Source: a bacterium (GTDB lineage: Bacteria; Patescibacteriota; Microgenomatia; Curtissbacterales; GWA2-41-24). Taken from it: a stretch of DNA of 64,000 nucleotides. The position numbers were made by a program, and so were the translations under genes. Below, one piece after another: positions 1 to 64,000 of the stretch; position 1 is the first letter of the stretch, and the number at the start of each line of letters is the position of its first letter. The notes beneath the pieces were generated by a model. The model was not told the origin of the DNA, searched no databases, and saw only the letters and a program-made list of their open reading frames with translations. Where the stretch lies: assembly GCA_021813945.1 (NCBI GenBank), contig JAKAJD010000001.1, forward strand, positions 137,744 through 201,743, in the 5' to 3' direction.

Positions 1-185
1 AGGTTAAAGCGGAAAGCGGAAATTCCCTTTTTCTCAAAAAACCTTGCGCCGTTGAAAAACAAATGTTGGTTCATATCACCGGTGAAGCCATGGATAAACA
101 CCAAAAGCGGTTTGTCTAAACTTCCGCGCAAAATCCCATAAATTTTCTTCCCATCATGAGTTGAAATTACTGCTGGTTTTTCCAT
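1..185 (-). CDS. alpha/beta hydrolase fold protein, N-terminal part (gene continues beyond window start)
   Basis: Reverse-strand reading from ATG at about 185 gives MEKPAVISTHDGKKIYGILRGSLDKPLLVFIHGFTGD..., the classic N-terminus of an esterase/lipase-type alpha/beta hydrolase. It lies directly downstream of the GT-C gene on the same strand. Confidence 0.45.
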   Translation of the reverse strand, partial: MEKPAVISTHDGKKIYGILRGSLDKPLLVFIHGFTGDMNQHLFFNGARFFEKKGISAFRFN

Positions 186-207
186 AATCACATTATACAA
201 ACAACCC

Positions 208-1740
208 TTATTCAATTTGCAAAAATCCAAATCTTAAACCATCAGAACTTTGGAAAATTTTCAAATTTGGGTACTTTTCAAAAAACAACGTATCTACAAC
301 GAGCGTATTAGCGGGAAACTTCGATAAATAGTCTTTCCCTAACCCTTGTTCTCCAGATAAAAAATAGGCTCCATCGATTTTCTTGGCTGGAATACTGCCG
401 AATTCAGTGGGATGTAGTGTAGTCGTTTGGACTTCATTGGGTGCTACCTGCTTTTCAAACGCAAAATAGCTAAGCATTACATTATAGGAATCGATAAAAA
501 CCTTATTTTCAACCTTGCTATTTTCGGCAAAATTTATTGCTTGCCTTTGGGTATTTCCCCATAAATTTCCGTATTGTGCGCTGTATTCGCCAAACAGGTA
601 TTGCATTCTGAAAATCGTTTGCCAAACCAAAATAAAAGCACCAAGCGCTATTACCAACAAAATTATTCGGGGCCATTTTTTAATGTTTATTAAAAACTCG
701 ACCCCTAAAGCCGCCAAAAATACAAAGGCAATTATCATCGGACTATTCCGGACGGCGTGTTCACCAAGTCCTGCCAAAGCGGAAGGAACAGGAGTTATTA
801 AAAGAAAACTGGCGATTATAAATTTTGTAGTATTAGTCTGCTTTAAATAACCAATAAGTCCAATCAAAATAAAAGGTAACATTACCCACGGCAATTGTCC
901 TGCACCAAAGGGATTAGTTAAGCGATTAACATCGCCCCTTATAAATAGGAAATTTGGTGAAAAAGCTTTTAAATATTCCTGTGTGATTGAAATCGGATTT
1001 GTGTTTATAAGCTCCGTAACCCTAAAATTTGTGTTGTATTTAGAATATGAAACGGCAAGGATCCCTATCGTAACTAACCAAATCACCGCCATCAAGGCAA
1101 GTATTGCTTTATTCTGCCGCATTTTTTTAAAGTTCAAAATCACCAACCCGGCAAAAATTAATGGCGCAAGGAGTTTATAACCATAGTGGGCCTCCAAAGA
1201 AGCGGCCATAGCAAGCGTTCCGAGGAAATAATAAAAACTGTTTTTCGCACCCTTTAAAAAAAGATAGACGCCTCCAAGCAAAAAGGGAATCCCAAAACCT
1301 GCTAGAAAAGCAATTCGTGTCAAATGAATATGCCATGGCAGAAATGCAAGTATAAAAAGCGATGTTATTGCAAATAACTTAGATTTAGGGGATAGCTCTT
1401 GTCCCAAGAGATAAATCAAAACAAGAGTGCTGATTCCGGCAAGTGCGGCTGGCAGTCTAACAACCCAGGGCCATAACCCAAAAACGGCCAAAAATGGTGC
1501 CAATAAATAAGGGTAAAGTGGTGGATAATAACCACTCGACTGAAAAGCCAGTGGCAAAAGATGGCCGTAAACATCTCGGCCGGTTTTTAAAACACTATAA
1601 CTGTCGAGTCCGTAAAGCACTTCGTCAAAATATAGGCCAGGGCGATGGCCTAAGTATATAAGTCGCAGAATTGCGCCTGCGGCAAAAACCAAAAATGCAA
1701 AAATTAATATGAATTTATTTTTATTGAATTTGAACATCAC
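208..1740 (-). CDS. polytopic GT-C fold glycosyltransferase, ArnT/PMT-like (GT39/GT83 family)
   Basis: 510 aa with many TM helices. The N-terminal loop reads YFDEVLYGLDSYS...GHLLPLAF, matching the Dol-P-Man/undecaprenyl-P-sugar transferase family pattern. Confidence 0.6.
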   Translation of the reverse strand: MMFKFNKNKFILIFAFLVFAAGAILRLIYLGHRPGLYFDEVLYGLDSYSVLKTGRDVYGHLLPLAFQSSGYYPPLYPYLLAPFLAVFGLWPWVVRLPAALAGISTLVLIYLLGQELSPKSKLFAITSLFILAFLPWHIHLTRIAFLAGFGIPFLLGGVYLFLKGAKNSFYYFLGTLAMAASLEAHYGYKLLAPLIFAGLVILNFKKMRQNKAILALMAVIWLVTIGILAVSYSKYNTNFRVTELINTNPISITQEYLKAFSPNFLFIRGDVNRLTNPFGAGQLPWVMLPFILIGLIGYLKQTNTTKFIIASFLLITPVPSALAGLGEHAVRNSPMIIAFVFLAALGVEFLINIKKWPRIILLVIALGAFILVWQTIFRMQYLFGEYSAQYGNLWGNTQRQAINFAENSKVENKVFIDSYNVMLSYFAFEKQVAPNEVQTTTLHPTEFGSIPAKKIDGAYFLSGEQGLGKDYLSKFPANTLVVDTLFFEKYPNLKIFQSSDGLRFGFLQIE

Positions 1741-1809
1741 TTCTAGGGCTCATTGGGAGTATAGCAAACAAAGTTTGCATAGATAATGTTCTATTGAGCA
1801 TTTTCTCTG

Positions 1810-2490
1810 TTATAAATTCGGTCTTAACTCCACATCAATAAGCCTCTTTACCCCAGGCCCATTTCCAATAACAGCATTTCGAGACTCGGTACGGTTGCCA
1901 ACATATAGTCCGTGTTCGGCAAGTTGACCGGAAGCTCTCACTAAATCTTCATCGCTTTTAATTGGTACAGCTTTCCCGTGAATGTATGGTAAGGAATAAC
2001 CAATAAGAACAACGCCCTCATCCGTTTTTGTTGACCAAACGGCTACCGGCTTGTCGACGAATTGTGGAAGTAGCACAGAACCTAAAACGTGCCCTACCAC
2101 TTGCAAGCCTAGTAAATTTCTCCCTTCGCCTTCAGTGCTTTGCACACAAGCATTTCTGGCCAACAGTAAATCTGCACCAACACTCTGCTCGGCGTCTAAT
2201 CTATCGAGCTCGTCGTCTTCGCACGAAAGCATATAGTCAATTTGGTCTGAAAAAGTTGCCATTATCTTGAGGGTTACCAAGTCTGGCCCCACGGGATTTC
2301 TCATTCTAAAAACTTCGCTGTGGGAAGATTTAGCAGAAAGTGTTGAAATACCAAGCTCCTCGCGTCTGCCTAATGCGTTGTCGAAATCCAAAACAGGTAT
2401 TTGGGAAACCAAACATTCAACGTTAATTGGTTGCAGACGGAGAAAATCCGCATGACAATCTCTGATTCCAAGCCTATTAATTTCGACCAT
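1810..2490 (-). CDS. hypothetical protein
   Basis: 226-aa ORF downstream of the histidine kinase on the same strand. No receiver-domain or other motif is recognisable. GC is slightly higher than neighbouring genes. Confidence 0.4.
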   Translation of the reverse strand: MVEINRLGIRDCHADFLRLQPINVECLVSQIPVLDFDNALGRREELGISTLSAKSSHSEVFRMRNPVGPDLVTLKIMATFSDQIDYMLSCEDDELDRLDAEQSVGADLLLARNACVQSTEGEGRNLLGLQVVGHVLGSVLLPQFVDKPVAVWSTKTDEGVVLIGYSLPYIHGKAVPIKSDEDLVRASGQLAEHGLYVGNRTESRNAVIGNGPGVKRLIDVELRPNL

Positions 2491-2548
2491 ATTTTGCAGA
2501 TTGTTGCGGTTTTCAAAGTGAAGTCAAGTTTAATGCGGTTGACTCTAA

Positions 2549-3613
2549 TTAATATCTGAGCGGAAGTTGCAGAAAAAAAGTTGAACCACGCTTGCCGTTA
2601 CTTTTTGCCCATATTTTACCCTTATGCCTTCGAACTATCTCAGCGGACAAAAATAAACCCAAACCGAGCCCTTGCGACTTATCACCCTCTAGTTTTTTTG
2701 ATCTGTAAAATTCTTTGAAAATATTTTTCAAATCGCCTTTTGATACTCCGATGCCCTGATCTTTAACGGACAATCTCACCCCACCGGCAACCGAATTAAC
2801 TCTTACGTCAATTGGAAATTCGGAAGGTGAATACTTTATGGCATTTGTGAGAAGGTTAGTTATCACTTGCCCGATTCTGTACCTGTCGCCACTTACAGTT
2901 TTACGGCTTGCCCCTGAAAGATTAATTTTACGTTTAGGATTAGCCATTTTTTGCTGAACAACAACCTCATCTACGAGATTATCAAAATCATAAAGCTCTA
3001 AGTGATAATCGAATTTGCCAATCTCTATTCTTGTGACATCTAAAAGGTCATTGATGATTTCTAACATTTTTGCAGATTGGACCTCAATTTTTTCAAGATA
3101 TTCAGAACACGTTTTTTTGCTCAACCTTTTATCCCGCCTTAGAAAAGACGAAAAACTGACAATACTTGTTAGTGGATTTTTAAGCTCATGTGCTGCAAGC
3201 GCAATGAATTTGTCTTTTTGAAATTCAATTTCATATCTGGCTTCACTAATAATGCTTATTATCAACCCTTCAAATAAAAAAAGGGCCGTGACAGCTAGAT
3301 CGTCTACTCGTGGTACCGGGTCGAGGGCAAGAAATGTGAAAAAATTTAATACAGAAACGAGTAAACTGGAAAACAAACCTGGCCCCAAACCCCCATACCA
3401 GCCGCTTATTGTAACTATCATTACGAAAAGTGAAAAAGCTGCAGCCTGGGGCTTTATAAATTGCAAGAAATGCTCTCTTAAGAGGAAACCCGAAGTAAAT
3501 ACTACAAGCGTTAACACTAGGGAGAAGCCATACCTTCTTATTCGGCTTCGCCCCTGAAGATAAGCCAACTTTCCAAGAGTAGATTTAATACGATACCAAT
3601 ATTCTTCTAACAA
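2549..3613 (-). CDS. sensor histidine kinase (membrane-anchored, HisKA + HATPase_c)
   Basis: Four N-terminal TM segments. H-box is AAHELKNPLTSI. G-boxes are DQGIGV...GLGLGLFLSAEIV. No adjacent response regulator. Confidence 0.85.
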   Translation of the reverse strand: MLEEYWYRIKSTLGKLAYLQGRSRIRRYGFSLVLTLVVFTSGFLLREHFLQFIKPQAAAFSLFVMIVTISGWYGGLGPGLFSSLLVSVLNFFTFLALDPVPRVDDLAVTALFLFEGLIISIISEARYEIEFQKDKFIALAAHELKNPLTSIVSFSSFLRRDKRLSKKTCSEYLEKIEVQSAKMLEIINDLLDVTRIEIGKFDYHLELYDFDNLVDEVVVQQKMANPKRKINLSGASRKTVSGDRYRIGQVITNLLTNAIKYSPSEFPIDVRVNSVAGGVRLSVKDQGIGVSKGDLKNIFKEFYRSKKLEGDKSQGLGLGLFLSAEIVRRHKGKIWAKSNGKRGSTFFLQLPLRY

Positions 3614-3705
3614 AGCACGAAAGGTTTATCACCAAAGCTTCATTTTGTCAACGCAGAAACCCTGGATAAATTTTGACTTTTTTCCGGCTAATATATAATA
3701 GGACT

Positions 3706-4836
3706 GTGAAAATTGCATTGGTTCACGACGACTTTTGCCAGCAGGGTGGGGCAGAGAGCTTGTTTGCAACAATCGCGTCGATATACCCCGACGCACCCAT
3801 CTACACTTCCCTGGTCAACTGGTCAAAGCTTCCAAAATCAATTGAAAAAAGCAGGATTCATACATCTTTCATGCAAAAAATCCCTTTTGCCACAAAATTT
3901 TATAAATTACTACTCTCCCTTTATCCACTTGCATTTGAAAGCTTCAATTTTGACCGCTACGATCTTGTTCTCTCATCAACCACCAGATTTGCTAAATCCA
4001 TAGTCACCAAGCCAAAAACAACCCACGTTTCTTATCTAAACAGTGCGCCGCGGTTTTTGTGGAATCAAGATTCGCAAAATGATTATCTTCCGCGAGTCTT
4101 AAGATTTTTACTTTCATCTCTTTTTTCCTGGCTCAAGCGTTGGGACAAAGCCTCATCTTCCCGCGTTGATTTTTATATCGCTAATTCTCAAAACGTAAAA
4201 AATAAAATCAAGGAAATTTACAACCGTGAAGCCCAAGTTGTTTGCCCCTATGCCAACACAGATTTTTTCAATATTCCCAAAATCCACAATTGGGCGCTAA
4301 AAAGCCAAAATTATTTTCTTTTAGTCAGTCGTTTAGTGAAATGGAAAAAAATAGATTTGGCAATAGAAGCGGCACAAGATCTAGGCGCAAATTTAATTGT
4401 AGTCGGTGACGGCCCGGACAGAAAAAGGCTGGAAAACCTTGCTGTCAGCCGTAAGCAATCAGCAGTGAGCAACAAAATAACTTTTGCGGGCAAAGTTTCG
4501 CTGGAGGAATTGCGGAGTTATTATCAAAATTGTGTAGGATTAATTGTTACCCAGGAAGAAGATTTTGGAATCGCCCAAGTAGAAGCTCAAGCATGCGGCA
4601 AGGCAGTCATCGCCTACCAAAAGGGCGGTTCGGCTGAAACGGTTATAGACGGTAAAACCGGCATACTCTTTAAACACCAGTTGAAAGAGAGCCTAAAAGA
4701 TGCAATTGTCCGCTTCAGTAAGGTAAAATGGAAAAGCGCGGCGGTAAGGAGAAACTCATTGAAGTTTTCTAAAGCCGCCTTTACAAAAGGCTTAAGAGAT
4801 CAGGTAAACATATGGCAGAAGCAAACGATAATTTAA
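3706..4836 (+). CDS. glycosyltransferase family 4 (GT-B, RfaB-like)
   Basis: C-terminal E-x7-E motif region EDFGIAQVEAQACGKAVIAYQKGGSAETV. Probable start is GTG 3706 (VKIALVHD). The track ORF from 3673 would begin upstream of the TTGACT/TATAAT promoter elements. Confidence 0.85.
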   Translation: MKIALVHDDFCQQGGAESLFATIASIYPDAPIYTSLVNWSKLPKSIEKSRIHTSFMQKIPFATKFYKLLLSLYPLAFESFNFDRYDLVLSSTTRFAKSIVTKPKTTHVSYLNSAPRFLWNQDSQNDYLPRVLRFLLSSLFSWLKRWDKASSSRVDFYIANSQNVKNKIKEIYNREAQVVCPYANTDFFNIPKIHNWALKSQNYFLLVSRLVKWKKIDLAIEAAQDLGANLIVVGDGPDRKRLENLAVSRKQSAVSNKITFAGKVSLEELRSYYQNCVGLIVTQEEDFGIAQVEAQACGKAVIAYQKGGSAETVIDGKTGILFKHQLKESLKDAIVRFSKVKWKSAAVRRNSLKFSKAAFTKGLRDQVNIWQKQTII

Positions 4837-5915
4837 AGTTCGCCCTTTTCTGCGGAGGGTCCGGAACACGCATGTGGCCGATGTCCAGAAAAAGTCTCCC
4901 CAAACAATTCCAGCCCTTAATTGAAAACCAATCTACTTTTGAAATGATGATAAAGCGCCTATCGTCTAAATTCCCCATGCATAGCATTTTCCCAGTGACA
5001 ACCCGTGATAACGTCCAGTGGATTGTCAAACTGGCTCCCGAAATTCCGCTGGAAAATATCATAATCGAACCGGAAATGAGAGATACCGCAGCAGCAGTTG
5101 GTTTGGCAGCAGCCGTTCTAAACAAAAAATTTGACGATCCTTTGGTAGTCAGCTTATGGAGCGATCACGTCGTCAGGAACGAAAAAGAATTCATAGCAGC
5201 CATTGAACTTGCAGCAAAAACTGCCCAAAAAGAAGGTAAGTTTGTTAAAATCGGCGTCCGTCCTGCCTTTGCCAGTATTGCACTGGGTTATCTGCAGTTG
5301 GGAAAGATGCTTGGCCGCGAAAACGGAATGGCCATTTTTGAATATGTCACTCAAATCGAAAAACCTGATTACAAAGACGCAAAGCGGTTTACCGAGAGCT
5401 GGGAATACCTTTGGCACATTGGATACTGCGTTTGGTCTGCACAAAAAATGCTGGCTCTTTACGAAAAGCATTTCAAAGAGGCCTACAACTGTTTGGTAAA
5501 AATAAGTGATGCTTGGGGCACACCGAATCAAGAAGAAGTTTTAAAAAAGGAATATCCCAAAATACCTAAAACATCCGTAGACTACGCCATCTATTCCCAC
5601 CTAACGGGCGAAGACCAACTGGTTGTTTCGGCAGATTTAGGCTGGCGCGATGTGGGAACTTGGAACGAGTTAAAAGACGAAATGGCCTCAAAGCCAGAAG
5701 ATATCATAACGCAGGGTGATGTTTCCCACATTGACGTAAAAGATAGCCTTATTTACTCCACAGTTGAGAAAAAAGTAATTGCCGCAATTGGGGTTGAAGG
5801 CTTAATTGTCGTAGACACCGAAGATGCACTTTTAATTGTCCCCAAAGATAAGACTCAGGATGTTAAAAAAGTAATAGAAAAGTTAAAAGAGGAGAAAAAA
5901 GAAGACTTCCTCTAG
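4812..5915 (+). CDS. mannose-1-phosphate guanylyltransferase-like sugar nucleotidyltransferase
   Basis: N-terminus reads FALFCGGSGTRMWPMSRKSLPKQF, the ManC/GMP signature. Overlaps the GT4 stop by 25 nt. Confidence 0.75.
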   Translation: MAEANDNLKFALFCGGSGTRMWPMSRKSLPKQFQPLIENQSTFEMMIKRLSSKFPMHSIFPVTTRDNVQWIVKLAPEIPLENIIIEPEMRDTAAAVGLAAAVLNKKFDDPLVVSLWSDHVVRNEKEFIAAIELAAKTAQKEGKFVKIGVRPAFASIALGYLQLGKMLGRENGMAIFEYVTQIEKPDYKDAKRFTESWEYLWHIGYCVWSAQKMLALYEKHFKEAYNCLVKISDAWGTPNQEEVLKKEYPKIPKTSVDYAIYSHLTGEDQLVVSADLGWRDVGTWNELKDEMASKPEDIITQGDVSHIDVKDSLIYSTVEKKVIAAIGVEGLIVVDTEDALLIVPKDKTQDVKKVIEKLKEEKKEDFL

Positions 5916-5931
5916 AATTTTATCCAAACTA

Positions 5932-6582
5932 ATGTTTTACGATTTCATAAAAAGAACTATTGATATTATTGGAAGTGCAACTCTAATAATTATTTTTCTG
6001 CCAATTTATATTATCTTCGCTCTTCTTATCATGCTCACAACCTATGGTCCGGTTTTTTATTCGCCCGAAAGGGTAGGCAAAGGGGGCCGGATTTTTAAAA
6101 TGCTAAAATTCAGAAGCATGAGAATGTATAAAATTGATGGTCGCATTGTCCATGCTCAAGAATATCTAGAAACTAATCCCAAACTTAAAAAAGAATATCA
6201 AAAGAACAGCTTTAAACTTCAAAACGACCCGCGTGTGACTCCAATTGGCAAAATCCTAAGACGGCTTTCAATAGATGAGCTTCCGCAACTCATCAATGTA
6301 CTAAAAGGTGACATGTCGCTTGTTGGGCCGCGCGCTTACCAGCAAGACGAGCTCTCGCATCAGCAAAAAGTTTACCCTCATACTGCCAAATTTGTTAAGA
6401 TGATTCTTAAGGCCCGCCCTGGAGCGTCTGGTCCCTGGCAAGTCTCTGGGCGTTCCTTTATTAATTTCGACAAACGCGTGGAAATGGATGCTGTCTATGT
6501 CGAGCGCAGATCGATTCTTTACGATATTTGGATTATAATTAAGACTCCGGTGGCAATGATAAGTGGAAATGGTGCTATCTAA
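5932..6582 (+). CDS. polyprenyl-phosphate sugar phosphotransferase (bacterial sugar transferase, WbaP/PglC family)
   Basis: One N-terminal TM helix. Conserved block KFRSM...DPRVTPIGKILRRLSIDELPQLINVLKGDMSLVGPR. Confidence 0.85.
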   Translation: MFYDFIKRTIDIIGSATLIIIFLPIYIIFALLIMLTTYGPVFYSPERVGKGGRIFKMLKFRSMRMYKIDGRIVHAQEYLETNPKLKKEYQKNSFKLQNDPRVTPIGKILRRLSIDELPQLINVLKGDMSLVGPRAYQQDELSHQQKVYPHTAKFVKMILKARPGASGPWQVSGRSFINFDKRVEMDAVYVERRSILYDIWIIIKTPVAMISGNGAI

Positions 6583-6585
6583 TTT

Positions 6586-8400
6586 ATGAAGAAAAAAATC
6601 GCACTTATAATACTTCTTCTTATTCTTTTTTTTGGATTCTTTGCAATTCGCGCAGCACTCTCGCTTCAATCTGGTATTAAAACAGCCAGCAAAGCAGTTG
6701 GTGCAATGAAACTCCAGGATTTAGATGCCACCAAAGCCTATCTTTCGGATGCCAAAAAGCAATTTACAAGCGCCCAGAGTTCACTCAATGTTTTAACTCC
6801 CATAAGAGTAGTCCCGCTTTTGGGCTGGTATGTGGCAGATGCCCAAAGAGGAACTTCTGCAGCGGTTTCTGGCCTGAACGCTGCCGAAACCTTAACTAAT
6901 GCAATAACTCCCTATGCAGACGTTTTAGGGCTTAAAGGAAAAGGATCATTTTTAGGTGGAACAGCCCAAGAACGCCTTTCAAGCGCTATCGAAACTCTTT
7001 CCAAAGTCAGCCCCCAGCTAGATTCAGTTGGCAAGGATCTCGAACAAGCAAGAGCTCAAATCGACCAGATTGCAGCTTGGCGCTATCCCAATATACTTCC
7101 CGGAAAGCCTGGCAAAAAAATAGATCAGGCAAAAAACGCCTTGGATGGAATCGAAACATTTATTGTAGACACCAGGCCTCTTGTTAACGTTTTGCCTCAG
7201 ATAATGGGCGAAGACAGCCCCAAAAAGTATCTAGTTCTTTTGCAAAACGACAAAGAGTTAAGACCTACCGGCGGTTTTATTACAGCCTATGCTGTTTTCA
7301 ACGTCTCCAAAGGGAAAATTGAGTCAGAAGGTTCACAAGATATTTATTCGCTAGACGCAACAGTTCTCAAAAAAGTACCGCCGCCGGCCCCTATTGCCAA
7401 GTATCTAAACGTTTCAAGCTTTAGCCTTCGCGATTCAAACTTTTCTCCCGACTTCGTTTCCTCAATGAACCAATTTCAAAGCTTATACAACAGTTCATCT
7501 CAAAAGAAAAATATAGACGGAATCATAACTGTTGATACTCAATTTGTCTTGGACATGGTTAAAGTTCTTGGCCCAATTGATGCTTATGGAACAAAGTTTA
7601 CAGCCGATAACGTTGATGCCTGCGGTTGCCCTCAAATAATCTACCAGTTGGAAAGTTTTGCCGACCAGCCAAAAGGCACCGAAAGTGGTGGCAGAAAAGA
7701 CATCATTGCAGTTTTAATGCAGCAAATGATGGCCAAAACTTTCTCTGCTCCCAAATCCACATGGCCGAATATCTTAACAACGATGCTCAATTCCTTAAGA
7801 GAAAAGGATGTGCTTCTTTATTTCAAAGATTCCAATTCGCAAGCTGCTGTAGAAAGAGTTAATTACGCCGGCCGCTTGTATCAGTACGACGGAGATTATC
7901 TGGCAATAAATGAAGCAAACTTGGGGGGTGCCAAGTCAAACCTTTATATTCAAGAAAACGCTAATTTAAAAGTTGAAAAAGGCAAGGATGGTAATCTTCA
8001 CAACACTTTAACAATCGAATACAAATACCCAAGAGCCATGGACAACTGTAATTTGGAAAGGAAAGGAGGCTTATGCTTGGCTGGAATTTACCAGGATTAC
8101 ATCAGAATTTATGTTCCCAAAGGTGCAACCATTATTAAAGCTTCAGGTACCGAAGTGCCTCTTGCCGCCTCGGAGGATCTCGGCAAAACTGTTTTCGGCG
8201 GCTTTTTCACTGTCCGCCCTCAAGGCACTGCGAAAATTCAAGTCGAATATTCGGTCCCCATTAAAGCTACCGGTACTTATAAACTTTTAATTCAAAAGGA
8301 ACCGGGTACGCCAGGTTATTCCTATCAATTAGATGCCTTTGGAAACAAAACTAAAACTTTCCCCTTAGATACCGATAAGGAATTTAAAACCTCCATTTAG
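6586..8400 (+). CDS. large membrane-anchored extracytoplasmic protein (possibly DUF4012-like)
   Basis: 604 aa, N-terminal signal anchor, no enzymatic motif. Lies 3 nt after the sugar transferase. The family call is from memory and low confidence. Confidence 0.4.
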   Translation: MKKKIALIILLLILFFGFFAIRAALSLQSGIKTASKAVGAMKLQDLDATKAYLSDAKKQFTSAQSSLNVLTPIRVVPLLGWYVADAQRGTSAAVSGLNAAETLTNAITPYADVLGLKGKGSFLGGTAQERLSSAIETLSKVSPQLDSVGKDLEQARAQIDQIAAWRYPNILPGKPGKKIDQAKNALDGIETFIVDTRPLVNVLPQIMGEDSPKKYLVLLQNDKELRPTGGFITAYAVFNVSKGKIESEGSQDIYSLDATVLKKVPPPAPIAKYLNVSSFSLRDSNFSPDFVSSMNQFQSLYNSSSQKKNIDGIITVDTQFVLDMVKVLGPIDAYGTKFTADNVDACGCPQIIYQLESFADQPKGTESGGRKDIIAVLMQQMMAKTFSAPKSTWPNILTTMLNSLREKDVLLYFKDSNSQAAVERVNYAGRLYQYDGDYLAINEANLGGAKSNLYIQENANLKVEKGKDGNLHNTLTIEYKYPRAMDNCNLERKGGLCLAGIYQDYIRIYVPKGATIIKASGTEVPLAASEDLGKTVFGGFFTVRPQGTAKIQVEYSVPIKATGTYKLLIQKEPGTPGYSYQLDAFGNKTKTFPLDTDKEFKTSI

Positions 8401-8438
8401 CTTCAAAATTAATCTTTTTTTGATATACTTAATGTAGT

Positions 8439-9074
8439 ATGTACGTTTCTACAGATTGCGTTGTTCTTGCCCATAGGAATTTTAACGAGGCAGACAAAAT
8501 TTTAACCATCTACACAAAAGAATTTGGCAAAATGGCTTGCATCGCCAAAGGTGTGAGAAGGCCAACTTCCAAAAAAGGCGGCCATGTTGTTCCCGGTAAC
8601 TGGTGCAAGGTCTTTATTGCCAAAGGTAAGCGCTTAGATCTTTTAACAGAGGCAGAGCTCAAAAAAGCTTTTGGGATAAAAAAGCCAACCCTTGGCAAAA
8701 CTGGCAACGTTTTTCATCTTTTGGAACTTGTTAACCAGCTAACAGAAGAGAACCAAAAAAATCCTCAAGTTTTTTCGCTGCTTGTCGATTTTTTAGACAA
8801 AGTTGACCGCGAAGAAGATTTCGACCTTATATCTGCTGCTTTTAAAATAAAACTCCTTTCCGCCTTGGGATTTTTCTCCGCAAAAAGCTTCAAAAGTTCG
8901 ACAACCCAAAGCCTTATTAAATCTTTTGAAGAAGAAAATTTCACAGATTTAAAAGAAAATCTAACGATTAAAAGAGAGTCTTATTTGAAACTTTTGTCGT
9001 TTCTTGATAGCATAATTGAAAGCCTAATAGATACTAAATTAAAGACAACTCGCTTTACTAATGGAAAAATCTAA
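8439..9074 (+). CDS. recO: DNA repair protein RecO
   Basis: N-terminal OB-fold region MYVSTDCVVLAHRNFNEADKILTIYTKEFGKMACIAKGVRRPTSK, typical of RecO. Confidence 0.65.
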   Translation: MYVSTDCVVLAHRNFNEADKILTIYTKEFGKMACIAKGVRRPTSKKGGHVVPGNWCKVFIAKGKRLDLLTEAELKKAFGIKKPTLGKTGNVFHLLELVNQLTEENQKNPQVFSLLVDFLDKVDREEDFDLISAAFKIKLLSALGFFSAKSFKSSTTQSLIKSFEEENFTDLKENLTIKRESYLKLLSFLDSIIESLIDTKLKTTRFTNGKI

Positions 9075-9915
9075 AAAGTCTACCTACATTATCGCAGCAG
9101 TAAGTTTGATTGTGATCCTCGTCGCAGTTTATTTCTTATTTATTTTCCAAAAATCGCCTCAAAAACCGAAAGCAATAACAAATCCGGATAATATCATAAG
9201 CGCTGACCAGATGGATCTTGCCAAGAAGCCGTTTGTAACACTAACCCCAGTTACGGGTGGGGCAGAAGTGATAATCACCATCAAAAATATGTCTGAATTT
9301 GACAAAATAGAATATGAGCTTACTTATCAAGCCGACAATCCCCAGTCGCCGGGTCAGAAAATCGAACGTGGCGCAACAGGAACAGACGTTAATCCAAAAG
9401 ATTCAGAATATAAAAAATCAATTCTATTAGGCACAGCCTCAAAAGGTGTTAGGAGTCCCGACAAAGGAATCACAGACGGCAAGTTAACTCTGCATATGTT
9501 TAAAGGAGAAACCGAATACCGGTCAGAAACTCCTTGGGATTTTTTCCAGGCTGGAAGCGCAAAAGAACAAATAAAGGACAGATCAGAAAAAGTCGCCTGG
9601 TCACTCCCCTCTATGGGTCAGGATTATTGGATTGTGATTTCCGACACTGTCGGTGTCCCGCCCGGTGCAAGCGGCTTTAATGTTAAAGATGTTGTCCTTC
9701 CTGTTTACGGTGCGTTTTCCATTGCCCCGGATTTCAAAAAACCTGCTGAAGTTACTGTAAACGTTAGCACCAATTCCCAAAATCCAATGCTTTATAGCTA
9801 CAATAATAAAGATCAATCATGGCAGAAACTCGATGCCAAATTCGACTCTTCTCAAAAAACTCTGACTGCAAACGTCACAAACTTTAGCTCTTTTGTTGTT
9901 GTAGCCCCAAAATGA
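9061..9915 (+). CDS. hypothetical membrane-anchored protein
   Basis: 284 aa. One N-terminal TM helix followed by a Thr/Ser-rich extracytoplasmic region. Overlaps the recO end and the glyQS start. Confidence 0.55.
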   Translation: MEKSKKSTYIIAAVSLIVILVAVYFLFIFQKSPQKPKAITNPDNIISADQMDLAKKPFVTLTPVTGGAEVIITIKNMSEFDKIEYELTYQADNPQSPGQKIERGATGTDVNPKDSEYKKSILLGTASKGVRSPDKGITDGKLTLHMFKGETEYRSETPWDFFQAGSAKEQIKDRSEKVAWSLPSMGQDYWIVISDTVGVPPGASGFNVKDVVLPVYGAFSIAPDFKKPAEVTVNVSTNSQNPMLYSYNNKDQSWQKLDAKFDSSQKTLTANVTNFSSFVVVAPK

Positions 9916-11279
9916 TCAGTCTTGAAAAAATTGTCGCCCTTGCAAAACGCCGGGGAATAATATATCCCGGCTCCGACATTTACGGAGGTTTAGCAAACAC
10001 TTACGATTATGGCCCTGTAGGAGTCGAAATTTTAAGAAACATAAAAGACATCTGGTGGAAATTTTTTGTCCAGGGAATCGACAACATTGTAGGTCTTGAT
10101 GCAAGCATCATTTCCCATCAAAAACTTTGGCAGGCTTCCGGACACACGTCGGGTTTTGCTGACGCAATGGTTGATTGTAAAAGTTGTAAATCAAGATTTC
10201 GAGCAGATCACCTAATTGAAAATCAAAAAGAAGATTTAAATGTGGAAGGTCAGCCGGAAGAAAAATTATCAGAACTCATAAAAAAGTTTCATATAAAATG
10301 CCCTAATTGTAAAAAAGAAAATTGGACATCTGTTCGCAAATTCAATTTACTTTTTCCTGTAAATTTGGGAATTGTTGAGGGGGATCAATCATTAGCCTAT
10401 CTACGTGGCGAAACAGCCCAGGGAATTTTTATTAATTTCAAAAACGTTGTCGATTCAACCAGGGTTAAATTACCTTTTGGTATTGCCCAAATTGGAAAAA
10501 GTTTTAGAAACGAAATAACTCTCGGCAATTTTATTTTTAGAACCATTGAGTTTGAACAAGGAGAAATCGAATACTTCTTCGACCCCGGTCAAGACACTTG
10601 GGAAAAAATATTTGAAACCTGGAAAAAAACGATGTGGACTTTTGTTACCAAGCAACTATCAATAGACGAAAAAAAACTAAGGTGGCGAAAGCACTCCGAT
10701 GAAGAAAGGTCGTTTTACAGCACCCGCACCGAGGATCTTGAATACCAATTTCCATTTGGCTTTAAGGAATTGTGGGGTCTAGCCTACAGAACCGATTACG
10801 ATCTTAGGCAACACATGGAAGCGTCCGGTGAAGATTTAACAATCGAAGATCCGGCAGGCGGAAAACGGATAACCCCGCATGTCATTGAACCGGCAGTCGG
10901 AATAAATAGGTTACTCTTGATGGTTCTTTTGGATTCATACTCCGAAGACGGCGAAAGGGTTGTCTTAAAACTCGATCCAAAAATTGCGGCCTACAAAGCA
11001 GCCGTTTTTCCCCTTTTGGCAAATAAACCCGACTTGGTAAAAAAAGCAAGGTCAATCTATGATGCCCTAAAGCAAGACTTAAATGTTGTTTGGGACGATC
11101 GCGGCAATATCGGCAAGCGCTATTTCGCTCAAGACGAAATCGGGACCCCTTTCTGCCTAACAGTTGACTTTCAAACCCTAGAGGACAATACAGTCACCCT
11201 CCGCGACCGCGACAGCGCAAAACAGGAAAGACTAAAAATTCCAGAATTGCAAAATACCCTCAAAGAAAAACTCCGCTGA
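9912..11279 (+). CDS. glyQS: glycine--tRNA ligase (homodimeric GlyQS type)
   Basis: N-terminus LAKRRGIIYPGSDIYGGLANTYDYGPVGVEILRNIK and the class II core are characteristic of alpha2-type GlyRS. Confidence 0.9.
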   Translation: MISLEKIVALAKRRGIIYPGSDIYGGLANTYDYGPVGVEILRNIKDIWWKFFVQGIDNIVGLDASIISHQKLWQASGHTSGFADAMVDCKSCKSRFRADHLIENQKEDLNVEGQPEEKLSELIKKFHIKCPNCKKENWTSVRKFNLLFPVNLGIVEGDQSLAYLRGETAQGIFINFKNVVDSTRVKLPFGIAQIGKSFRNEITLGNFIFRTIEFEQGEIEYFFDPGQDTWEKIFETWKKTMWTFVTKQLSIDEKKLRWRKHSDEERSFYSTRTEDLEYQFPFGFKELWGLAYRTDYDLRQHMEASGEDLTIEDPAGGKRITPHVIEPAVGINRLLLMVLLDSYSEDGERVVLKLDPKIAAYKAAVFPLLANKPDLVKKARSIYDALKQDLNVVWDDRGNIGKRYFAQDEIGTPFCLTVDFQTLEDNTVTLRDRDSAKQERLKIPELQNTLKEKLR

Positions 11280-11348
11280 AATACCAAAATCAGCCATATC
11301 CCTCATTAAGAGTGTAAGCTTGCAAAAGAAAATTCAATGTATTAATAT

Positions 11349-11963
11349 TTGCCAATTATGGTAAGAGGAGAACCTCGAACACAGATTCAGCCAGAAATCA
11401 CGAGCAGAAGTGTTATAGAAGAAACCCAGCTTGCAACGGGGATTAGATTTCACGTCCACACGCTGGATACATTGACTGTCGCCGAAGAGCTAGCATCTCG
11501 TGTTGGAAGACAAGCCTCTTGTGTGGACGTTCTTGCTCAAATTGCCAGATTCGACACAGACCTTCGCCACATTGTTCCAAACGCAGAAATTGGCGAATTA
11601 ATACGGACTCAAATTGCAAAAAAAGGTGAAAAGCCCACCACTAGTGATAGGCGAATTAGCGTAGATTTAGAAAATGCTATCCGGCTGGCGGCCGATATTG
11701 CAGCAGATTTAGCAACTGTTAGACCGATACACCTTCTTGAAGCCCTCACCCAACAGCCCGAGGTCGAAAATGCCTTGAAAGAAAAAGAAGGTGGCCTGCA
11801 GGCGCTAAAAGATGAATTTAAATTACACAAGGCTACGTACAGCATCAAGGCTGCGGCCTATGTTCTCACCATTGGTAATATATCTCGATCAAAACGCCTA
11901 GAATTCTTATCAAAATTTCAGCAAGCAGCAGAAGTACTAAAAGACGACACTGGAAAAAGTTAG
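11349..11963 (+). CDS. hypothetical protein with Clp N-terminal-like repeat
   Basis: 204 aa. Two helical repeats (…LTVAEELASRVG…, …PIHLLEALTQQPE…) resemble Clp_N. No ATPase domain. Confidence 0.35.
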   Translation: MPIMVRGEPRTQIQPEITSRSVIEETQLATGIRFHVHTLDTLTVAEELASRVGRQASCVDVLAQIARFDTDLRHIVPNAEIGELIRTQIAKKGEKPTTSDRRISVDLENAIRLAADIAADLATVRPIHLLEALTQQPEVENALKEKEGGLQALKDEFKLHKATYSIKAAAYVLTIGNISRSKRLEFLSKFQQAAEVLKDDTGKS

Positions 11964-12027
11964 AATAACTCGTCCTAAATTTGACTAAATCGCCTCCAGC
12001 CCTCATACTATAGCAAGGCAAAAACCC

Positions 12028-13596
12028 GTGTTATCAAGCCACAATTTTAACCTCGAAAAACCGCACGACCACTGCGGCCTAGCGGGCGCAGTAGCAAAAG
12101 ACGGCGTAAACGCTTCCAATGTTGTTATAGAAATGGGCAAAGCCCTTCAGCATCGTGGCCAAAATGGCGGTGGGGTTGCCGTCAAAGGAGAAGGTAAGCT
12201 GCTAAAGGTTTTCAAAAAAGCGAAGCCATTCAATGAAATTTTTACTTCGATTGAAGTTGTTGAAGAGAATACACTTCGAGGTGAAATTGCTATAGCCCAT
12301 TTAAGATATCCAACGGAGGGTGCTGGTCGCCAAAATTGTGACGCACAACCTTTTTATGCACAATATAAAGGTTGGGAACTTGCACTAGGCCACAACGGCA
12401 GCATCGTCGACGTCAAAAAGCACAGGGCAAAATTGGAAAAGTTTAAGATCCAAACCGATTCCGATTCAGATTCCGAAATTTTGGCTTGGCTTATTGTAAC
12501 GGCCCCCGGTGCATCGTGGCGCCAGAAAATTTCAAATGCTCTCTCAGACGTCAAAGGTGCCTATTCGCTCGTCATGGTCACAGGTGACGACAAACTCCTG
12601 GCGCTTCGCGACCCATGGGGAATACGACCGCTTGTCTGGAGTCAGGACAATGGCCATATCTTCGTGGCATCCGAAACTTGCGCCCTCGACAGAATCAGTA
12701 TCCGTCACAGCAAGAGGCTTGAAAACGGTAAGCTTCTTGTGGCAGATAAAAATGGTGTATCGGTTACCGATTATGCAAAGCCACAAAAAAGAAGCTTTTG
12801 CATTTTTGAAAAGCTTTATTTTTCTCACGAAACGTCAACGTGGGATGGTGTAATCGGTCAAAACAGGGAAAGCCTGGGACAACAACTTGGCCTGGAAGAA
12901 GCAGCTCGAATAAAAAGCGAAAAAACTCAAAAAGATACATTTAAAAATGTCGATTACGTTGTTGCCGTTCCGGATACTGCCAGACCAGGAGCCTTTGCTT
13001 TTTTTGAAACTCTGGAGAGGGAGCTAGGGTTCCAAAATACGAAACTTGAATATTTTCGTGGGCTTGTCAAGGAAAGGTACGATTACGCCAAAAGGACATT
13101 TATAGAAGACGACCCCTATCTCAGAAAAAGGCATATCGAAAAAAAGTTTTTCGTTTCCCCGGCAATTATTGGCAAATCGATTTATCTAATAGACGACACG
13201 GCAGTTCGCCTCAACACGTTTAGGATTCTAGTCGAACACTTGCAAAATATAGGTGTTGCGGAAATCCACTGCCGATTTTTGGCCCCAAAGTTTTTAAACC
13301 CATGTTTTCTAGGAGTCAATATCGGCTCTCGAGACGAACTGGGTGCGGTGAAAAAGGCAAAAGATGGCACTTACAGTGAAAAGACTGAAGAAGAAATAAG
13401 GCGTGAGCTGAAAGTTGCCTCTTTGCATTACTTATCTTTTGATGGACTGGCACGATCACTGAATCTTTCAACTCGCGAGATGGAGAGTACTCACTGCACT
13501 GGCTGCTTAAGCTACAACAACCCATTTGATATGCGCCCCTACGACCCCGAATATCCTAAAGTTACATATCTTAAAGCCAAAAAGGTGTTATCATAA
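12028..13596 (+). CDS. amidophosphoribosyltransferase-like protein (class II glutamine amidotransferase + PRTase)
   Basis: The Ntn nucleophile context HCGLAG lies after a short propeptide. PRTase motif VVAVPDTARPGAFAF. A C-terminal Cys cluster is present. Confidence 0.7.
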   Translation: MLSSHNFNLEKPHDHCGLAGAVAKDGVNASNVVIEMGKALQHRGQNGGGVAVKGEGKLLKVFKKAKPFNEIFTSIEVVEENTLRGEIAIAHLRYPTEGAGRQNCDAQPFYAQYKGWELALGHNGSIVDVKKHRAKLEKFKIQTDSDSDSEILAWLIVTAPGASWRQKISNALSDVKGAYSLVMVTGDDKLLALRDPWGIRPLVWSQDNGHIFVASETCALDRISIRHSKRLENGKLLVADKNGVSVTDYAKPQKRSFCIFEKLYFSHETSTWDGVIGQNRESLGQQLGLEEAARIKSEKTQKDTFKNVDYVVAVPDTARPGAFAFFETLERELGFQNTKLEYFRGLVKERYDYAKRTFIEDDPYLRKRHIEKKFFVSPAIIGKSIYLIDDTAVRLNTFRILVEHLQNIGVAEIHCRFLAPKFLNPCFLGVNIGSRDELGAVKKAKDGTYSEKTEEEIRRELKVASLHYLSFDGLARSLNLSTREMESTHCTGCLSYNNPFDMRPYDPEYPKVTYLKAKKVLS

Positions 13597-13705
13597 ATTT
13601 AGTATGAAGTTTCAAAAAGAAGTCCTAGCACTTATCGCAGCAGTTCTTGCAACAGTTATAATCGTCGTTTTCATCATCTTCCAGATCACTCTTTAAATCT
13701 CTGCA

Positions 13706-13817
13706 GAAGGTCAGGCCCAAAGCTTAAGGGCAGGCCTTTGTGCAGCAATAATCTTAGGTTACGGCCTGTGCCCTTACCCGGCCAAGAACAAATTTGAGCG
13801 TCTTTTACCTCTTGACA
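13706..13817 (+). repeat. GC-rich hairpin intergenic element (copy A) upstream of mraZ
   Basis: GAAGGTCAGGCC (13706-17), inverted repeat TAAGGGCAGGCC (13725-36) / GGCCTGtGCCCTTA (13763-76), then CTTTTACCTCTTGACA (13803-17). Homologous to 59398-59550. Confidence 0.6.
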
Positions 13818-13826
13818 ACCTTCATT

Positions 13827-13866
13827 AAATGGTGAAAAATGGTAATAGATGGTGATAAATGGTGAA
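13827..13866 (+). promoter_or_regulatory. four tandem 10-bp direct repeats (AAATGGTGAA / AAATGGTAAT / AGATGGTGAT / AAATGGTGAA); candidate MraZ operator overlapping the dcw promoter
   Basis: Exact 10-bp periodicity, about 110 bp upstream of the mraZ start. A TTGACA -35-like hexamer lies at 13812-13817. MraZ is known to bind tandem direct repeats with 10-bp spacing in its own promoter. Confidence 0.5.
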
Positions 13867-13973
13867 ACTCACTATCACCATCATAACTCCTAGCTAAGCT
13901 GCCCGGAGTTAATTTCCCCAAAGGGAAGAGGTTGTAAGGGTCCCTCCTACACTATGTTTCGGAGGGTAAAAAG

Positions 13974-14366
13974 ATGTTTCTGGGCAGCTACATACCTTCA
14001 TTCGATAAGCATTCAAGAAGGATTGCTTTACCAAAAAAAATACGTGACTATCTTGCGACAAGTGAAGTTATTCTGTCTTTCGGCTTCGAAAAATGCCTTT
14101 TTGGCTTTGACACCAAAACTTGGCAAAAGGAATCCGAAAAACAGCTTGCTTTGCCTCTTACCGAAAGACGTTCACGCAATATACGCCGTTTCATTTTCGC
14201 CAATGCAACCGTTATCAAGCTCGATGATCAAGGCCGGTTTGTTATTCCTGGCAATTACCTGGAATACGCACAGATTGCAAAGCCAGTAGTAGTCGGTGCC
14301 GGTGATCATTTTGAAATTTGGGAAGAAGCAAACTGGGGTGAAGAGTTAAAAAAACTGGAGGCTTAA
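13974..14366 (+). CDS. mraZ: transcriptional regulator MraZ
   Basis: MFLGSYIPSFDKHSRRIALPKKIRDYL followed by a second duplicated half-domain. SD GGAGGG lies 8 nt upstream. Confidence 0.9.
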   Translation: MFLGSYIPSFDKHSRRIALPKKIRDYLATSEVILSFGFEKCLFGFDTKTWQKESEKQLALPLTERRSRNIRRFIFANATVIKLDDQGRFVIPGNYLEYAQIAKPVVVGAGDHFEIWEEANWGEELKKLEA

Positions 14367-14370
14367 AAAG

Positions 14371-15234
14371 GTGAAAAATTTTCACCAAAGCGTACTTTTA
14401 AAAGAAGCGGTAGACGGTCTTAACGTAAAACAGGATCGCCTTTATATAGATGCAACGGCAGGAGGAGGAGGTCACACAGAAGAAATTTTAAAAAGAGGCG
14501 GGAAGGTACTGGCAATAGATAGGGATTCGGAAGCAATTGATTATCTTAGGGAAAAGCGGCTGGAAAATTTAACTTTAGTAAATGATAATTTTTCGCACAT
14601 TAAAAGCATTGCAGTAAAGTTTGGGTTCGAAAAAGTTGAAGGAATAATCTTTGACTTAGGTGTTTCATCGCACCAGCTCGATGAAGCAAAAAGGGGCTTC
14701 AGTTTTCAAAAGGAAGGCCCATTGGATATGAGGATGGATCCGGCTTTACCAATTACAGCTTCAGATCTTGTAAATAATTTCGAAAAAAGGAGGATTCATG
14801 AAATTATTAAAGATTTTGGGCAAGAAAAACTTAGTTGGCCAATTGCTGACGCTATTTCTAGCGCCCGTCAATTAAAAAGGATTAACTCAACTAGTGAACT
14901 TGCTCAAATAGTAAGTGAGGTGTATCGAAAATACCGCCGAAAGTCTAAGTTGCATCCGGCAACAAAAACTTTTCAGGCATTACGAATAGTTGTAAACAGC
15001 GAACTGCTGAACTTAGAGGAGGCTTTACCGCAGACTGTCGAAATACTTAAGAAAGGAGGCCGGTTGGTAGTTATTAGTTTTCATTCACTTGAAGATGCAC
15101 AAGTCAAACGATTCTTCAAGCAAGCTGCCCGCTTGAAAACTGTAAACAAAACCCCAATCGGCCCGGGGGCCGGGGAAATTCAAAAAAACCCACGGTCCCG
15201 CAGCGCAAAACTCCGCATTGCGGAGAAAATCTAA
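14371..15234 (+). CDS. rsmH: 16S rRNA (cytosine1402-N4)-methyltransferase RsmH
   Basis: HQSVLLKEAVDGL...YIDATAGGGGH...DLGVSSHQLD motifs. Confidence 0.9.
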   Translation: MKNFHQSVLLKEAVDGLNVKQDRLYIDATAGGGGHTEEILKRGGKVLAIDRDSEAIDYLREKRLENLTLVNDNFSHIKSIAVKFGFEKVEGIIFDLGVSSHQLDEAKRGFSFQKEGPLDMRMDPALPITASDLVNNFEKRRIHEIIKDFGQEKLSWPIADAISSARQLKRINSTSELAQIVSEVYRKYRRKSKLHPATKTFQALRIVVNSELLNLEEALPQTVEILKKGGRLVVISFHSLEDAQVKRFFKQAARLKTVNKTPIGPGAGEIQKNPRSRSAKLRIAEKI

Positions 15235-15270
15235 TATACCCGAAAGGGATAGGGAAAAAGCAAAAAAATC

Positions 15271-15579
15271 ATGCCCAACGATTTCAGAGTTGCCAAAAAG
15301 CAACCCAGTTACAATTTAATAGGAAAAATAAGAGTTCGCGTCTTGGTTGTTTTAACAGTCTTGGTTTGCAGCCTCTTTTTTGCTCAATTGGTTTTTGCTA
15401 ATAACCTTGCAACAGATGGACAAAAACTAGGTCAAATCCAAGCGCAAATAGCCAATCTAAAAGATCAGAATATGACGCTTAGAGTTCAAATAGCCCAAAC
15501 GTCTTCTTTCCAGACGCTTGCAAAAAAGGCTGCCGAAATGGGCTTTGTAAACCCTAAAGATCCAATTATCCTCAAGTAG
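15271..15579 (+). CDS. ftsL: cell division protein FtsL-like (single TM + coiled coil)
   Basis: 102 aa, one TM helix, leucine-zipper-like periplasmic part. Position between rsmH and ftsI matches ftsL synteny. Confidence 0.6.
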   Translation: MPNDFRVAKKQPSYNLIGKIRVRVLVVLTVLVCSLFFAQLVFANNLATDGQKLGQIQAQIANLKDQNMTLRVQIAQTSSFQTLAKKAAEMGFVNPKDPIILK

Positions 15580-15606
15580 GTTTTATTTTGTTAAACTAAT
15601 ATACTA

Positions 15607-17352
15607 GTGGATAGAATCAAGGTTTTCCAAATTGTAGCTTATGTAGTTGCGGCCATAATAATTACCCGCCTCTTCTATTGGCAATTTCTAGCAAAAGTAG
15701 AAACCAATGCTTCCAGCATTGCCGACGAGAGCAAAATTCCTGCATCACGTGGCGAAATATTTGCTTCCGATGGTTTCCCTCTTGTTGCCAACCAAGAAGC
15801 GTTTCTTCTTTACGGCCAGCCGAACTCATTAAACACTAATCCTCAAACTGCGGCCCAACAACTAGCGCCATTTTTAATCTCAGAAAAGTACTCAACTTCA
15901 TCAGCCCAGCTTAGCGATGATGAGAAAAAGTTAAAAGATCAAGAGATAAAAAACGAAGAGCAAGACTTGGCTAACAAGCTCTCCGACAAAAAACTTTTTT
16001 GGGTTCAGCTAGCCCGCAAAATCCCATTAGAAGTAAAAACAAAAATAGACAGCCTTTCCATAAAAGGGCTTGACTTTGAACACGACACAAAAAGATTTTA
16101 TCCAGAAGCCTCAATGGCTGCACAACTTTTGGGTTTTGTTGGTTCGAATAAGTTTGGTGATGACACCGGCTATTTTGGCCTGGAAGGTTATTACGACAGC
16201 CAGCTTAAAGGCCAAGATGGCAGGTTGGGTGAAGAAAAAGATCCTTTGGGTTTTCCAATCCTCGTAGGAAGCTACCATTCAATTCCTCCAAAGGAAGGGG
16301 ATTCCTTATATTTGACGATTGATCGCTCTATTCAATATATTGTTGAAAAGAGGCTTCGAGAAGACGTTCAGAAATATGGTGCTAAGGATGGAACAGTTAT
16401 TGTATCCGATCCAAAAACTGGGCACATTTTAGCTATGTCGACATATCCCAACTTTAATCCCAGCTTATTTTCGGAATATAGCGAGTCGGATTTTAAAAAT
16501 CCTGCAGTATCCGATGCTTACGAACCCGGAAGCACTTTCAAATTGATTGCTATGTCGGCTGCTTTAGATTTATCACTTCTTGACCCTAACACCCGCTGCG
16601 ACGTCTGCTCTGGCCCCAGAACTATAGGAGATTACCAGATCGAGACTTGGAATAAACAGTATTTTCCAAATTCAACAATGACAGAGGTCATACAACATTC
16701 CGACAACGTTGGTATGACTTTTGTTGCGGATAAACTCGGCATAGATAGATTTTCGGATTATATTAGAAAATTTGGCTTTGGTGCAAAAACCGGAATGGAT
16801 GTGCAAGGGGAAATACCTGGGTTAATAAGATCAAAGGACGAGTGGCGGCCAATAGACCTTGCAACAGCTTCGTTTGGGCAGGGGCTGGCAGTTACCCCAA
16901 TTCAAATGGTTCAAGCTGCCCAGGCAATAGCCAATGGCGGCAAGCTGATTGCCCCAAGAGTCGTTTCTAAAATCGTGGAAAACGGTCGTGAAATTACAGT
17001 GGGCTCTCCATCCGAACAGCAAGTAATATCTCAAAAGACTTCAGCGCTCATGACAGAGATGATGGTAAATGCTGTTGAAAAGGGAGAAGCTCACGCCTTT
17101 GCACCAAAAGGCTACAGCATTGCCGGTAAAACGGGTACGGCACAAATTCCTGTTGCCGGCCATTACGATCCTACCAAAACTATTGCAAGCTTCATCGGAT
17201 TTGCCCCTGCCGAAAATCCCAAATTTGTAATGCTTGTCCGTTTCACCGAGCCTTCGTCATCAATCTTCGGCGCTGAGACAGCGGCCCCAACATTCTTTGG
17301 AATTGCTAAGGATATATTCAACTATCTTTCCATCTCGCCTAATTCAAATTAA
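15607..17352 (+). CDS. ftsI: penicillin-binding protein 2 / FtsI-type transpeptidase
   Basis: N-terminal anchor and dimerisation domain. Transpeptidase motifs STFK (…PGSTFKL…), SDN-like and KTGT (GKTGTAQ). Confidence 0.9.
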   Translation: MDRIKVFQIVAYVVAAIIITRLFYWQFLAKVETNASSIADESKIPASRGEIFASDGFPLVANQEAFLLYGQPNSLNTNPQTAAQQLAPFLISEKYSTSSAQLSDDEKKLKDQEIKNEEQDLANKLSDKKLFWVQLARKIPLEVKTKIDSLSIKGLDFEHDTKRFYPEASMAAQLLGFVGSNKFGDDTGYFGLEGYYDSQLKGQDGRLGEEKDPLGFPILVGSYHSIPPKEGDSLYLTIDRSIQYIVEKRLREDVQKYGAKDGTVIVSDPKTGHILAMSTYPNFNPSLFSEYSESDFKNPAVSDAYEPGSTFKLIAMSAALDLSLLDPNTRCDVCSGPRTIGDYQIETWNKQYFPNSTMTEVIQHSDNVGMTFVADKLGIDRFSDYIRKFGFGAKTGMDVQGEIPGLIRSKDEWRPIDLATASFGQGLAVTPIQMVQAAQAIANGGKLIAPRVVSKIVENGREITVGSPSEQQVISQKTSALMTEMMVNAVEKGEAHAFAPKGYSIAGKTGTAQIPVAGHYDPTKTIASFIGFAPAENPKFVMLVRFTEPSSSIFGAETAAPTFFGIAKDIFNYLSISPNSN

Positions 17353-17371
17353 AGTGCTAATATGAAAGCGT

Positions 17372-17641
17372 ATGGATGCCTTCCTAAAAGACTACATCCT
17401 TAGCTTCGACAAGAGTCAACCTATCGTAAGTTCCATCATCCTCTTTGTTTTAGTTACCTGGTCTTTTGTATGGAAAGGTCTAGCGCTTTGGCACTCTGCA
17501 AAAAATGAAGACAAATATTGGTTCATTGCGATTTTAATATTGAACACAATCGGTCTTTTGGAAATAGTTTATTTGTTTTTATTTTCCAAAAAAAGGTGGA
17601 CAATTGGTAAAGTTAAAAAATATATAGAAAGTTACATTTAA
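17372..17641 (+). CDS. small hypothetical membrane protein (2 TM)
   Basis: 89-aa ORF immediately after ftsI. A 10-bp perfect inverted repeat follows at 17645-17680. Confidence 0.45.
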   Translation: MDAFLKDYILSFDKSQPIVSSIILFVLVTWSFVWKGLALWHSAKNEDKYWFIAILILNTIGLLEIVYLFLFSKKRWTIGKVKKYIESYI

Positions 17642-17765
17642 GCCATATTTGGCACTTGTGGGGTTTGTACTGCCAAATATTCGCATTGTTCGTTTACGCT
17701 ATTCCAGAGCCCTATTTTGATACATTTGAGTCACTATTTTCGAAATAGTATTGATGGGTTATTTT

Positions 17766-18362
17766 TTAAGCAGCAGCAGCTCTTTCTTTGATAACTCTTA
17801 TATCCCTCGCACAGATTACCAGTTGTCTCGCTATAAGGTTCGCCTTTTCAGTTGTGCCAAATTCTGGTGTTCTCGGCCTAAAAAAGTTTCGTTTAACCTC
17901 GCCTGACAACCTAGCTAAGGCTACTGAGATATCATCGACAAGATCGCAAGCAGCATCTTGTCCTATTTGTCCCGCAAAAGCTTCCTCCATACTAATGATG
18001 AGCCTGCGTGTATCGTTTTTTTCCTTCCACTTGATCTCAGAATATGCCTGGCGCTCAGGATGTTTTCTAGGAAGATGAATTACTGAAGGTTTATCATCAG
18101 CCGCAAGTCTTCCCACCAGATAATGTCTTAAAAGAAGCAATTCCTGTGCTGTTAAAGTGTCAAGAATAATTCGGTTTGCAGGGCTATCTATGATTAACGA
18201 GGCAAAAGCTCCGTATCCACGATCCTCCCAAAATTTTAGTGCAGCCCCGGAAAGATCCGTACGTGTTTCTCTATATTTTCCTAAATCCGGATTTCTGGGC
18301 AAATCGCGCTTGCCCAGCCCAGCATTTTCCAATTGAGCTTGAAAATGCATCTCCCTCAGCAT
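17766..18362 (-). CDS. hypothetical protein, opposite-strand insertion inside the dcw cluster
   Basis: 198-aa ORF and the only minus-strand gene between mraZ and ftsZ. No recognisable domain. Convergent with the small ORF before it. Confidence 0.55.
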   Translation of the reverse strand: MLREMHFQAQLENAGLGKRDLPRNPDLGKYRETRTDLSGAALKFWEDRGYGAFASLIIDSPANRIILDTLTAQELLLLRHYLVGRLAADDKPSVIHLPRKHPERQAYSEIKWKEKNDTRRLIISMEEAFAGQIGQDAACDLVDDISVALARLSGEVKRNFFRPRTPEFGTTEKANLIARQLVICARDIRVIKERAAAA

Positions 18363-18450
18363 ACCTGGGTGATTTTAACCCAAATTGAGCAAAATTTCAA
18401 TCCTATAGGTTTGAAATTGACTGAATTTGATGATAAAATAACATAATCTT

Positions 18451-19659
18451 GTGATCTGGCAAAAAGTTAAAAACTATTATCACCTTACCCAAGCCTTTCT
18501 TTCGGCCTTGTATTTTCATTTTCCAGGTAAAAATTTAACTATAATAGGCGTGACTGGGACCGACGGGAAGACAACGACGGTCAATATCATATTTCATATT
18601 CTCAAAAGCAATGGTTATAGGGTTTCGATGGTATCATCCATCGGGGCGCAAATTGGCAATAATTCCCAAGATACGGGTTTCCATGTCACTACCCCTAGCC
18701 CGTTTCAGGTTCAAAAACTGATAAATCAAGCTCAAAAAGCAGGCAGCAAGTATCTGATACTGGAAGCTACTTCCCACGGATTAGAGCAAAATAGGCTTGC
18801 GTTTGTAAATTTTAAAATCTCTGTTGTCACAAATATCACCTCAGACCATATGGATTACCATAAAACATGGTCAAACTATGCAAGCGCCAAGGCCAAACTC
18901 TTTAAAGATGCATCTATTTCAGTATTGAATAAAGACGATAAATCATACCAATTTTTAAAACAAAAAATATCGGGTAAAATAATTACCTATTCAACACAAA
19001 ACAAAGCTGATTTGAACTCAAAAGCATACAATTTAGACTCAATATTTGCTCAAAGATATAACCGGTCTAATGCTTTGGCAGCTGTAGCCGCCTGCCTCGC
19101 AATCGGACTGCCCAAAAATAAAATCGTAAAAGCTTTAAAAACCTTTAAGGGGATACCTGGCAGATTTGAGAAAGTAAATGCCGGGCAGAAATTTGAAGCA
19201 ATAGTAGATTTTGCTCACACCCCTAACGCTTTTGAAAATATCCTCACAGAACTAAAAGGAAGAAAGAAAGTTAAATCAAAGCTTATTGCTGTTTTTGGAT
19301 CCGCCGGCAAAAGGGATAAAGGGAAAAGGCCGCTAATGGGTGAAATAGCAGCAAAGTTAGCAGATACTTCTATAATCACCTCCGAAGATCCTAGAACGGA
19401 AAATCAAGATTCCATAATTTCGCAAATTTCAGAAGGCTTCAAAAAGTTGGGCAAAAAAGAAAATATCAACTACTTTAAAATTCCCGACAGGGGCACAGCA
19501 ATTTCCTTTGCAGTTAATCTGGCAAAAAATAATGACACAGTTGTATTTTTGGGCAAAGGCCATGAAAAGAGTATGACAATTGGGAAGAGGGATTATCCAT
19601 GGGATGAAGTGGAAGAAGTAAAAAAAGCAATACGAAAGGTTATAAAGAATGAAAAATAG
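18451..19659 (+). CDS. murE: UDP-N-acetylmuramoyl-L-alanyl-D-glutamate--diamino acid ligase (MurE), short form lacking the usual N-terminal domain
   Basis: P-loop IIGVTGTDGKTTT begins about 30 aa from the start. Mur ligase middle and C domains follow. Synteny right after ftsI. Confidence 0.8.
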   Translation: MIWQKVKNYYHLTQAFLSALYFHFPGKNLTIIGVTGTDGKTTTVNIIFHILKSNGYRVSMVSSIGAQIGNNSQDTGFHVTTPSPFQVQKLINQAQKAGSKYLILEATSHGLEQNRLAFVNFKISVVTNITSDHMDYHKTWSNYASAKAKLFKDASISVLNKDDKSYQFLKQKISGKIITYSTQNKADLNSKAYNLDSIFAQRYNRSNALAAVAACLAIGLPKNKIVKALKTFKGIPGRFEKVNAGQKFEAIVDFAHTPNAFENILTELKGRKKVKSKLIAVFGSAGKRDKGKRPLMGEIAAKLADTSIITSEDPRTENQDSIISQISEGFKKLGKKENINYFKIPDRGTAISFAVNLAKNNDTVVFLGKGHEKSMTIGKRDYPWDEVEEVKKAIRKVIKNEK

Positions 19660-21640
19660 TTTTTCAGCAATAGTTCTTGCAGGCGGAAAAGGCAAAAGAA
19701 TGAATTCCACCTTACCAAAAGTCCTCCACCGAGTGGGAAGCGTAACCATGCTTGAAAGAACAGTTAAATTACTCAAGAGTATAAATCCTACCCAGACAAT
19801 CGTAGTTTGCAACAAAGAGAATATATTAAGTATTCAAAAAGTATTAGGGAATCAAGTGTCGTATGCCACACAAACTCGCTCAAACGGCACGGCAGATGCT
19901 GTGTCAACTGCTATCAACGCCGAAAATCTAACTGAAAACACAATTGGTATTTTTTATGGGGACGATACCTCGCTTTACAAGGCTGAAACGATAAAAAAAG
20001 TCTATTCTAAGCACCTTAAAAGTAATGCAGCGATTACGTTTATTACTGTTATAAAGCAGGACCCAACAGGGCTCGGTAGGATTGTTCGCAAAAATTCAAA
20101 AGTTCTGGCAATAGTTGAAGAAAAAGACGCAAACGAAAGTCAGCTTAAAATTAAAGAAGTTAGCGACGGCGTTTATTTTTTCCAAAAAAAATGGTTGGTG
20201 GAAAATGTCTCAAGCCTTACACCTTCAAAAGCAACAGGGGAACTTTACTTGACTGACTTAATCGAATTAGCCATTTCCCAAAACCAAAAAGTCGAAACAT
20301 ACACTCTTGAAGACTCAAGCCAATGGCAGGGAATTAACAGTCCCATTGAGCTGGCACAAGCCAACTTAAAACTATCAAAAAAAATTCATTTCATGGGGAT
20401 CTCCGGTGCCGGGGCCGCGGCTGTTGCGGGAATTGCCAGAGGGTTCGGATACGATGTGACAGGATGTGACATAAATAAAAAAAGTCCTTATACGTCAAAA
20501 CTCAATGTGCCGATAGAAAAAGGCCACAACATATCACACATAGAAGGAATCAGCGTACTTATCGTCTCACCGGCGGTTTTAATCTACGATCCCCAAAATC
20601 CCGAACTTGTCGAGGCCCGCGCAAAAGGAATACCGATTGTAACCTGGCAGGAGTTCCAGGGTAAAATTCTGCAAGGCGGGAAATTTGTAATAGCTGTGGC
20701 GGGCGCTTACGGAAAATCTACAACAACGGCAATGATAGCCAAGATTTTAACTGACGCGAGGCTCGACCCAACATGCGAAATCGGTGCGGCCGTTCTCGAA
20801 TGGGAAGGTAACTTTAGGATAGGAAATTCAAGGTATTACATATGTGAAGCAGACGAATACTTCAATAACTTCCTAAACTACAAACCGGATATCGCAGTAA
20901 TTCTAAATACAAAATGGGAACACCCGGACTTTTTTAAATCGCCCGAAGACCTCGCAGATTCCTATCAAAAATTTATAAAAAACATCAAAGTTGGAGGCAA
21001 GCTAATCATTTCCAAAAATGACCAAAAATTAGCATCAGTCCAAGAAGACACAACTGTTATAAACGTCGAGGATTTCAATATAAGTAATCTATCATTAATT
21101 GGAGATTTCAGAAGGGAAAATGCTAATTTTGCGCTCACAGTAGCAAAAACCCTGAATCTCGATTTAAAAAAGGCAACCCAATCAGTCATATCTTTTAAGG
21201 GGCTTGGAAGAAGGCTTGAGAAAAAGGGTGAGATAGGGCAAACGGTATTTTATGATGATTATGCAGTCCAACCATACACAATCAAAACCACGGCTAATGC
21301 TCTGGCAGCCAAATTTGGAAACAAAAAAGTTCTTTTGGTTCTCGAACCGCACATGCACTCTAGAATAAAAAGATTTTTTAGCGAATTTGTGTCGGCACTT
21401 GAATCGGTCCAGGCAGATATCTATATTACAGATGTTTTCACGGCTCGTGAAAAATCAGAAAATGAGAATATATCCAAAAGATTACAAGAATCACTTGGCC
21501 AAAAGGCAAAATATACAGGGTCTATAGAAAACACTGCACAAGTTGTAGCCAAAAACCTAAAAGATTATGATGTTGTTTTGTCAATGGGAGCAGGAGATGT
21601 ATATAAACTGTACGACCTAACAAAAGTTAAAAATGGATAA
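19649..21640 (+). CDS. murC: fusion protein: GlmU-type sugar-1-phosphate uridylyltransferase N-domain + UDP-N-acetylmuramate--L-alanine ligase (MurC)
   Basis: Residues 1-240 match the GlmU pyrophosphorylase domain (AIVLAGGKGKRMNSTLPKVLH, DPTGLGRIVRKNSKVLAIVEEKD, GELYLTDLIELA). From about residue 245 the sequence is MurC (MGISGAGAAAVAGIARGFGYDVTGCD...AVAGAYGKSTTTAMI). One continuous reading frame. Confidence 0.85.
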   Translation: MKNSFSAIVLAGGKGKRMNSTLPKVLHRVGSVTMLERTVKLLKSINPTQTIVVCNKENILSIQKVLGNQVSYATQTRSNGTADAVSTAINAENLTENTIGIFYGDDTSLYKAETIKKVYSKHLKSNAAITFITVIKQDPTGLGRIVRKNSKVLAIVEEKDANESQLKIKEVSDGVYFFQKKWLVENVSSLTPSKATGELYLTDLIELAISQNQKVETYTLEDSSQWQGINSPIELAQANLKLSKKIHFMGISGAGAAAVAGIARGFGYDVTGCDINKKSPYTSKLNVPIEKGHNISHIEGISVLIVSPAVLIYDPQNPELVEARAKGIPIVTWQEFQGKILQGGKFVIAVAGAYGKSTTTAMIAKILTDARLDPTCEIGAAVLEWEGNFRIGNSRYYICEADEYFNNFLNYKPDIAVILNTKWEHPDFFKSPEDLADSYQKFIKNIKVGGKLIISKNDQKLASVQEDTTVINVEDFNISNLSLIGDFRRENANFALTVAKTLNLDLKKATQSVISFKGLGRRLEKKGEIGQTVFYDDYAVQPYTIKTTANALAAKFGNKKVLLVLEPHMHSRIKRFFSEFVSALESVQADIYITDVFTAREKSENENISKRLQESLGQKAKYTGSIENTAQVVAKNLKDYDVVLSMGAGDVYKLYDLTKVKNG

Positions 21641-22625
21641 ATATCAAGAATTTAAAAACACCATTGGTCCTCTTAGGGTTTTTGAAAACGAACCTCTTTC
21701 CCGTCATACTTATTTTAAAATAGGTGGCCCGGCAAAGCTGTTTTTTGAGGCCAAAACAGCAGACGATTTCAAACAAGCTTTGGCCTTGGCTACTAAACTT
21801 GGCATTCCTTACATAGTTTTAGGAATGGGGGCAAATGTTTTAGTCTCGGATAATGGTTTTAGCGGTCTTGTCATTAAAAACAAAGTAGACGAAGTCAAAT
21901 TGGTAGGCATCAAAGGCACACTGGGGAGAGACGGCAAAAGTATTAAAAGTGCCGTAGTTTGGGCAACTTCCGGAACCCTTATGAATCGGCTGGCAAGATT
22001 TACTATAGACGAAGGCTTGGAAGGCTTGGAATTTCTGCTGTCGGTTCCCGGTACAATTGGCGGGGGATTAAAAATTAATGCCCATTTCGAAGTTGAAAGG
22101 GAACAGTTTATTGGCAATAAACTCCAAACCGCGACTGTTTTTGATACCAAAAGCGGGGAAATTATAATACGCAAACAGGACTATTTTAATTTTGGATACG
22201 ATTATTCTAAGCTCCAGGAGACGCAAGAAATTGTTCTCGACGCAACCTTTCGGCTGGATGTTGCCAAGAACAAGGAAGCGTTATGGCAAGCTGCTATGGA
22301 TAACGTCAAAAGGAGAAACGAAGAGCAGCCAATCGGAATTGCTTGTTCAGGATGTGTTTTTAGAAACATCCAGCCCAAGGAGGCCATCCGACTTCAAACA
22401 CCGCATTTAACAACATCTACAGGCTACATCATAGACAGTTTAGGTCTTAAAGGTGAAAAAATAGGTGGTGCGGAAATCTCCAGACATCACGCAAATTTCA
22501 TCTTAAATACTCAAAATGCAACGGCTTCCGACGTGTTAGAATTGATTAAACTTATCAAAATTAAAGCCCAACAAAAGTACGGTTTAGACCTTAAAGAAGA
22601 GATTTTTTTAGTCGGTGACTTTTAA
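21633..22625 (+). CDS. murB: UDP-N-acetylenolpyruvoylglucosamine reductase MurB
   Basis: FAD-binding N-terminus YFKIGGPAKLFFEAKT and the MurB C-terminal domain. Confidence 0.88.
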   Translation: MDKYQEFKNTIGPLRVFENEPLSRHTYFKIGGPAKLFFEAKTADDFKQALALATKLGIPYIVLGMGANVLVSDNGFSGLVIKNKVDEVKLVGIKGTLGRDGKSIKSAVVWATSGTLMNRLARFTIDEGLEGLEFLLSVPGTIGGGLKINAHFEVEREQFIGNKLQTATVFDTKSGEIIIRKQDYFNFGYDYSKLQETQEIVLDATFRLDVAKNKEALWQAAMDNVKRRNEEQPIGIACSGCVFRNIQPKEAIRLQTPHLTTSTGYIIDSLGLKGEKIGGAEISRHHANFILNTQNATASDVLELIKLIKIKAQQKYGLDLKEEIFLVGDF

Positions 22626-22628
22626 AAA

Positions 22629-23885
22629 ATGGCAAAATTTCTAGTCGAAGGTAATAAAAAATTATCCGGAAAAATTCATGTAGCGGGCAATAAAAACTCC
22701 GTTTTGCCCCTGATGGCTGCCTGTATCTTAACCGCTGAAACTTGCGTAATCGAAAATGTTCCGGCGATATCAGACGTCTCAACTATGGCTAAACTCATGG
22801 AAATTTGTGGAGCAAAAATTCAAGGTGTCGGAACATCAACTCTTACCATAAATTGCCGTGAAATCAAAGCTGCTCCGCTTCCATCGGAATTGACCCAGAA
22901 ATTAAGAGCCTCGGTTTTACTTGTTGCTCCGCTAGTTTCTCGTGTAGGTGAAGTAACCATGGGCTATCCTGGCGGCGATGTTATTGGCAGAAGGCCTCTG
23001 GACGCTCATTTTCAGATACTTGAAGCAATGGGTGCCAAAATAAAGTCCTCACATGAATCTTTCAAAGTTACAGCTCAAAAATTTACACCCGGTGAAATAT
23101 TTTTAATGGAATCTTCAGTTACAGCAACTGAAAACGCGATTATGGCGGCAAGTTGCGCAAACGGCGAAACAGTCATTAAGCGGGCGGCTTCCGAACCTCA
23201 TGTAGTCGATCTATGCAATTTTCTTTGCAAAATGGGGGCAAAAGTAGAAGGGATTGGCACAAACGTTTTGAAAATCACAGGCGCCGAAACACTGCTGGCA
23301 GCGGTTCATGCAGTGCGTCCAGACCATATTGAAGTCGGTACTTTTGCGATTCTGGGCGCTATAGCCTGCGAAAAACTCGAAATCGCACCAGTTATCAAGG
23401 AGGATTTGGACATGATTCTCCTGACACTTTCTAAGTTTAATGTCAACTACAAATTGGCAGGGGACAAGCTCACCATAACAAGCGGAAAACTGAAGGCAGT
23501 TGAAAAAGTCGTGACCGATGTTTGGCCTGGTTTCCCCACAGATTTAATGGCTCCCATGATTGTTTTGGCAACACAGGCCGAAGGTGTCACAATTCTTCAT
23601 GACTGGATGTACGAGTCGCGCATGTTTTTTGTCGACAAGCTTCTTTCCATGGGTGCCAAAGTCGAAATTGCCGATCCTCATAGAGTTTTTGTCTATGGCC
23701 CAACAAAACTTCATGGAAGAAAACTCGACACGCCGGATATCCGTGCAGGGATTGCTCTGGTTATTGCCGCCCTGGCAGCAGACGGGAAAAGTGAAATCGC
23801 AAACTCCGAACTTATTGAGCGCGGTTACGAAAACATCGCCGAGAGGCTTTCTGAAATTGGCGCGGTAATTAAAAAATCAGCTTAA
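22629..23885 (+). CDS. murA: UDP-N-acetylglucosamine 1-carboxyvinyltransferase MurA
   Basis: MAKFLVEGNKKLSGKIHVAGNKNSVLPLMAA... EPSP-synthase-like fold over the full 418 aa. Confidence 0.92.
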   Translation: MAKFLVEGNKKLSGKIHVAGNKNSVLPLMAACILTAETCVIENVPAISDVSTMAKLMEICGAKIQGVGTSTLTINCREIKAAPLPSELTQKLRASVLLVAPLVSRVGEVTMGYPGGDVIGRRPLDAHFQILEAMGAKIKSSHESFKVTAQKFTPGEIFLMESSVTATENAIMAASCANGETVIKRAASEPHVVDLCNFLCKMGAKVEGIGTNVLKITGAETLLAAVHAVRPDHIEVGTFAILGAIACEKLEIAPVIKEDLDMILLTLSKFNVNYKLAGDKLTITSGKLKAVEKVVTDVWPGFPTDLMAPMIVLATQAEGVTILHDWMYESRMFFVDKLLSMGAKVEIADPHRVFVYGPTKLHGRKLDTPDIRAGIALVIAALAADGKSEIANSELIERGYENIAERLSEIGAVIKKSA

Positions 23886-23957
23886 AACTTCAATTAGCGC
23901 GTCATTACAATTTGTTCATTAACGCTGCCTATTGTATAATTCCAAATTGCCTATAAA

Positions 23958-25157
23958 ATGCCTCAGTCAGTCTATTTTGAAGTTGAAAATTGGAAAAAGC
24001 CATTACATATGGCAAAGGCAAGTCTTGCCAAGCTTTACTTGCAAATGTTGCCGAAAATTCAAGTGATTGGCATAACCGGAAGTGTTGGCAAAACCTTAAC
24101 TCAAAACGCAGTCTTTAAAGTTTTATCCCAAAAATACAATTGCGTAGTGGGCGGTGAAAATTTAGACCCGACCTTTAGAATTCCACAAGCTATTTTGCAT
24201 CTTAAACCATGGGACAACTTTTTGATCCTAGAATATGGGGTCGAACATCCGGGAGATATGGATTATTACTTGGATATCGCCAAACCGAATATTGCGGCAG
24301 TCACAAATATCGCTACTACTCACACAAAATACTTCAATAACACGACAGGCGTTTATGGAGAAAAATCAAAGCTAGTAAAAGCTCTTTCACCCTCGGGCTA
24401 CGCGATCGTCAATGGCGATGACAAGTTAAGTTCAAAGCTAAAACAGGAAACCCGCGCCAAAGTTTTAGTTGTGGGGAAAGAGGGGAAAAATGGCGTGAAA
24501 ATTTCCAATTTCAAACAGAATCTTGAAGGGTCAAGCTTTAGGATTCATTACAAAAGTCAGATGGTTCATGTTACTTGGAAAATTATCGGTCGTCATCAAC
24601 TCCTTGCAGCATACATTGCAACAACGATTGGGATTTTAAACAACGTTACTCTCAAGCAAATCGCAACAGGACTTTCTCAAGTTAAACCACCGGAGCACAG
24701 GTTAAGCCAAATCGTTACAAAAAGCTCAAACATTATAGATGACACCTACAATTCATCTCCAAAAGCCGCAATAGAATCGTTAAATACTTTAAAAGAAATT
24801 GGCAAAGGCCTCAAGAAGATCGCTATTTTGGGTGAAATGAAAGATCTGGGCCAACTTTCCAAAAGAGCCCATCAAAAAGTGGGTGAAGCCGTTGCCAAAA
24901 ACAGAATTAACGCTCTTATAACTGTTGGAGCACCTGCAGCTGAAATTGCCCTGTCAGCCAAAAAAAGCGGATTTAGCGGAAAAATCATAAATGTCACCAA
25001 TACAAAAGAAGCTACAAAAGCCGCAAGGCCATATGTTGGCAAAAAAGCGCTGATTCTTATTAAAGGCTCACGCCATGCTCATTTGGAAAGGGTTGTTTTC
25101 GGACTACTTCACAAATCGACCCAAATTTCCTGCTACCACTGCGGCAAGCTAAAATAA
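23958..25157 (+). CDS. murF: UDP-N-acetylmuramoyl-tripeptide--D-alanyl-D-alanine ligase MurF
   Basis: P-loop VIGITGSVGKTLTQ. Mur ligase C domain. Immediately upstream of mraY. Confidence 0.85.
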   Translation: MPQSVYFEVENWKKPLHMAKASLAKLYLQMLPKIQVIGITGSVGKTLTQNAVFKVLSQKYNCVVGGENLDPTFRIPQAILHLKPWDNFLILEYGVEHPGDMDYYLDIAKPNIAAVTNIATTHTKYFNNTTGVYGEKSKLVKALSPSGYAIVNGDDKLSSKLKQETRAKVLVVGKEGKNGVKISNFKQNLEGSSFRIHYKSQMVHVTWKIIGRHQLLAAYIATTIGILNNVTLKQIATGLSQVKPPEHRLSQIVTKSSNIIDDTYNSSPKAAIESLNTLKEIGKGLKKIAILGEMKDLGQLSKRAHQKVGEAVAKNRINALITVGAPAAEIALSAKKSGFSGKIINVTNTKEATKAARPYVGKKALILIKGSRHAHLERVVFGLLHKSTQISCYHCGKLK

Positions 25158-25173
25158 GATATAATAAGATACA

Positions 25174-26205
25174 ATGGTTCAAATTTTAGGCTTAATTTTG
25201 CTATCCTTTTTTACGATAAGCGTTCTCCTGGTCCCTTATATAAATCTCCTTTATCAAATTAAATTCATTCGCCAAAAACAAAAAACTAAAGATCTTTTTG
25301 AAGCAAGAACACCGATTTTTGATAGACTTCACGCCCACAAAGCCGGAACACCAGTTGGTGGCGGTGCCTTAATTATTTTTGTGGTCACATTTCTTTATTT
25401 GGTTATTTTTTACCTGTTTCCCTATTTAGGCATTACGCGAACTTCAGTTTATCCATATAAAAAGGAAATCGAGGTTTTACTTTTTACATTCCTTTCCTTT
25501 GGGGCGCTTGGTCTAGTAGATGATTTGAGAAAAACGTTTGGTTTTAAAAGAACCAAATTCTGGGGTTTAAGGTTTCGTTTTAAATTCATTGCCCAGTGGG
25601 TTCTTGCTCTCATTATTGCCTCCATGCTTTATTTTAGCCTTGGAATTTCCATCTTAAACATCCGTTTTTTTGACATTTTCAACTTAGGGCCATTTTATAT
25701 TCCATTTGCTGCATTTATCATTGTTTCTTTCACAAACGCGGTTAATATCTCAGACGGTTTAGATGGGCTGGCGGCTGGCCTTTTAGTAATTTGTTTGATT
25801 GCCTTTCTTATTATGTCTGCCTCCATTCTAGATACAACCCTTTCCATTTTTTTGGGCCTCTGGATCGGGGCATTAATTGCTTTTCTCTACTTTAACATTT
25901 GGCCGGCCAGAATCATCTTGGGAGATGTTGGCGCTCTTTCTTTCGGTGCAACTTTGGCCGTTGCCGGACTTCTTCTGGGAAAGCCCTTGGGCCTTACCAT
26001 AATTGGCGGAGTTTTTGTTTTGGAAGTCGCATCGTCTTTGATTCAAATTCTTTCCAAAAAGATCCGCAAGAAAAGAGTTTTTGAGGTTGCACCGCTTCAT
26101 CTTTGGGTTCAACATAAAGGATGGCAGGAACCCAAAATCGTCTTCAGGTTTTGGCTAGCCCAGGTAATTTTTGCGCTATTTGGTTTGTGGCTCTCATTTT
26201 TTTAG
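25174..26205 (+). CDS. mraY: phospho-N-acetylmuramoyl-pentapeptide transferase MraY
   Basis: 10-TM protein with DD...NAVNISDGLDGLA and the C-terminal HH motif region. Confidence 0.92.
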   Translation: MVQILGLILLSFFTISVLLVPYINLLYQIKFIRQKQKTKDLFEARTPIFDRLHAHKAGTPVGGGALIIFVVTFLYLVIFYLFPYLGITRTSVYPYKKEIEVLLFTFLSFGALGLVDDLRKTFGFKRTKFWGLRFRFKFIAQWVLALIIASMLYFSLGISILNIRFFDIFNLGPFYIPFAAFIIVSFTNAVNISDGLDGLAAGLLVICLIAFLIMSASILDTTLSIFLGLWIGALIAFLYFNIWPARIILGDVGALSFGATLAVAGLLLGKPLGLTIIGGVFVLEVASSLIQILSKKIRKKRVFEVAPLHLWVQHKGWQEPKIVFRFWLAQVIFALFGLWLSFF

Positions 26206-26988
26206 ATGCAAAGGAAAAAACCTATCGGTATATTTGACTCCGGTGTCGGTGGTTTATCAGTTCTTATAGAAATTAAAAAACTTCTTCCAAAAGAAAATTT
26301 AGTTTTTTTAGCAGACCAAAAAAATGTTCCGTACGGCCTAAAAACTCAAAAGCAGTTAGAAAAAATAACAGAAAATATTACTCGATTTTTACTTGGACAT
26401 GATATAAAAATGCTGGTTATTGCCTGCAACACTGCCACTTGTTATTCGCTCTCTCACCTTAGAAAAACGTTTTCCATTCCAATAATCGGAGTTGTACCGG
26501 CCATAAAGCCGGCAGCTAAAAAGACCCAGAAAGGCAAAATTGCCGTTATGTCTACACCCGCCACCGCAAAAAGTTCCTATTTGAAAAAACTTGTAAAGGA
26601 CCACGCTCCCACATCAAAAGTACTTAGAATTGGCTGTCACGGTTTGGAGGACCATGTTGAGGAATTGAATTACCAGGCAATTCGAAAAACGCTTCCTAAA
26701 TTCGCAAAAAGAATTGAAAATTTCGGCGCAGACGTTTTGGTATTAGGCTGCACCCATTACCCACTCATAAAAGATGAAATTAAAAAAAATCTGAATCCAA
26801 AAATAAAAGTTATAGATTCGGGAAAAGCCGTCGCCCAAAGAGTGAAATTTATCCTCAACCAAAATAAAATTTCCTCAAAGGAAAAAATGTACGAAATCTA
26901 TTACACTACGTCGGATACGGCTAAATTCTCCAAAGTCGCATCAACTCTTCTTGATACGGAAATTAAAGCCCAAAAAGCAGTATTTTAA
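26206..26988 (+). CDS. murI: glutamate racemase MurI
   Basis: IGIFDSGVGGLSVL...ACNTAT...GCTHYPL, the paired Cys racemase motifs. Confidence 0.9.
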   Translation: MQRKKPIGIFDSGVGGLSVLIEIKKLLPKENLVFLADQKNVPYGLKTQKQLEKITENITRFLLGHDIKMLVIACNTATCYSLSHLRKTFSIPIIGVVPAIKPAAKKTQKGKIAVMSTPATAKSSYLKKLVKDHAPTSKVLRIGCHGLEDHVEELNYQAIRKTLPKFAKRIENFGADVLVLGCTHYPLIKDEIKKNLNPKIKVIDSGKAVAQRVKFILNQNKISSKEKMYEIYYTTSDTAKFSKVASTLLDTEIKAQKAVF

Positions 26989-26990
26989 AA

Positions 26991-28355
26991 ATGCTAAAGT
27001 CCCAAAAAATTATAGTTTACGGTTTGGGCAAAGAAGGCGCAGCGGCTGCATTGTTTCTTTCCAAATCAAATGATGTCACCGCAATCGACGATAGAAAAAA
27101 ATCTGACTTCGAAAACGATCTTCTTGACCGGCTGGAAAGTGCAAAAATCAAACTATATTTTCAAAACGAAAATCCGAAATCAGAAAAATTTGATTACATT
27201 TTGCGCTCCCCGGGTATCAGGCCGGATAACCCAAAAATAAAAGCCTACATTTTAAATGGAGCAAAACAAATCACTTCAACTGGCATTTTTTTTGAAGATT
27301 GTCCCGGGCAAATAATCGGTGTGACTGGCACCAAAGGCAAAGGCACAACCTCGACTTTAATTTATGAAATACTAAAAGCTTCAGGTGCGGATGCCCACAT
27401 TGCCGGAAATATCGGCACGCCAATGCTTGAGGTTTTGCCCAAACTATCCCAAAAGAGCTTTGTCGTTTTAGAGCTTTCCAGTTTTCAGCTTATGGATCTT
27501 AAAAAAAGCCCCTATGTAGCAGTTGTTCTAATGGTTACCTCGGAACACTTGGATTGGCACAAAGACCACGCCGAATACTTACGGTCTAAACTGCCCATTA
27601 TTTCCAGTCAGTCATCAAAGGATTTTGCCGTTATAAATTGGGACTATCCAAATTCTAAAGCGTTTGCAGCCTCAACTGATGCAAAAACAATTTCTTTTTC
27701 AACAATCGGAAAATCAGCCGATATTTACGTTGATGGTCAAAATATAATCTCAAACGTTAAATTGACAGGGCAAAAGATATTATCGATTGAAAAAATTAAA
27801 TTGCCGGGACGGCACAATTTGCAAAATGTTTGTGCTGCAGTTGGTGCGGCTCAAGCCCTTGGCATCGAAAATCGCTTTATCCAAAAGGCAGCATACACAT
27901 TTTCCGGTTTACCAAATCGCCTGGAGCTTATAGCCGAGATAAACGGCGTTTCTTATTACAACGATTCCTTTTCCACAACTCCGGAAACAACGATAGCTGC
28001 AATCGAAGCTTTCCAAAAACCCAAAGTGCTAATCCTTGGCGGTTCATCGAAAAAAGCTGATTTTTCAGACCTTGCCAAAACAATTGCCGACTCCTCGTCA
28101 ATCCGTGCGTTAATCTTAATAGGTGCAGAAGCCAAAAGCATAAAAGACGCATTGGCAAAATATAAACTCAAGCCTCCGACATCGGAAGGCGCCAGAAACA
28201 TGCAGCAAGCAATAGCCCAAACTCTCAAATTTTCAAAAGCAGGGGACGTTGTCCTTCTTTCTCCGGCCTGTGCTTCATTTGATATGTTCAAAAATTATCA
28301 GGATAGGGCCGAGCAATTTAAGATGGAAGTTTCAAAAATCAAAACGCCTCAATAA
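26991..28355 (+). CDS. murD: UDP-N-acetylmuramoylalanine--D-glutamate ligase MurD
   Basis: IIGVTGTKGKGTTSTLI P-loop plus the Rossmann-like N-domain. Confidence 0.9.
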   Translation: MLKSQKIIVYGLGKEGAAAALFLSKSNDVTAIDDRKKSDFENDLLDRLESAKIKLYFQNENPKSEKFDYILRSPGIRPDNPKIKAYILNGAKQITSTGIFFEDCPGQIIGVTGTKGKGTTSTLIYEILKASGADAHIAGNIGTPMLEVLPKLSQKSFVVLELSSFQLMDLKKSPYVAVVLMVTSEHLDWHKDHAEYLRSKLPIISSQSSKDFAVINWDYPNSKAFAASTDAKTISFSTIGKSADIYVDGQNIISNVKLTGQKILSIEKIKLPGRHNLQNVCAAVGAAQALGIENRFIQKAAYTFSGLPNRLELIAEINGVSYYNDSFSTTPETTIAAIEAFQKPKVLILGGSSKKADFSDLAKTIADSSSIRALILIGAEAKSIKDALAKYKLKPPTSEGARNMQQAIAQTLKFSKAGDVVLLSPACASFDMFKNYQDRAEQFKMEVSKIKTPQ

Positions 28356-29471
28356 ATGGACAACCAAAGAACCGTTTTAAAAGCTCAAAAAAGCGCTCTC
28401 GATTATCCTCTTCTTATAACCGGCGCAGCCCTTGTCATAATTGGGCTTATTGCCATCTATGATGCTTCAGTCGTTTCTGCTTTTCACGATTTCGGTGATA
28501 AATTTCACTACATAAAAAACCAGTTGGTATGGGCAACTTTAGGTTCCTTTAGCCTGGTATTTTTTAGTTTTTTTGATTACCATAAACTTGTAAAACTGGG
28601 GTCTCTGATTCTTGGTGCATCAATTATTCTTTTGGGCCTTGTTCTTATCCCGCACATCGGAACGGAAGCTTTAGGGGCCAGGCGCTGGATAAATATTGGA
28701 TCATTTAACTTTCAGCCATCGGAATTTACCAAACTGGCAATTATTTTCTACGCAACGGCAATTATCTCCAAATTCGAACATTTCAAAATTACCCTTTACG
28801 ACGCAGCCATTGTTTATTTTTTGCCCATAATGATTGCAGCTGGCTTGGTTTTTTTCCAACCGGATTTTGGAACGGACATCATCTTTTTAAGCTTGGCCCT
28901 TATCGTATACTTTGTCGGAAACGCTCCTATTTGGCATTTCCTTTTAAGTTTGCCGGTTTTGGTTTTAGGCGGGCTTTTTGTCATCATCACCGAACCTTAT
29001 AGGCTTGAACGCTTGAAAGCATTTTTGGACCCGACTTACGATCCCAAAGGCGCTTCCTATCAGATCAACCAAATAATTATCGCCTTGGCAACCGGCGGTT
29101 TTTTAGGGGTGGGGCTTGGAGGCTCTCGGAGCAAATTTGAATTTATTCCCGAAGTCCAAAACGACGCAATTTTTGCTGTAATTGTTGAAGAATTGGGTTT
29201 TTTGGGCGCCTTAGTTCTTATTGGTCTATTTCTTTTTCTTTTAACCCGAGCCATAAAAATAGCCAGAAGCGCGCCCGATTTTATAGGCAAAGTTTTAGGA
29301 GCCGGGCTTGTGGGGCTTTTAGCATCGCAAATTTTTCTAAACTTGGCATCAAATGTGGCCCTAGTTCCTTTAACCGGAATTCCGCTTCCGTTTATATCCT
29401 ACGGCGGCTCGTCTCTTTTTGTTACCTTAAGTGCACTTGGCATACTTTTAAATATCAAAAGGCAATCATGA
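28356..29471 (+). CDS. ftsW: SEDS family peptidoglycan glycosyltransferase FtsW
   Basis: 10-TM SEDS protein with SFQPSEFTKL and PEVQNDAIFAVIVEELGF blocks. Position between murD and murG. Confidence 0.9.
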   Translation: MDNQRTVLKAQKSALDYPLLITGAALVIIGLIAIYDASVVSAFHDFGDKFHYIKNQLVWATLGSFSLVFFSFFDYHKLVKLGSLILGASIILLGLVLIPHIGTEALGARRWINIGSFNFQPSEFTKLAIIFYATAIISKFEHFKITLYDAAIVYFLPIMIAAGLVFFQPDFGTDIIFLSLALIVYFVGNAPIWHFLLSLPVLVLGGLFVIITEPYRLERLKAFLDPTYDPKGASYQINQIIIALATGGFLGVGLGGSRSKFEFIPEVQNDAIFAVIVEELGFLGALVLIGLFLFLLTRAIKIARSAPDFIGKVLGAGLVGLLASQIFLNLASNVALVPLTGIPLPFISYGGSSLFVTLSALGILLNIKRQS

Positions 29472-30565
29472 AAAAAATCGTTGTAACGGGTGGCCACTTA
29501 ACTCCAGCTTTGGCTCTTATTGAAAATCTTCAAAAGCAAAAAGATGTTGAAATTATTTTTTTCGGCAGAAAATATGCATCGGAAGGGGCGAAAGTAGAAT
29601 CCGCAGAATATAAAATCATCAAGCAAAAAGATATTAAATTTGTGCAAATTACAACCGGTCGTCTCCAGCGAAAGTTTACACGCTACACTCCCAAATCTTT
29701 AGCCAAAGTTCCGGGCGGCTTCGCCCAAGCAATTTATCATCTTAAGCGGGAAAAACCGGCAGTTGTTGTTTCCTTCGGCGGCTACATTGGCTTACCGGTA
29801 ATATTCACAGCAAAACTTCTGGGTATAAAAACCATAATTCACGAGCAGAGTGCAGTACCCGGGCTTGCCAATAGGCTGAGTGCCAAGATTTGCGACAAAA
29901 TTTTCGTTTCTTTTCCAAAAACGGCAAAGTACTTTCCGGCCCAAAAAACTGAAGTTATCGGCAATTTAACAAGATCCGACGTCTATAAAAAGCAAGCGAC
30001 TTCCAAAAAAATCAGCGATTTTCTGAAAAAATCAGAAAGCTTAATTTTTGTAACCGGCGGAAACCAGGGTTCCCATTTTATAAACGAGCTTATCTTCCAG
30101 AGCATTGAAAATCTGAAAAATTATCAAATCCTGCATCAGGTTGGAACTCTAAATTTCAAAGGTGATCTCGACAGGGCTTTGGAAAAATCAAATAGCAATT
30201 ACTTGCCTGTCGACTATCTCACATCTTCAGATTTTGGCGCGAGCCTAAACTCAGCAAGAATTGTCATCTCGCGATCCGGTGCTAACACCGTCTGGGAACT
30301 GGCAACCTTATCCAAAGTTGCAATCTTAATCCCTCTTCCGATCTCAGCTGCCGGTGAGCAATATGAAAACGCCCAAATCCTAAAAGAAGCCGGATCGGCA
30401 ATCGTCCTAAATCAAAAAGAAACAACTCCTCAAACTTTAATATCAACCATCGGCGAAATCGAAGCAAATTACCCCAAATTCCAAACATCTGCCAAAGCTC
30501 TTTCCACCAAAATGCCCAAAGATGCCGCGCAAAAACTTGCCGAGGCAGTTATCAGTTATACTTAA
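29468..30565 (+). CDS. murG: undecaprenyldiphospho-muramoylpentapeptide beta-N-acetylglucosaminyltransferase MurG
   Basis: VVTGGHLTPALAL...VTGGNQGS... GT28 N and C domains. Confidence 0.9.
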   Translation: MKKIVVTGGHLTPALALIENLQKQKDVEIIFFGRKYASEGAKVESAEYKIIKQKDIKFVQITTGRLQRKFTRYTPKSLAKVPGGFAQAIYHLKREKPAVVVSFGGYIGLPVIFTAKLLGIKTIIHEQSAVPGLANRLSAKICDKIFVSFPKTAKYFPAQKTEVIGNLTRSDVYKKQATSKKISDFLKKSESLIFVTGGNQGSHFINELIFQSIENLKNYQILHQVGTLNFKGDLDRALEKSNSNYLPVDYLTSSDFGASLNSARIVISRSGANTVWELATLSKVAILIPLPISAAGEQYENAQILKEAGSAIVLNQKETTPQTLISTIGEIEANYPKFQTSAKALSTKMPKDAAQKLAEAVISYT

Positions 30566-30568
30566 ATT

Positions 30569-31237
30569 ATGATAAAAAGCCTGCTTATCATTGTGGCTGT
30601 TGCCGCAGTCTTTCTTGTCTTGGCCAAATTTGCCTTCGAAGTTAAAACGATTGATCTCAAAGATCAGGATTCATGTCTAAAGCAAATTGATCTAAAAAAA
30701 GAATATATTGGCAAAAACTTGCTTCTTATAAATCCCAAAAAAGAACAAAATTCCTTAAAAGACAAAAATAGCTGTGTAGACGGCGTAGCAGTTGAGCGCA
30801 AATTTCCGATTACTTTGCAAATTACAGTCAAATCCAAAGTCCCCGTTGCCAAAATAGACGGCACGGAGCTCCTGGCAACATCAGACGGATTGTTGATAAA
30901 AAAGCAAATTACGGCAAATATTCCAACTATTTATCTTCCAAATTCGAAAAGTCTAAAAGAAAATGAAACCTTGCAAGATAAAACTGCAATTTTTGCGCTT
31001 CAAATTTCTTCTGGTCTTTTAAAATCCGATTTCACGCCTGCCTCCATTAGACTTATTGGATCAAACGATATAGCAGTTTACAGTACAAGTGGTATTATCG
31101 CCCTTTTTACGACTAATCAATCTGCGTCTGACCAGGTTGACTCTTTACAGTCTATAATGACTAAAGCTAAAATAGATGCGTCAAAAATTGAAAAAATCGA
31201 TTTGAGATTCAACAAGCCGACAGTAGTTTTCAAATGA
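30569..31237 (+). CDS. ftsQ: cell division protein FtsQ/DivIB-like (TM + POTRA)
   Basis: One TM helix, POTRA-like beta-rich region. Synteny before ftsA. Confidence 0.65.
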   Translation: MIKSLLIIVAVAAVFLVLAKFAFEVKTIDLKDQDSCLKQIDLKKEYIGKNLLLINPKKEQNSLKDKNSCVDGVAVERKFPITLQITVKSKVPVAKIDGTELLATSDGLLIKKQITANIPTIYLPNSKSLKENETLQDKTAIFALQISSGLLKSDFTPASIRLIGSNDIAVYSTSGIIALFTTNQSASDQVDSLQSIMTKAKIDASKIEKIDLRFNKPTVVFK

Positions 31238-31259
31238 CTCCATCTAAAAAAATCTCGTA

Positions 31260-32537
31260 ATGCCAAAAGAAAAAGTTGTCGTTGGAATAGATATAGGTTC
31301 AACAAAAGTAACTACCATAATTGCAACTTTTCTTGACGATTCTACACCCAACATTATCGGAGTTTCATCAACGCAGGCCAAAGGCCTTCGAAAGGGGCAG
31401 GTGGTAGATATTGACGAAGCTGTAGCATCAATAACCAACTCACTGGAGGCCGCAGAGCGCATGGCAGGCTACTCGGTTGGCACTGCTTTTGTTTCCGTAG
31501 ACGGTGTCAATATCGAGTCGCAAAACAGTAAAGGCGTAGTGGCGGTCGCCAATCCCCAAGGAGAAATAACAGAAGAAGATGTCGCAAGGGTAGTTGAAGC
31601 TGCCCGTGCAATTTCTCTGCCATCATCCCGAGAAATTCTCCACGTTATCCCAAGGTATTTTACGGTCGACTCTCAATCCGGCATCAAGGATCCTGTCGGC
31701 ATGAACGGTGTGCGCCTGGAAGTTGAAACCCACATCGTAACCGGTGCCGCAACAGCCCTAAGAAACATTGCCAAATGCGTAAGCCAGGTAGGGGTGGATA
31801 TAGACGGCATGGTTTTTTCGGGCCTTGCCTCCGCCTACTCAACTTTAACCGATACCGAACGCGAACTTGGTGTAATCCTTGTTGATTTCGGCGGCGGCAC
31901 AACCGATATCTCGATTTTCATAGACGGCGCCCCGGCTCACTGTGCAGTACTTCCAGTCGGAGCCCGAAACGTCACCAACGATTTGGCAATCGGCATGCGC
32001 ATTTCCCTGGATAGCGCCGAAAAAATTAAACTTGCACTTTCCAAGCCTCCCAAAATTGCAGTAGAACCGGACGAAGACGGTGAACCCAGGGACAAAAAGG
32101 AATCCGACACCTTAGACCTAGTCGGCATGGCAATCGAAGAAGACCTTCGCTCCGTTTCCAAAAAAACCTTATCGGACGGCATCATCAAACCGCGCCTTCG
32201 CGAAATCTTAAATATGGTCAAGCTCGAAATCCAAAAGACAAACCTTGCCGGCCTTACCCCATCCGGGGTAGTCATAACCGGTGGGGGAGCAGCAACATCT
32301 AATCTGGTGGAAATTGCCCGCCACGAACTGCAAATGCCCGTCCGACTCGGCATGCCCCAAGGCGCAAAAGGCTTAATTGACGAAATTGCCTCCCCCGCCT
32401 TTGCGGCAAGCTTGGGCCTCATTCTTTACGGATCCCAGTACCAGCAGGAAGACATCCGCCTGCCTCTAGTCGGAAGAATTGAAGTGAAAAATATCTTCTC
32501 CAAAGGTTTGGGGCTTATTAAGTCAATCCTTCCCTAG
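31260..32537 (+). CDS. ftsA: cell division protein FtsA
   Basis: VVGIDIGSTKV...DFGGGTTDISIF actin-fold motifs. Confidence 0.9.
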   Translation: MPKEKVVVGIDIGSTKVTTIIATFLDDSTPNIIGVSSTQAKGLRKGQVVDIDEAVASITNSLEAAERMAGYSVGTAFVSVDGVNIESQNSKGVVAVANPQGEITEEDVARVVEAARAISLPSSREILHVIPRYFTVDSQSGIKDPVGMNGVRLEVETHIVTGAATALRNIAKCVSQVGVDIDGMVFSGLASAYSTLTDTERELGVILVDFGGGTTDISIFIDGAPAHCAVLPVGARNVTNDLAIGMRISLDSAEKIKLALSKPPKIAVEPDEDGEPRDKKESDTLDLVGMAIEEDLRSVSKKTLSDGIIKPRLREILNMVKLEIQKTNLAGLTPSGVVITGGGAATSNLVEIARHELQMPVRLGMPQGAKGLIDEIASPAFAASLGLILYGSQYQQEDIRLPLVGRIEVKNIFSKGLGLIKSILP

Positions 32538-32610
32538 TGCGCTTGAAAATAAAGCCCTTCTGTGGTAAATTGTGACAGCTTTTAGTCACAGCTTTTAGCC
32601 GATAGCTTTT

Positions 32611-33720
32611 ATGCTTATAAAACCAGACGTTAACAGGTTCGCCAAAATTAAAGTTTTAGGAATTGGCGGCGGCGGAACCAACGCCCTAAACTCCATGATC
32701 ACCCAGGCACAAATTCAGGGGGTCGATTTCGTGGCGGTCAACACCGACCAGCAGCACCTTTTGGCATCTCACGCCCAAACAAAAGTGCAAATTGGCGATG
32801 GCCTCACCAAAGGGCTTGGAGCAGGAGCCGACCCGGATGTTGGCAAAAAAGCGGCAGAAGAGTCCCTCGAACACATAAAACAGGTAATCGGCGGAGCCGA
32901 CATGGTCTTTATTACCTACGGCGCCGGCGGGGGAACGGGAACAGGTGCCGGTCCGGTTATTGCCGAGCTTGCCAAAAAACTCGGTGTCCTAACGGTTGCC
33001 GTAATCACCAAACCCTTTGGTTTTGAAGGCACCAAAAGAATGGTTGTTGCCGATGAAGGCATAGAAGTGCTTCGTAATAAAGTCGACACTTTAATCGTTA
33101 TCCCTAACCAAAAGCTTTTGGAAGTAGTCGACAAAAACGTTTCACTTTTAGAAGCATTCAAACTCGCAGACTCCGTCCTTTCCCAGGGTGTCCAGGGCAT
33201 TTCCGACATCATCGTTATGCCCGGTCTTATAAATGTCGACTTTGCCGATGTTAAGGCCATTATGACCGGTGCCGGATCAACCCTTATGGGAGTTGGTATT
33301 GCAACCGGCGAAAACCGCGCTTCAACAGCCGCCCGCCAGGCAATCGCCTCACCGCTTTTGGACGCCTCAATAGAAGGCGCACGCGGACTTCTCTTTAACA
33401 TCACCGGCGGATCCGACATGACCATGAACGAGGTGGACGAAGCCGCCAAAGTCATAACCGGCATGGCCGACCCGGATGCCCAGATAATCTTCGGTGCGGC
33501 AATAGACGAAAAGCTAGTCGACCAAGTCAAAGTAACGGTTGTTGCAACCGGCTTTGACGAATCCCGCAGCCGCTACGCCCGCGTCGGCCCGATTCCTCAA
33601 GTCGAAACCCAGGACTTGTCTCAAGCTCAGCAATCCGATAGTGAAACTCCACCAGCATCAAACGGCGAAATGGACGAAGACGAATTCGACATTCCCACGT
33701 TCCTCCGCCAAATCAGATAA
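32611..33720 (+). CDS. ftsZ: cell division protein FtsZ
   Basis: GIGGGGTNALN tubulin signature, T7 loop, and a C-terminal acidic tail ending DIPTFLRQ. Confidence 0.95.
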   Translation: MLIKPDVNRFAKIKVLGIGGGGTNALNSMITQAQIQGVDFVAVNTDQQHLLASHAQTKVQIGDGLTKGLGAGADPDVGKKAAEESLEHIKQVIGGADMVFITYGAGGGTGTGAGPVIAELAKKLGVLTVAVITKPFGFEGTKRMVVADEGIEVLRNKVDTLIVIPNQKLLEVVDKNVSLLEAFKLADSVLSQGVQGISDIIVMPGLINVDFADVKAIMTGAGSTLMGVGIATGENRASTAARQAIASPLLDASIEGARGLLFNITGGSDMTMNEVDEAAKVITGMADPDAQIIFGAAIDEKLVDQVKVTVVATGFDESRSRYARVGPIPQVETQDLSQAQQSDSETPPASNGEMDEDEFDIPTFLRQIR

Positions 33721-33724
33721 TTAC

Positions 33725-33961
33725 ATGTCTATATCAATAGAAGCTTTGATAAAAATGAGGGAAGCCCTGGAAGAAGACCAGCAAAGAAGGCTGGCCGAGT
33801 TCTGTGCACGTGGACCGCAAGGTAATGTTATGCAAGAAACGCAGGTATTCTTCTTAAGTTATATGAACCCTACAGGTACAAAAATCGATTTACTCAACAA
33901 CCTTATCGAAACTGCATCCAATCCTCCAGCCGAAGTGCCCGCAGCAACCCCCGAAGCTTAA
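33725..33961 (+). CDS. small hypothetical protein downstream of ftsZ
   Basis: 78-aa ORF from the ATG 5 nt after the ftsZ stop (MSISIEALIKMREALEE...). The longer track ORF from 33539 overlaps ftsZ and is not credible. Confidence 0.45.
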   Translation: MSISIEALIKMREALEEDQQRRLAEFCARGPQGNVMQETQVFFLSYMNPTGTKIDLLNNLIETASNPPAEVPAATPEA

Positions 33962-34030
33962 AAAAAGTAAAACCGAAGCCGAGTCCTGACCCTTACGTTC
34001 CAAAAAGCAGATAAGATAAGGAAAATAATA

Positions 34031-34059
34031 TTGACAAATTAAATTTTGGGCGGTATTAT
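34031..34059 (+). promoter_or_regulatory. sigma70-like promoter TTGACA-N17-TATTAT driving the two-gene AT-rich module
   Basis: Consensus -35 at 34031-36 and -10 at 34054-59 with a 17-nt spacer. The predicted TSS lies downstream of the TTG at 34062, which favours the ATG at 34080 as start. Confidence 0.5.
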
Positions 34060-34079
34060 GCTTGAAATCACTTCAAGAA

Positions 34080-34658
34080 ATGGATAATCCTACCAAAGCA
34101 GTCATAAATCTTAGAGAAGGAGTAATAGAACTTCAAGGAAGCGAAGCCTTTGTAACAAAATATTTAGATGAATTTAAAGCAAAAATTATCAAAGAAGAAA
34201 ATCATACTTTAATATCAAGACACAATCAAGACGCTTCAAGCAAGCAGCCCGTGCACAAGAAGACAATCCAGAAGAAGCAGACAAGGGCACAAATCAAAGC
34301 GAAAACAAAAAACATCCAACCAGAAGATTTTGATATAGACGCCTCCAGTGATAAGAAAATACCCTCACTGAAAGCCTTTATTGATGAGAAAAAACCGGAC
34401 GAAGCTGCCGCTTCTAGAATTGCAACGATTGGCTTTTATATTACTAAATTAAAAAAACTACAAAATTTTTCTGAGGGTAACATCGAATTTGCTTATTTAA
34501 CACTCGACTGGAAAAGACCACTCCACATAAGACAATCTTGTATTGACGCCAAGAATAAGAAGCGTTTTCTCGAAGAAGATAATGATGATCCTGGGAAATG
34601 GAAGCTCTCAAGACTGGGAGAAATATTCGTAAATGAAAAGCTACCGCAGCAAGGGTAA
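34080..34658 (+). CDS. hypothetical protein (first gene of HEPN-associated pair), K/Q-rich linker
   Basis: AT-rich ORF. Its stop overlaps the next gene's start by 26 nt, suggesting translational coupling. No known domain. Confidence 0.55.
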   Translation: MDNPTKAVINLREGVIELQGSEAFVTKYLDEFKAKIIKEENHTLISRHNQDASSKQPVHKKTIQKKQTRAQIKAKTKNIQPEDFDIDASSDKKIPSLKAFIDEKKPDEAAASRIATIGFYITKLKKLQNFSEGNIEFAYLTLDWKRPLHIRQSCIDAKNKKRFLEEDNDDPGKWKLSRLGEIFVNEKLPQQG

Positions 34659-35415
34659 TGAAATAAGCGTAGACCTGAATTTTCTTCTAGAGAAAAAACC
34701 CGATTTTTACGAGTTAACCCAAAAGGAACAAATTAAGTATATTTGTTTTATTTACTATAAAAATACAAAAAATTCACCATTTAAGCAAAAAGACATTAAA
34801 GGGCTATTCCAAGAATTTAATTTGGTATCACCGTCACACTTTTCTGAGCATTTTGAAAGTTTTACAAAAGGAAAAGTTCCGTTACTTGTAAAAAAAACAA
34901 ATGGATATGTTGTACACCCCTCATTGGACAAAGATCTTACACTTGAATTTTTCTCTGCCGAAAAAGCTGAAAATTTTAAAAAAGAAAAGAATACGAGTTT
35001 ATTTAGTAAATACGATTTTCATCCAGCGATAAAAAAAGTTTCATTCAGGCAATTTCAGGATGGCTATTACAAGGAAGCAATTTTAAATGCTTTAGTAGAA
35101 GTCGTTGATCAAGTTAAAATTAAATCTGGGCACCCAAAAAATAATTCGGGTAAGGAATTAGACGGCGACGATTTGATGAATCAAGTTTTTGGTTGTGATA
35201 ATCAACAACCGATTGTTAGTTTTAACGATCTAGCTACAAGCCTCGATAAGGCAGAGCAAAGGGGAATAATGTACCTATTTAAAGGAATTGTTGGAGTACG
35301 AGATAAAAAAGCACATCTAAATTTCATACAAAATGACCCTCTGAAAACAATTGAGTATTTATCGTTGGCAAGTCTCTTAATGAGACTATTAGATGAAAAC
35401 TTAGCTGAGTCTTAA
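34633..35415 (+). CDS. hypothetical protein with C-terminal HEPN-like (TIGR02391/Hypoth_Ymh-type) domain
   Basis: C-terminal block AILNALVEVVDQVK...LMNQVFGC...IVSFN...GIVGVRDKKAHL contains an R-x4-H motif (RDKKAH) in a G-x-G-x-R context. This is typical of HEPN ribonuclease-type domains. Confidence 0.55.
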   Translation: MKSYRSKGNEISVDLNFLLEKKPDFYELTQKEQIKYICFIYYKNTKNSPFKQKDIKGLFQEFNLVSPSHFSEHFESFTKGKVPLLVKKTNGYVVHPSLDKDLTLEFFSAEKAENFKKEKNTSLFSKYDFHPAIKKVSFRQFQDGYYKEAILNALVEVVDQVKIKSGHPKNNSGKELDGDDLMNQVFGCDNQQPIVSFNDLATSLDKAEQRGIMYLFKGIVGVRDKKAHLNFIQNDPLKTIEYLSLASLLMRLLDENLAES

Positions 35416-35459
35416 AGCTTTATAAACTCCATTTCTGCGCGCTTTGATATAATTCCACT

Positions 35460-35861
35460 GTGAATAAAACAAAAATCAACTCCTTGGAATTTGCCCAAAG
35501 AATGGGTGCTTATTCACACGGTTACACCGTAGATGTTGGGGATTCAAAGATTATTTTTACGACCGGACAGGTCGCATTAGACAAAGAAGGAAATGTAGTT
35601 CACCCAAACGATGCAGCCAAACAAGCAGAGTTTATTTTTGAAAGCCTTAATAAAATCTTAAACGAAGCAGGCGCTTCTTTAGATGACGCTGTGAAAGCAA
35701 CAGTATATGTAACCGACATGAATGATTTTTCCAAAATTAGCGAAGTTCGGAATCAATATTTCAAAAATTCCGAACCGGTATCGACTTTAGTAGAAGTAAG
35801 CAAATTGGTCAAAGTTGGTTGTGTTTTAGAAATCGAAGTAATCGCCGTCGTAAAAAAGTAA
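35460..35861 (+). CDS. ridA: RidA/YjgF family reactive-intermediate deaminase
   Basis: AYSHGYTVD...IFTTGQVALDKEGNVV...ATVYVTDMNDF...VEVIAVV conserved blocks. GTG start sits just after an extended -10 (TGaTATAAT, 35445-35453), implying a leaderless mRNA. Confidence 0.85.
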   Translation: MNKTKINSLEFAQRMGAYSHGYTVDVGDSKIIFTTGQVALDKEGNVVHPNDAAKQAEFIFESLNKILNEAGASLDDAVKATVYVTDMNDFSKISEVRNQYFKNSEPVSTLVEVSKLVKVGCVLEIEVIAVVKK

Positions 35862-35873
35862 ATTCAGTCTCCT

Positions 35874-35895
35874 CAATTTCCGCGCCCGCGCTAGA
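35874..35895. repeat. copy 1 of 20-22-bp direct repeat TCAATTTCCGCGCCCGC(GC)TAG
   Basis: Identical core to 36746-36765. Both copies sit at the 3' ends of adjacent minus-strand genes. Confidence 0.6.
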
Positions 35896-36727
35896 CTAAG
35901 TAGCTTGCGGCCATAATCATTTCGCCGCGGGGGTCGAAACCCATGTCAAGAATTCGATCTGCAATGCGGTAATTTAATTTTACAGTGCTTAAAAGAATGC
36001 CTTTAACAGGAGTGCCCCTTAATTCTGAAACTTGGGTCCCAATTCTTTCTAATCTTTCCCTGAATATTTCATTAAAGATCTCATTAGGCAATCTGCCTTC
36101 AGAAGCATTTCTCAAAGTGCTAACTTCACCGGTAAAACCATCCATGTCACGCGCTTTCCTGAAATAATCTCGTAAATCAACCGGTTTTCTAACGTGCGCA
36201 ACATAAGCAAGGCCCTCTATATCACCTTCCATTGCTCTGTTTAACATTATTTTGCCATCCGAAACGGCTAAAGGTACCGAATCTTCAACTGTCGTTTTAC
36301 CAGCCTGCTCTGCAATTGGCTGCTCGGCGAAAGTAGAATCGACCATAATAACTGGAAAAATAAACACGTTTGAAGCATATGCAGTTGTTTCCAATTGACT
36401 TCGAACAACCTCAGCCTCTACCTGGGCAACCTGTCTTCCTTTTAGCTCGGGAACAGTTGGTAGGTCAGTATTTCTTGGGTTGGAAGCAGTGTTCCTTTGG
36501 GAGGTGACATGGGGTGCGCCTTTCAAAACAACACCGCGAATAACATCGTATTCCGGCGCAACAGGCATTTCTCGGAAAGCAAGTTGGGCATTCCAATACT
36601 TTTCGTCGGGCCCGTATACCGTTCGGCCTTTATCGTCCTTTTTTATAACGAAACCCGGAATTTGTGGCTGTCCTTCTATATCTTTAGGCATGGTGGAAAC
36701 TTTACTCTCGAACAGGCTCAATGTCAA
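35891..36727 (-). CDS. hypothetical protein (higher-GC island gene 3)
   Basis: 278-aa ORF with TTG start and no recognised domain. Read through its stop, the frame would continue RGRGN*, mirroring the C-terminus of the next gene. Confidence 0.55.
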   Translation of the reverse strand: MTLSLFESKVSTMPKDIEGQPQIPGFVIKKDDKGRTVYGPDEKYWNAQLAFREMPVAPEYDVIRGVVLKGAPHVTSQRNTASNPRNTDLPTVPELKGRQVAQVEAEVVRSQLETTAYASNVFIFPVIMVDSTFAEQPIAEQAGKTTVEDSVPLAVSDGKIMLNRAMEGDIEGLAYVAHVRKPVDLRDYFRKARDMDGFTGEVSTLRNASEGRLPNEIFNEIFRERLERIGTQVSELRGTPVKGILLSTVKLNYRIADRILDMGFDPRGEMIMAASYLV

Positions 36728-36745
36728 ATTCTAGCGTACAGTTTA

Positions 36746-36765
36746 TCAATTTCCGCGCCCGCTAG
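36746..36765. repeat. copy 2 of direct repeat TCAATTTCCGCGCCCGCTAG (encodes C-terminal ASGRGN* of the 232-aa protein)
   Basis: Matches 35874-35895. Confidence 0.6.
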
Positions 36766-37444
36766 CTAATAATTGACGCCTCGACCTGCCCGACAAAATA
36801 CCAACATCTAAAAAATCCCGATCGTGAGGGCTTAGCCCTTCAAGGGAATTGACTAAGTCCTCATAGGCTTTTATGGAATCCGAAAGATCAGCGGCAGGGA
36901 AGTGCTCAAGCCCTACCTTTAACATAACTCCGAAGGTTCGAACAGGTGAGATTAAAGCCCTAGAAGGTACTGGGTAAGTACAGTGAGCGATAAAAGGGTC
37001 TACATCCACCAGATAAACATTTTCTTCACCCTCTCCAATCCTATGGCCGTACATAAATTGGTCAAACCTAAGGTCGGCAAGAAAAGTGGTGCGGTCGCGA
37101 TTTTTGTCCCGGAAATATCCCGCCAAGCCCCGATAAAAAGCGTTAAGTTTGGCATCAGAAATATCTGTTGCGTCCATAAGCTGCTGTCCATGGATTCTAT
37201 CCACAATTGTCATTATTCCGGCTGTAGTTCTAACTAATCTGATTTCCGGCACGTTAACCCCATAACTGGCAAGCTTTTTATGTTCGGCTTGGCCGCGCGC
37301 ATAGTAGTCTGTATCAAACTCTTGGCCCAAAAACGGCATTCTTACTACAAAACGCGGCTCTGCCGCAAAACCCCTTACTTTAATGGTTCTTGGCAACGTG
37401 TCCAGAACCGGGGCTAAGAAAGGTAGCTTATCAATTTCAAGCAT
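36746..37444 (-). CDS. hypothetical protein, possibly protein-kinase-like/phosphotransferase fold
   Basis: The segment LADLRFDQFMYG...NVYLVDVDPF resembles the catalytic-loop and DFG-like regions of APH/kinase-like proteins. This is a weak call. Confidence 0.5.
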   Translation of the reverse strand: MLEIDKLPFLAPVLDTLPRTIKVRGFAAEPRFVVRMPFLGQEFDTDYYARGQAEHKKLASYGVNVPEIRLVRTTAGIMTIVDRIHGQQLMDATDISDAKLNAFYRGLAGYFRDKNRDRTTFLADLRFDQFMYGHRIGEGEENVYLVDVDPFIAHCTYPVPSRALISPVRTFGVMLKVGLEHFPAADLSDSIKAYEDLVNSLEGLSPHDRDFLDVGILSGRSRRQLLASGRGN

Positions 37445-37474
37445 GTTGCGGATTATATCAAAATTTGAATATTA

Positions 37475-38251
37475 CTAGTTTTCCTCGCGGGCCGCTTTTA
37501 TTTTCTTAATCTCTTGGTTTAAATATGCTACTCTAGTAGGGTGTAAAACTACCGTTTCTCCAAAGCCAAGAGATTTGCCGTCTCTAGAAAAAAATTCACA
37601 TTTTCCAAAAGACCAAGTCCCAGAAACTGCACCTTCCGGGGGAATCACACAACTGACAAGATCCACAAAAAATGGTTCTCTGCCCTGGTCGATTAAAGCT
37701 TCAAGATCCAAATCCTTACCGCCTTTAGCATCGCTCTGCTCAGCTCCAAACATAATTTGCGCAAATCTCTCCCTGGGTTTCAGCCGCTTTTTATTAGCAA
37801 GAAGTTCTGGCACTTGCCCAATTTTTAGGCTGTAATCATGTGCAGTGCCTTGGCTTGGCATTAACGCGGAACGTACATTAAATAAAAGCCCCTTCCTCTT
37901 TTTTGTATCCAGGGCCTGTAGAAATTCAACCCACGCTTCAGGTGTAAGTGGCAAAGAATCTATAGCTTCGACGCTTCTGCCTACCTCTGCTTTAATTTCT
38001 GCGGTATTTGGATTTTTATGCCTAATAGCATAATGATAAGCATATCGTACAGCTGTCTTTTCGGCTTTAATTGCGCGTTCGTCCCAAAGTATCAAAGAGG
38101 CCAGGGGAGTTTCGGGATCCAAAGTTGAAATAACTGCTCCTGCGGCACGTGCAAGTTCGTTTGTGATGATATGTTCGGAAGCTTCCTCTGGTACAGGTTT
38201 ACCAGAATCCCTGTCTGTCATGCGCTGGATTGTACCACTCGATCCGAGCAA
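37475..38251 (-). CDS. hypothetical protein (higher-GC island gene 1)
   Basis: 258 aa with no known domain. Tightly spaced with the downstream genes on the same strand. Confidence 0.55.
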   Translation of the reverse strand: MLGSSGTIQRMTDRDSGKPVPEEASEHIITNELARAAGAVISTLDPETPLASLILWDERAIKAEKTAVRYAYHYAIRHKNPNTAEIKAEVGRSVEAIDSLPLTPEAWVEFLQALDTKKRKGLLFNVRSALMPSQGTAHDYSLKIGQVPELLANKKRLKPRERFAQIMFGAEQSDAKGGKDLDLEALIDQGREPFFVDLVSCVIPPEGAVSGTWSFGKCEFFSRDGKSLGFGETVVLHPTRVAYLNQEIKKIKAAREEN

Positions 38252-38274
38252 TAGTCAAACTATGGGACAAAGAA

Positions 38275-39147
38275 TTAGCCGATCTTAATAAGGACAACTC
38301 CTAAAATCATGATTGCGGTTGAAATCCAAACATGTTTTGGCGGTTTTTCCTTGAAAAAGACGATGCTCAAAATCAAAATAAAAAATATCTGAAGCCGTTT
38401 AACCGCCATCGCAAGTGCAACTGGTCCGCTTACAAATGAATAAAATACCAGAAAAGAAACTGCTAAAAACAGAAGGCTGTTTAACGCCAAAAGCCTAAAA
38501 TTATTCTTTATTTCCACAAACCAAGTATCTTTCTGGCGCTTTATGAGAAATAGAAGTAAAAGGAAAGACATAGTTGTTTGCTCGAAAAGCATCACAATTA
38601 CCGGACTATTCGGCTGCGAATTTGTAATGCCCATCTTGTCGAAAACAGAAGTAATGCTTCCGAGCATGATTGCAAAAATGTAAATCAGCGAAGATTTTGT
38701 GGTGAAAAGGATTTTAAAAGGTGCCAAAAAGCTTTCTTTTGCCATGTCCAAGTTTAAAAAATAAGAACCTACAACTATCGTCGATAATCCCAAAACCGGA
38801 ATAGGCCTTAGCGTTTCGGACAAAAGAACCAGTCCAAAAATGTATGTAAAAAATCCTGCGAAAGCAGTCAGTGGAAAGACTTTAGAGACAAGGTTTTGCT
38901 TTAAAGTTTCATTAATAATCGTTTTTGCGAAAACAAAAGAAAACGCGGATCCAAAAACTCCGATAAAAAACAATTTGTTCAAGCTAGGAATTCCGCTAAA
39001 AAGTACAATCGCCAAAACAATGGGCAAAGTTAGCGCAAAAAGCGACCAGGTTAAAACGGCTGCGCTTACCCTATGGAGCAATTTTTTATTTAAAATAACG
39101 TCAAACGCACCCAAAATTGCCGACCCAAACGCAAACCAAAACCACAT
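38275..39147 (-). CDS. EamA/DMT family transporter
   Basis: 290 aa, 10 TM helices arranged as two 5-TM EamA repeats. Confidence 0.8.
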   Translation of the reverse strand: MWFWFAFGSAILGAFDVILNKKLLHRVSAAVLTWSLFALTLPIVLAIVLFSGIPSLNKLFFIGVFGSAFSFVFAKTIINETLKQNLVSKVFPLTAFAGFFTYIFGLVLLSETLRPIPVLGLSTIVVGSYFLNLDMAKESFLAPFKILFTTKSSLIYIFAIMLGSITSVFDKMGITNSQPNSPVIVMLFEQTTMSFLLLLFLIKRQKDTWFVEIKNNFRLLALNSLLFLAVSFLVFYSFVSGPVALAMAVKRLQIFFILILSIVFFKEKPPKHVWISTAIMILGVVLIKIG

Positions 39148-39251
39148 ACTAAAAATTATAGCAATCGGATAAGCTAAAACCCAGTAAAATTAATAGCATC
39201 GCAATTTAAACCGTAGACTAAAACAAAAACTACAGATATAATAACTGCTCA

Positions 39252-40712
39252 ATGACTAGGCTAAGCCCCAAACGCTTGCCTGCCCGAGTAGTAAAAAACA
39301 ATAAAAAGAAATTTCTAAGATTCTACTCACGTTACACAACAGTTGTTAAAAAGCGTCCGGTAACATCTTTTCTTTTCGCACTGGGTCTGCTTCTTATAAT
39401 AATCATAATCGGTGACTTGGCAGCCAGGCCCAAAAACATTCCAGCAGCCGAAGCACAGCCCAAAGTTGTCAAAGTTTTTTCTATCGGCAAGGCCCCGACC
39501 GTTACGGTTCAAGCTCAAATCCAAAAAGACGGAGTCATCAATATTGTTGCCCAAACACCGGGAATTGTCCAAAACATTGCCGTTAAAGAAGGCGATTCCG
39601 TTTCCCGAGGCACAAATCTTGTTTCCCTTTCTTCAAACTACCAGGGCGGCAACGCCGCGTCCCTTTCCAGGCAGCTTGCCGAGACTCAATACAATAATGT
39701 AAAAGAAACTTTCGACCAGCAAAAAGGCATAATCCAAAAGCAGCGTGATCTGGCAAACGCAAATGCCGACAATACAGATGAGCTTAGAAAAATTTCCGAG
39801 AAAAACCGCGACGACATAAGCTCCCTTATCAGTTTTAACAACGGGATACTGGATACACTAAATGCAAACCTTCAGAAGCTTAAAGACACCAATGTCGGCG
39901 GCGCAAACGATTCCCTAATTTTGGCAACACAACAGCAAATATCCTCGTTTTCCGCGGCAAATGCCCAACTTAACGCCCAGGAAAGAGGGCTCAGCTTTTC
40001 TACTAATACCGACAACCCTCCAACCAAACTGGCAAATATTACAAAAGACATGACTTTAGCCCAGCTCGATATTGCCGAAAAAGCGCTGGATCTTTCCAAA
40101 AAAATCTCCGAAATCCAGTTGCGCCTTGCCCAGGTAAACGAAGCCCAAATGTTTCCGGCATCACCTGCTTTTGGGGTAGTCCAAAAGGTAAATGTTCATG
40201 TTGGCCAGTCGGTAACACCTGGTACTTTGCTTGTTGTAATCTACTCCCAAGCAGGAAATGTAACAGCCAATGCAAAAGTCACACGCCTTATTGCCCAGTC
40301 AGTTTCCCAAATAGAAAACAGCGATCTTACGGTAGGCGACAAGACCTTTTCCCAAACGCCGACATTTGTTTCGACTCAGGCAACGGACGGCCAGCTTTAC
40401 TCGGTGATTTACCAGATTCCCGAAGAGTTTCGCGACGCGGTTTCCAACCTGGGCTTTATCAAGGTTGAAATACCGATCTCAAGCTCCCTCACTAATTCCG
40501 TTATTCCCTATATACCTTTGGATTCTATCTACCAGACGCAGGAATCGGCCTACGTATATATTGTTCAAAACGAAAAAGCAGAGTCTAAAAAAGTAGATCT
40601 CGGGCAAGTTTTGGGTGGCAATGTCGAGATAAAATCAGGCCTTTCGGAAGGCGACCAGATCATCTTAAACAGGAACGTTGTAGCAGGGGATAGCGTAAAA
40701 ATCGAAATATAA
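39252..40712 (+). CDS. efflux RND transporter periplasmic adaptor (membrane fusion protein)
   Basis: N-terminal anchor, long coiled-coil, and beta-barrel/lipoyl-like C-terminal part. Immediately precedes the RND permease. Confidence 0.7.
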   Translation: MTRLSPKRLPARVVKNNKKKFLRFYSRYTTVVKKRPVTSFLFALGLLLIIIIIGDLAARPKNIPAAEAQPKVVKVFSIGKAPTVTVQAQIQKDGVINIVAQTPGIVQNIAVKEGDSVSRGTNLVSLSSNYQGGNAASLSRQLAETQYNNVKETFDQQKGIIQKQRDLANANADNTDELRKISEKNRDDISSLISFNNGILDTLNANLQKLKDTNVGGANDSLILATQQQISSFSAANAQLNAQERGLSFSTNTDNPPTKLANITKDMTLAQLDIAEKALDLSKKISEIQLRLAQVNEAQMFPASPAFGVVQKVNVHVGQSVTPGTLLVVIYSQAGNVTANAKVTRLIAQSVSQIENSDLTVGDKTFSQTPTFVSTQATDGQLYSVIYQIPEEFRDAVSNLGFIKVEIPISSSLTNSVIPYIPLDSIYQTQESAYVYIVQNEKAESKKVDLGQVLGGNVEIKSGLSEGDQIILNRNVVAGDSVKIEI

Positions 40713-40722
40713 AACATGTACT

Positions 40723-43700
40723 ATGCCGGATATAGCCAGAAGCCTCAAGACTCTAAAGTTCGATAGAAAGCTAAAGGATACTTTTACCGCCCGTTACCTT
40801 TCAAATCCAAGGTTAGTAATTCTAATTCTGCTTTTTATTGTAACTATTGGGATCACTTCCTTTTTGGCACTTCCCAGAAACCTTAATCCGTCTGTAAATA
40901 TCCCGATTGTTTTTGTGCAGACAATTTTGCCCGGTGCCAACCCCGGCGACATTGAACAGTTGGTAACCGTTCCGCTGGAAGAACCAATACGTGCGGTTGA
41001 AAATGTTAAAACGGTCACATCTTCCTCGGTCCAGTCCGCCTCGGCAATCACCATAGAATTCCGCTCCGGAACCGATGTTGAAAAAGCCCGCTCCGATGTC
41101 CAGGCTGCAGTCCAGTCTGTGACAACTTTGCCTAAAGATGCGCAAACCCCAAAAGTCATGAAACTGGATTTTGAAAATACACCGGTTTTAATTTTCGACT
41201 TAACCACCCAAAAAGATGAAGGGTCGCTTTTCAGGTTTTCAAAGGATCTCGAAAAGAAGCTTAAAAATCTTTCACAGGTTTCAAGCGTTGCAATAAGCGG
41301 CTTGGAGCAAAGCGAAGTCCAAATAGAAATTAAACCCGAAGCCCTGTCTTCTTACAATATTAGCCCGCTTCAACTTATGCCTATAGTTCAATCGGCACTT
41401 AAAGCATATCCGCTTGGGGCAATCCAAACAGAAAACAGCAGTTTCCAGCTTTCAATTGACCCTCAGGTAACAACTGTCCAGGACATAAGAAACCTTAGGA
41501 TAAACTTTCAGGGAACTAATATTGCGCTTGGTGATATTGCCAAAATAAGCGAACACTCTTCTCCGGGCCAAAGCGAATCTTACCTGCTTTACAAAAACGG
41601 CGAAAGAGAAAGGGCGGTCTCTTTCAGTGTTTTTAAAAGCAAATCCACAAACATCGACACTGCAGTTGCCAAATCGGAAGAGCTAATCGCAAAAGAACTT
41701 TCTAAAAACCCGCAGTTTAAGCGCTCAACCATCCTAAATACTTCGGAAGAAATAAATGACCAATTCGCCGAACTTCAAAAAGATTTCACAATAACAATTA
41801 TTTTGGTCGTTTTGGTGTTATTTATTTTCCTTGGCACAAGGCAGGCTTTGGTTTCGGCGCTTTCAGCACCTTTAAGCTTTCTTATTACCTTTATCGTAAT
41901 GCGCGCAACCGGAATAACCTTAAATTTCCTATCGCTCTTTTCCCTGATTCTGGCTCTCGGGCTTTTGGTCGACGACACCGTAGTTGTGATGAGTGCTATG
42001 ACTTCCTATTACAAAACTGGTCGTTTTACACCGCTTCAAACCGGGCTTTTGGTCTGGCGCGATTTTCTAATTCCGGTTTTGACAACCACAATAACTACCA
42101 TTTGGGCTTTTCTCCCGCTTCTTATGTCGTCCGGCATAATCGGTGAGTTTATTAAATCCATGCCCATTGTTGTTTCAACTGCGCTTGCGGCATCGTTTTT
42201 GGTCAGCATTTTCCTAACACTCCCGCTAATTATTATTTTGCTGGAAGGAAACTACCCAAGGCGCGTCAAAATTCTAGTAATTGCCACAATCGTAGTAGCG
42301 TTAATTGGATTTTTCGCCGTAATTATTCCTAAAAATATTTTTGGGCTTTTTGCAATCCTGGCTTTGGTTTTGTTTTTGTCTGTTACATCTGTTGTCAAAA
42401 ATCAAATCATTGTCAAAGTAAAAACTAACTTCAAAAAATCCAAAATTGTTAAAAAAATAGATTTCTCGACAATAAACCACGGTATTTTGAGCTTTGACAT
42501 AATCCATAAGCGCTACGTCACTATAATCGAGAGCGTATTAATCTCTAAAACAACGCGTTTTAAGGTAATCGGCATGGTTGTTATTTTGCTTATCTTCTCC
42601 GTCTCACTTCTGGTTTTTGGTTTCGTTAAAAATGAATTTTTCCCAAGGACCGATCAGGATACTATCTATATGACATTGGAACTTCCCCCCGGTACAAAAC
42701 TGGATGTCGCGCGCCAAAAAACTGAAGCCGTCTTGGCGGATTTAAAAGATACCCCAGAGCTCAAATTCGCAACTGCCGATATTGGCAGGACTTTTTCGCA
42801 AATGGGTTCATCTGCCGCCGGCCAAAATAATGTACTTTTTACAATTAACTTAACAAAGCACAAGAAAAGACACATTGCCTCTTTTGATATTGCCCAAAAA
42901 GTTAGGCAGAAATTCGCAAATTACAAGGACGGGATAATAAAAGTGCAGGAAGTAAGTGGCGGCCCTTCCGCGGGTGCCGATGTCCAGATAAAACTTTTAG
43001 GCAGTGATCTTTCCGAGTTGGATAATTACGCGAATAAAGTAGAGGAATACCTAAAGACCCAAAACGGAGTGACAAATGTAGACAAAACTATAAAAGCCGG
43101 AACAAGCAAGCTGGTTTTTGTACCGGACACCACTCAGCTTGCCCAAAACCAAATCAGTATTGACCAGATTGCCCTATACCTGAGAACTTATGGAGCCGGT
43201 TTTTCCGTCGATAAAAATAAATTTGCAGGGGAAACAGAAAACAAAGATATTACCCTAAGGTTTAATTCCCAGACGGAAGACGCAAAATCCATTTATTCAA
43301 TAAACATTCCGGCAAACGGTACAAGTGTGCCGTTTTCATCTCTCGGTAAGCTGATTCTGGAACCGAACCCAACCATCATTACCCGCGAAGACGGTAACAG
43401 AACAATCTCTGTTACGGCGTCTGTGCTTCCGGGGTACAATCCGCAGGCGATTAACGCAAAACTCGGCCAGTTTGCCGATTCGAAATTGAATCTCGCCGAA
43501 GGCTACAGCTGGAAAACAGGTGGCGCGAACGAGGAAAACCAGAAATCCGTCCAGTCTATTCTACAGGCAATGGTAATTTCTTTCCTTTTAATCGTCACAA
43601 CTATGGTTTTGCAATTTGCCTCATTCAGGAGAGCTTTGATAGTCATGCTTGTTATTCCGCTTTCGGTATCCGGAGTTTTCATAATTTTTGCCCTCACCCA

Positions 43701-44037
43701 CACAAGCCTTACATTCCCGGCGCTTGTAGGTGTCATGGCACTTTTTGGAATTGTCGTAAAAAATTCTATTTTGGTTGTGGATAAAATTGTCAAAAACCAA
43801 AACCAAAAAATGCCGCTTGTAAAAGCAATCAGTGATGCTTCCGCTTCGCGTCTTGAGCCAATCGCCCTAACGTCGCTTGCCGCGATTTTAGGTCTTATTC
43901 CAATTACCCTTTCCGATCCTCTTTGGCGCGGACTTGGTGGGGCAATAATCTCCGGTCTGACATTTTCCGGCACAATCATGCTCTTTTTCATACCGGTCGT
44001 TTATTACCAAATTTTCAAAGGTGAAACCAAAAGGTAA
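40723..44037 (+). CDS. efflux RND transporter permease subunit (AcrB/HAE family)
   Basis: 1104 aa with 12 TM helices and two large periplasmic loops. Conserved TM4 region GLLVDDTVVVM. Confidence 0.9.
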   Translation: MPDIARSLKTLKFDRKLKDTFTARYLSNPRLVILILLFIVTIGITSFLALPRNLNPSVNIPIVFVQTILPGANPGDIEQLVTVPLEEPIRAVENVKTVTSSSVQSASAITIEFRSGTDVEKARSDVQAAVQSVTTLPKDAQTPKVMKLDFENTPVLIFDLTTQKDEGSLFRFSKDLEKKLKNLSQVSSVAISGLEQSEVQIEIKPEALSSYNISPLQLMPIVQSALKAYPLGAIQTENSSFQLSIDPQVTTVQDIRNLRINFQGTNIALGDIAKISEHSSPGQSESYLLYKNGERERAVSFSVFKSKSTNIDTAVAKSEELIAKELSKNPQFKRSTILNTSEEINDQFAELQKDFTITIILVVLVLFIFLGTRQALVSALSAPLSFLITFIVMRATGITLNFLSLFSLILALGLLVDDTVVVMSAMTSYYKTGRFTPLQTGLLVWRDFLIPVLTTTITTIWAFLPLLMSSGIIGEFIKSMPIVVSTALAASFLVSIFLTLPLIIILLEGNYPRRVKILVIATIVVALIGFFAVIIPKNIFGLFAILALVLFLSVTSVVKNQIIVKVKTNFKKSKIVKKIDFSTINHGILSFDIIHKRYVTIIESVLISKTTRFKVIGMVVILLIFSVSLLVFGFVKNEFFPRTDQDTIYMTLELPPGTKLDVARQKTEAVLADLKDTPELKFATADIGRTFSQMGSSAAGQNNVLFTINLTKHKKRHIASFDIAQKVRQKFANYKDGIIKVQEVSGGPSAGADVQIKLLGSDLSELDNYANKVEEYLKTQNGVTNVDKTIKAGTSKLVFVPDTTQLAQNQISIDQIALYLRTYGAGFSVDKNKFAGETENKDITLRFNSQTEDAKSIYSINIPANGTSVPFSSLGKLILEPNPTIITREDGNRTISVTASVLPGYNPQAINAKLGQFADSKLNLAEGYSWKTGGANEENQKSVQSILQAMVISFLLIVTTMVLQFASFRRALIVMLVIPLSVSGVFIIFALTHTSLTFPALVGVMALFGIVVKNSILVVDKIVKNQNQKMPLVKAISDASASRLEPIALTSLAAILGLIPITLSDPLWRGLGGAIISGLTFSGTIMLFFIPVVYYQIFKGETKR

Positions 44038-44047
44038 AAAAGCTGAT

Positions 44048-44704
44048 TTATCTGTCAAAAGGTAGCTTTAATGCTTGGACAATCGGGCTTTTGGCTGCCC
44101 GCCTCAAAACTCCGTCCAGTCCTAACCTGGAAAGGGTGCGAACAATTGTTTCTCGCATCACAAATTTTCTTTCCGCAGAAGAGCGGGCAAATGTTTCCAA
44201 AAATCTTATATAATGGGGCCTGTTATATTCCGCACCAAGCACGTCTTCGGTACTGATTAAACGAACCTCGGCTTCTTGATAAGTTGCTACTCTCTTAAGA
44301 TGCGTTCTGTTAGCTATACTTGCTATATTGCCCCAACCATTTCTATTTGCCAAATCTAAAAATAGTTCAACCTCGCCTTTTGTGTCCCCAACATCCGAAG
44401 CCCCTGTTTCTTTCGCCAAATCATCAAATGTAACAATGTCTACTGGATCCACGGATCGTTTAATAAGATTATCTTTCATCACAGCAGACAGTGTTGGTTT
44501 ATCCTTGCCCCAAACATGGCCTATTCCCAGAAAAATCTTAGCTACTTCTCCTTCTCTATACATACTGGCAACAGCGGCCATTTGCATATGGCCTCGAAGC
44601 GATAAAACGTGCCTTTCCGGGTTGTAGGGGGACATATAAGAATGTACTAGTAGGGCGTCATATCTTTCAGTCATAAGAACGGCCATTATAGCAGAAAATT
44701 TCAC
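44048..44704 (-). CDS. hypothetical protein (possibly DUF218/YdcF-like)
   Basis: 218 aa. Overlaps the upstream gene by 4 nt, suggesting an operon. Confidence 0.45.
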   Translation of the reverse strand: MKFSAIMAVLMTERYDALLVHSYMSPYNPERHVLSLRGHMQMAAVASMYREGEVAKIFLGIGHVWGKDKPTLSAVMKDNLIKRSVDPVDIVTFDDLAKETGASDVGDTKGEVELFLDLANRNGWGNIASIANRTHLKRVATYQEAEVRLISTEDVLGAEYNRPHYIRFLETFARSSAERKFVMRETIVRTLSRLGLDGVLRRAAKSPIVQALKLPFDR

Positions 44705-45420
44705 TCTCCAATTTCTTTTTTATAAAATCCTTCACCCTGGCGCCTAAAACCCATCCTTAAAGCTGTGACATCGTATCTCATTTTGAAGCGTTCCACTTCA
44801 TCTTTATTGGTATTATCCAACCCGAGGTTATATTTGCCCGGTAAGATATAAACCGGCCCTGCCTTACTTTTCTGGGCCCAGTCCACTACCAGCCCCACAA
44901 GAGCCCGCTCCCATTTTAATTTCGAAAGAGCATCCGTTGCTTCAGGAAAAGCAGCTTCGTTATCATAATTCCAAGTTCCAGGACCCTGCAGTTGGACAAT
45001 CAGAGGTTTGTCTGGTTCGTAGTCGGTTTCAATCTCTTCATCAGCTAGCATAGACCGGTATTCAGAAGCAATTCTTGCAGTAGCGATGCTGGCAACGGCA
45101 ATCCATAAAGGCCTATTTACCCCAGGTTTTTGATAACCCAAGGCAAATGAAAAATTTCCATCGACATTAAAATGGCCTTGTCCTTGAGATGTAATAGCCT
45201 GCCATCCTTTCGATAAAAAACTTAAAAGTACAAAGCGCCCATCGAGAATTACTCCACGTTTTGCAAAACCCCGAAGAAACTCATCTAAATCACCCCTAGT
45301 CATTTCTTCTGCGTATTGGCGCATGGAGTGTTCCATTTCCAAAGCAGCTTCTATGGATTGGCCATAATTTTCAGAAAGTAAATCTTTCATGGAGGCGTAT
45401 TGTAACAGAATGGAAAGCAT
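44701..45420 (-). CDS. hypothetical protein
   Basis: 239 aa with no known domain. Divergent from the P-loop kinase gene. Confidence 0.5.
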   Translation of the reverse strand: MLSILLQYASMKDLLSENYGQSIEAALEMEHSMRQYAEEMTRGDLDEFLRGFAKRGVILDGRFVLLSFLSKGWQAITSQGQGHFNVDGNFSFALGYQKPGVNRPLWIAVASIATARIASEYRSMLADEEIETDYEPDKPLIVQLQGPGTWNYDNEAAFPEATDALSKLKWERALVGLVVDWAQKSKAGPVYILPGKYNLGLDNTNKDEVERFKMRYDVTALRMGFRRQGEGFYKKEIGE

Positions 45421-45437
45421 TTGATATAATCTTCCCT

Positions 45438-46055
45438 ATGGTCGAAGCAACCGGAACACGCGGATCACAAACAAGTCCAGAGACTGGACCAGAAACCAAA
45501 ACCCAATACCAGCCTTTTATTTTGGTTGTTGCCGGAGCGCCTTTGCACGGTAAAACTACGCTTGCAACGGAAATGGCTGCAAGATCAAATTTAGTTCGGC
45601 TTGATGTAGACGAAGCGAGAGCAAAACTTTTCCCGAATGCAGCTGGTAAGATGCTTTCTGAAGAGCAAGAAAGGGATATTATGCTTGCGTCCTACGAGGC
45701 TGTTCACGAACAGGCTCAAAGTATTGTCGGTCAGGGTAAACCTGTTGTTATCGCGGCAGCGTACACGAGATCTACCTATCATGAAATGCTTAGAGATGTT
45801 GTTAAAAAAGCCGGAGTCCCATTGAAATTTATTCTTTTGGAATGTACAGAAGAAGAGGCATTGGCAAGGCTAACCAGGCGAAATGGCCAAGGAAGCCTTT
45901 CGAATGTGACAAATCCCGATCAGTATAGAGCCATCAGGGCTCGGTATGAAATTATGTCCCAGGCAATTCTTGTAAACTCAACCCATCTCGAAACCTCTGT
46001 ACAAGCAACAAGAAAGCTTGTCGGAGCGCACGAAATAAAACCTATAGTTGATTAA
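45438..46055 (+). CDS. P-loop NTPase / AAA_33-type kinase
   Basis: Walker A VVAGAPLHGKTTLA and a Walker B-like VVIAAAYT. The size and architecture fit small-molecule or polynucleotide kinase-like proteins. Confidence 0.7.
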   Translation: MVEATGTRGSQTSPETGPETKTQYQPFILVVAGAPLHGKTTLATEMAARSNLVRLDVDEARAKLFPNAAGKMLSEEQERDIMLASYEAVHEQAQSIVGQGKPVVIAAAYTRSTYHEMLRDVVKKAGVPLKFILLECTEEEALARLTRRNGQGSLSNVTNPDQYRAIRARYEIMSQAILVNSTHLETSVQATRKLVGAHEIKPIVD

Positions 46056-46085
46056 ATACCCATATTTTTGATATAATTTCGCGCT

Positions 46086-46799
46086 ATGAGAGAATTCGAA
46101 AGATTTCGCTTGACCGTCAAGGAACCAGCCTTAAGAGATTATTCAAGATCGGCTGCAAGAAGAGCCCAAAACTCTCATCTAGAAGAGCCGTCGGACGACG
46201 ATCTTTTTAGGATACAAAATGCTGCAGACGGCGTCGGAGAGCTAAATTTTACAGCTTCAATTTTTGAAGATTCCCAAAAAGCGCAAGATGTACATCAACA
46301 AAAAAGCTCAAATCCCGAAGATCCGTTCCCATATTTAAGTGCCGAAGAAAGGGTAGTAATGGATTTTTTCGTCTCTCTCCCTCACGGTATGACCCAAAGA
46401 AGAAAAGAGATGTTACTAAAAAGTATCCAAAGAAAACTGGAAGAGGCCCAAATTGAAAGAGAAGAGGATGAAGCCGGTGCTCGCAGGCAAGTACCTTTTG
46501 GGAAATTAGATCAGCAATCAGTTGCCATGCGCTTGGAAAGAAGAAATCACTATCAGGCACTAGAGGATCAGTTCAAAAAAGACAAAGAAGAAAGAGAAAA
46601 ACGAGAGCGAAAGATTGCCCCGCAAATTAAACCAAAGGAGCTAAAGCCTAATAAGAAGAAGGTACGTTCCCAAAATCGCGTCAATCACCCAAGAAAGTCC
46701 CAGCCAGTAAAACCTCATCCCAGAAAAAGATTGACATCAAAAGAACTCGAAGCGATCTTAGCCTTTATTGAATCGTCCAACCAAACTCAAGTAGCCTAA
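46086..46799 (+). CDS. hypothetical highly charged protein (E/K/R-rich, basic C-terminus)
   Basis: 237 aa with low-complexity charged repeats. Confidence 0.45.
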   Translation: MREFERFRLTVKEPALRDYSRSAARRAQNSHLEEPSDDDLFRIQNAADGVGELNFTASIFEDSQKAQDVHQQKSSNPEDPFPYLSAEERVVMDFFVSLPHGMTQRRKEMLLKSIQRKLEEAQIEREEDEAGARRQVPFGKLDQQSVAMRLERRNHYQALEDQFKKDKEEREKRERKIAPQIKPKELKPNKKKVRSQNRVNHPRKSQPVKPHPRKRLTSKELEAILAFIESSNQTQVA

Positions 46800-46819
46800 T
46801 CCAAACATCCACTGATTCT

Positions 46820-47794
46820 TCAGTAGCAGGTGTTATTCGAAACATGAAGGGTTAGGGTTCCTTCTTTGGTAGAGAAGCATTGTTTCCTTTTCCAAACTGA
46901 AACATAAGTGCCGGACTGGCAATTAGGCTTACACACCGTAACCTCATATGCAGTGGAGGGTTGTATTTTATTGTTGTAAGAATTTAATAAAAGAGGGAGT
47001 TTATCATCAGACCCTCCTTCTGAGCGCACAACGATACAGGAATCACTTTCGCAACCAGCAGTTCGGACTTCGAGATATTCAATTGGAAGAGGGGGATCCG
47101 GCTGTCCAGTCGGTAGCGGAGAGTGTGTTAAGGAATATGCTAAATATTCCGTATAATTTAACCCAGCACGCAGTAAAAAAAATAAAACTAAAATTGCTAT
47201 TGTTGCTCCGACTGAAATAAAAGCAATTGATAAACCGGAAAATTTTCTTTGGCCAGCTTCAGTATGAATTGTTTGGCTCGGCTGAATGCTTGGATATTTT
47301 GTTTTGTAAATAAAGAAAAGTTGGGCGATGCTTAACGCCACTGGCGGAAGGCCAAATATTAAAGCAAATTCGCCACCCTCAGACGCAGTAAATCCTAGAT
47401 AAATGGTATACAATCCTGAAAAAAATACTAAAAAAGTCAAACCTTGTATTATTTGCACATTTTGAAAAATAGGGTTTAAAACATTTAGCCATTTAGCCCT
47501 AAAAGAATTTTTAATTATAATTGTTATTGCAACAAAGACGACTATAAAGAAGAAAATAGTCCCGAAAACACGGCTCCAAACCGAAAAAACTCCAAATATA
47601 AGTTGCGGGATAGCATAGGCAAAAAGGCTTGTAGCAAGAAGGCCTAGTGCGAGTGGCAAAGTTTGCATTACTACAACAATCTTAGCACTAATTTTATTTG
47701 GTGCCAAAACTGTTCCTCTTACAGCTTTCATGCTTTTTTTTGATAAAGCCTTCATATGCTTGCTGTAGCCTATATTCAATATGAAAACAAGCAT
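46820..47794 (-). CDS. hypothetical membrane protein with Cys-rich extracytoplasmic C-terminal domain
   Basis: About 6 TM helices, then a C-terminal 80 aa with 7 Cys. The true start is probably the internal Met (MKALSKK, about 47755), which would remove the overlap with the divergent GT2 gene. Confidence 0.55.
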   Translation of the reverse strand: MLVFILNIGYSKHMKALSKKSMKAVRGTVLAPNKISAKIVVVMQTLPLALGLLATSLFAYAIPQLIFGVFSVWSRVFGTIFFFIVVFVAITIIIKNSFRAKWLNVLNPIFQNVQIIQGLTFLVFFSGLYTIYLGFTASEGGEFALIFGLPPVALSIAQLFFIYKTKYPSIQPSQTIHTEAGQRKFSGLSIAFISVGATIAILVLFFLLRAGLNYTEYLAYSLTHSPLPTGQPDPPLPIEYLEVRTAGCESDSCIVVRSEGGSDDKLPLLLNSYNNKIQPSTAYEVTVCKPNCQSGTYVSVWKRKQCFSTKEGTLTLHVSNNTCY

Positions 47795-48644
47795 AGTTGT
47801 CCCTGCCTATAACGAGGTTGGCAACATTGAATCACTAATCTACCGTATCGCCAAAAGCGCTCACGATAATCTATACGAAATAATTGTTATAGACGACCAC
47901 TCAGAAGACGGTACCTGGGAAAAACTTAAAGAACTTAGATCCCGTTTTCCACTTAAAGCAGCCAAAAAAATTGGCAAAAAGGGAAAAGCTTACTCGCTTT
48001 TTGAGGGCTTGGACCAGGCAACAGGAGACAATCTTGCAATAATCGACGCCGACCTGCAATATCCTCCGGAAGAAATTTTTCCAATCGTAGACGAAATGCA
48101 AAATCAAGGGTCGGACGTTGTTGTTGCCAATAGAAGAACCTACCAAGATTCCGTAAAACGAAAAGTCTTATCTGAAGTTTTTAAAACAGTTTTTGGCCGA
48201 ATTTTATTCGGCATAAACGAAGATATTCAATCCGGACTTAAAGTTTTTAAAAGGGAAGTTTACGACACCGTCCGTTTTAAACCAAAATCCAAGTGGTCTT
48301 TTGATTTGGAATTTTTGCAAAGGGCGAAAAAAGCCGGCTACAAGCTTAAAGGCCATGATATTGTCTTTTTGAGGCGTCGTTTTGGAAAATCCAAAGTTAA
48401 CAGCATTGCGTCATCAATAGAGTTGGCACTAAACGCACTTTTTCTAAGACTAAAAAGTATTGGTCCTCAGACAATTTTCCCTAAAGGATCATTCATGGAA
48501 TTTGCAGGCATTGGTTATAAGGGTAAAAAATATGTGACGCATTCCACGTTGAGTCAACAAGAATCTGCCCTCAGAAACTTAAATTCCTGGCAAAAAATTG
48601 CCATATTTACATCGGCAATTTTTTTTTATGGGCGCTCGAAATAA
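47781..48644 (+). CDS. glycosyltransferase family 2 (DPM1/GtrB-like)
   Basis: SIVVPAYNEVGNI...VIDDHSEDGT...IDADLQYPPEE (DxD) motifs. Confidence 0.85.
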   Translation: MKTSIVVPAYNEVGNIESLIYRIAKSAHDNLYEIIVIDDHSEDGTWEKLKELRSRFPLKAAKKIGKKGKAYSLFEGLDQATGDNLAIIDADLQYPPEEIFPIVDEMQNQGSDVVVANRRTYQDSVKRKVLSEVFKTVFGRILFGINEDIQSGLKVFKREVYDTVRFKPKSKWSFDLEFLQRAKKAGYKLKGHDIVFLRRRFGKSKVNSIASSIELALNALFLRLKSIGPQTIFPKGSFMEFAGIGYKGKKYVTHSTLSQQESALRNLNSWQKIAIFTSAIFFYGRSK

Positions 48645-48799
48645 ACCCTCTTTTAACTCTGCAAATAACAATCGGCATCTTAAGCATAATCTACTTTATA
48701 GACTCAGCCTTCAATTTCTTTTTAGTAGTAAGGACCCTTCGGGAAACGGTAACGGTTAAAATCCCTGATGATCAAATAGCCGCTCTTCAGGATGAAAAT

Positions 48800-50077
48800 T
48801 TGCCCATTTACACCATTTTATGCCCTCTGTACCACGAGGCTCATGTAATTCCTAAGTTTGTAGATGCTATGTCGAAGCTAAGCTGGAATAAAAAGCGCCT
48901 GGAGGTGATTTTGCTCTTGGAAGAGGATGACGCTGAGGCGCAGCAAGTAACCAAAATACTTAATCTACCGTCTTATGTGCGCGTGGAGATTGTTCCCAAA
49001 TCCCAGCCAAAAACCAAACCTAAAGCCTGCAATTGGGGTCTTACCAAAAGTCACGGAAAATACTTGGTTGTCTACGACGCGGAAGACGAACCGGAACCCC
49101 TGCAGCTAAAAAAATCCTATTTAGCTTTTTTGCAAGTTCCGGCAAATGTTATTTGCCTTCAGGCTAAATTAAATTACTACAACCCAAACGAGAATCTGCT
49201 CACTAAAATCTTTACAGCCGAATATTCACTTTGGTTCGACGTAATCCTGGCCGGCCTTCAAAGTTTGAACACTTGTATTCCTCTTGGGGGAACCAGCAAT
49301 CACTTTAGGACAGAAGATCTGCGTCACCTAAAAGGATGGGATGCATTTAACGTCACAGAAGATGCCGATTTGGGGATGCGGCTTTTTAAAAAAGGTTTTA
49401 AAACGGCAATAATCGACTCTACAACTCTCGAAGAAGCAAACAGTCGCCTAAAAAATTGGATGCGCCAACGCTCACGCTGGATAAAAGGCTATATGCAAAC
49501 ATACCTTGTCCACAACCGGCATCCTGTTAAACTCTTCAAAGAACAAGGTCTTCACGGTCTTCTTTTTCAACTCATCTTAGGCGGCAAAATTGCTTTTATC
49601 TACATCAACCCGTTTCTTTGGATAGCAACAATTGCTTATTTTGCGCTAAATAGCCTAGTCGGGCCGACGATTCAAATTCTTTACCCCGGCTATATTTTCT
49701 ATATTGCCTTCGCCTCATTGGTTTTTGGCAATTTCACTTATCTTTATTACTATATGATCGGTCTTGCCGAACGGGATCATTGGTCGCTTCTCAAGTACGT
49801 AATCTTTGTTCCTGTATATTGGCTTTTGGTAAGCCTTGCCGCGCTTCTTGCTATAGAGCAGTTAGTTTTCAAACCGCACCACTGGGAAAAGACTATACAT
49901 GGGATAAATATTTTGGAATCGCAAAAACGAATAGCTATTAAAACGCCCGTCGTTCCTGTTGCCCCAATCGCCCTAAAGCCCCCAGATTTAAAACCGGAAA
50001 TAAGCCCACGGGAATTAATTTTGGAGCGAATAGAAAAGAAACTTATCATGCAAACCGAAAAGCTTGCAATAAGCTAA
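48800..50077 (+). CDS. glycosyltransferase family 2, processive type with C-terminal TM helices (cellulose/chitin-synthase-like)
   Basis: VVYDAEDEPEP (DxD), TEDADLGMRL, and the QRSRWIKG (Q-x-x-R-W) motif, followed by 4 TM helices. Confidence 0.85.
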   Translation: MPIYTILCPLYHEAHVIPKFVDAMSKLSWNKKRLEVILLLEEDDAEAQQVTKILNLPSYVRVEIVPKSQPKTKPKACNWGLTKSHGKYLVVYDAEDEPEPLQLKKSYLAFLQVPANVICLQAKLNYYNPNENLLTKIFTAEYSLWFDVILAGLQSLNTCIPLGGTSNHFRTEDLRHLKGWDAFNVTEDADLGMRLFKKGFKTAIIDSTTLEEANSRLKNWMRQRSRWIKGYMQTYLVHNRHPVKLFKEQGLHGLLFQLILGGKIAFIYINPFLWIATIAYFALNSLVGPTIQILYPGYIFYIAFASLVFGNFTYLYYYMIGLAERDHWSLLKYVIFVPVYWLLVSLAALLAIEQLVFKPHHWEKTIHGINILESQKRIAIKTPVVPVAPIALKPPDLKPEISPRELILERIEKKLIMQTEKLAIS

Positions 50078-50084
50078 GGATTTT

Positions 50085-51740
50085 ATGCGATTTTCATTAC
50101 TATTTAGACTCAACAACATATTGGAAAAAAATGGCACGAAAATTATCACTCTTTGTCTTAGTCTTATATCAATTGCATCTTTTTTTTACTTTTACCAACA
50201 AAATTTAGGCCTTGCCTATAACGATGCCAGGTCACATTTGGATATCGGAAGAAGGGTAGTCGAGGGTCTCAAGCCCGGCCTTGCTCAGCTTGGATCTGTC
50301 TGGTTACCGCTTCCGCATTTTTTAATGATTGCCACTATATGGAATAGTGCCATGTGGCATTCCGGCCTAGCGGGGGCAATAAATTCAATGATTTCCTACG
50401 TTGCCACCGGAATTTACATTTGGCTCATTTTAAAAAAGCTAAAAGTTGGCCCCGCCTGGCGCTTTTTGGGTGTTGGGGCATTTGCCCTAAATGCAAACAT
50501 CCTTTACCTTCAGTCAACGGCAATGACGGAAGTGCTTCTTCTTTTAACCTTAACTGCAGCAATTTATGAGCTTATTTGCTGGTCAGATAACCTAAAGCGC
50601 TATAGCATGATAAAAGCCGCCTTCTGGATTATGCTCTCAACGCTCATTAGGTATGAAGGCTGGTTCCTTTTTATTGTTGCCGCGGCGGTGATCTATGTCG
50701 TTACCCTAAAAAGAAAAGGCAAAAAAGAAGCAGAAGGAACAACAATCCTCTTCTCCACATTAGCCGGATTTGGAATCTTGTTGTGGTTTGTTTGGAACAA
50801 AATGATTTTTGGGGATTTCTTGTATTTTGCATTTGGACCCTATAGCGCCCATGCTCAGCAAAAACAGCTTCAGGCAGCAGGCGATCTTCTTACAAAAGGC
50901 AACATACTCTTTTCGCTGAATATTTATTCTTTGGCCAGTTATTTTACAATTGGTGCGATTGTTCTGGCAGCCGGATTTTTAGGATCTATACTTATTTTTT
51001 TTGATACTAACTTAAAAACCCGCCTTAAAATAATTTCCGTAATTCTTCTTACGTCTCCCATTGTTTTCAACATTCTTGCGCTTTTTATGGGGCATTCAGT
51101 TTTATTTATTGAAGGCATAAACGGAAAATCTTGGTTTAATGTCCGCTACGGCGTCATGGCCCTTCCGGCAGCGGCCGTTTTCGGTGCCTATTTTGCCAGC
51201 CAATCAAGGGCACTAAAGGTTATCGTTTTAGGACTTATCCTGGCTGCCAGCATTTTTCCGCTTTCCGATTTAAGAAAATCGGTTACTGTAGAAGACGCCC
51301 TTTACGGTTCAAGCGGCAAAGATGTAAGCCAAATTGCCGGCTGGTTAAAAAATAATGTCAAAGACAAAAACGCCAGAGTTTTGGTCTCGGCTGCATCACA
51401 CGACGCGGTAATTTTCTCCTCGGGTCTTCCAATGAGCCAGATAATTCATGAAGGAACAGGCCCGTTTTGGGATGCCTCAACCACTAATCCGGACCACTGG
51501 GCAAAATACATTGTGATGAGAACTTACGACGTTAACGATTCCACGTTTAAGCTTTTGGAAAACAACAAAGCTGCGCTTTCCAAATACGATTTAGTCTATA
51601 AAGGGAATTTTGCAGATATTTATGAGCTTAAAAGCCAGTACAATTCCGGTCTTTCCACGAACTTCACTCTCACGGCTTTTGAGAACGAAAACGTCAGAAA
51701 AGTAGAAGATGCCAAAATTTCAAATATTTTCCGTTTTTAG
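50085..51740 (+). CDS. polytopic membrane protein, possible GT-C glycosyltransferase
   Basis: 551 aa. About 11 N-terminal TM helices plus a C-terminal soluble domain. Co-directional with the two GT2 genes. Confidence 0.5.
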   Translation: MRFSLLFRLNNILEKNGTKIITLCLSLISIASFFYFYQQNLGLAYNDARSHLDIGRRVVEGLKPGLAQLGSVWLPLPHFLMIATIWNSAMWHSGLAGAINSMISYVATGIYIWLILKKLKVGPAWRFLGVGAFALNANILYLQSTAMTEVLLLLTLTAAIYELICWSDNLKRYSMIKAAFWIMLSTLIRYEGWFLFIVAAAVIYVVTLKRKGKKEAEGTTILFSTLAGFGILLWFVWNKMIFGDFLYFAFGPYSAHAQQKQLQAAGDLLTKGNILFSLNIYSLASYFTIGAIVLAAGFLGSILIFFDTNLKTRLKIISVILLTSPIVFNILALFMGHSVLFIEGINGKSWFNVRYGVMALPAAAVFGAYFASQSRALKVIVLGLILAASIFPLSDLRKSVTVEDALYGSSGKDVSQIAGWLKNNVKDKNARVLVSAASHDAVIFSSGLPMSQIIHEGTGPFWDASTTNPDHWAKYIVMRTYDVNDSTFKLLENNKAALSKYDLVYKGNFADIYELKSQYNSGLSTNFTLTAFENENVRKVEDAKISNIFRF

Positions 51741-51816
51741 GTTATTTCCCCATCTTGTTATTAAAATTTTCCCGATATAAACTGACCCTTCCTGTTTTTG
51801 AAGGAGGTGATAAAAA

Positions 51817-52191
51817 ATGATTAAATCTCAAGAAAGTATTTTGCTGTCTTGCGAAAATTCCCAAAAATTAGCCAAATTTTACGAAGAAAAAGTAGGCCTT
51901 AAGCTAACTTCCGAATTCGAAATGGGGGACAATGCCGAAAAAGGTTATTACTTCGAAAGTGTAAAACTTTACATTAACCAGCATTCAGAGGTGAAAGGGA
52001 AAAATTCCCAACCCCAAAGGTACATGATTAATTTTGAAACCGACGATATTGAAGCAGAGGTTAAAAGGCTTGATTCGGCTGGAATTAAAAAAATTCAGGA
52101 CATTTACCATGTCGAAGGCTACGGGTTAATCGCAACTTACGAAGACGTAGACGGAAATTACTTTCAAGTAGTCCAAGTTAGGGCTTCTTGA
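51817..52191 (+). CDS. VOC family protein (glyoxalase/bleomycin-resistance fold)
   Basis: 124 aa with two beta-alpha-beta-beta-beta modules. Strong SD GGAGGTGA upstream. Confidence 0.7.
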   Translation: MIKSQESILLSCENSQKLAKFYEEKVGLKLTSEFEMGDNAEKGYYFESVKLYINQHSEVKGKNSQPQRYMINFETDDIEAEVKRLDSAGIKKIQDIYHVEGYGLIATYEDVDGNYFQVVQVRAS

Positions 52192-52242
52192 CGTTTTTGT
52201 TAAATAGGCGATAATAAAATTGATAGATTGGAGGTGACATAA

Positions 52243-52422
52243 ATGGACAAAAAGTTCAAAGAGTGCATGAAGCCTCATTACATAGCTCATTCTATCTCCG
52301 GTCTCGGGGTTGGTCTTATTCTGGTTGGTTTAATTCATCTTTCCGGCTCAGCAGCTCTAGTTTTGGGTATTGTTGCTCTTGTAGTCGGTATTGTTTACGA
52401 TTATTCGGTAAACAAAGGCTAA
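52243..52422 (+). CDS. small hydrophobic protein (59 aa, 1-2 TM)
   Basis: Starts at ATG 52243 with RBS GGAGGTG 8 nt upstream (MDKKFKECMKPHYIAHSISGLGVGLILVGL...). Below the track's size cutoff. Confidence 0.4.
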   Translation: MDKKFKECMKPHYIAHSISGLGVGLILVGLIHLSGSAALVLGIVALVVGIVYDYSVNKG

Positions 52423-53472
52423 TCAAACCTTTATTGCGCTTTGATTTGCAAGGGCTGATAGAACTTTCCTATAGAGATTTTTAACAATCAGCTGCTGTTG
52501 TATGCCCATCTTAGTGTAATAATCAACACCAGGTGTTGAGTTAATTTCTATTACTGTATAATCACGAACTAGTTGGTCAATTGGATCAGGTGTAATAACA
52601 TCTACGCCACAAAATCTTAGACCCATGTCGGAAGTTAGTCTAATTGCGACTTCTTTAATGCACTCATCAATTTGATCTGTTACATCCTCAGCGTCCCCAC
52701 CACTTGAGAGGTTTGCGTTATCCAAAAGATACACACTTTCTCCTTTGCCGGGCACTGAACTCATTCCAAGCTGCGAATTGCTGAGTTTGGCTTGTATTCT
52801 TCTATCACGAATATTGATTTTTGTATCCCTTCCATCAACTGAAAATTGTTCTTGCTTTCTAGCTAAAAGATCAAAAATGGTGGATTCACCGTCACCCACT
52901 ACAGCAAGTGGGGTGCGTCTATAGGCTGCTATTACTTCATCATCTAAAACAAGTATTCGATAATCCGCACCTGCGATGGGCCTTTGTACTAGAACAACTT
53001 TGTCATAATTAAAAACTGTTTCAACGGCCTCAAAAAATTCTTGTTCCCCATGGACTTTTTGCACTCCACGCCCCTGGCTTCTGCTGTTTGGTTTAACTAT
53101 AACCGGAAACCTTAACTTTAAAGCGTAATCATAAGCGGCCGCTTTATTTAAATCAGAGCCCAACCATTCACAAGTTCTGTCTGAATAAAAAGCACGTCCT
53201 TCCGGAACGGGGTATCCCAAACTCTCCATAAAATAAGCTGCATAGTCCTTATCCCTTGCCACCTCGGATGCGCCCAACGTATTTAGATCAAATATTGTTC
53301 CCCTAAAGTAAAATCTTCTGCCATCGGGCGCCGTCAGTTGTCCAGCCCTACCATATACCGGGTCAAGAGAGACCCTAAACCCAAACTCCGGAGCAGTTTC
53401 CAAGATAATTGAAGACACACTCGACGGTATTTCAGGCGGCCTACTACCATAATTTGTTTCGAGACGATTCAT
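52423..53472 (-). CDS. ATP-grasp ligase (Ddl/RimK/cyanophycin-synthetase-like)
   Basis: FPVIVKPNSRSQGRGVQKV, ...YRILVLDDEVIAAY..., and the C-terminal YTVIEINSTPGVDYY align with ATP-grasp signature blocks. Closest resemblance is to D-Ala--D-Ala ligase and CphA, with a short N-domain. Confidence 0.75.
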   Translation of the reverse strand: MNRLETNYGSRPPEIPSSVSSIILETAPEFGFRVSLDPVYGRAGQLTAPDGRRFYFRGTIFDLNTLGASEVARDKDYAAYFMESLGYPVPEGRAFYSDRTCEWLGSDLNKAAAYDYALKLRFPVIVKPNSRSQGRGVQKVHGEQEFFEAVETVFNYDKVVLVQRPIAGADYRILVLDDEVIAAYRRTPLAVVGDGESTIFDLLARKQEQFSVDGRDTKINIRDRRIQAKLSNSQLGMSSVPGKGESVYLLDNANLSSGGDAEDVTDQIDECIKEVAIRLTSDMGLRFCGVDVITPDPIDQLVRDYTVIEINSTPGVDYYTKMGIQQQLIVKNLYRKVLSALANQSAIKV

Positions 53473-53570
53473 AAAAACGGATTATACATTCAGAGTATCT
53501 CTTAGGCAATTCTTAATCCACAACGCTGCAGTTGTTTTTTAAGCGCCCCTGGCATTAAAATCATCGGCGT

Positions 53571-53876
53571 ATGATTCTGATTCTGACCACCACAGACAAA
53601 AAGCTTGTTGCCAAGAAAATTGCCAAGGCACTTTTGGATAAAAAACTTGTCGCCTGTGCAAGTATAATCCCGATGGAATCTTCCTACTGGTGGAAGGGCA
53701 AAATCGTCAACGCAAAAGAATATCAGCTTATCCTAAAAACGAAAGCACAAAATTTCGCAAAAATCGAAAAAGAAATAAAAAAACTGCACAATTACACAAT
53801 TCCAGAAATAATCGCAATTGATATCCAACAAGTCGGCAAGGATTATCTAAAGTGGATGAAAAGGGTAATAGCTTAG
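53571..53876 (+). CDS. cutA: divalent-cation tolerance protein CutA
   Basis: MILILTTTDKKLVAKKIAKALLDKKLVACASIIP...YWWKGKI, the typical CutA1 fold sequence. Confidence 0.85.
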   Translation: MILILTTTDKKLVAKKIAKALLDKKLVACASIIPMESSYWWKGKIVNAKEYQLILKTKAQNFAKIEKEIKKLHNYTIPEIIAIDIQQVGKDYLKWMKRVIA

Positions 53877-53880
53877 GCGG

Positions 53881-53910
53881 TTGACACTATAGGTTTACTC
53901 TTGATACAAT
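53881..53910 (+). promoter_or_regulatory. sigma70-like promoter TTGACA-N18-TGaTACAAT
   Basis: Consensus -35 at 53881-86 and extended -10 at 53902-10. The ATG at 53922 follows within about 6 nt of the expected TSS. Confidence 0.5.
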
Positions 53911-53921
53911 TTCAGTTTGAT

Positions 53922-54242
53922 ATGAGTTGTGGAAAAGAGAGACGCCAATTAGAAATGCTTACTAAAATTCTTCCGGAATGGCACACGGATTACTATTACG
54001 CTGTTCAGACAAGAATTGATCTTGCGGCTCACTGCCCGAACAGACCTTCTATGCATGCCCGAAATTTGGCAACGGAATTTAATCCTGGCGCGACCAAAGA
54101 AGAGATCAGAGCACGCAAAGCTAGAACTTATGCAATTAATGACAGAAGGGCCAAGGGTGTTATATCTCGCCATAAAAAAGCTTTGGAGCGTTATGCGCAA
54201 AGACAAGCCGAACAAGATCATTGCCCCGCAAAAAGCGAGTGA
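53922..54242 (+). CDS. hypothetical basic protein
   Basis: 106 aa from the first ATG downstream of the promoter. The track ORF from 53901 would start inside the -10 element. Confidence 0.4.
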   Translation: MSCGKERRQLEMLTKILPEWHTDYYYAVQTRIDLAAHCPNRPSMHARNLATEFNPGATKEEIRARKARTYAINDRRAKGVISRHKKALERYAQRQAEQDHCPAKSE

Positions 54243-54308
54243 TTTATCGCAAGTCTTTCCGCAGTTAAATTTGCTACATTGGGCAAATGTTTTCAGGAAG
54301 CTATGGGG

Positions 54309-54674
54309 TCATTGACCGTCACTACTAAGTCTTTTTACCAGAGCCTTAAAAATCGGGTCTTCGCGCCCGGAAAATATAGGTTCTTCAGGTATATTGGCAC
54401 CGGAACGTTTATGATTTCCTCCGCATCTGTTAGCACCAACACCAGCCCTAACATCATGAAGTGCTAAGGTTAATAAAAATCTAAACACCAAAGGGCTGGG
54501 ATCGGCCGGATCCACAAGAGCTGTAGCCCTCGCAATAACTTCAAGTTGTTCCTCTGGCGTCATAGTATGGCTGCCATTAAATTCAATAGTGGTTTGTTTG
54601 AGAAGTTCAATGTATGGATCGCGTTCTAGACCAGAACTCTCACAGCCAGCATTTAACCGGGCATCAAATTCCAT
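54309..54674 (-). CDS. hypothetical protein
   Basis: 121-aa ORF. Minus-strand promoter TTGACA-N17-TAATCT at 54682-54710 lies 7 nt upstream of its ATG. Confidence 0.45.
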   Translation of the reverse strand: MEFDARLNAGCESSGLERDPYIELLKQTTIEFNGSHTMTPEEQLEVIARATALVDPADPSPLVFRFLLTLALHDVRAGVGANRCGGNHKRSGANIPEEPIFSGREDPIFKALVKRLSSDGQ

Positions 54675-54681
54675 GTTGCAA

Positions 54682-54769
54682 AGATTATCTTGCAGTTAAA
54701 CGAATGTCAACCCGTGCTAATCAAAAACCAACCCATAGTTTGACTTTTTTTACAAAATATTGTTATATT
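54682..54769. promoter_or_regulatory. divergent promoter pair (minus: TTGACA-N17-TAATCT; plus: TTGACT-N18-TGtTATATT)
   Basis: Both hexamer pairs are near-consensus and back-to-back in the 102-bp intergenic region. Both downstream ATGs lie within 8 nt of the -10 elements. Confidence 0.5.
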
Positions 54770-54776
54770 TTGCATC

Positions 54777-55466
54777 ATGAATGAGGCTCCATCAGCATTT
54801 TTAGACCATTTGCCGGACGCATATCTCGAGTTTGCCCAAGAAGAAGATATGGCTTTAACACGCGTTAAAGATGCAAGAACTGAATCTGAGAAAGCACTAT
54901 ATGAAGCGCTTCACAGCGTCATGATTGCCCTAGGTTTACCTTCTAGGAAAGAATTACAGCAACAAGGTGTTACTGAATGGAGATATGCTATTGAGACTTT
55001 TTTCGACCCTCACGACGATTATTTTGATCAGTATAATTACGATCCCTGCCAAAAACCAAACGATAGAATAGAAGTCCCCGACGTAAAAGATCTCCACAAA
55101 TGCATAGTTGTTGCCTTGGACGATCCTCTAATTCACGCGGTAAGGGCAAAAATTATAGTGGAAGAAGGTAGTGAAGGAAATATTGGAAAAAGCTTTGGTA
55201 AATGCACAAAAGTATATTTAGGAGGAAAAATTGTTGACTCAAGAGAAATTGATGTGGCCAAAATTGTAGGAATAACAAGATCAGGTCAAATAGAAGAAGC
55301 GCAAAATTCCGGAAGACCCTTAATTTACGACAGACAAGGCAGGCCGAGGTGTTTTAAGGAAAATTCTGCACACGTTTTCTTAATGGATCCAAGATTTTAT
55401 GACGCACAAGGGAGCTATTTTTCTGAAGAACCCGAAAAACAAGATCTGAACCCGCAAAACTATTGA
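54777..55466 (+). CDS. hypothetical protein
   Basis: 229 aa with no known domain. Has its own promoter. Confidence 0.55.
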   Translation: MNEAPSAFLDHLPDAYLEFAQEEDMALTRVKDARTESEKALYEALHSVMIALGLPSRKELQQQGVTEWRYAIETFFDPHDDYFDQYNYDPCQKPNDRIEVPDVKDLHKCIVVALDDPLIHAVRAKIIVEEGSEGNIGKSFGKCTKVYLGGKIVDSREIDVAKIVGITRSGQIEEAQNSGRPLIYDRQGRPRCFKENSAHVFLMDPRFYDAQGSYFSEEPEKQDLNPQNY

Positions 55467-55519
55467 AGGTTATTTCGCTTGAAGCGAAAGTTTTCTTCTG
55501 CCATAATTAGACCTATCTT

Positions 55520-58330
55520 ATGGCACATAAATTTAAGGCTGTTTCGCCTCAGGTAAATTTCCCGGAACTTGAGGAAAAAATCCTAAAATATTGGCAGGAA
55601 AATAAGATTTTTGAAAAATCTTTGGCCAAAAACCCAAAATCAAATTCCTGGACTTTTTTAGACGGGCCACCTTTTATAACCGGCCTTCCGCATTATGGAA
55701 GCCTTCTTTCATCGATCCCAAAAGACGTTTTCCCGCGCTATAAAACCATGAAAGGTTACTATGTCCGTCGTGTTTGGGGTTGGGATTGTCACGGGCTTCC
55801 TGCCGAAAATAAGGTGGAAGAAAAACTCGGCATCAAGCGCAAAAAAGATATTGAGCAAAAAATTGGTGTCAAAAAATTCATCGACGAGTGCAAACTTTAC
55901 GTTAACAAAACTTCCGAAGAATGGGATTGGTACATAAACCACATAGGCCGCTGGGTTGATTTTAAAAACGCCTACCGCACGATGGACCTTCCTTATATGG
56001 AATCTGTCATGTGGGTTTTTAAACAGATGTTCGACAAAGGTTATATCTACAAAGGCCTCCGAGTTTCGCTTTTTTGTCCCCACTGCTCGACTCCAATTTC
56101 CAATTTTGAAGTCGCGATGGATGCCGACAACTACAAAGTTTTAACAGAACCGGCAAACACTTATAAATACCAGCTTCAAGACGAAAAAGATACCTACTTT
56201 TTGGCCTGGTCCACAACACCTTGGAACAAAATCGCAACGCCTGCTTTAGCGGTTAACCCAAAACTCACCTACGTTAAGATCAAACAAGGCAGCGAAAATT
56301 TCATTTTGGCAGAGTCAACTTTGAAAATGCTGAGAAAAGCTTACAAAATAATCGAAAAGATAAAAGGTAAAGATTTAGTCGGCAAAAAATTTGTCCCACA
56401 TTATGATTTCTACAAAATAGAACCAGGTAAAAACGCTTTTGTTGTAATCCCGGGTGATTTCGTAACTGCAGACGAAGGAACGGGCATTGTCACAATCGCA
56501 GCTTACGGTGAAGATGACCTTAAAGCCATGCAAGAAAATAATATCCAAATTGTTTTGCATGTCGACGAAGAAGGGATATTAAAAAAAGGCGTTCCCTGGG
56601 AGGGCGAATATTACCTCAAAACCAATAAACTTGTTAACGAAGATCTAGAAAAACGCGGCCTAATGTATAAGGAAGAACCCTACACACATACAGTGCCGAC
56701 ATGCTGGCGCTGCCAAACCCGTTTGTTTTACGCCCCACAAGACGCTTGGTACGTAAATGTCCAAAAATTAAAAGCCCAAATGAAAAAAACGAATGAGGAA
56801 GTTAATTGGATTCCTAAGCATTTTAAATTCGGCAGGTATTTAAAAAGCTTGGAAAATGCCCCCGATTGGTGCATTTCCAGAAGCCGCTATTGGGGTTCTC
56901 CGGTTCCGGTTTGGGAATGCGAAAAATGCGCTGAAAAAATAGTTCCTGGTTCAATTGCCGAGTTGGAAAAGCTTTCTGGCCAAAAAATAAAAGATTTGCA
57001 TAAACCGGAAATAGATAGCGTCACCCTAACTTGTCCAAAGTGTAAATCCAAAGCAAAGCGGGTCACAGAAGTTTTGGACAGTTGGATAGAAGCGGGGTCG
57101 GCTCCTTATGCGGAACGACATTTTCCCTTTGATAAGATGGAACTTGCCGAGTTTTTCCCTCCGGATTTCATAACCGAATACACTGGTCAAATCCGCGCCT
57201 GGTTTTATGTACTGCACGTCATATCGACTGCCATTTTCGACTCATTAGCCTACAAAAACGTTTTGGTTTCAGGAGTAATTTTGGGAACAGACGGCAGAAA
57301 AATGAGCAAAAATTACGGAAATTATCCTGACCCTAAAGAAATGCTTCAAAAATATGGAGGTGACGCGTTAAGGCTTTACCTTTTGGGAAGCCCTGTGATG
57401 CGCGGCGAAGACATCCGCATTTCTGAAACCGCATACCGCGACCAGGTTAGAGGACTCCTTCTAATCCTTTGGAACATTTATAACTTTTTTATAACTTACG
57501 CCACTATCGACAATTGGCAGCCGGGCGCATCAACCACTCCAAAAAATATCTTAGACAAATGGGTCCTCTCGCGACTTAGTGGAAACCTAAAAAACATCAT
57601 GGAAAAAGGCTACGAAAAATACGACACACCGGAAATCGTCAATCAGTTCAGCGTTATGATGAACGACCTTTCACTTTGGTATGTCAGAAGGTCACGCGAC
57701 CGGGTAGGTCCAACCGCCAAAGACCAAAACGACAAAAACGATGCTCACCAAACTCTTTGGAAAGTTTTAGTCGAGTACTCCAAAGCCCTTGCGCCACTTA
57801 TCCCATTTGTAACGGATGAAATATACACAAACTTAACAGGCGATTTGTCGGTTCACTTATCCAGCTGGCCTGAATCGGATGCTCAATTCAAAGATCCGGA
57901 CCTAGAAGTCGGAATGCAAAATGCCATGTCTCTTGCATCGGCAATTCATGCTTTCAGAAAAATTAACGGTCCAAATGTTAGAACACCGCTGAAAAAGGTG
58001 CAATATAAAGGACCGGAAAAAATTACGGAAGAAATTTTAAAAATCGTCAAAGACGAAACTAATATTTACGAATTAGTCTATGAGAGTAAAGCAAAGGATT
58101 TTCAAATATCTGCTGATTCATCTGTCAAAAATCATGATCTTATTGCAGGCCAGGCCAGAGAGATTATCCGTCAAATCCAGCAAGCCAGAAAAGAAGCGGG
58201 TTGTGATTTGTCAGAATATGTCACGGTCAAACTTCCCGACTGGCCAAAGGAATTCGAGCAGGAAATTAAAAACCAGACATTATCATCAAAGCTTGTAAAA
58301 TCGGAAAAGCTGGAAATAGTAAGGACTTAA
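55520..58330 (+). CDS. ileS: isoleucine--tRNA ligase (type 2, eukaryote-like)
   Basis: GPPFITGLPHYGSLL (HIGH region, type-2-like context), WCISRSRYWGSPVPVW, and KMSKN (KMSKS region). The C-terminus lacks the zinc-finger extension of type 1. Confidence 0.88.
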   Translation: MAHKFKAVSPQVNFPELEEKILKYWQENKIFEKSLAKNPKSNSWTFLDGPPFITGLPHYGSLLSSIPKDVFPRYKTMKGYYVRRVWGWDCHGLPAENKVEEKLGIKRKKDIEQKIGVKKFIDECKLYVNKTSEEWDWYINHIGRWVDFKNAYRTMDLPYMESVMWVFKQMFDKGYIYKGLRVSLFCPHCSTPISNFEVAMDADNYKVLTEPANTYKYQLQDEKDTYFLAWSTTPWNKIATPALAVNPKLTYVKIKQGSENFILAESTLKMLRKAYKIIEKIKGKDLVGKKFVPHYDFYKIEPGKNAFVVIPGDFVTADEGTGIVTIAAYGEDDLKAMQENNIQIVLHVDEEGILKKGVPWEGEYYLKTNKLVNEDLEKRGLMYKEEPYTHTVPTCWRCQTRLFYAPQDAWYVNVQKLKAQMKKTNEEVNWIPKHFKFGRYLKSLENAPDWCISRSRYWGSPVPVWECEKCAEKIVPGSIAELEKLSGQKIKDLHKPEIDSVTLTCPKCKSKAKRVTEVLDSWIEAGSAPYAERHFPFDKMELAEFFPPDFITEYTGQIRAWFYVLHVISTAIFDSLAYKNVLVSGVILGTDGRKMSKNYGNYPDPKEMLQKYGGDALRLYLLGSPVMRGEDIRISETAYRDQVRGLLLILWNIYNFFITYATIDNWQPGASTTPKNILDKWVLSRLSGNLKNIMEKGYEKYDTPEIVNQFSVMMNDLSLWYVRRSRDRVGPTAKDQNDKNDAHQTLWKVLVEYSKALAPLIPFVTDEIYTNLTGDLSVHLSSWPESDAQFKDPDLEVGMQNAMSLASAIHAFRKINGPNVRTPLKKVQYKGPEKITEEILKIVKDETNIYELVYESKAKDFQISADSSVKNHDLIAGQAREIIRQIQQARKEAGCDLSEYVTVKLPDWPKEFEQEIKNQTLSSKLVKSEKLEIVRT

Positions 58331-59377
58331 ATGCGAAAAACTTGGGATTGGCTTCTTTTTGTGCAAATTCTTGCTGTTGGCACAATTTCACTTCTTATCA
58401 TCTCTTCGATTTCAAAAAGCCTGGCGGTAAACCAGCTGATATTTTGGGTTTTAGGGCTAGTTATTTTTTACATTTTCACTCAATTTGACTATTTAAGCTG
58501 GAAAAATTTGGCAATTCCAATTTACGTCGGGTCATTAATCTTGCTTCTCGCACTCCTGGTTATGGGAACCCCTGTTCGGGGATCTGTGCGCTGGATAGAT
58601 GTTGGTTTTTTCCGCATCCAACCCTCAGAAATTGCCAAGGCCGCAAGTATAATTATTCTTTCGGCCTATTACAGTGTTAGGCCTGCATCTAACCTTAAAA
58701 ACCTTTTCGGGGGCTTGATCATTGTTGCCCCCGCTGCCGTTTTAGTTTTGATCCAGCCGGATATCGGCAATTCTTTAGCATTTTTGGGAATCTGGCTTGG
58801 AATCGCAACAGCTGCCGGTTTTAAGCTAAAGCACATGCTTTCCTTGGCTCTAATCGGGACTATTGCTATCTTTTTGCTTTTCGAACTTTTGGCACCGTAT
58901 CAAAAACAAAGAATAGAAAGTTTTCTAAACCCCGGCTCGGATCCTTTGGGTACAGGCTACAATATAATTCAGTCGAAAATCGCCGTCGGTTCCGGCGGCT
59001 TTTTAGGAAAAGGCTATAGTCGCGGTTCGCAGTCACAACTTAAGTTTTTACCGGAAGCAGAAAGCGATTTCATGTTCGCATCAATAGCCGAACAACTTGG
59101 GTTTCTGGGTGCCGGACTTTTAATCGCCGTCTTTTCCTGGATGATAATAAGGATTTTGGGGATCGCCAAAAACCGAGATAAATTTGCCCAGCTTCTAATA
59201 GTCGGCGTCGCTTCGTTTTTAATACTTCAGTTTTTGGTCAACGTCGGCATGAATATGGGGATTTTGCCTGTAACAGGAATTACTTTCCCAATGGTTTCCT
59301 ACGGAGGCTCCTCGCTTCTCACAACACTATTTCTTCTAGGGCTTGTCTTTTCCGTTTCCCAAAAAAGCACATACTAA
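58331..59377 (+). CDS. SEDS family protein (RodA/FtsW paralogue)
   Basis: 348-aa 10-TM protein with RIQPSEIAK and PEAESDFMFASIAEQLGF blocks. A second SEDS gene outside the dcw cluster. Confidence 0.85.
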   Translation: MRKTWDWLLFVQILAVGTISLLIISSISKSLAVNQLIFWVLGLVIFYIFTQFDYLSWKNLAIPIYVGSLILLLALLVMGTPVRGSVRWIDVGFFRIQPSEIAKAASIIILSAYYSVRPASNLKNLFGGLIIVAPAAVLVLIQPDIGNSLAFLGIWLGIATAAGFKLKHMLSLALIGTIAIFLLFELLAPYQKQRIESFLNPGSDPLGTGYNIIQSKIAVGSGGFLGKGYSRGSQSQLKFLPEAESDFMFASIAEQLGFLGAGLLIAVFSWMIIRILGIAKNRDKFAQLLIVGVASFLILQFLVNVGMNMGILPVTGITFPMVSYGGSSLLTTLFLLGLVFSVSQKSTY

Positions 59378-59397
59378 TTTGAACAAATTACATTAAC

Positions 59398-59574
59398 GAA
59401 GGTCAGGCCTCGTCAGCAAAAAGGTCAGGCCTTGACCCATGCCGGTTCCAAGAAAAAGGCCTGACCTTGAATCGCAGCTCCAGTTAAGGGCAGGTCTTTG
59501 CCCATTAAAATCCGAACTAAGGCCTGCCCTTTTACCTATCGCCATTGACTATCCAAAGCCGCATCAAGTACAAT
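59398..59574 (+). repeat. GC-rich two-hairpin intergenic element (copy B) ending in TTGACT-N18-TACAAT promoter for rplU
   Basis: Contains AAGGTCAGGCC three times (two direct, one inverted at 59458-68). A second inverted repeat is TAAGGGCAGGtC...GGCCTGCCCTT. It then runs CTTTTACCT...TTGACT(59545-50)...TACAAT(59569-74). The same motifs occur at 13706-13817. Confidence 0.6.
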
Positions 59575-59584
59575 TTCCACGGTT

Positions 59585-59899
59585 ATGGATACGTGGGCAG
59601 TTATTCGAACTGGCGGTAAACAACATAAAGTCGCAGTCGGTGAAATTCTTTCCGTGGAAAAAATTTCCGCGAAAGGGGAGACCGTCAGTTTTGACGAAGT
59701 TTTACTTGTCAGCTCATCTGGCAAACTTCAAATCGGCAAACCTTTAGTCGAAAAAGCCAAAGTCAAAGCCAAAATTCTTGGTGATTTCAAAGGTAAAAAG
59801 GTTAGGGTTGTGAAATTTAAATCAAAATCCCGCTATCTCAGGACAACCGGCCATAGACATCAAAAGACAAAGGTCAAAATCGAAAAAATCGAAAGCTAA
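59585..59899 (+). CDS. rplU: 50S ribosomal protein L21
   Basis: MDTWAVIRTGGKQHKVAVGEIL..., the L21 N-terminal signature. Confidence 0.9.
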   Translation: MDTWAVIRTGGKQHKVAVGEILSVEKISAKGETVSFDEVLLVSSSGKLQIGKPLVEKAKVKAKILGDFKGKKVRVVKFKSKSRYLRTTGHRHQKTKVKIEKIES

Positions 59900-59918
59900 T
59901 CCGCCTGCTCAATTCAAA

Positions 59919-60425
59919 ATGGTAGAAGCAGACCATCAAGACCAACGAAGACCAACTAAAAACGGGGTACCAATTGTCTATATCGACCGAGAAGGAGAAG
60001 GAGTGCGTATCAGTTCACCCGGGTTAGACTATGATTACACAATTCCAGGCCCATGTTTTAGCGAAAGATCAGTCAAAAATTCGATTGTTGCTATGGCTCC
60101 GGGCAGGGTAGTTTTTTATGACGAAATAGTAGATCCAAGACCCGCTGAAACACAAGATGGTCACTTGATTGTTTATTTACATATGAAACGAAATTCCGTT
60201 GAAGCAGATTGTCCTGGCCTCCCATATGTTATTGATCCAGATGGTTACCAAGGAGACTTCAAAGAAGATATTGGGAAAAAAATAAAACATGCAGCGGAAG
60301 ATATTCTTAAACAATCAAAAAGAAGGAAATATGCACAAGGAACTTTAGACCGGGCCAAAAAAATCGTAGCTTCAAATGGCGACTTACCTTTAGTTTTTGT
60401 CGAGAATTTCGATCTTGGCAGTTAA
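59919..60425 (+). CDS. hypothetical protein inserted between rplU and rpmA
   Basis: 168-aa ORF with ATG start and no domain recognised. It occupies the slot where some bacteria encode the Prp protease, but does not resemble it. Confidence 0.45.
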   Translation: MVEADHQDQRRPTKNGVPIVYIDREGEGVRISSPGLDYDYTIPGPCFSERSVKNSIVAMAPGRVVFYDEIVDPRPAETQDGHLIVYLHMKRNSVEADCPGLPYVIDPDGYQGDFKEDIGKKIKHAAEDILKQSKRRKYAQGTLDRAKKIVASNGDLPLVFVENFDLGS

Positions 60426-60529
60426 TCTGTATCAAACCATAACTTTCCGATCCATTGACAACTTGTGAAAATCTGGATACAATCAAATTCGACATCGATT
60501 TTCGAAATATGTAGTCGGTAGTCAGCAAA

Positions 60530-60781
60530 GTGGCACACAAAAAAGGCGGCGGAGCAACTAAAAAGAATAGGGATTCAGCAGGCAAGCGTTTAGGCGTGAA
60601 AATCTACGGCGGCCAAACCGCTAAACCCGGCAACATCATTGTGCGCCAACATGGAACACAATTCTATCCTGGAATCGGCACAATGCTCGGCCGTGATCAC
60701 ACAATTTTTGCAATAAGAGAAGGTCTTGTTAAATTCAGGCAGAAATTAGGTAAAAAATTGGTGGACATAGTATCAAATTAG
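60530..60781 (+). CDS. rpmA: 50S ribosomal protein L27
   Basis: [29 protein letters not shown]... Confidence 0.92.
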
Positions 60782-60839
60782 TATCCCAAATATCCCTCGA
60801 TACTTCTGATACTCTTGATACATCTGATACTTTAAAAAA

Positions 60840-61670
60840 ATGGAAGAGAGTCAAATTTTCGATATAGACATCGACATGTTGCAGCCGAACCCGCTGCAGC
60901 CCCGGGGCTTAATTACCCCTGATTCCCTAAACGAACTTATAGATTCCATCCGAGAACACGGTGTCGTAGAACCTTTGGTGGTCGCCAAAACCCCTGCCGG
61001 TTATCAGATTATTGCCGGCGAACGCAGGTGGCGCGCTTCCAAAATTGCTGGACTTGCTAAAGTTCCAGTCATCATCAAAGAAACCACTCCCCAAGGAATG
61101 CTGGAAATGGCTATAATCGAAAACGTCCAAAGAATAGATCTTAATCCGCTTGAAAGAGCCCAGGCTTTCAAAAGACTAATGGATGAATTTGGACTTTCAA
61201 CTGGTGAAATTGCAGTAAAAGTTGGCAAAAGCGCACCCTATGTTTCTAATACTCTCAGACTTTTAACAGTCCCCGATGTTTTAAAGGATGCGCTTGCATC
61301 TGGAGCAACCTCAGAAGGTCACGTTAGGGCCCTGGCATCTCTCGAAGATCCTCATTTGGTCGTTGAAGCTTACAAAGAAATTCTGGCCAAAAACCTTTCT
61401 GTTAGGGGTGCGGAAGAACTCGCTCGAAAGCTTAAGGCTCGCGAAAACATAAGCCCCAAACAGCAAAAACCGGCGCTTAGGCTTCAAAACGATGAGCTAG
61501 ATGCTTACGAGGAACACGTCTCTAAAAAACTGACAAACGAAAGTGTAAAAACTAAGGTCAAAATCAGTCAATCCAGAGTTGAGTCCAAAATGCACGTTGT
61601 CGTTCGAGGCAAAGTAGAAGACACTTCGCAAATTATCAAAAGAATTTGCGATTTAGTAATGAACTCTTGA
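60840..61670 (+). CDS. parB: ParB/Spo0J family chromosome partitioning protein
   Basis: ParB box II EPLVV...IIAGERRWRASKIAGLAKVPVII plus HTH and C-terminal dimerisation regions. Confidence 0.88.
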   Translation: MEESQIFDIDIDMLQPNPLQPRGLITPDSLNELIDSIREHGVVEPLVVAKTPAGYQIIAGERRWRASKIAGLAKVPVIIKETTPQGMLEMAIIENVQRIDLNPLERAQAFKRLMDEFGLSTGEIAVKVGKSAPYVSNTLRLLTVPDVLKDALASGATSEGHVRALASLEDPHLVVEAYKEILAKNLSVRGAEELARKLKARENISPKQQKPALRLQNDELDAYEEHVSKKLTNESVKTKVKISQSRVESKMHVVVRGKVEDTSQIIKRICDLVMNS

Positions 61671-62255
61671 AATAACCCTCATACCGTCCGAACTCTTTCC
61701 TCTAAAAATTGGCCAGTAAACAAAAAACACCCTTCCCTGAATTTTATCTTCTGTAATTGGACCGAATACTCTAGAATCTGAAGAAGATGGCCTATTATCA
61801 CCCATTACAAAATATTCATTGGGCCCGAGCGTTCTCTTTTCGTCCCCTGGCGACTCAACGTTTAAATAAGGCTCTTCAAGTTTTTTGCCGTTTATAAAAA
61901 TAGATCCGCTTGTAACGGAAATTTGTTCACCGGGAAGTCCAATAATCCTTTTTATAAAATCAATGTTGTGTCCGACCGGTGCTTCAAAAACAATTACATC
62001 ACCCCTTTGCGGTTTAGAAAAGCGGTAAGAAACCTTTTCTGTTAAAAGAAGTTCTCCATCAACAAAAGTCGGGAACATTGATTCACCTTTAACCCTGTGA
62101 GGCTGAATCAAAAAAATATAAACAATTAAAAATATTCCAAAAGAAACTAGAAGTGTTTGCGCGACTTCTTTTATTGTGGAGGCAAGACCTTCTTTCATCG
62201 TATCTGTTAATTTTATGTTAAAATTGCCCCAATCGGAAAGAGGCAATCTGAGCAT
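61653..62255 (-). CDS. lepB: signal peptidase I
   Basis: TM anchor, catalytic Ser box GESMFPT, Lys box KRIIGLPGE, and GDNRPSSSDSR. Confidence 0.88.
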   Translation of the reverse strand: MLRLPLSDWGNFNIKLTDTMKEGLASTIKEVAQTLLVSFGIFLIVYIFLIQPHRVKGESMFPTFVDGELLLTEKVSYRFSKPQRGDVIVFEAPVGHNIDFIKRIIGLPGEQISVTSGSIFINGKKLEEPYLNVESPGDEKRTLGPNEYFVMGDNRPSSSDSRVFGPITEDKIQGRVFFVYWPIFRGKSSDGMRVISRVHY

Positions 62256-62281
62256 ACAAAAAGGTTGTCAAGAAAACGTTT

Positions 62282-62355
62282 GGAGTTGTAGCTCAGCCGG
62301 TTAGAGCGTTCCGTTCACATCGGAAAGGTCACAGGTTCGAGTCCTGTCAACTCCA
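62282..62355 (+). tRNA. tRNA-Val (anticodon CAC)
   Basis: 74-nt cloverleaf: acceptor GGAGTTG/CAACTCC, D-arm GCTC-AGCCGGTTA-GAGC, anticodon stem TTCCG/CGGAA with loop TTCACAT, T-arm ACAGG-TTCGAGT-CCTGT. CCA is not encoded. Confidence 0.85.
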
Positions 62356-62372
62356 CACTAAAATAATAAAAA

Positions 62373-63560
62373 ATGCTTGTAAATTTGCTTCTTTTAACAA
62401 CACTCGCAACACTTATTCCGGGCCAACTAATAAGAGTTTCTCTGGGTCAATCCGGCGCAATAAGCCTAACTGATATTTTTTTGTTTTTAACCATATTGGT
62501 TTTTCTTTTCAACTCCCTTTTTATAAAAAAGTCGATTAAAGTCCCCCCTCTTGTCACAAAACCTTTTGTACTATTCACTTTTGCAGCAGCTGCATCTTTG
62601 GTAATAGCTTTAAACAGGCTATCTCCCGGGCAAGTACTAGTGTCAGCTCTTTTTCTCGTTCGCTTTATTGCTTTTTTTTCAATAAGTTTAGTTGTTTACA
62701 ACTTTGTTCAGAAAAAATCACAAGAAAAGTGGATTAACGCACTTCTTACATTGGGAATAATTTTTGCATTTCTCGGTTTTTTGCAACTTATATTTTTTTC
62801 AAACCTTTCCCAACTCCAAATGTATGGGTGGGATCCCCATCAAATGCGGCTTGTATCAACAACCCTGGATCCAAATTTCACAGGTTCGATTTTAGCAATT
62901 CTTTCTGCAATATCACTCTCGTTTTACCTTTACAAAAGCAAGAAATTTTATTTAGTTAGTCTTGCTATTTTTACAGTGGCACTGATCCTCACTTTTTCCA
63001 GGAGTTCCTATTTGGCAATAGCAACAGTTATGGCAACAATCGGAATCATCAAGGCACCACGCGTTCTTGTGGCATCGATTGTGGTTTTTTTAATTTCTTT
63101 TGCTCTGGTTCCACAGGTCAGAAGCAGAATAATAGGCGCGCTAACAATAGACGAAACGGCCCAGGCCCGGTTGGAAAGCTGGCAGAATGCCCTAAAGGTT
63201 TTTAAGAATAACCCACTTGTCGGTGTTGGATTTAATACTTATCGCTATACTCAGGCAGAATATGGATTTTTTTCCTTTGACAACCCTGAAGGAGGCCATT
63301 CCGGCTCAGGATCCGACTCCAGTATCCTTTTAGTTGCGGCAACATCAGGAGCCATTGGCCTTTTTCTTTATCTCTACTTTTTGCTGGATATATTCAAGAT
63401 CTTAAAAGACAAGGTTACCAAAAACCCTCTTCACCTAGGCGCACTTGCCGCATTTCTAGGACTTTTGGTTGATTCCCAGTTTGTGAACTCCTTGTTTTTC
63501 CCCCAAGTAATGCTGGTTTTTTACTTTACGTTGGGATTAGTATTAAAAGGTGATATTTAA
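62373..63560 (+). CDS. O-antigen ligase/polymerase family membrane protein (Wzy_C-like)
   Basis: About 10 TM helices, the characteristic LTFSRSSYLAIA loop motif, and a large periplasmic loop. Confidence 0.7.
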   Translation: MLVNLLLLTTLATLIPGQLIRVSLGQSGAISLTDIFLFLTILVFLFNSLFIKKSIKVPPLVTKPFVLFTFAAAASLVIALNRLSPGQVLVSALFLVRFIAFFSISLVVYNFVQKKSQEKWINALLTLGIIFAFLGFLQLIFFSNLSQLQMYGWDPHQMRLVSTTLDPNFTGSILAILSAISLSFYLYKSKKFYLVSLAIFTVALILTFSRSSYLAIATVMATIGIIKAPRVLVASIVVFLISFALVPQVRSRIIGALTIDETAQARLESWQNALKVFKNNPLVGVGFNTYRYTQAEYGFFSFDNPEGGHSGSGSDSSILLVAATSGAIGLFLYLYFLLDIFKILKDKVTKNPLHLGALAAFLGLLVDSQFVNSLFFPQVMLVFYFTLGLVLKGDI

Positions 63561-63567
63561 AATATTT

Positions 63568-64000
63568 TTGGTTTGGCGGCTTGCTCTTTTTATAATAACC
63601 TACATAGGAAGCAAAATTCATCCGCTAGTGCAAAATGGCGGCATCGGAGCAGTAGCGCCAGGTAAGAGTTTTGATTTTTTTGCCTCATGGGCCCAGTGGG
63701 ATGGAGGCCATTTTTACAATATCGCCAAATACGGTTATTTCGCCCCTAACGAATTCGCTTTTTTCCCGATGTATCCAGGACTTATAAAGCTGGTAAGTTA
63801 TTTAACTCTCGGAAACACTCTTCTTGCTGGTTTTTTAATTTCCAATATCTCTTTTCTGGCGTTTCTCTACGTTTTTTATAATCTTGCTGCAAAAATCCAA
63901 AATAAAAACGTAGCTCTTGCTGCAACTCTTACCTTAATCTTTTTCCCGACTGCTTTTTTCACCGTCGCATTTTACTCGGAAAGTCTTTTTTTGTTAGCTG
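63568..64000 (+). CDS. polytopic membrane protein, possible GT-C mannosyltransferase (PIG-V/DUF2029-like), truncated by window end
   Basis: Open frame from TTG about 63568 to the window end. Contains W..WDGGHFYNIAKYGY...FFPMYP, resembling mannosyltransferase-type GT-C proteins. Confidence 0.45.
   Translation, partial: MVWRLALFIITYIGSKIHPLVQNGGIGAVAPGKSFDFFASWAQWDGGHFYNIAKYGYFAPNEFAFFPMYPGLIKLVSYLTLGNTLLAGFLISNISFLAFLYVFYNLAAKIQNKNVALAATLTLIFFPTAFFTVAFYSESLFLLA

Follow-up and report, generated by a model that had tools for sequence, protein, structure and literature searches.

The two GC-rich hairpin clusters that lie upstream of mraZ and rplU in the stretch of Curtissbacteria DNA analysed here (64 kb, referred to below as the window) are probably copies of a dispersed repeat family of the REP/REPIN kind. 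Within Candidatus Curtissbacteria (CPR/Patescibacteria) the family is restricted to one subclade, where de-duplication left at least 61 unique hairpins from about seven species, and the proposal that a RAYT-type enzyme is its mover seems to us evenly balanced. CPR/Patescibacteria genomes are about 1 Mb in size and are usually described as streamlined and repeat-poor. A first-pass annotation of the window had noticed the resemblance between the two regions and had listed a small REP/MITE-like repeat among its possible causes; that reading is the one borne out, by the dispersal of the family, its spacer subfamilies, its presence and absence at corresponding sites in different species, its in-frame copies and a cluster of units around a Y1 transposase gene in a sister species. 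Repeat families of this kind are well known, and what appears undescribed is a miniature one, with copies set in frame within essential genes, in the ultra-small genome of a CPR bacterium; in a literature search, no paper connected CPR or Curtissbacteria with REPs, REPINs, MITEs or terminators.

In the window, the motif AAGG[GT]CAGG[CT]C (AAGGKCAGGYC) is matched seven times with zero mismatches, against 0.08 +/- 0.27 matches expected from dinucleotide shuffles, and none of 100 such shuffles reaches seven. The matches start at 13707, 13726, 59399, 59421 and 59486 on the plus strand and at 59458 and 59521 on the minus strand, all of them within the two intergenic regions 13707-13736 and 59399-59531; permitting one mismatch adds just two weak matches, both intragenic. 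A covariance model for the family, built from 52 members found in relatives, recovers exactly three elements in the 64 kb, at 13720-13781, 59415-59474 and 59480-59537, with scores of 35-54 bits, and the next match has E = 3. The motifs annotated in the two regions are confirmed by the sequence, the count and the covariance model. The family unit is a 13-nt arm, AAGGKCAGGYCTT, followed by its inverted copy, AAGGCCTGMCCTT, with a spacer of about 20 nt between them (20-23 nt in the hairpins of the window); the arm length of 11-12 nt given originally was too short. Outside the three hairpins the window carries two lone units (13707 and 59399), and every copy in it is intergenic. Hairpin density is low, at about one per 20-30 kb, with three in the 64 kb of the window. 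The G+C content of the window is 41%. Every named homologue of its MraZ and L21 belongs to Candidatus Curtissbacteria, look-ups with these two proteins themselves gave nothing but identical DNA, and a homologue search with the ORF between rplU and rpmA had no matches. A generic repeat finder applied to all 64 kb reported chance AT-rich pairs and did not detect the hairpin family. An Rfam search of the window gave a tRNA alone at the gathering threshold, with noise at E <= 1 over both regions, so that no Rfam family corresponds to the element.

Region A, upstream of mraZ, begins with a lone family unit at 13707..13717 on the plus strand, an exact motif match (AAGGTCAGGCC, followed by CA and not TT) that lies 10 nt past the stop of a 30-aa ORF. 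Judged by its letters, this unit is likely a REP-singlet-like remnant, and in the alignment of relatives the corresponding site is degenerate or missing (AAAGGTCAATGCC in L122). It is followed by hairpin A, a G-type doublet at 13726..13775 on the plus strand (model match 13720-13781, 34.9 bits, E 8e-8), with its 5' arm at 13726-13738 (AAGGGCAGGCCTT), its spacer at 13739-13762 and its 3' arm at 13763-13775. The 3' arm, GGCCTG[TG]CCCTT, contains a 2-nt insertion (TG), which accounts for the weak folding of the region: relative to shuffles its z is -0.7, and the expected hairpin is not the minimum-energy fold. Region B, upstream of rplU, folds strongly (z = -4.0 relative to shuffles). It opens with a second lone unit at 59399..59409 on the plus strand, again an exact match (AAGGTCAGGCC), 21 nt past the rodA stop, and continues with two hairpins. 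Hairpin B1, a T-type doublet at 59421..59468 whose spacer-defined orientation is minus (model match 59415-59474, minus strand, 51.8 bits), has arms at 59421-59433 and 59456-59468 that pair perfectly over 13 bp around a 22-nt spacer, and it is formed in the MFE structure. Hairpin B2, a G-type doublet at 59486..59531 on the plus strand (model match 59480-59537, 54.3 bits), has arms at 59486-59498 and 59519-59531 with one G-U pair and a 20-nt spacer. The sequence CTTTTACCT, which had been put forward as a further element common to both regions, falls away as such, with exactly two occurrences in the window and no conservation at either locus in relatives; in region B it consists of the 3' arm together with the common TACC flank of the family.

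Both clusters stand shortly ahead of a promoter that lies outside the element. A consensus scan places the mraZ promoter at 13812..13840 on the plus strand, with a -35 box (TTGACA) at 13812-13817 and a predicted -10 box at 13835-13840; TGGTGA boxes at 13830-13869 overlap it, and it is invariant in five species. The rplU promoter, found by the same kind of scan at 59545..59574 on the plus strand (-35 TTGACT at 59545-59550, -10 TACAAT at 59569-59574), is conserved in four species. The distance between hairpin and promoter is not constant: 13 nt separate the end of hairpin B2 from the rplU -35 box in the window, and at rplU the separation varies from about 8 to 27 nt depending on the species. The TTGAC -35 boxes reported originally are real and conserved, but the fixed cassette into which they had been combined with the hairpins is not, and the shared motif order of the two regions follows from common family membership and an ordinary intergenic layout. 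A more distant Curtissbacteria genome (L157; MraZ 73% identical) has the mraZ promoter and the MraZ operator boxes with no hairpin, and 20 kb of that genome contain no family units.

Both a search of related genomes and a covariance analysis had been suggested as ways to follow up the element, and both gave positive results. A scan for the hairpin pattern in one genome per species returned mostly single chance palindromes in unrelated phyla, and in such a scan genomes with several matches alone are informative. The 46-48-nt hairpin recurs in many copies each in JAKALT01, CAYTEJ01, CAZEDQ01 and a Microgenomates MAG, with at least 14 hairpins in JAKALT01 among the matches listed, and a stricter scan of metagenome contigs added 21 further stretches with the hairpin. 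The MraZ of JAKALT01 is 90% identical to that of the window, and CAZEDQ01 and the JGI bins Ga0075629 and Ga0209210 represent a single organism. In an alignment oriented by the asymmetry of the spacers (TGTC...GGTT), conservation reaches at least 90% in most columns of the arms (11 invariant, 13 nearly so), and the spacer, 19-23 nt long across the family, is variable.

The arms vary in a way that preserves the stem. Across 52 copies 98% of stem cells are paired, and at stem pair 5, 34 copies have U-A, 16 have G-C, one has C-G and one some other, unpaired combination, a distribution obtained with search patterns that had permitted mixed arms; none of 500 shuffles reaches the observed covariation score. 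At stem position 10, 38 copies have C-G and 12 have U-G, and the U (T) is linked to one spacer subfamily. Two further ideas about the stem were rejected. The flanks show a weak preference for GGT(A/T) on the 5' side and (T/A)ACC on the 3' side, and an extension of the stem into them fails since the two are not complementary within individual copies; the G-U wobble does not serve as a marker of the transcribed strand, being inconsistent relative to genes and following the spacer subfamily. Hairpin B1 of the window shares 17 of 22 spacer positions with a copy in JAKALT01 (L123, position 5024, between DUF4012 and recO) at a non-orthologous site, and two copies on one CAYTEJ01 contig (L034 and L058) agree with each other to the same extent, at 17 of 22 positions. 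The finding of linked stem-plus-spacer variants at non-orthologous sites argues for copying from master elements.

Comparison of orthologous sites adds a history to this distribution. The hairpin upstream of mraZ occupies the same place in all four relatives examined (MraZ 85-91% identical), where it forms a perfect 13-bp stem between flanks that are unalignable on both sides; the window and JAKALT01 have a G-type stem there and two other relatives a T-type one, a switch from G-C to U-A, and the spacer appears flipped. Upstream of rplU, hairpin B2 is found in all four species compared, as a T-type copy in L128 and a decayed one in L130, while B1 is found in two of the four: L126 has it, L128 and L130 do not. 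The lone unit at 59399 belongs to the species of the window alone, the alignment showing it absent from L126, L128 and L130. Elsewhere, the JAKALT01 locus L123 contains an extra hairpin within an 80-nt insertion, which neither the window nor a third species (L120) has; these filled and empty sites are highly diverged, and the comparison does not polarise gain against loss. Such a pattern implies long persistence of copies at some sites and turnover at others, and the perfect arms at orthologous sites amid unalignable flanks call for ongoing replacement or conversion, or for selection at the level of the host. The copies compared show no target-site duplication, no excision footprint and no 5' tetranucleotide of the GTAG type, and their filled and empty sites are too diverged for the duplication test to be decisive.

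The placement of the copies relative to genes was counted from crude ORF calls (ORFs of at least 90 aa). By this count 49 of the 61 unique copies lie outside such ORFs (47 between two ORFs and 2 beside the end of a locus) and 10 lie inside. The intergenic copies comprise 37 between tandem genes, 5 between convergent genes and 5 between divergent genes, and in the tandem spacers 19 copies are sense and 16 antisense by their spacer-defined orientation. Hairpins begin 2-30 nt past the upstream stop codon; the median distances in tandem spacers are 30 nt from the upstream stop and 70 nt to the downstream start, with 26 copies nearer the stop against 11 (p = 0.02). We found no enriched gene family adjoining the hairpins, the neighbours being assorted housekeeping genes that coincide at orthologous loci only. 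With a U-tract taken as five or more T among the first 8 sense-strand nt past the stem, 0 of 35 copies have one, and the mean is 1.6 T in 8 nt. In the window as a whole, canonical terminator-like sites are no commoner than in shuffles (27 against 23.8, and 33 against 22.6).

A candidate for the enzyme comes from one of the relatives. A tblastn search with E. coli RayT gave a weak full-length match to an ORF that lies 89 nt from a family hairpin in L136, and this ORF (L136 2337-2972; L155 5001-5516) encodes a Y1 transposase by its match to Pfam Y1_Tnp (PF01797, E 1e-15). Its best NCBIfam match is the REP-associated tyrosine transposase NF047646, with 60.2 bits over profile positions 5-146 of 146, which is below the 80-bit equivalog cut-off; the IS200 model gives 18.7 bits. 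The alignment with E. coli RayT is full-length at 21% identity, with the H-x-H motif and the Tyr of YI(Y/H)xNP in register. The protein is GenBank KKR50704.1, from a Curtissbacteria bacterium and annotated as an IS200-family transposase, and a PDB sequence search with it yielded marginal IS200-type matches (E about 0.6). The 1.7 kb around the gene hold two hairpins and three single units, with one unit on each side of the gene: in the L155 coordinates, a unit at 3923, hairpins at 3985 and 4741-4788, a unit at 4823, the Y1 gene at 5001-5516 and a unit at 5566. The two units nearest the gene are direct and not inverted repeats, with a common extension of 25-35 nt, and in this respect they are more like the ends of an IS200/IS605 element. 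The locus was recovered from three samples (L136, L155 and L159) in the same gene neighbourhood, and these represent one organism because their DNA is 100% identical. That genome (CAZEDQ01 = Ga0075629) also carries the orthologous mraZ and rplU hairpins (L125, L128). By tblastn, neither the window nor the other loci compared contain a Y1 gene, and the syntenic surroundings of the Y1 locus are not represented in the window. No TnpB was found at the locus, and for the 94 ORFs next to hairpins the best 25 of 62 Pfam families include no other transposase.

Several known systems bear comparison with the family. Classical REPs number in the hundreds per genome (over 100 being typical). The REP/BIME elements of E. 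coli are imperfect palindromes that occupy extragenic space soon after stop codons, form arrays of alternating orientation and affect mRNA 3' ends; in individual REPs there the loops are short and the stem totals about 35 nt, gyrase, IHF and Pol I bind to them, and GTAG is the 5' tetranucleotide beside the palindrome. The Curtissbacteria family shares with them its palindromes, its extragenic position past stop codons and its arrays, and differs in its longer loop and apparently fewer copies. REPINs, described with their RAYTs in Pseudomonas fluorescens SBW25 and E. coli, are inverted REP doublets with a less conserved spacer, compensatory changes and singlets as remnants, and their published definition includes a RAYT beside REPIN clusters (PMC3116915; PMC5581495). 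The likeness to the present family is extensive, since here too there are two inverted conserved arms around a less conserved spacer, a hairpin, compensatory changes, a mostly extragenic distribution, singlets resembling decayed remnants, clusters, one of them beside a Y1/HUH transposase that best matches RAYT, and persistence at orthologous sites. The differences are those of scale and of the mobility apparatus: the arms are 13 nt and the whole element about 47 nt, compared with roughly 80-110 nt for REPINs; copies would number in the tens per roughly 1-Mb genome and not in the hundreds; there is no GTAG-like 5' tetranucleotide, the units flanking the transposase are direct, and the score of the transposase does not reach the equivalog threshold. 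Its CPR host also sets the family apart from known REPINs.

Elements of the IS200/IS605 group use a Y1 HUH transposase that recognises subterminal hairpins as single-stranded DNA, produce no target duplication and have ends in direct orientation. The Y1 HUH protein, the lack of a target duplication and the direct end structures at the Y1 gene are points of resemblance, whereas the weak score against the IS200 model, the lack of TnpB and the single syntenic copy seen are points of difference. MITEs combine terminal inverted repeats with a target-site duplication, the latter being what the copies compared here do not show. An intrinsic terminator has a loop of 3-8 nt and a U-tract directly after the stem; the family resembles it in having a stable G+C-containing stem just downstream of genes and departs from it in its loop of 19-23 nt, its lack of a U-tract, its sequence conservation from site to site and an orientation independent of transcription. 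A transcription-factor operator, finally, would be expected to show a fixed promoter position and independent half-sites, and here the distance varies and the arms co-vary.

Taken as a REP/REPIN-like family, the element could form a hairpin in single-stranded DNA or RNA through its two 13-nt inverted arms, with the poorly conserved spacer as the loop. The spread of its copies would involve a single-stranded hairpin as the intermediate on which a RAYT-like Y1 (HUH) tyrosine transposase acts. Lone units would then be decayed remnants, and the clusters would resemble BIME-type arrays. The copies at mraZ and rplU would persist as a result of their location, in extragenic space past a stop codon and ahead of the next promoter, which presumably tolerates insertion. 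Any effect on expression, whether from a hairpin at the 3' end of the upstream transcript or from blocked read-through into a strong promoter, would possibly be a by-product. The lack of a terminator excess and the siting of hairpins just past stops leave room for such a secondary transcript effect or for domestication.

The alternatives differ widely in how well they accommodate these observations. That the two regions match by chance is a negligible prospect; the CTTTTACCT 9-mer and the order of hairpin then -35 box would look coincidental if taken alone, but seven exact units against 0.08 expected, model scores of 35-54 bits and the presence of the element in about seven related genomes speak otherwise. 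Hardly more credible is a shared operator, a GC-rich palindrome bound by a dimeric regulator that would co-regulate the cell-wall operon of mraZ and the ribosomal operon of rplU, which the first-pass annotation had also entertained. Both clusters of the window do lie just upstream of conserved sigma-70-type promoters of major operons, as such an operator should. Against it, the neighbours of the roughly 60 copies are unrelated genes, and some copies occupy convergent spacers or the interior of ORFs; the spacing between hairpin and -35 box runs from 8 to 27 nt; the half-sites are 33-35 bp apart around spacers of 19 to 23 nt; G-type and T-type arms are never mixed, which points to base pairing rather than to independent half-sites; B1 and the lone units are dispensable in relatives; and mraZ already has conserved operator boxes of its own and dispenses with the hairpin in the distant genome L157.

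A primary function at gene ends is a more substantial alternative, though we still think it unlikely: the hairpins would be U-tract-independent terminators, 3'-end stabilisers or insulators for the mraZ and rplU promoters, spread by selection. Their position shortly past the upstream stop and nearer to it than to the next start agrees with such a role, as do their stable stems and the retention, in four or five species, of copies beside -35 boxes with perfect stems and diverged flanks. Canonical terminator-like sites are not enriched over shuffles in the window, so that another device could be in use. The canonical terminator proposed earlier is nevertheless contradicted by the loops of 19-23 nt and by the missing U-tract on the sense strand in all 35 copies, and a gene-end role in the wider sense sits poorly with an orientation that is random relative to transcription (19 against 16), with five copies between divergent genes and about ten in ORFs (three of them confirmed in frame), with a distant relative that runs mraZ without a hairpin, and with spacers common to non-orthologous sites, which indicate copying and not convergent selection. 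A related proposal, to which we give slightly less credence again, is that the hairpins have been domesticated: a dedicated protein, possibly the single-copy RAYT-like Y1 itself, would recognise them by sequence as boundaries (terminators or insulators) that need no U-tract. Such a role would account for the perfect stems at the mraZ and rplU promoters across species amid diverging surroundings, and essential enzymes would also tolerate the element as an in-frame loop. Less probable than either is a miniature inverted-repeat element with 13-bp TIRs moved by a transposase other than RAYT, for example of the DDE or IS200/IS605 type, with the Y1 gene a coincidental neighbour or an autonomous copy. 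The perfect 13-bp inverted ends, short variable interior and dispersed distribution are what it predicts, and the units flanking the Y1 gene are direct repeats whose shared extension of 25-35 nt recalls the left and right ends of IS200/IS605, beside a protein that falls under the RAYT equivalog cut-off. Yet no target-site duplication is visible, no transposase of another family was met among the ORFs flanking hairpins (best 25 of 62 Pfam families, 94 ORFs), the Y1 protein is much closer to the RAYT model than to that of IS200 (60 against 19 bits), its gene always has the same neighbourhood in the three samples of the one organism, and the covariation that keeps the stem intact fits a hairpin substrate.

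If the REP/REPIN-like reading is correct, the combination of a REPIN-like family with a candidate RAYT in Curtissbacteria would extend the partnership of host and replicator known from REPINs and RAYTs to an ultra-small and probably symbiotic lineage, and the family would supply a compact marker for strain typing and for checks of assembly and binning. There is also a caution for annotation, in that two look-alike GC-rich palindromes upstream of major operons need not be a shared regulatory site.

The copies inside genes recall a different system, the Rickettsia palindromic elements (RPEs) of 100-150 bp, which reportedly insert in frame into protein-coding genes (Ogata et al., 2000); no transposase is known to be linked to RPEs. 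There is no sequence similarity between RPEs and the present family, and the window's own copies are all outside genes; the likeness lies in the relatives, where three of the ORF-internal copies are confirmed in frame in real genes, those for FolD, PriA and an ABC ATPase. Such copies show that the elements are able to add peptide loops to essential proteins, as in Rickettsia. PriA and the ABC ATPase contain one in-frame copy each, and the copy in FolD encodes most of an extra loop of about 28 residues between IDVGINVV and LVGDV, which is found in three species.

A 30-codon open reading frame (13604-13696; MKFQKEVLALIAAVLATVIIVVFIIFQITL) separates the PurF-like gene from the hairpin upstream of mraZ, and 10 nt lie between its stop and the start of the repeat cluster. 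The frame is kept in relatives, with differences falling mostly at third codon positions, and it is likely an unannotated small membrane protein. On the mraZ side, four direct copies of a TGGT(G/A)A box follow one another at an exact spacing of 10 nt (13830, 13840, 13850 and 13860), succeeded by an inverted box, TCACCA, at 13875-13880. The array overlaps the predicted -10 element of the mraZ promoter, shows no variation across five species, and is found too in a distant relative without the hairpin; it is probably the operator through which MraZ regulates its own gene.

The mraZ 5' leader (13895-13973; GCTGCCCGGAGTTAAT..CCCCAAAGGGAGAGGTTGTAAGGGT) is near-invariant in the five species, more conserved than the adjoining coding sequence, and has no match in Rfam. 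An insertion of ~30 nt (13942-13971), present among the five only in the window, forms a CCCTCC/GGAGGG hairpin and also duplicates the ATGTTTC start.

Downstream of the other repeat-bearing region, a 168-amino-acid open reading frame (59919-60425) occupies the slot between rplU and rpmA, and a search of 5.8 billion proteins gave no homologue of it, save a truncated call of the same frame. The corresponding slot in relatives holds unrelated frames of 77, 83 and 190 amino acids; in Firmicutes, it holds the L27-processing protease.

The family hairpins also occur in frame within real genes of the comparison loci, which come from related Candidatus Curtissbacteria genomes and metagenome contigs (L088 2080-2115 and 3314-3361; L041 2588-2643; L140 6645-6693; L142 8182-8228). 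In FolD such a hairpin adds a loop of ~28 amino acids in three species, in PriA it lies between the 3'BD and helicase parts, and in an ABC ATPase it falls within the domain; in these three proteins the family resembles the Rickettsia palindromic elements.

Some single arms with G at position 5 share a 25-35-nt extension (GGAGGCTAAAAGTGGCAAGTTAGCA) followed by TTGAC (L155 3923-3960, 4823-4870 and 5566-5615; L138 3656 and 7891), and three direct copies stand upstream of three successive genes, the Y1 transposase among them. These extended units may be promoter-bearing repeat units or, alternatively, the ends of the element to which the Y1 transposase belongs. Separately, in loci of the relative assemblies JAKALT01, CAYTEJ01 and CAZEDQ01, the 80 nt around hairpins are rich in further short repeats: tandem GGTCTCT/CCAGAGACC runs show a 24-fold enrichment there, and TTAGCAACTAG-like motifs one of 6-fold (for example L050 1244-1285; L042 924-960; L132 7625-7658). 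Neither is present in the 64-kb window.

The CAYTEJ01 and CAZEDQ01 metagenome-assembled genomes (L009, L017, L034, L041, L042, L058, L097, L099 and L102) carry the GenBank title 'uncultured Gammaproteobacteria'. Judged by sequence, both are Curtissbacteria and the titles are probably mislabelled: CAZEDQ01 matches contigs of Ga0075629 and Ga0209210 at 99.9-100% identity, and one of these contigs encodes KKR50704.1, the Y1 transposase that GenBank names as Curtissbacteria.

Follow-up and report, generated by a model that had tools for sequence, protein, structure and literature searches.

A glmU-murC fusion in the dcw cluster

The window, by which we mean the whole 64-kb stretch of DNA analyzed here, comes from a tiny-genome bacterium of the CPR/Curtissbacteria type and carries a dcw cluster in which a single ORF between murE and murB encodes a short GlmU joined to MurC. 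The features of the locus, with the evidence for each in brackets where applicable, are listed below.

13974..33720 (+): dcw cluster, comprising mraZ, rsmH, ftsL, ftsI, murE, glmU(N)-murC, murB, murA, murF, mraY, murI, murD, ftsW, murG, ftsQ-like, ftsA and ftsZ
18451..19659 (+): murE, 402 aa, without the N-terminal domain 1; 11-nt overlap of its stop with the fusion start
19649..21640 (+): short GlmU (uridylyltransferase only)-MurC fusion, single ORF, 663 aa (Pfam, NCBIfam; identical protein on at least 10 independent contigs)
19667..20377 (+): GlmU-type sugar-1-phosphate uridylyltransferase domain, residues 7-243 (PF00483, NCBIfam GlmU models, S. pneumoniae GlmU match, Foldseek 1g97)
19676..19702 (+): nucleotide-binding signature LAGGKGKRM, residues 10-18, corresponding to GlmU LAAGKGTRM (alignment, motif positions)
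20162..20164 (+): Ser172, at the GlmU Asn169 position that contacts the GlcNAc C3-OH (alignment with S. pneumoniae GlmU)
20342..20377 (+): C-terminal helix of the GlmU domain, residues ~232-243, leading straight into MurC strand β1 (AF2 secondary structure; homologue junction lengths; comparison with unfused genes)
20381..20674 (+): MurC domain 1 (UDP-MurNAc binding), residues 245-342 (Pfam PF01225; MurC structures)
20696..21088 (+): MurC central ATP-binding domain, residues 350-480, with P-loop GAYGKSTTT at 352-360 (Pfam PF08245; motif position)
21209..21595 (+): MurC C-terminal domain, residues 521-649 (Pfam PF02875)
21633..22625 (+): murB; its start overlaps the fusion stop by 8 nt
22629..23885 (+): murA, predicted consumer of UDP-GlcNAc from the N-domain (TIGR01072, 466 bits)

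The fused frame starts with ATG and runs for 663 aa without an internal stop. Along its product, Pfam places NTP_transferase (7-243), Mur_ligase (245-342), Mur_ligase_M (350-480) and Mur_ligase_C (521-649) in that order, which, together with NCBIfam models, confirms the claim of a previous sequence-only reading that a GlmU-like domain and MurC share one ORF. By sequence, the two halves are a GlmU-type UTP:GlcNAc-1-P uridylyltransferase domain and a complete three-domain MurC.

The C-terminal part is a MurC by sequence and by predicted structure

PF01225, PF08245 and PF02875 follow one another in the C-terminal part, with a P-loop of the form G-x-x-G-K-[ST] whose residues G352, G355, K356, S357, T358 and T359 are invariant in the family alignment, as are many other MurC motifs. 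The NCBIfam murC model TIGR01082 scores 310.1 bits, a small shortfall from its curated equivalog cut-off of 335.1; the unfused MurC of the related metagenome contig L045 likewise falls below it (303.7). This model ranks first at 310 bits, ahead of mpl (159) and murD (74), and a PDB sequence search returned MurC at 4.8e-62 versus Mpl at 1.9e-15. MurC, and not Mpl, MurD, MurE or MurF, gives every one of the best matches in sequence and in structure. The three Pfam domains and the TIGR01082 score thus bear out the earlier description of this part as a complete MurC.

The N-terminal part is a GlmU-type domain without its acetyltransferase half

NTP_transferase (PF00483) matches residues 7-243 at 77.9 bits against a cut-off of 21.2. 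NCBIfam GlmU models reach ~200 bits, aligned over model positions 2-241 of ~450 only, and the whole-protein scores lie under the curated equivalog cut-offs (191.6 versus 366.85 bits and 201.8 versus 450; TIGR01173 / PRK14354). The domain is ~34% identical to the N-domain of S. pneumoniae GlmU, which a PDB search found at 1.6e-41 as compared with 1e-7 for RmlA; in NCBIfam, GlmU scores 202 bits versus 62 for RmlA. PDB matches at E≤1e-3 include no MurU chain. The domain is therefore GlmU-type rather than another nucleotidyltransferase. There is no Pfam match to Hexapep/LbH in the 663-aa protein, the GlmU model alignments end at ~241 and residues 245-663 are MurC, in agreement with the reported absence of the left-handed β-helix (LbH) half.

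The motifs quoted in the sequence-only reading can be located as QTRSNGTADA (residues 75-84), DPTGLGRIV (138-146), EEKDA (157-161) and GELYLTD (197-203), but the signature loop LAGGKGKRM reads G-x-G-K-R-M and not, as had been stated, G-x-G-T-R-M. Most fused homologues share this Lys (91 of 121), and the loop Arg is kept in 120 of the 121. In S. pneumoniae numbering, R15, K22, Q72, G77, T78, D102, E154, N169, E195, Y197 and N227 are each kept in 112-121 of these 121 proteins. The protein studied here carries all the GlmU pyrophosphorylase signature and catalytic residues tested except Asn169, which is Ser; across the fused homologues this position is Asn in 115/121 and Ser in 5/121. Residue conservation and pathway need (MurA and MurG require UDP-GlcNAc) point to GlcNAc-1-P as the substrate. 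The window also holds a mannose-1-P guanylyltransferase-like gene (4812-5915) of a different family.

The fusion is genuine and recurs in related genomes

An AF2 model of the 663-aa protein has a pLDDT of 91.7 and a pTM of 0.88 and is confident across the junction. Compared by Foldseek, this predicted structure matches MurC 1p31 with a TMt of 0.82 and an rmsd of 2.4 Å, and GlmU 1g97 with an rmsd of 3.1 Å over 256 columns. At the junction, a predicted helix (232-242) is followed by a strand (245-249), with no separate or disordered linker; the junction has the same length in 46 of 57 homologues, while some family members carry insertions of 3-16 residues.

Contigs assembled independently and with different assemblers from separate ENA and Logan samples encode the identical 663-aa product; there are at least 10 of them. 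More than 120 protein clusters share the architecture (51-73% identity, ~665 aa), and the best-scoring 120 homologue clusters are all full-length fusions. They are mostly named Candidatus Curtissbacteria, a taxonomic spread taken from protein-database names because a single-protein search of genome contigs returned close relatives only. That an assembly error or frameshift joined two genes artificially is, given the identical independent contigs, the full-length fusions down to 51% identity and the confident model at the junction, so improbable that we discard it. The frame is genuine, and orthologous fusions exist in relatives, a point that the sequence-only reading had left to be checked.

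Among the nearest 150 representatives (50% identity) of the short GlmU are 82 free short forms, six forms fused to MurE and two fused to MurC. Among longer relatives, Hexapep is found in only 34 of 54 representatives, and a length-based label of "full GlmU" for those of 445-510 aa proved unreliable, as P0136 and P0185 carry no Hexapep. A neighbor-joining tree suggests at least two fusion events to MurC.

Gene order places the unfused form at the same site. Related Microgenomates encode a free short glmU of 248-254 aa between murE and murC: relative L038 has the order murE, glmU_N (248 aa), murC, murB, murA, with an overlap of the glmU_N stop and murC start (GAGCTATGAAA), and in L036 and L002 the short glmU is again unfused between the two ligase genes. 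The partners are thus fused here, in L001 and in L040, whose fusion is a second, divergent one at the same position, and are separate adjacent genes in L038, L036 and L002. In L002, a 242-aa ORF between short glmU and murC looks HAD-like by eye (DxDxT) and has no Pfam or NCBIfam family match. L004 encodes two fusions, MurE-GlmU_N and MurC-MurB; the short GlmU is attached to the MurE C terminus there and in six 50%-identity representatives. Further fusion partners of the short GlmU in relatives are an APH-family kinase (P0155) and HAD hydrolases (five representatives), and in some other genomes a YvcK/GlmR, PgeF or HAD gene adjoins short glmU.

Origin and role of the fusion

We consider it likely that the protein is bifunctional, its two active sites working independently, and that it was born of the in-frame merger of overlapping dcw neighbors. 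Residues 1-243 would act as a GlmU-type pyrophosphorylase, converting UTP and GlcNAc-1-P to UDP-GlcNAc, and residues 245-663 as MurC, adding L-Ala to UDP-MurNAc. The merged genes would have been murC and the short, acetyltransferase-less glmU that Microgenomates encode between murE and murC, probably overlapping and translationally coupled before they were joined. Merger of adjacent dcw genes is the best reading because the short glmU is found free beside murC, overlaps it in L038 and has MurE-fused alternatives. As to the retention of the fusion, we infer that fixed 1:1 co-production is the likely gain, possibly with stability or co-localization in a loose Mur enzyme assembly. Genome compaction probably produced the fusion as a side effect, which selection then tolerated or slightly favored; the fusion therefore matters to specialists more than to basic understanding.

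Two alternatives give the N-domain another task, and both lean on Ser172. Were it a MurU-like MurNAc-1-P uridylyltransferase, it could turn salvaged MurNAc into UDP-MurNAc and hand it to the fused MurC; such a fusion of consecutive steps would be biochemically sensible, Ser replaces Asn just where MurNAc bears its lactyl group, and the relatives that have an APH-family kinase (P0155) or HAD hydrolases as partners recall the AmgK/MupP/MurU salvage trio. This is nevertheless very improbable, since Asn prevails among the fused homologues, no MurU structure appears at E≤1e-3 as against 1e-41 for GlmU, and murA and murB directly downstream indicate that UDP-MurNAc is made de novo, while MurA and MurG still need UDP-GlcNAc. 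We also rejected membership of the MurU family NF045761: it is outside the best 25 NCBIfam families and thus at no more than ~38 bits, compared with 202 for GlmU and a cut-off of 250. The domain could instead be weakened or regulatory in this protein, most UDP-GlcNAc coming from an enzyme encoded elsewhere, for instance a NagU/UAP-type uridylyltransferase. Asn169 of GlmU contacts the GlcNAc C3-OH, and S. aureus GlmU, which has Ser169, shows weaker uridylyltransferase activity, with a kcat/Km ~6-fold below that of NagU; its S169N variant rescues a nagU mutant (Fong et al., 2026, bioRxiv 10.64898/2026.06.23.733835). The S. aureus enzyme is still active, however, with a kcat of 6.3 per second (same preprint). 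The remaining catalytic residues are all intact here and the 64-kb window showed no second uridylyltransferase, so that a weakened N-domain, too, has only a slim chance of being correct.

A further question is whether the physical link was itself selected. The GlmU and MurC reactions are not consecutive, as the MurA and MurB steps intervene. The sequence-only reading had proposed that the fusion couples UDP-GlcNAc formation to L-Ala addition, which is hard to reconcile with these intervening steps and with a partner that varies, the short GlmU being free in L002, L036 and L038 and MurE-fused in L004 and six representatives. Since MurA and MurB, whose genes follow directly downstream, act between these reactions, a direct channeling of substrate from one site to the other is unlikely. 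The GlmU domain might instead dock rigidly on MurC domain 1 and nucleate a Mur metabolon with MurA, MurB and MurE, linking UDP-GlcNAc supply and muropeptide assembly spatially or allosterically. The predicted four-domain model has a high pTM, and the junction is of constant length in most homologues; both hint that the domains are arranged in a defined geometry, so that more than passive co-expression could be at work. The lack of a disordered linker and the repeated fusion of short GlmU to the Mur ligases MurC and MurE point the same way, and Mur chimeras have been cited as an argument for a Mur complex (Shirakawa et al., 2023, PMC10214165). Such docking is nonetheless improbable in our view, given the non-consecutive reactions, the lineage-dependent partner, the many relatives with a free gene and the junction insertions in some members. 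Fusions of non-consecutive enzymes were common in the same survey, where they were read in terms of stoichiometry and complex assembly (PMC10214165), and we retain the merger of neighboring genes as our explanation.

Supply of GlcNAc-1-P

The absent acetyltransferase half of GlmU is a more interesting puzzle than the fusion, as it raises the question of how GlcNAc-1-P is made or acquired. Pfam and/or NCBIfam searches of nearly all ORFs of at least 100 aa and a few shorter ones gave no LbH, GNAT or APH candidate in the 64-kb window of this ~1-Mb genome. Next to murE, L038 encodes a GNAT that we rejected as a GNA1-type GlcN-6-P acetyltransferase, its PDB matches being to N-α/RimI-type enzymes and not to GNA1; no homologue of it was found in the window. 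Possibly, though we would not favor it, the short GlmU encoded within the dcw cluster signals a streamlined Microgenomates/CPR route to UDP-GlcNAc without GlcN-1-P acetylation, in which scavenged GlcNAc would become GlcNAc-1-P through an anomeric (APH/NahK/AmgK-type) kinase or a HAD-type mutase and then be uridylylated; in Curtissbacteria, the GlmU domain on MurC would be the sole entry to peptidoglycan precursors. The basis for this is circumstantial: the APH (P0155) and HAD fusions, the YvcK/GlmR, PgeF or HAD neighbors and the absence of an acetyltransferase from the window.

Significance

By long-standing view, all bacteria make UDP-GlcNAc through GlmU and cannot do without it; with its two active sites, the enzyme also counts as an antibiotic target. 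Here, a large group of uncultured bacteria has the uridylyltransferase half only, inside a cell-division and cell-wall operon and repeatedly joined to Mur ligases, which lends support to the recently proposed idea that alternative pathways to UDP-GlcNAc are not rare. In the literature on GlmU-MurC or MurE-GlmU fusions and on GlmU in CPR, Patescibacteria, Microgenomates or Curtissbacteria, we found no description of this architecture. The view that it is undescribed holds in this respect, but the proteins are present in databases under the generic annotations "sugar phosphate nucleotidyltransferase" or "UDP-N-acetylmuramate--alanine ligase".

Comparison with known systems

Like GlmU (TIGR01173; 1G97, 1HV9), the fusion has the pyrophosphorylase fold, signature loop and catalytic and GlcNAc-binding residues and keeps the start of the helical arm. 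It differs in having MurC in place of the LbH acetyltransferase/trimerization domain and Ser at the Asn169 position; because the whole LbH domain is missing, a β-helix trimer is impossible. MurU (NF045761), too, belongs to this superfamily, as a minimal sugar-1-P uridylyltransferase of a single domain that supplies cell-wall precursors, but there is no significant sequence match to it and the residue pattern of the N-domain is GlmU-like. The ligase part shares the three-domain Mur fold and P-loop of MurC (TIGR01082; 1P31, 9IR5), and departs from it in the 244-residue N-terminal extension and a shorter central domain (Pfam alignment 1-149 of 200).

Some bacteria with NagU have been observed to encode an N-terminal-only GlmU (Fong et al., 2026). 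It resembles the present one as a uridylyltransferase without acetyltransferase, implying another route to GlcNAc-1-P, whereas the short GlmU described here sits in a CPR dcw cluster and is fused to MurC.

Natural Mur chimeras include MurE-MurF, MurC-Ddl, MurC-MurB, MurG-MurC, MurD-FtsW and MraY-MurG (Shirakawa et al., 2023, PMC10214165). [quoted passage not shown] Unlike them, GlmU_N-MurC has a partner that makes UDP-GlcNAc, outside the classical Mur set, and the type is not in the survey, which left out unidentified species and hence CPR genomes (PMC10214165). We class GlmU_N-MurC as a new type of Mur chimera, adding to a group of proteins used as evidence for a cytoplasmic assembly of Mur enzymes.

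A short GlmU fused to MurC

The open reading frame at 19649-21640 (+) starts with ATG and encodes 663 amino acids in an uninterrupted frame, according to both the ORF listing and the translation. Four Pfam domains bear out the proposal of a single GlmU-MurC polypeptide:

Pfam domains of the fusion
Residues 7-243: NTP_transferase
Residues 245-342: Mur_ligase
Residues 350-480: Mur_ligase_M
Residues 521-649: Mur_ligase_C

The left-handed beta-helix (LbH) half of GlmU is absent, as the sequence-only reading had it: Pfam finds no hexapeptide/LbH domain in the fusion, and the ~12 NCBIfam GlmU equivalog models (130-200 bits) align over their first ~240 positions only. The GlmU motifs quoted in that reading are present, except that the signature loop is LAGGKGKRM, with Lys at the canonical Thr position. 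Compared with PDB sequences, residues 1-246 match GlmU chains (best 1.6e-41, S. pneumoniae), with RmlA far behind (1e-7) and no MurU chain among the matches, which argues against an unrelated nucleotidyltransferase. Residues 245-663 match MurC chains best (4.8e-62; Mpl, 1.9e-15), and the murC model of NCBIfam gives 310 bits, slightly below its 335-bit cut-off. An AlphaFold2 model (57 homologues; mean pLDDT 91.7, pTM 0.88) was compared by Foldseek: its C-terminal part matches H. influenzae MurC (TM 0.82, rmsd 2.4 Å), and its N-terminal part matches 1g97, a GlmU pyrophosphorylase domain, with an rmsd of 3.1 Å over 256 columns. With three Mur-ligase domains in order, the MurC half is complete.

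A sequencing or assembly artefact is ruled out by the identical protein on at least 10 contigs of independent ENA and Logan assemblies (longest, 975,962 bp) and by conserved orthologous fusions: each of the best 120 homologue clusters, with 51-73% identity and lengths of 648-695 aa, combines NTP_transferase with Mur-ligase domains. Where an organism is given it is nearly always Candidatus Curtissbacteria, under generic names such as "sugar phosphate nucleotidyltransferase", "NTP transferase domain-containing protein" or "UDP-N-acetylmuramate--alanine ligase". The architecture is genuine and conserved. Full-text literature searches found no description of a GlmU-MurC or MurE-GlmU fusion; the suspicion that it was undescribed thus holds for the literature, to which it is apparently new, but not for sequence databases, where it is abundant.

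The fusion lies in a compact dcw cluster

The fusion is part of a complete, compact division/cell-wall (dcw) cluster with the order mraZ, rsmH, ftsL, ftsI, two small ORFs without assigned name, murE, fusion, murB, murA, murF, mraY, murI, murD, ftsW, murG, ftsQ-like, ftsA, ftsZ. Its start overlaps the murE stop by 11 nt and its stop the murB start by 8 nt, while murB and murA are spaced by 3 nt. Several other genes in and beside the cluster deserve mention:

12028-13596, directly upstream of mraZ: PurF-like class-II glutamine amidotransferase (GATase), 522 aa
17372-17641 (+): DUF5652 ORF
17766-18362 (-): 198-aa ORF on the strand opposite to the dcw genes, no family match
18451-19659: murE, 402 aa
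23958-25157: murF, 399 aa

The PurF-like protein scores 247 bits with the purF model (cut-off 350), its GlmS match is confined to the N-terminal GATase part, and the related contig L035 has a GATase gene at the equivalent position. Such a gene is odd in a lineage usually regarded as lacking de novo purine synthesis. The DUF5652 and 198-aa ORFs split the cluster between ftsI and murE, where L035 carries DUF5652 and a faint DUF4383 ORF. In the short MurE and MurF, Mur-ligase domain 1 at the N-terminus, normally the binder of the substrate's UDP part, is missing: NCBIfam alignments begin at model positions 70 and 62, and only Mur_ligase_M and Mur_ligase_C are recorded for MurE. The same truncation occurs in the relatives L036, L038 and L040; the MurE of the Woesebacteria genome L004 seems longer at its N-terminus, judging from its translation.

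Probable origin by merger of neighboring genes

A search with the N-domain alone against 1.84 billion 50%-identity representatives returned 262 matches at E<=1e-30, the best 150 of which were sorted by architecture together with the 120 fused proteins from the homologue search.

Architectures among the best 150 of 262 N-domain matches
Free short GlmU, mostly 240-260 aa: 82
Longer forms with an LbH (Hexapep) domain: 34
Short GlmU C-terminal to a MurE-type ligase: 6
GlmU-type domain fused to a HAD hydrolase: 5
Short GlmU N-terminal to MurC (P0049, P0176): 2
GlmU-type domain fused to an APH-family kinase: 1

In related Microgenomates, genomic contexts place short glmU (glmU_N) between murE and murC. 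L038 reads murE, glmU_N (248 aa), murC, murB, murA, murF, mraY, murD, the glmU_N stop overlapping the murC start (…GAG CTA TGA AAC…); L036 reads murE, glmU_N, pgeF, murC, murB, murA, alr, ddl, murF; and L002 reads murE, glmU_N (253 aa), an ORF of no known family, murC, murB, murA, mraY. L002 (CAYSOG010000003.1) is titled "uncultured Gammaproteobacteria bacterium", a label that is probably wrong because the dcw order, with short murE and short glmU, is of Microgenomates type and identity to the window protein is 43%. The complete genome of Candidatus Woesebacteria GW2011_GWF1_31_35 (L004, CP011214; chimeras at 8780-13864) carries short GlmU at the MurE C-terminus in one 651-aa protein, followed by a gene for the UDP-GlcNAc-binding protein YvcK/GlmR (TIGR01826, 261 bits; cut-off 196) and a MurC-MurB fusion (711 aa). 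L040 holds a second, divergent GlmU_N-MurC fusion (P0176) in the same slot, whose N-domain clusters with free short forms outside the Curtissbacteria clade in a rough NJ tree.

At the junction, the GlmU C-terminal helix (…ELAQANLKLSK) runs directly into the MurC N-terminus (KIHFMGISGAG), where unfused proteins have a few additional tail residues and a start Met. Of 57 aligned fusions, 46 share one junction length, the rest having insertions of 3-16 residues. The simplest reading is that two overlapping neighbors of a very compact operon merged in frame; short glmU has joined murE in some lineages and murC in others. The sequence-only reading took the fusion to couple UDP-GlcNAc formation physically to MurC, an interpretation that finds partial support: the fusion is real, but most likely it is a merger of gene neighbors whose product is a bifunctional enzyme with independent sites rather than a dedicated channel.

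Predicted activity and substrate supply

With numbering from S. pneumoniae GlmU, anchored on the PDB alignment, the UTP/Mg2+/GlcNAc residues R15, K22, Q72, G77, T78, D102, E154, N169, E195, Y197 and N227 are kept in 112-121 of 121 MurC-fused proteins and likewise conserved in MurE-fused and free short forms. Given that MurA and MurG, encoded in the same operon, use UDP-GlcNAc, and that the N-domain is the sole GlmU homologue within the 64-kb window, we infer a predicted GlcNAc-1-P uridylyltransferase.

The window protein has Ser172 (20162-20164) at the position of Asn169, which hydrogen-bonds the GlcNAc C3-OH in GlmU (bioRxiv 10.64898/2026.06.23.733835). Ser occurs there in five of the 121 fused proteins (this one, P0002, P0022, P0092 and P0102). 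Asn is kept in 115, so the Ser is no evidence for a family-wide switch to MurNAc-1-P. The substitution resembles that in the less active GlmU of S. aureus, whose natural Ser169 accompanies a kcat/Km ~6-fold below that of NagU and in which S169N rescues a nagU mutant (bioRxiv 10.64898/2026.06.23.733835); by this analogy, the window copy may be somewhat less efficient.

In some bacteria GlmU consists of its N-terminal domain alone, and an unidentified acetyltransferase has been inferred for them (bioRxiv 10.64898/2026.06.23.733835). Pfam and/or NCBIfam scans, covering nearly every window ORF of at least 100 aa plus a handful of shorter ORFs, found no LbH acetyltransferase, GNAT, APH-type sugar kinase, GlmS or GlmM in this ~6.5% of the genome. 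A GNAT gene adjoining murE in L038 was dropped as a GNA1-like candidate, since it is RimI/Naa-like; the window has no homologue of it. Elsewhere, the 574-aa P0155 (L039, 938-2662) joins a short GlmU-type domain to an APH-family phosphotransferase, and five of 54 longer representatives, P0185 among them, join one to a HAD-family hydrolase, forms reminiscent of AmgK/MupP/MurU-type salvage modules. YvcK, PgeF or HAD genes adjoin short glmU in other genomes. Circumstantially, these fusions and neighbors fit a salvage-type supply of GlcNAc-1-P. More interesting than the fusion itself are the acetyltransferase-less GlmU, widespread within CPR dcw clusters, and the source of its substrate.

The scan also recorded genes farther from the fusion:

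39252-44037: 486-aa ORF (weak Biotin_lipoyl match only), taken to be a putative membrane-fusion-like protein, then an AcrB-type RND transporter (1104 aa)
45438-46055: zeta-toxin/AAA_33 kinase-like ORF
52423-53472 (-): ATP-grasp protein matching RimK and the C-terminal part of D-Ala-D-Ala ligase, which may be the Ddl absent from the dcw cluster
58331-59377 (+): second FtsW/RodA-family gene, distant from the dcw cluster

Several ORFs neighboring those at 39252-44037 and 45438-46055 have no family match.

Comparison with known systems

By sequence, the fusion is predicted to work like GlmU(N) plus MurC. It falls outside the bifunctional GlmU equivalog because it lacks the LbH domain and scores under the cut-off. 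Its domain arrangement, motifs, nearest relatives and fold identify it as a MurC, its score being slightly below the curated cut-off; the unfused MurC of a related metagenome contig (L045) is below it too. The fusion also belongs with the natural Mur chimeras, surveyed as MurE-MurF, MurC-Ddl, MurC-MurB, MurG-MurC, MurD-FtsW and MraY-MurG in a study from which unidentified species were left out and in which GlmU goes unmentioned (PMC10214165). Several of those chimeras pair non-consecutive enzymes, which has been explained by stoichiometry, stability or complex assembly (PMC10214165).

Follow-up and report, generated by a model that had tools for sequence, protein, structure and literature searches.

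A low-GC gene pair follows ftsZ

The 64-kb window, by which we mean the whole stretch of DNA analysed, comes from a probable ultra-small (CPR) bacterium and carries two co-directional genes downstream of ftsZ that overlap by 26 nt on the forward strand (Table 1). Their coordinates and overlap, as well as the promoter in front of them, had been read in an earlier note on this DNA, and our analysis reproduced all three. An upstream TTG at 34062 would extend ORF1 to 198 aa; homologues begin at MDNPTK. The ATG of ORF2 (34633) lies 11 nt from a Shine–Dalgarno-like GGGAGA. ORF1 is, as read from this arrangement, a dedicated partner that overlaps ORF2 and is predicted to use the same promoter.

Table 1 Features of the gene pair and of two sister cassettes (positions in the window unless an accession is given)
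Feature	Position	Strand	Basis or remark
78-aa ORF between ftsZ and ORF1	33725-33961		sequence
Sigma-70-like promoter TTGACA-N17-TATTAT	34031-34059	+	21 nt upstream of ORF1 ATG
Inverted repeat CTTGAA-N5-TTCAAG	34061-34077	.	between −10 hexamer and ORF1 start
ORF1, partner protein gene	34080-34658	+	192 aa from ATG
ORF1 N-terminal motif, aa 1-42	34080-34205	+	predicted strands 6-10 and 15-19, helix 22-42
ORF1 disordered K/Q/S-rich linker, aa 43-96	34206-34367	+	pI 10.0
ORF1 C-terminal winged-helix domain, aa 97-187	34368-34640	+	structure prediction
Direct-repeat copy 1, encoding F-I-D-E-K-K-P-D	34377-34399	+	start of ORF1 winged helix (family D1)
Shine–Dalgarno-like site GGGAGA for ORF2	34616-34621	+	read from sequence; within ORF1 3′ end
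ORF2, predicted effector gene	34633-35415	+	260 aa
Direct-repeat copy 2, encoding F-L-L-E-K-K-P-D	34681-34703	+	before ORF2 winged helix
ORF2 N-terminal winged helix, aa 30-94, H-b-H-H-b-b	34720-34914	+	structure prediction
ORF2 Ymh/TIGR02391 HEPN domain, aa 128-257	35014-35403	+	profile match
Rx4H catalytic-type motif R223-D-K-K-A-H228	35299-35316	+	alignment
Sister cassette, Ralstonia solanacearum Po82 megaplasmid (L142)	NC_017575.1, about 126404-127800		
Sister cassette L130			metagenome, precomputed PF27235 AF_1680

Nowhere in the window is GC content lower than in the pair, at 0.338 against a mean of 0.413 (s.d. 0.026), and the 0.2% of same-size windows that are as low all overlap it. The earlier description of both genes as more AT-rich than their flanks holds against ftsZ (0.52) but not against ridA, whose GC content (0.373) is close to that of ORF1 (0.366). 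The pair had also been described as inserted right after the dcw cluster. It does appear to be an accessory, AT-rich element at this site, but a 78-aa ORF intervenes, for which our search found no relatives, and 'inserted' is circumstantial because a search for an empty site lacking the pair yielded none, and no clean insertion junction was seen. Neither a tRNA nor flanking direct repeats were found bracketing the genes. Synteny with ftsZ-anchored relatives stops exactly at the ftsZ stop codon, the pair adjoins ftsZ in 0 of 80 such relatives, and it is present on all contigs whose FtsZ is identical; FtsZ proteins of the metagenomic relatives are 50–65% identical to that of this organism. The loss of synteny at the ftsZ stop codon and the absence from relatives support an accessory status for the pair, a reading that also fits its low GC content and its sporadic distribution among genomes (below). 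A ridA gene follows the pair in this genome only: a search of the 54 other Ymh or ORF1 loci found no RidA homologue. Given this unique adjacency, we rejected a functional tie to ridA, the idea of a RiboL-PSP–HEPN association (Anantharaman 2013).

ORF2 is a predicted HEPN effector under strong constraint

ORF2 is predicted to consist of a winged helix, a helical connector and a Ymh-type HEPN domain. The HEPN motif and the resemblance to TIGR02391/Ymh proteins, which the earlier note had proposed from the letters, are borne out by matches to PF09509 (78.3 bits, cut-off 25, profile positions 2–119 of 119) and TIGR02391 (51.4 bits, curated cut-off 39.45). The Rx4H site defines HEPN ribonucleases; in ORF2 it lies within GIVGVRDKKAHL, which contains R223 and H228. 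In an alignment of 29 sequences, residues N152, E156, E208–G211, R223 and H228 do not vary, and R[DN]x3H occurs in 120 of the 120 best homologues, with the RDKKAH site kept. The AF2 model is confident (pLDDT 89.8), and its C-terminal domain, an all-α helical bundle, is similar to solved HEPN domains, the outcome that the earlier note had looked for in a fold comparison. Structure prediction also assigns a winged helix to the N-terminal region that the note had left unassigned. Neither ORF2 nor its family profile found a solved relative when searched by sequence against the PDB. ORF2 is, on these predictions, the effector of the pair, with an intact Rx4H site typical of HEPN ribonucleases.

We identified 434 ORF2 homologues, nearly all from Patescibacteria MAGs; these sources, together with the 0.98-Mb contig, make CPR the probable group of the host. 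The HEPN domain is 76–84% identical (about 80%) across deeply diverged CPR lineages, with synonymous or third positions near saturation, a pattern that indicates very strong, housekeeping-like purifying selection on the predicted domain and counts against a toxin reading. Toxins are generally expected to evolve fast. The near-frozen HEPN sequence is an evolutionary puzzle in its own right.

ORF1 represents a large partner family

ORF1 is predicted to begin with a β-hairpin and helix, followed by a disordered linker and a C-terminal winged helix. That ORF1 lacks a known domain, as had been noted, holds for the model libraries, since nothing in Pfam, NCBIfam, PADLOC (v2) or PHROGs matched it, but structure prediction does give it a winged helix; the K/Q-rich linker of the earlier description corresponds to the disordered K/Q/S-rich stretch. 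The AF2 model has a pLDDT of 81 overall, falling below 50 for aa 42–61 in the linker. Within the family the β-hairpin motif is conserved, with E17 and G20 nearly invariant, and the linker varies in length and sequence; type-B and Ralstonia partners begin with motifs analogous to ORF1 aa 1–42. Both the linker and the winged helix have the look of regions that bind nucleic acid. The protein is basic (pI 9.3), which counts against an antitoxin reading, as many antitoxins are acidic.

A word-index search recovered 34 family members, and an exhaustive HMM search at least 3,495 representatives, counted at the 50% clustering level. The family profile found no solved relatives in a sequence search of the PDB, and Pfam domains in longer members, examined as possible fusions, were uninformative. 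As neither Pfam, NCBIfam and PADLOC v2 nor PHROGs include the family, current defence annotation cannot recognize the partner and therefore does not report the two genes as one system. One ORF1-like gene is solitary (L134) and another precedes a YgjP-like peptidase gene, both of which speak against a paired-cassette reading.

Partner and effector probably have a winged helix in common

The C-terminal winged helix of ORF1 and the N-terminal winged helix of ORF2 are probably paralogues. An hhalign comparison aligned them over 59 columns with E=3.8e-4 at a probability of 36%, and for this particular pair the case for paralogy rests on that 36% match. A related signal is visible in the DNA itself, where two direct-repeat copies encoding an F-x-x-EKKPD lead-in are identical at 18 of 23 nt (Table 1). 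At six other loci (L017, L019, L020, L021, L029 and L030), the partner gives BLAST matches to the N-terminal domain of its own HEPN protein, with E values from 1e-13 to 1e-4. Partner types differ in having their winged helices fused or as split sets, and the HEPN domain is nearly constant. We dropped the idea of a strict co-variation between partner type and effector N-domain type, for which the mapping is not one-to-one.

The pair recurs in unrelated neighbourhoods

Nearly every Ymh locus examined has a co-directional partner gene directly upstream, and at the clearest loci the two genes range from overlapping by 26 nt to standing 15 nt apart; some loci have split or multi-gene partner sets instead of a single partner. 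The pair recurs across phyla in at least ten independent neighbourhoods, with an overlap or minimal gap. Its contexts include positions after ftsZ, near ychF, beside a methylase with GmrSD/HNH, and alongside a resolvase, a TraG-like gene and a relaxase. Some loci adjoin restriction–modification (R-M) genes, a phage capsid gene or the gene of an NB-ARC/TPR protein. About half of the neighbourhoods are housekeeping contexts (among them dcw, ychF/rpsF, proS and infB), which counts against a conflict role. A scan of 185,579 species genomes with patterns specific to the subfamily of ORF2 found 30 loci. These comparisons identify the two genes as a conserved overlapping pair that appears to move between neighbourhoods. 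The earlier note had held that a fixed position with housekeeping-like conservation would argue against its reading; the position is not conserved, but the purifying selection on the HEPN domain was something it had not anticipated. Those parts of its interpretation that can be checked by sequence analysis were borne out.

Relatives of ORF1 and ORF2 were found neither in IMG/VR viral contigs nor in INPHARED phages, a result that weighs against a conflict role, and we dropped a phage or virus origin on these grounds. Plasmids yielded only distant Ymh domains, at about 33% identity.

Sister cassettes carry another Rx4H domain

ORF1-like genes at four loci (L130, L136, L140 and the Ralstonia locus L142) precede proteins of about 250 aa with Rx4-6H motifs. 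In the L130 and Ralstonia cassettes the partner belongs to the ORF1 family by profile search, and the two genes are separated by 4 nt or share 4 nt; the Ralstonia cassette is unannotated in the PLSDB table. The N-terminal domains of both downstream proteins are homologous to the ORF2 winged helix (E=4.6e-10), and their C-terminal domains weakly match the HEPN domain of PD-T7-3, with no significant hhalign match to Ymh. For the L136 and L140 proteins, HEPN status comes from the motif alone, and the profile comparison with Ymh was not significant. A marginal match of the L130 protein to the PDB entry 'Dandelion-hepn' (E 0.13–0.36), for which we found no literature, was dropped. The L130 and L142 cassettes suggest that partner and winged helix have been kept together across bacteria while the RNase domain was exchanged.

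Promoters and palindromes are consistent with autoregulation

The promoter upstream of ORF1 is the sole 11/12 sigma-70 match in 33500–36000, where seven others score 9/12; the total of eight is close to the 5.8 expected from shuffles. Similar promoters lie directly upstream of the partner gene at five related loci (L004, L009, L011, L013 and L026). Co-directional genes, a 26-nt overlap, one strong promoter match and an internal Shine–Dalgarno-like site together give the layout of a type II toxin–antitoxin locus, and a similar layout recurs in related loci. The inverted repeat next to the promoter is not significant by itself (p=0.28 against shuffles), which counts against an autoregulated toxin–antitoxin reading; the repeat is a possible operator, on weak evidence. 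At the family level, promoter-proximal palindromes in the spacers of sister loci, of the form TACA-N1-3-TGTA where the partner is of type B, have a combined p=0.003 and suggest autoregulation.

The pair differs from known two-gene HEPN systems

Cas13, Csm6, RnlA, HepT and many abortive-infection systems act through HEPN RNases. The C-terminal domain of ORF2 resembles the Ymh/TIGR02391 (PF09509) group in passing both cut-offs, in its Rx4H site and in its HEPN-like helical fold, but the CPR branch of this family differs in being unusually conserved. The published Ymh survey (Anantharaman et al. 2013, PMC3710099) does not list Ymh proteins whose N-terminal winged helix comes with a winged-helix partner of its own encoded upstream. 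Searches with defence-system models, which the earlier note had suggested alongside the profile search, gave PADLOC matches at the level of the domain. PD-Lambda-3_B matches ORF2 aa 144–256 (E=5.8e-9) through profile positions 157–263 of 270, the HEPN part only, and Aga_HEPN matches at domain level only (E=7.4e-9). We found no Argonaute gene near the pair: the Pfam-matched neighbours are dcw genes, ridA, EamA and RND components, and the unassigned neighbours, at 78–266 aa, are too short for one.

PD-Lambda-3, a two-gene E. coli system that 10.1101/2025.11.03.685801 and PMC10952713 credit to Vassallo et al. 2022, is described as an abortive-infection system (10.1101/2025.11.03.685801), and a review links it to a PD-(D/E)XK nuclease domain. 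ORF1 has no match to PD-Lambda-3_A at E≤1, and the other neighbours of the pair are ftsZ, the 78-aa ORF and ridA; given the missing match and the nuclease link, ORF1 is therefore a different kind of partner. RnlA–RnlB and LsoA–LsoB are similar in combining a HEPN RNase that has extra N-terminal domains with a small regulator in the same operon, and theirs is an anti-phage role. They have no detectable sequence kinship with the pair, whose gene order is reversed (partner first) and whose partner, unlike RnlB or LsoB, is predicted to be a winged-helix protein with a domain common to its effector. HepT–MntA likewise has two genes in one operon, with the neutralizing partner upstream of a small HEPN RNase toxin. 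MntA is reported to be a nucleotidyltransferase that chemically modifies the toxin (PMC7641770), whereas ORF1 has no such domain by Pfam, NCBIfam or predicted fold.

Interpretation and alternatives

We favour, with a probability of roughly 60%, the reading of the pair as an accessory two-gene conflict cassette of the toxin–antitoxin or abortive-infection kind; on sequence evidence, a toxin–antitoxin or anti-phage system is its most likely identity. HEPN RNase activity needs a canonical dimer. In the resting cell, the matching winged helices, the hairpin motif or both would pair the partner with the effector, and this pairing would keep the HEPN domains from forming or exposing that dimer; the winged helix of the partner may also repress the shared promoter. 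Were the partner lost or titrated, possibly through proteolysis of its disordered linker or by an invading element, the HEPN dimer would become active and cut cellular RNA, and this cleavage would stop an infected or plasmid-free cell from growing. RnlA has activity only in the form of the canonical HEPN dimer, on which its antitoxin acts (PMC8266594); this dimer control is the mechanistic precedent for the model. More tentatively, the pair may belong to an uncatalogued, widespread defence or addiction family in which a decoy partner, made of winged helix and hairpin, gates dimerization of an exchangeable HEPN RNase, a possibility that we hold at well under even odds. If it were correct, the CPR branch, with its near-frozen Ymh domain, would rank among the main RNA-targeting immune effectors in these reduced-genome bacteria.

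The two proteins could instead form a sensor–effector defence in which the basic linker and the winged helix of ORF1 detect a phage protein or nucleic acid of foreign origin, and ORF1 then recruits or activates the HEPN protein by assembly through the matching winged helices. We consider this unlikely, although the partner is basic with regions that look nucleic-acid binding, varied partners beside a near-constant HEPN domain are what one would expect if sensors evolve fast and their effector is fixed, a phage capsid gene, R-M genes or the gene of an NB-ARC/TPR protein flank some loci, and PD-Lambda-3, which has a Ymh-type domain in common, is an abortive-infection system. The small first gene overlapping its effector and the promoter-proximal palindromes fit type II toxin–antitoxin autoregulation, and the pair lacks an NTPase or any other signalling domain; activation and inhibition by ORF1 are both compatible with the sequences. 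Harder still to credit is a lineage-specific role in CPR RNA processing or regulation outside any conflict, with ORF2 a targeted RNase and ORF1 its cofactor or a transcriptional regulator. The 76–84% identity of the HEPN domain, against only 50–65% for FtsZ of metagenomic relatives, the several loci amid housekeeping genes and the absence from the phage and viral collections searched would all suit such a role. Against it stand the sporadic distribution under the subfamily-specific scan, a position that is never conserved, with the pair missing from the ftsZ flank of the closest relatives, the lowest GC content in the window, the R-M and mobile-element genes beside some loci, and the exchange of the effector domain in sister systems. 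Solo Ymh proteins are known (PMC3710099) and the L134 gene stands alone, so ORF1 might be a stand-alone winged-helix transcription factor that incidentally overlaps a solo Ymh gene, but this is very improbable given the recurrent close pairing across phyla and the domain that partners have in common with their own effectors.

The predicted winged helices in both proteins, the large partner family, the apparent mobility of the pair, the sister cassettes and the conserved HEPN domain are the new elements of this analysis. The silencing of each HEPN RNase is a central question for each such system, and the cassette suggests a control principle in which the partner has a domain common to its effector. 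CPR/Patescibacteria would gain a candidate RNA-targeting conflict system; a literature search for HEPN systems in these bacteria found no link. The ORF1 family spans CPR bacteria to Ralstonia, and the pair of R. solanacearum Po82 offers a cultivable model, experiments being impractical in uncultured CPR organisms.

An effector with a Ymh HEPN domain and a partner from a large family

ORF2, the predicted effector gene, encodes by sequence a member of the Ymh/TIGR02391 HEPN family, as the earlier note had proposed for its C terminus: residues 128–253 match Pfam PF09509 (Hypoth_Ymh) at 78.3 bits (cut-off 25), and NCBIfam TIGR02391 is matched at 51.4 bits (cut-off 39.45). Domain-level matches in PADLOC are to PD-Lambda-3_B (5.8e-9) and an Argonaute-associated HEPN protein (7.4e-9). 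Residues N152, E156, E208-Q-R-G211, R223, K226, A227 and H228 are invariant in an alignment of 29 homologues, and R[DN]x3H is kept in 120 of the 120 best database matches; the HEPN site is intact at this level, and its activity is predicted. With a pLDDT of 89.8, the AlphaFold2 model is confident; it places a winged helix at the N terminus, a fusion that, with a dedicated partner, is not among the architectures in PMC3710099.

The partner, ORF1, has no match in Pfam, NCBIfam, PADLOC or PHROGs, nor in a PDB sequence search. The description of ORF1 as a protein without known domains and with a K/Q-rich linker stands for the libraries and for the linker, which is K/Q/S-rich, but its model (pLDDT 81) shows a winged helix. 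Relatives numbered 6 by word-index search and 34 by profile search. An exhaustive HMM search returned 3,495 representatives at E≤1e-3 (1,780 at E≤1e-10 and 507 at E≤1e-30), most of them 175–220 aa long, which makes ORF1 a member of a large, unnamed family.

The two plus-strand ORFs, which overlap by 26 nt, and their own near-consensus promoter are present as proposed. Some gene callers start ORF1 at a TTG at 34062; homologues start at the equivalent of MDNPTK. The ORF2–ridA interval has no plus-strand terminator-like site. GC content is 0.338 for the pair and averages 0.413 over the window; just 0.2% of stretches of the pair's size have so low a value, every one overlapping the pair. Its reported AT-richness relative to the neighbours is strong against ftsA/ftsZ (0.50–0.52) and slight against ridA (0.373). 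Separately, ftsQ, which adjoins ftsA/ftsZ, has a GC content of 0.36, an unusually sharp compositional step within the dcw cell-division cluster.

Features of the pair and its surroundings (nucleotide positions are those of the window)
Feature	Position	Strand	Remarks
ftsA and ftsZ	31260–33720		GC 0.50–0.52, GC3 0.50–0.54; window average 0.41
78-aa ORF	33725–33961		directly 3' of ftsZ; no Pfam match; 68 aa as called in strains L048 and L049
Promoter hexamers TTGACA-N17-TATTAT	34031–34059		sole 11/12 match within 33500–36000
ORF1	34080–34658	+	ORF listing and raw sequence; 192 aa from ATG
ORF1 beta-hairpin	aa 6–19		structure model
ORF1 helix	aa 22–42		structure model
ORF1 disordered K/Q/S-rich linker	aa 43–96		pI 10.0
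ORF1 winged helix	aa 97–187		pLDDT ~95
GGGAGA site	11 nt 5' of ORF2 ATG		
ORF2	34633–35415	+	ORF listing and raw sequence
ORF2 winged helix	aa 30–94		H-b-H-H-b-b; AlphaFold2 model
ORF2 helical connector, then helical C-terminal domain			AlphaFold2 model
Direct repeat, 17 nt	35873–35889 and 36746–36762		perfect; either side of the 266-aa gene
Three consecutive genes	35891–38251	−	about 266, 232 and 248 aa
tRNA-Val (CAC)	62282–62356		sole Rfam/ARAGORN RNA gene in the window

Partner and effector probably share a domain, and the HEPN domain is conserved

The models show winged helices in both proteins, and hhalign aligns the ORF1 C-domain with the ORF2 N-domain over 59 columns (E=3.8e-4, probability 36%). 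Both domains open with F-x-x-E-K-K-P-D, which appears in the DNA as an 18/23-nt direct repeat. Most homologues of ORF2 from the candidate phyla radiation (CPR) are type-B proteins of ~226 aa with a different N-domain (89 of the best 120 matches, against 12 of the window type), and their partners are either a single protein of 276–287 aa or two or three small proteins. BLAST matches (E 1e-13 to 1e-4) link the type-B partners at six loci to the N-domain of the cognate HEPN protein; partner type and effector N-domain type do not correspond one to one.

The HEPN domain of the window is 76–84% identical to those of type-B proteins from other CPR lineages. Because identity is 82–87% at codon positions 1 and 2 and 42–49% at third positions, this divergence is old. 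Judged from these alignments, purifying selection on the domain is unusually strong for a presumed toxin, and N-domains and partners have been exchanged while the HEPN domain is conserved.

The pair recurs in differing neighbourhoods

Nearly all loci examined have a co-directional partner gene directly 5' of the Ymh gene. The two usually overlap or lie at most a few tens of nucleotides apart, and at some loci the partner is split into a set of several genes. A pattern scan of 185,579 species genomes gave 30 loci, mostly in Patescibacteria (Levy-, Curtiss-, Woese-, Paceibacterota, Sungii-, Peregrini- and Staskawiczbacteria) and a few in Dehalococcoidia and Acidobacteria. The order in the window is ftsZ, 78-aa ORF, pair, ridA. 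Elsewhere the pair lies close to ychF and rpsF (L004, Levybacteria), directly 3' of an EcoRI-like methylase and a GmrSD/HNH gene (L007), near a prolyl-tRNA-synthetase-like gene (Pfam tRNA-synt_2b) and RecO (L013), or between a serine resolvase and TraG-like and relaxase genes (L011, L012). All strains with identical FtsZ have the pair, and both genes are missing from 80 of 80 loci whose FtsZ is 50–89% identical. DNA similarity to the four closest relatives is 72–76% and ends at the ftsZ stop codon (33720). No clean empty site was found among the FtsZ-anchored relatives, and the comparison supports an accessory pair in a plastic region. Gene content shows a recurrent, mobile unit of accessory distribution. 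The 78-aa ORF has no relatives in a metagenome scan.

Partner-family genes adjoin other predicted effectors beyond the CPR

We sampled six ORF1-family genes selected independently of Ymh. Four (L130, L136, L140 and L142, the last on the Ralstonia solanacearum Po82 megaplasmid) are followed within 4 nt by a gene for a ~250-aa protein with an Rx4-6H motif; one precedes a YgjP-like metallopeptidase gene beside a methylase, and one is alone. The N-domains of the L130 and Ralstonia proteins are homologous to that of ORF2 (probability 96.7%, E=4.6e-10), and their C-domains are not Ymh but weakly match the HEPN system PD-T7-3. On the Rx4-6H motif only, the L136 and L140 proteins are candidate HEPN proteins.

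The Ralstonia pair, which offers a cultivable model for the family, occupies L142 3638–5034 (about 126404–127800 of NC_017575.1) and is unannotated in the PLSDB table; a 217-aa ORF1-like gene overlaps by 4 nt a gene whose 248-aa product combines a winged helix with an Rx4H domain. Neighbours of this pair are IS remnants and the gene for an 877-aa NB-ARC/TPR protein with an N-terminal RNKTRGH motif. L140 adjoins a phage capsid gene. L136 (4157–6344) has four co-directional genes (134, 140, 198 and 247 aa, the third ORF1-like); the 247-aa protein bears the motif FRNNRDSAH at its N terminus, and its C-terminal region may be a winged helix, which would reverse the domain order of ORF2. At L132/L133 (3172–6144), an ORF1-family gene lies between genes for an N6_N4 methyltransferase and a DUF6996/DUF6997 protein and that for a YgjP-like metallopeptidase, close to a PD-(D/E)XK gene; the partner family may have a different effector here.

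A predicted HEPN toxin–antitoxin-like mechanism

The genes overlap and, as read from the DNA, have a common promoter. We propose that pairing of the related winged helices, the conserved hairpin motif, or both would let the partner restrain or regulate the RNase. Control would then act on the canonical HEPN dimer, the form that RnlA needs for activity (PMC8266594); once the partner is lost or titrated, RNA would be cut and growth would stop. The partner may additionally repress the promoter: a TACA-N1-3-TGTA palindrome in the promoter spacer is common to sister loci (combined p=0.003), and the inverted repeat near the promoter in the window is not significant (p=0.28). In L009, L011, L026 and L027 the palindrome lies inside the −35/−10 spacer of near-consensus promoters (TTGACn-N16-17-TATAAT), about 20–40 nt upstream of the partner start codons, and is a candidate operator of type-B cassettes.

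Alternatively, the partner may be a sensor-activator, or the pair may have a housekeeping role in RNA processing. Among known systems, PD-Lambda-3 was rejected because the pair lacks an A component and matches B in the HEPN part only, HEPN/MNT because there is no nucleotidyltransferase, and RnlAB by sequence. In its predicted working the pair is closest to a HEPN toxin–antitoxin or abortive-infection pair, and the toxin/defence interpretation of the earlier note is supported as far as computation reaches. The libraries and literature searched contain no description of the partner family, of the shared-domain logic or of effector-domain swapping.

Strain variation downstream of ridA

The tRNA-Val gene is too far from the pair to be its integration landmark. 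The three minus-strand genes downstream of ridA have no Pfam or PHROG match, are not mutual paralogues and are absent from strain L048, which has a Vut_1 gene in place of the 266-aa gene. The repeat flanking that gene, TCAATTTCCGCGCCCGC, also occurs in L048 (4039–4055). L048 is 99.85% identical to the window over 31836–35889, and the two sequences part precisely at the end of the first copy; the 17-mer apparently marks a boundary of recombination in a strain-variable region just 3' of ridA.
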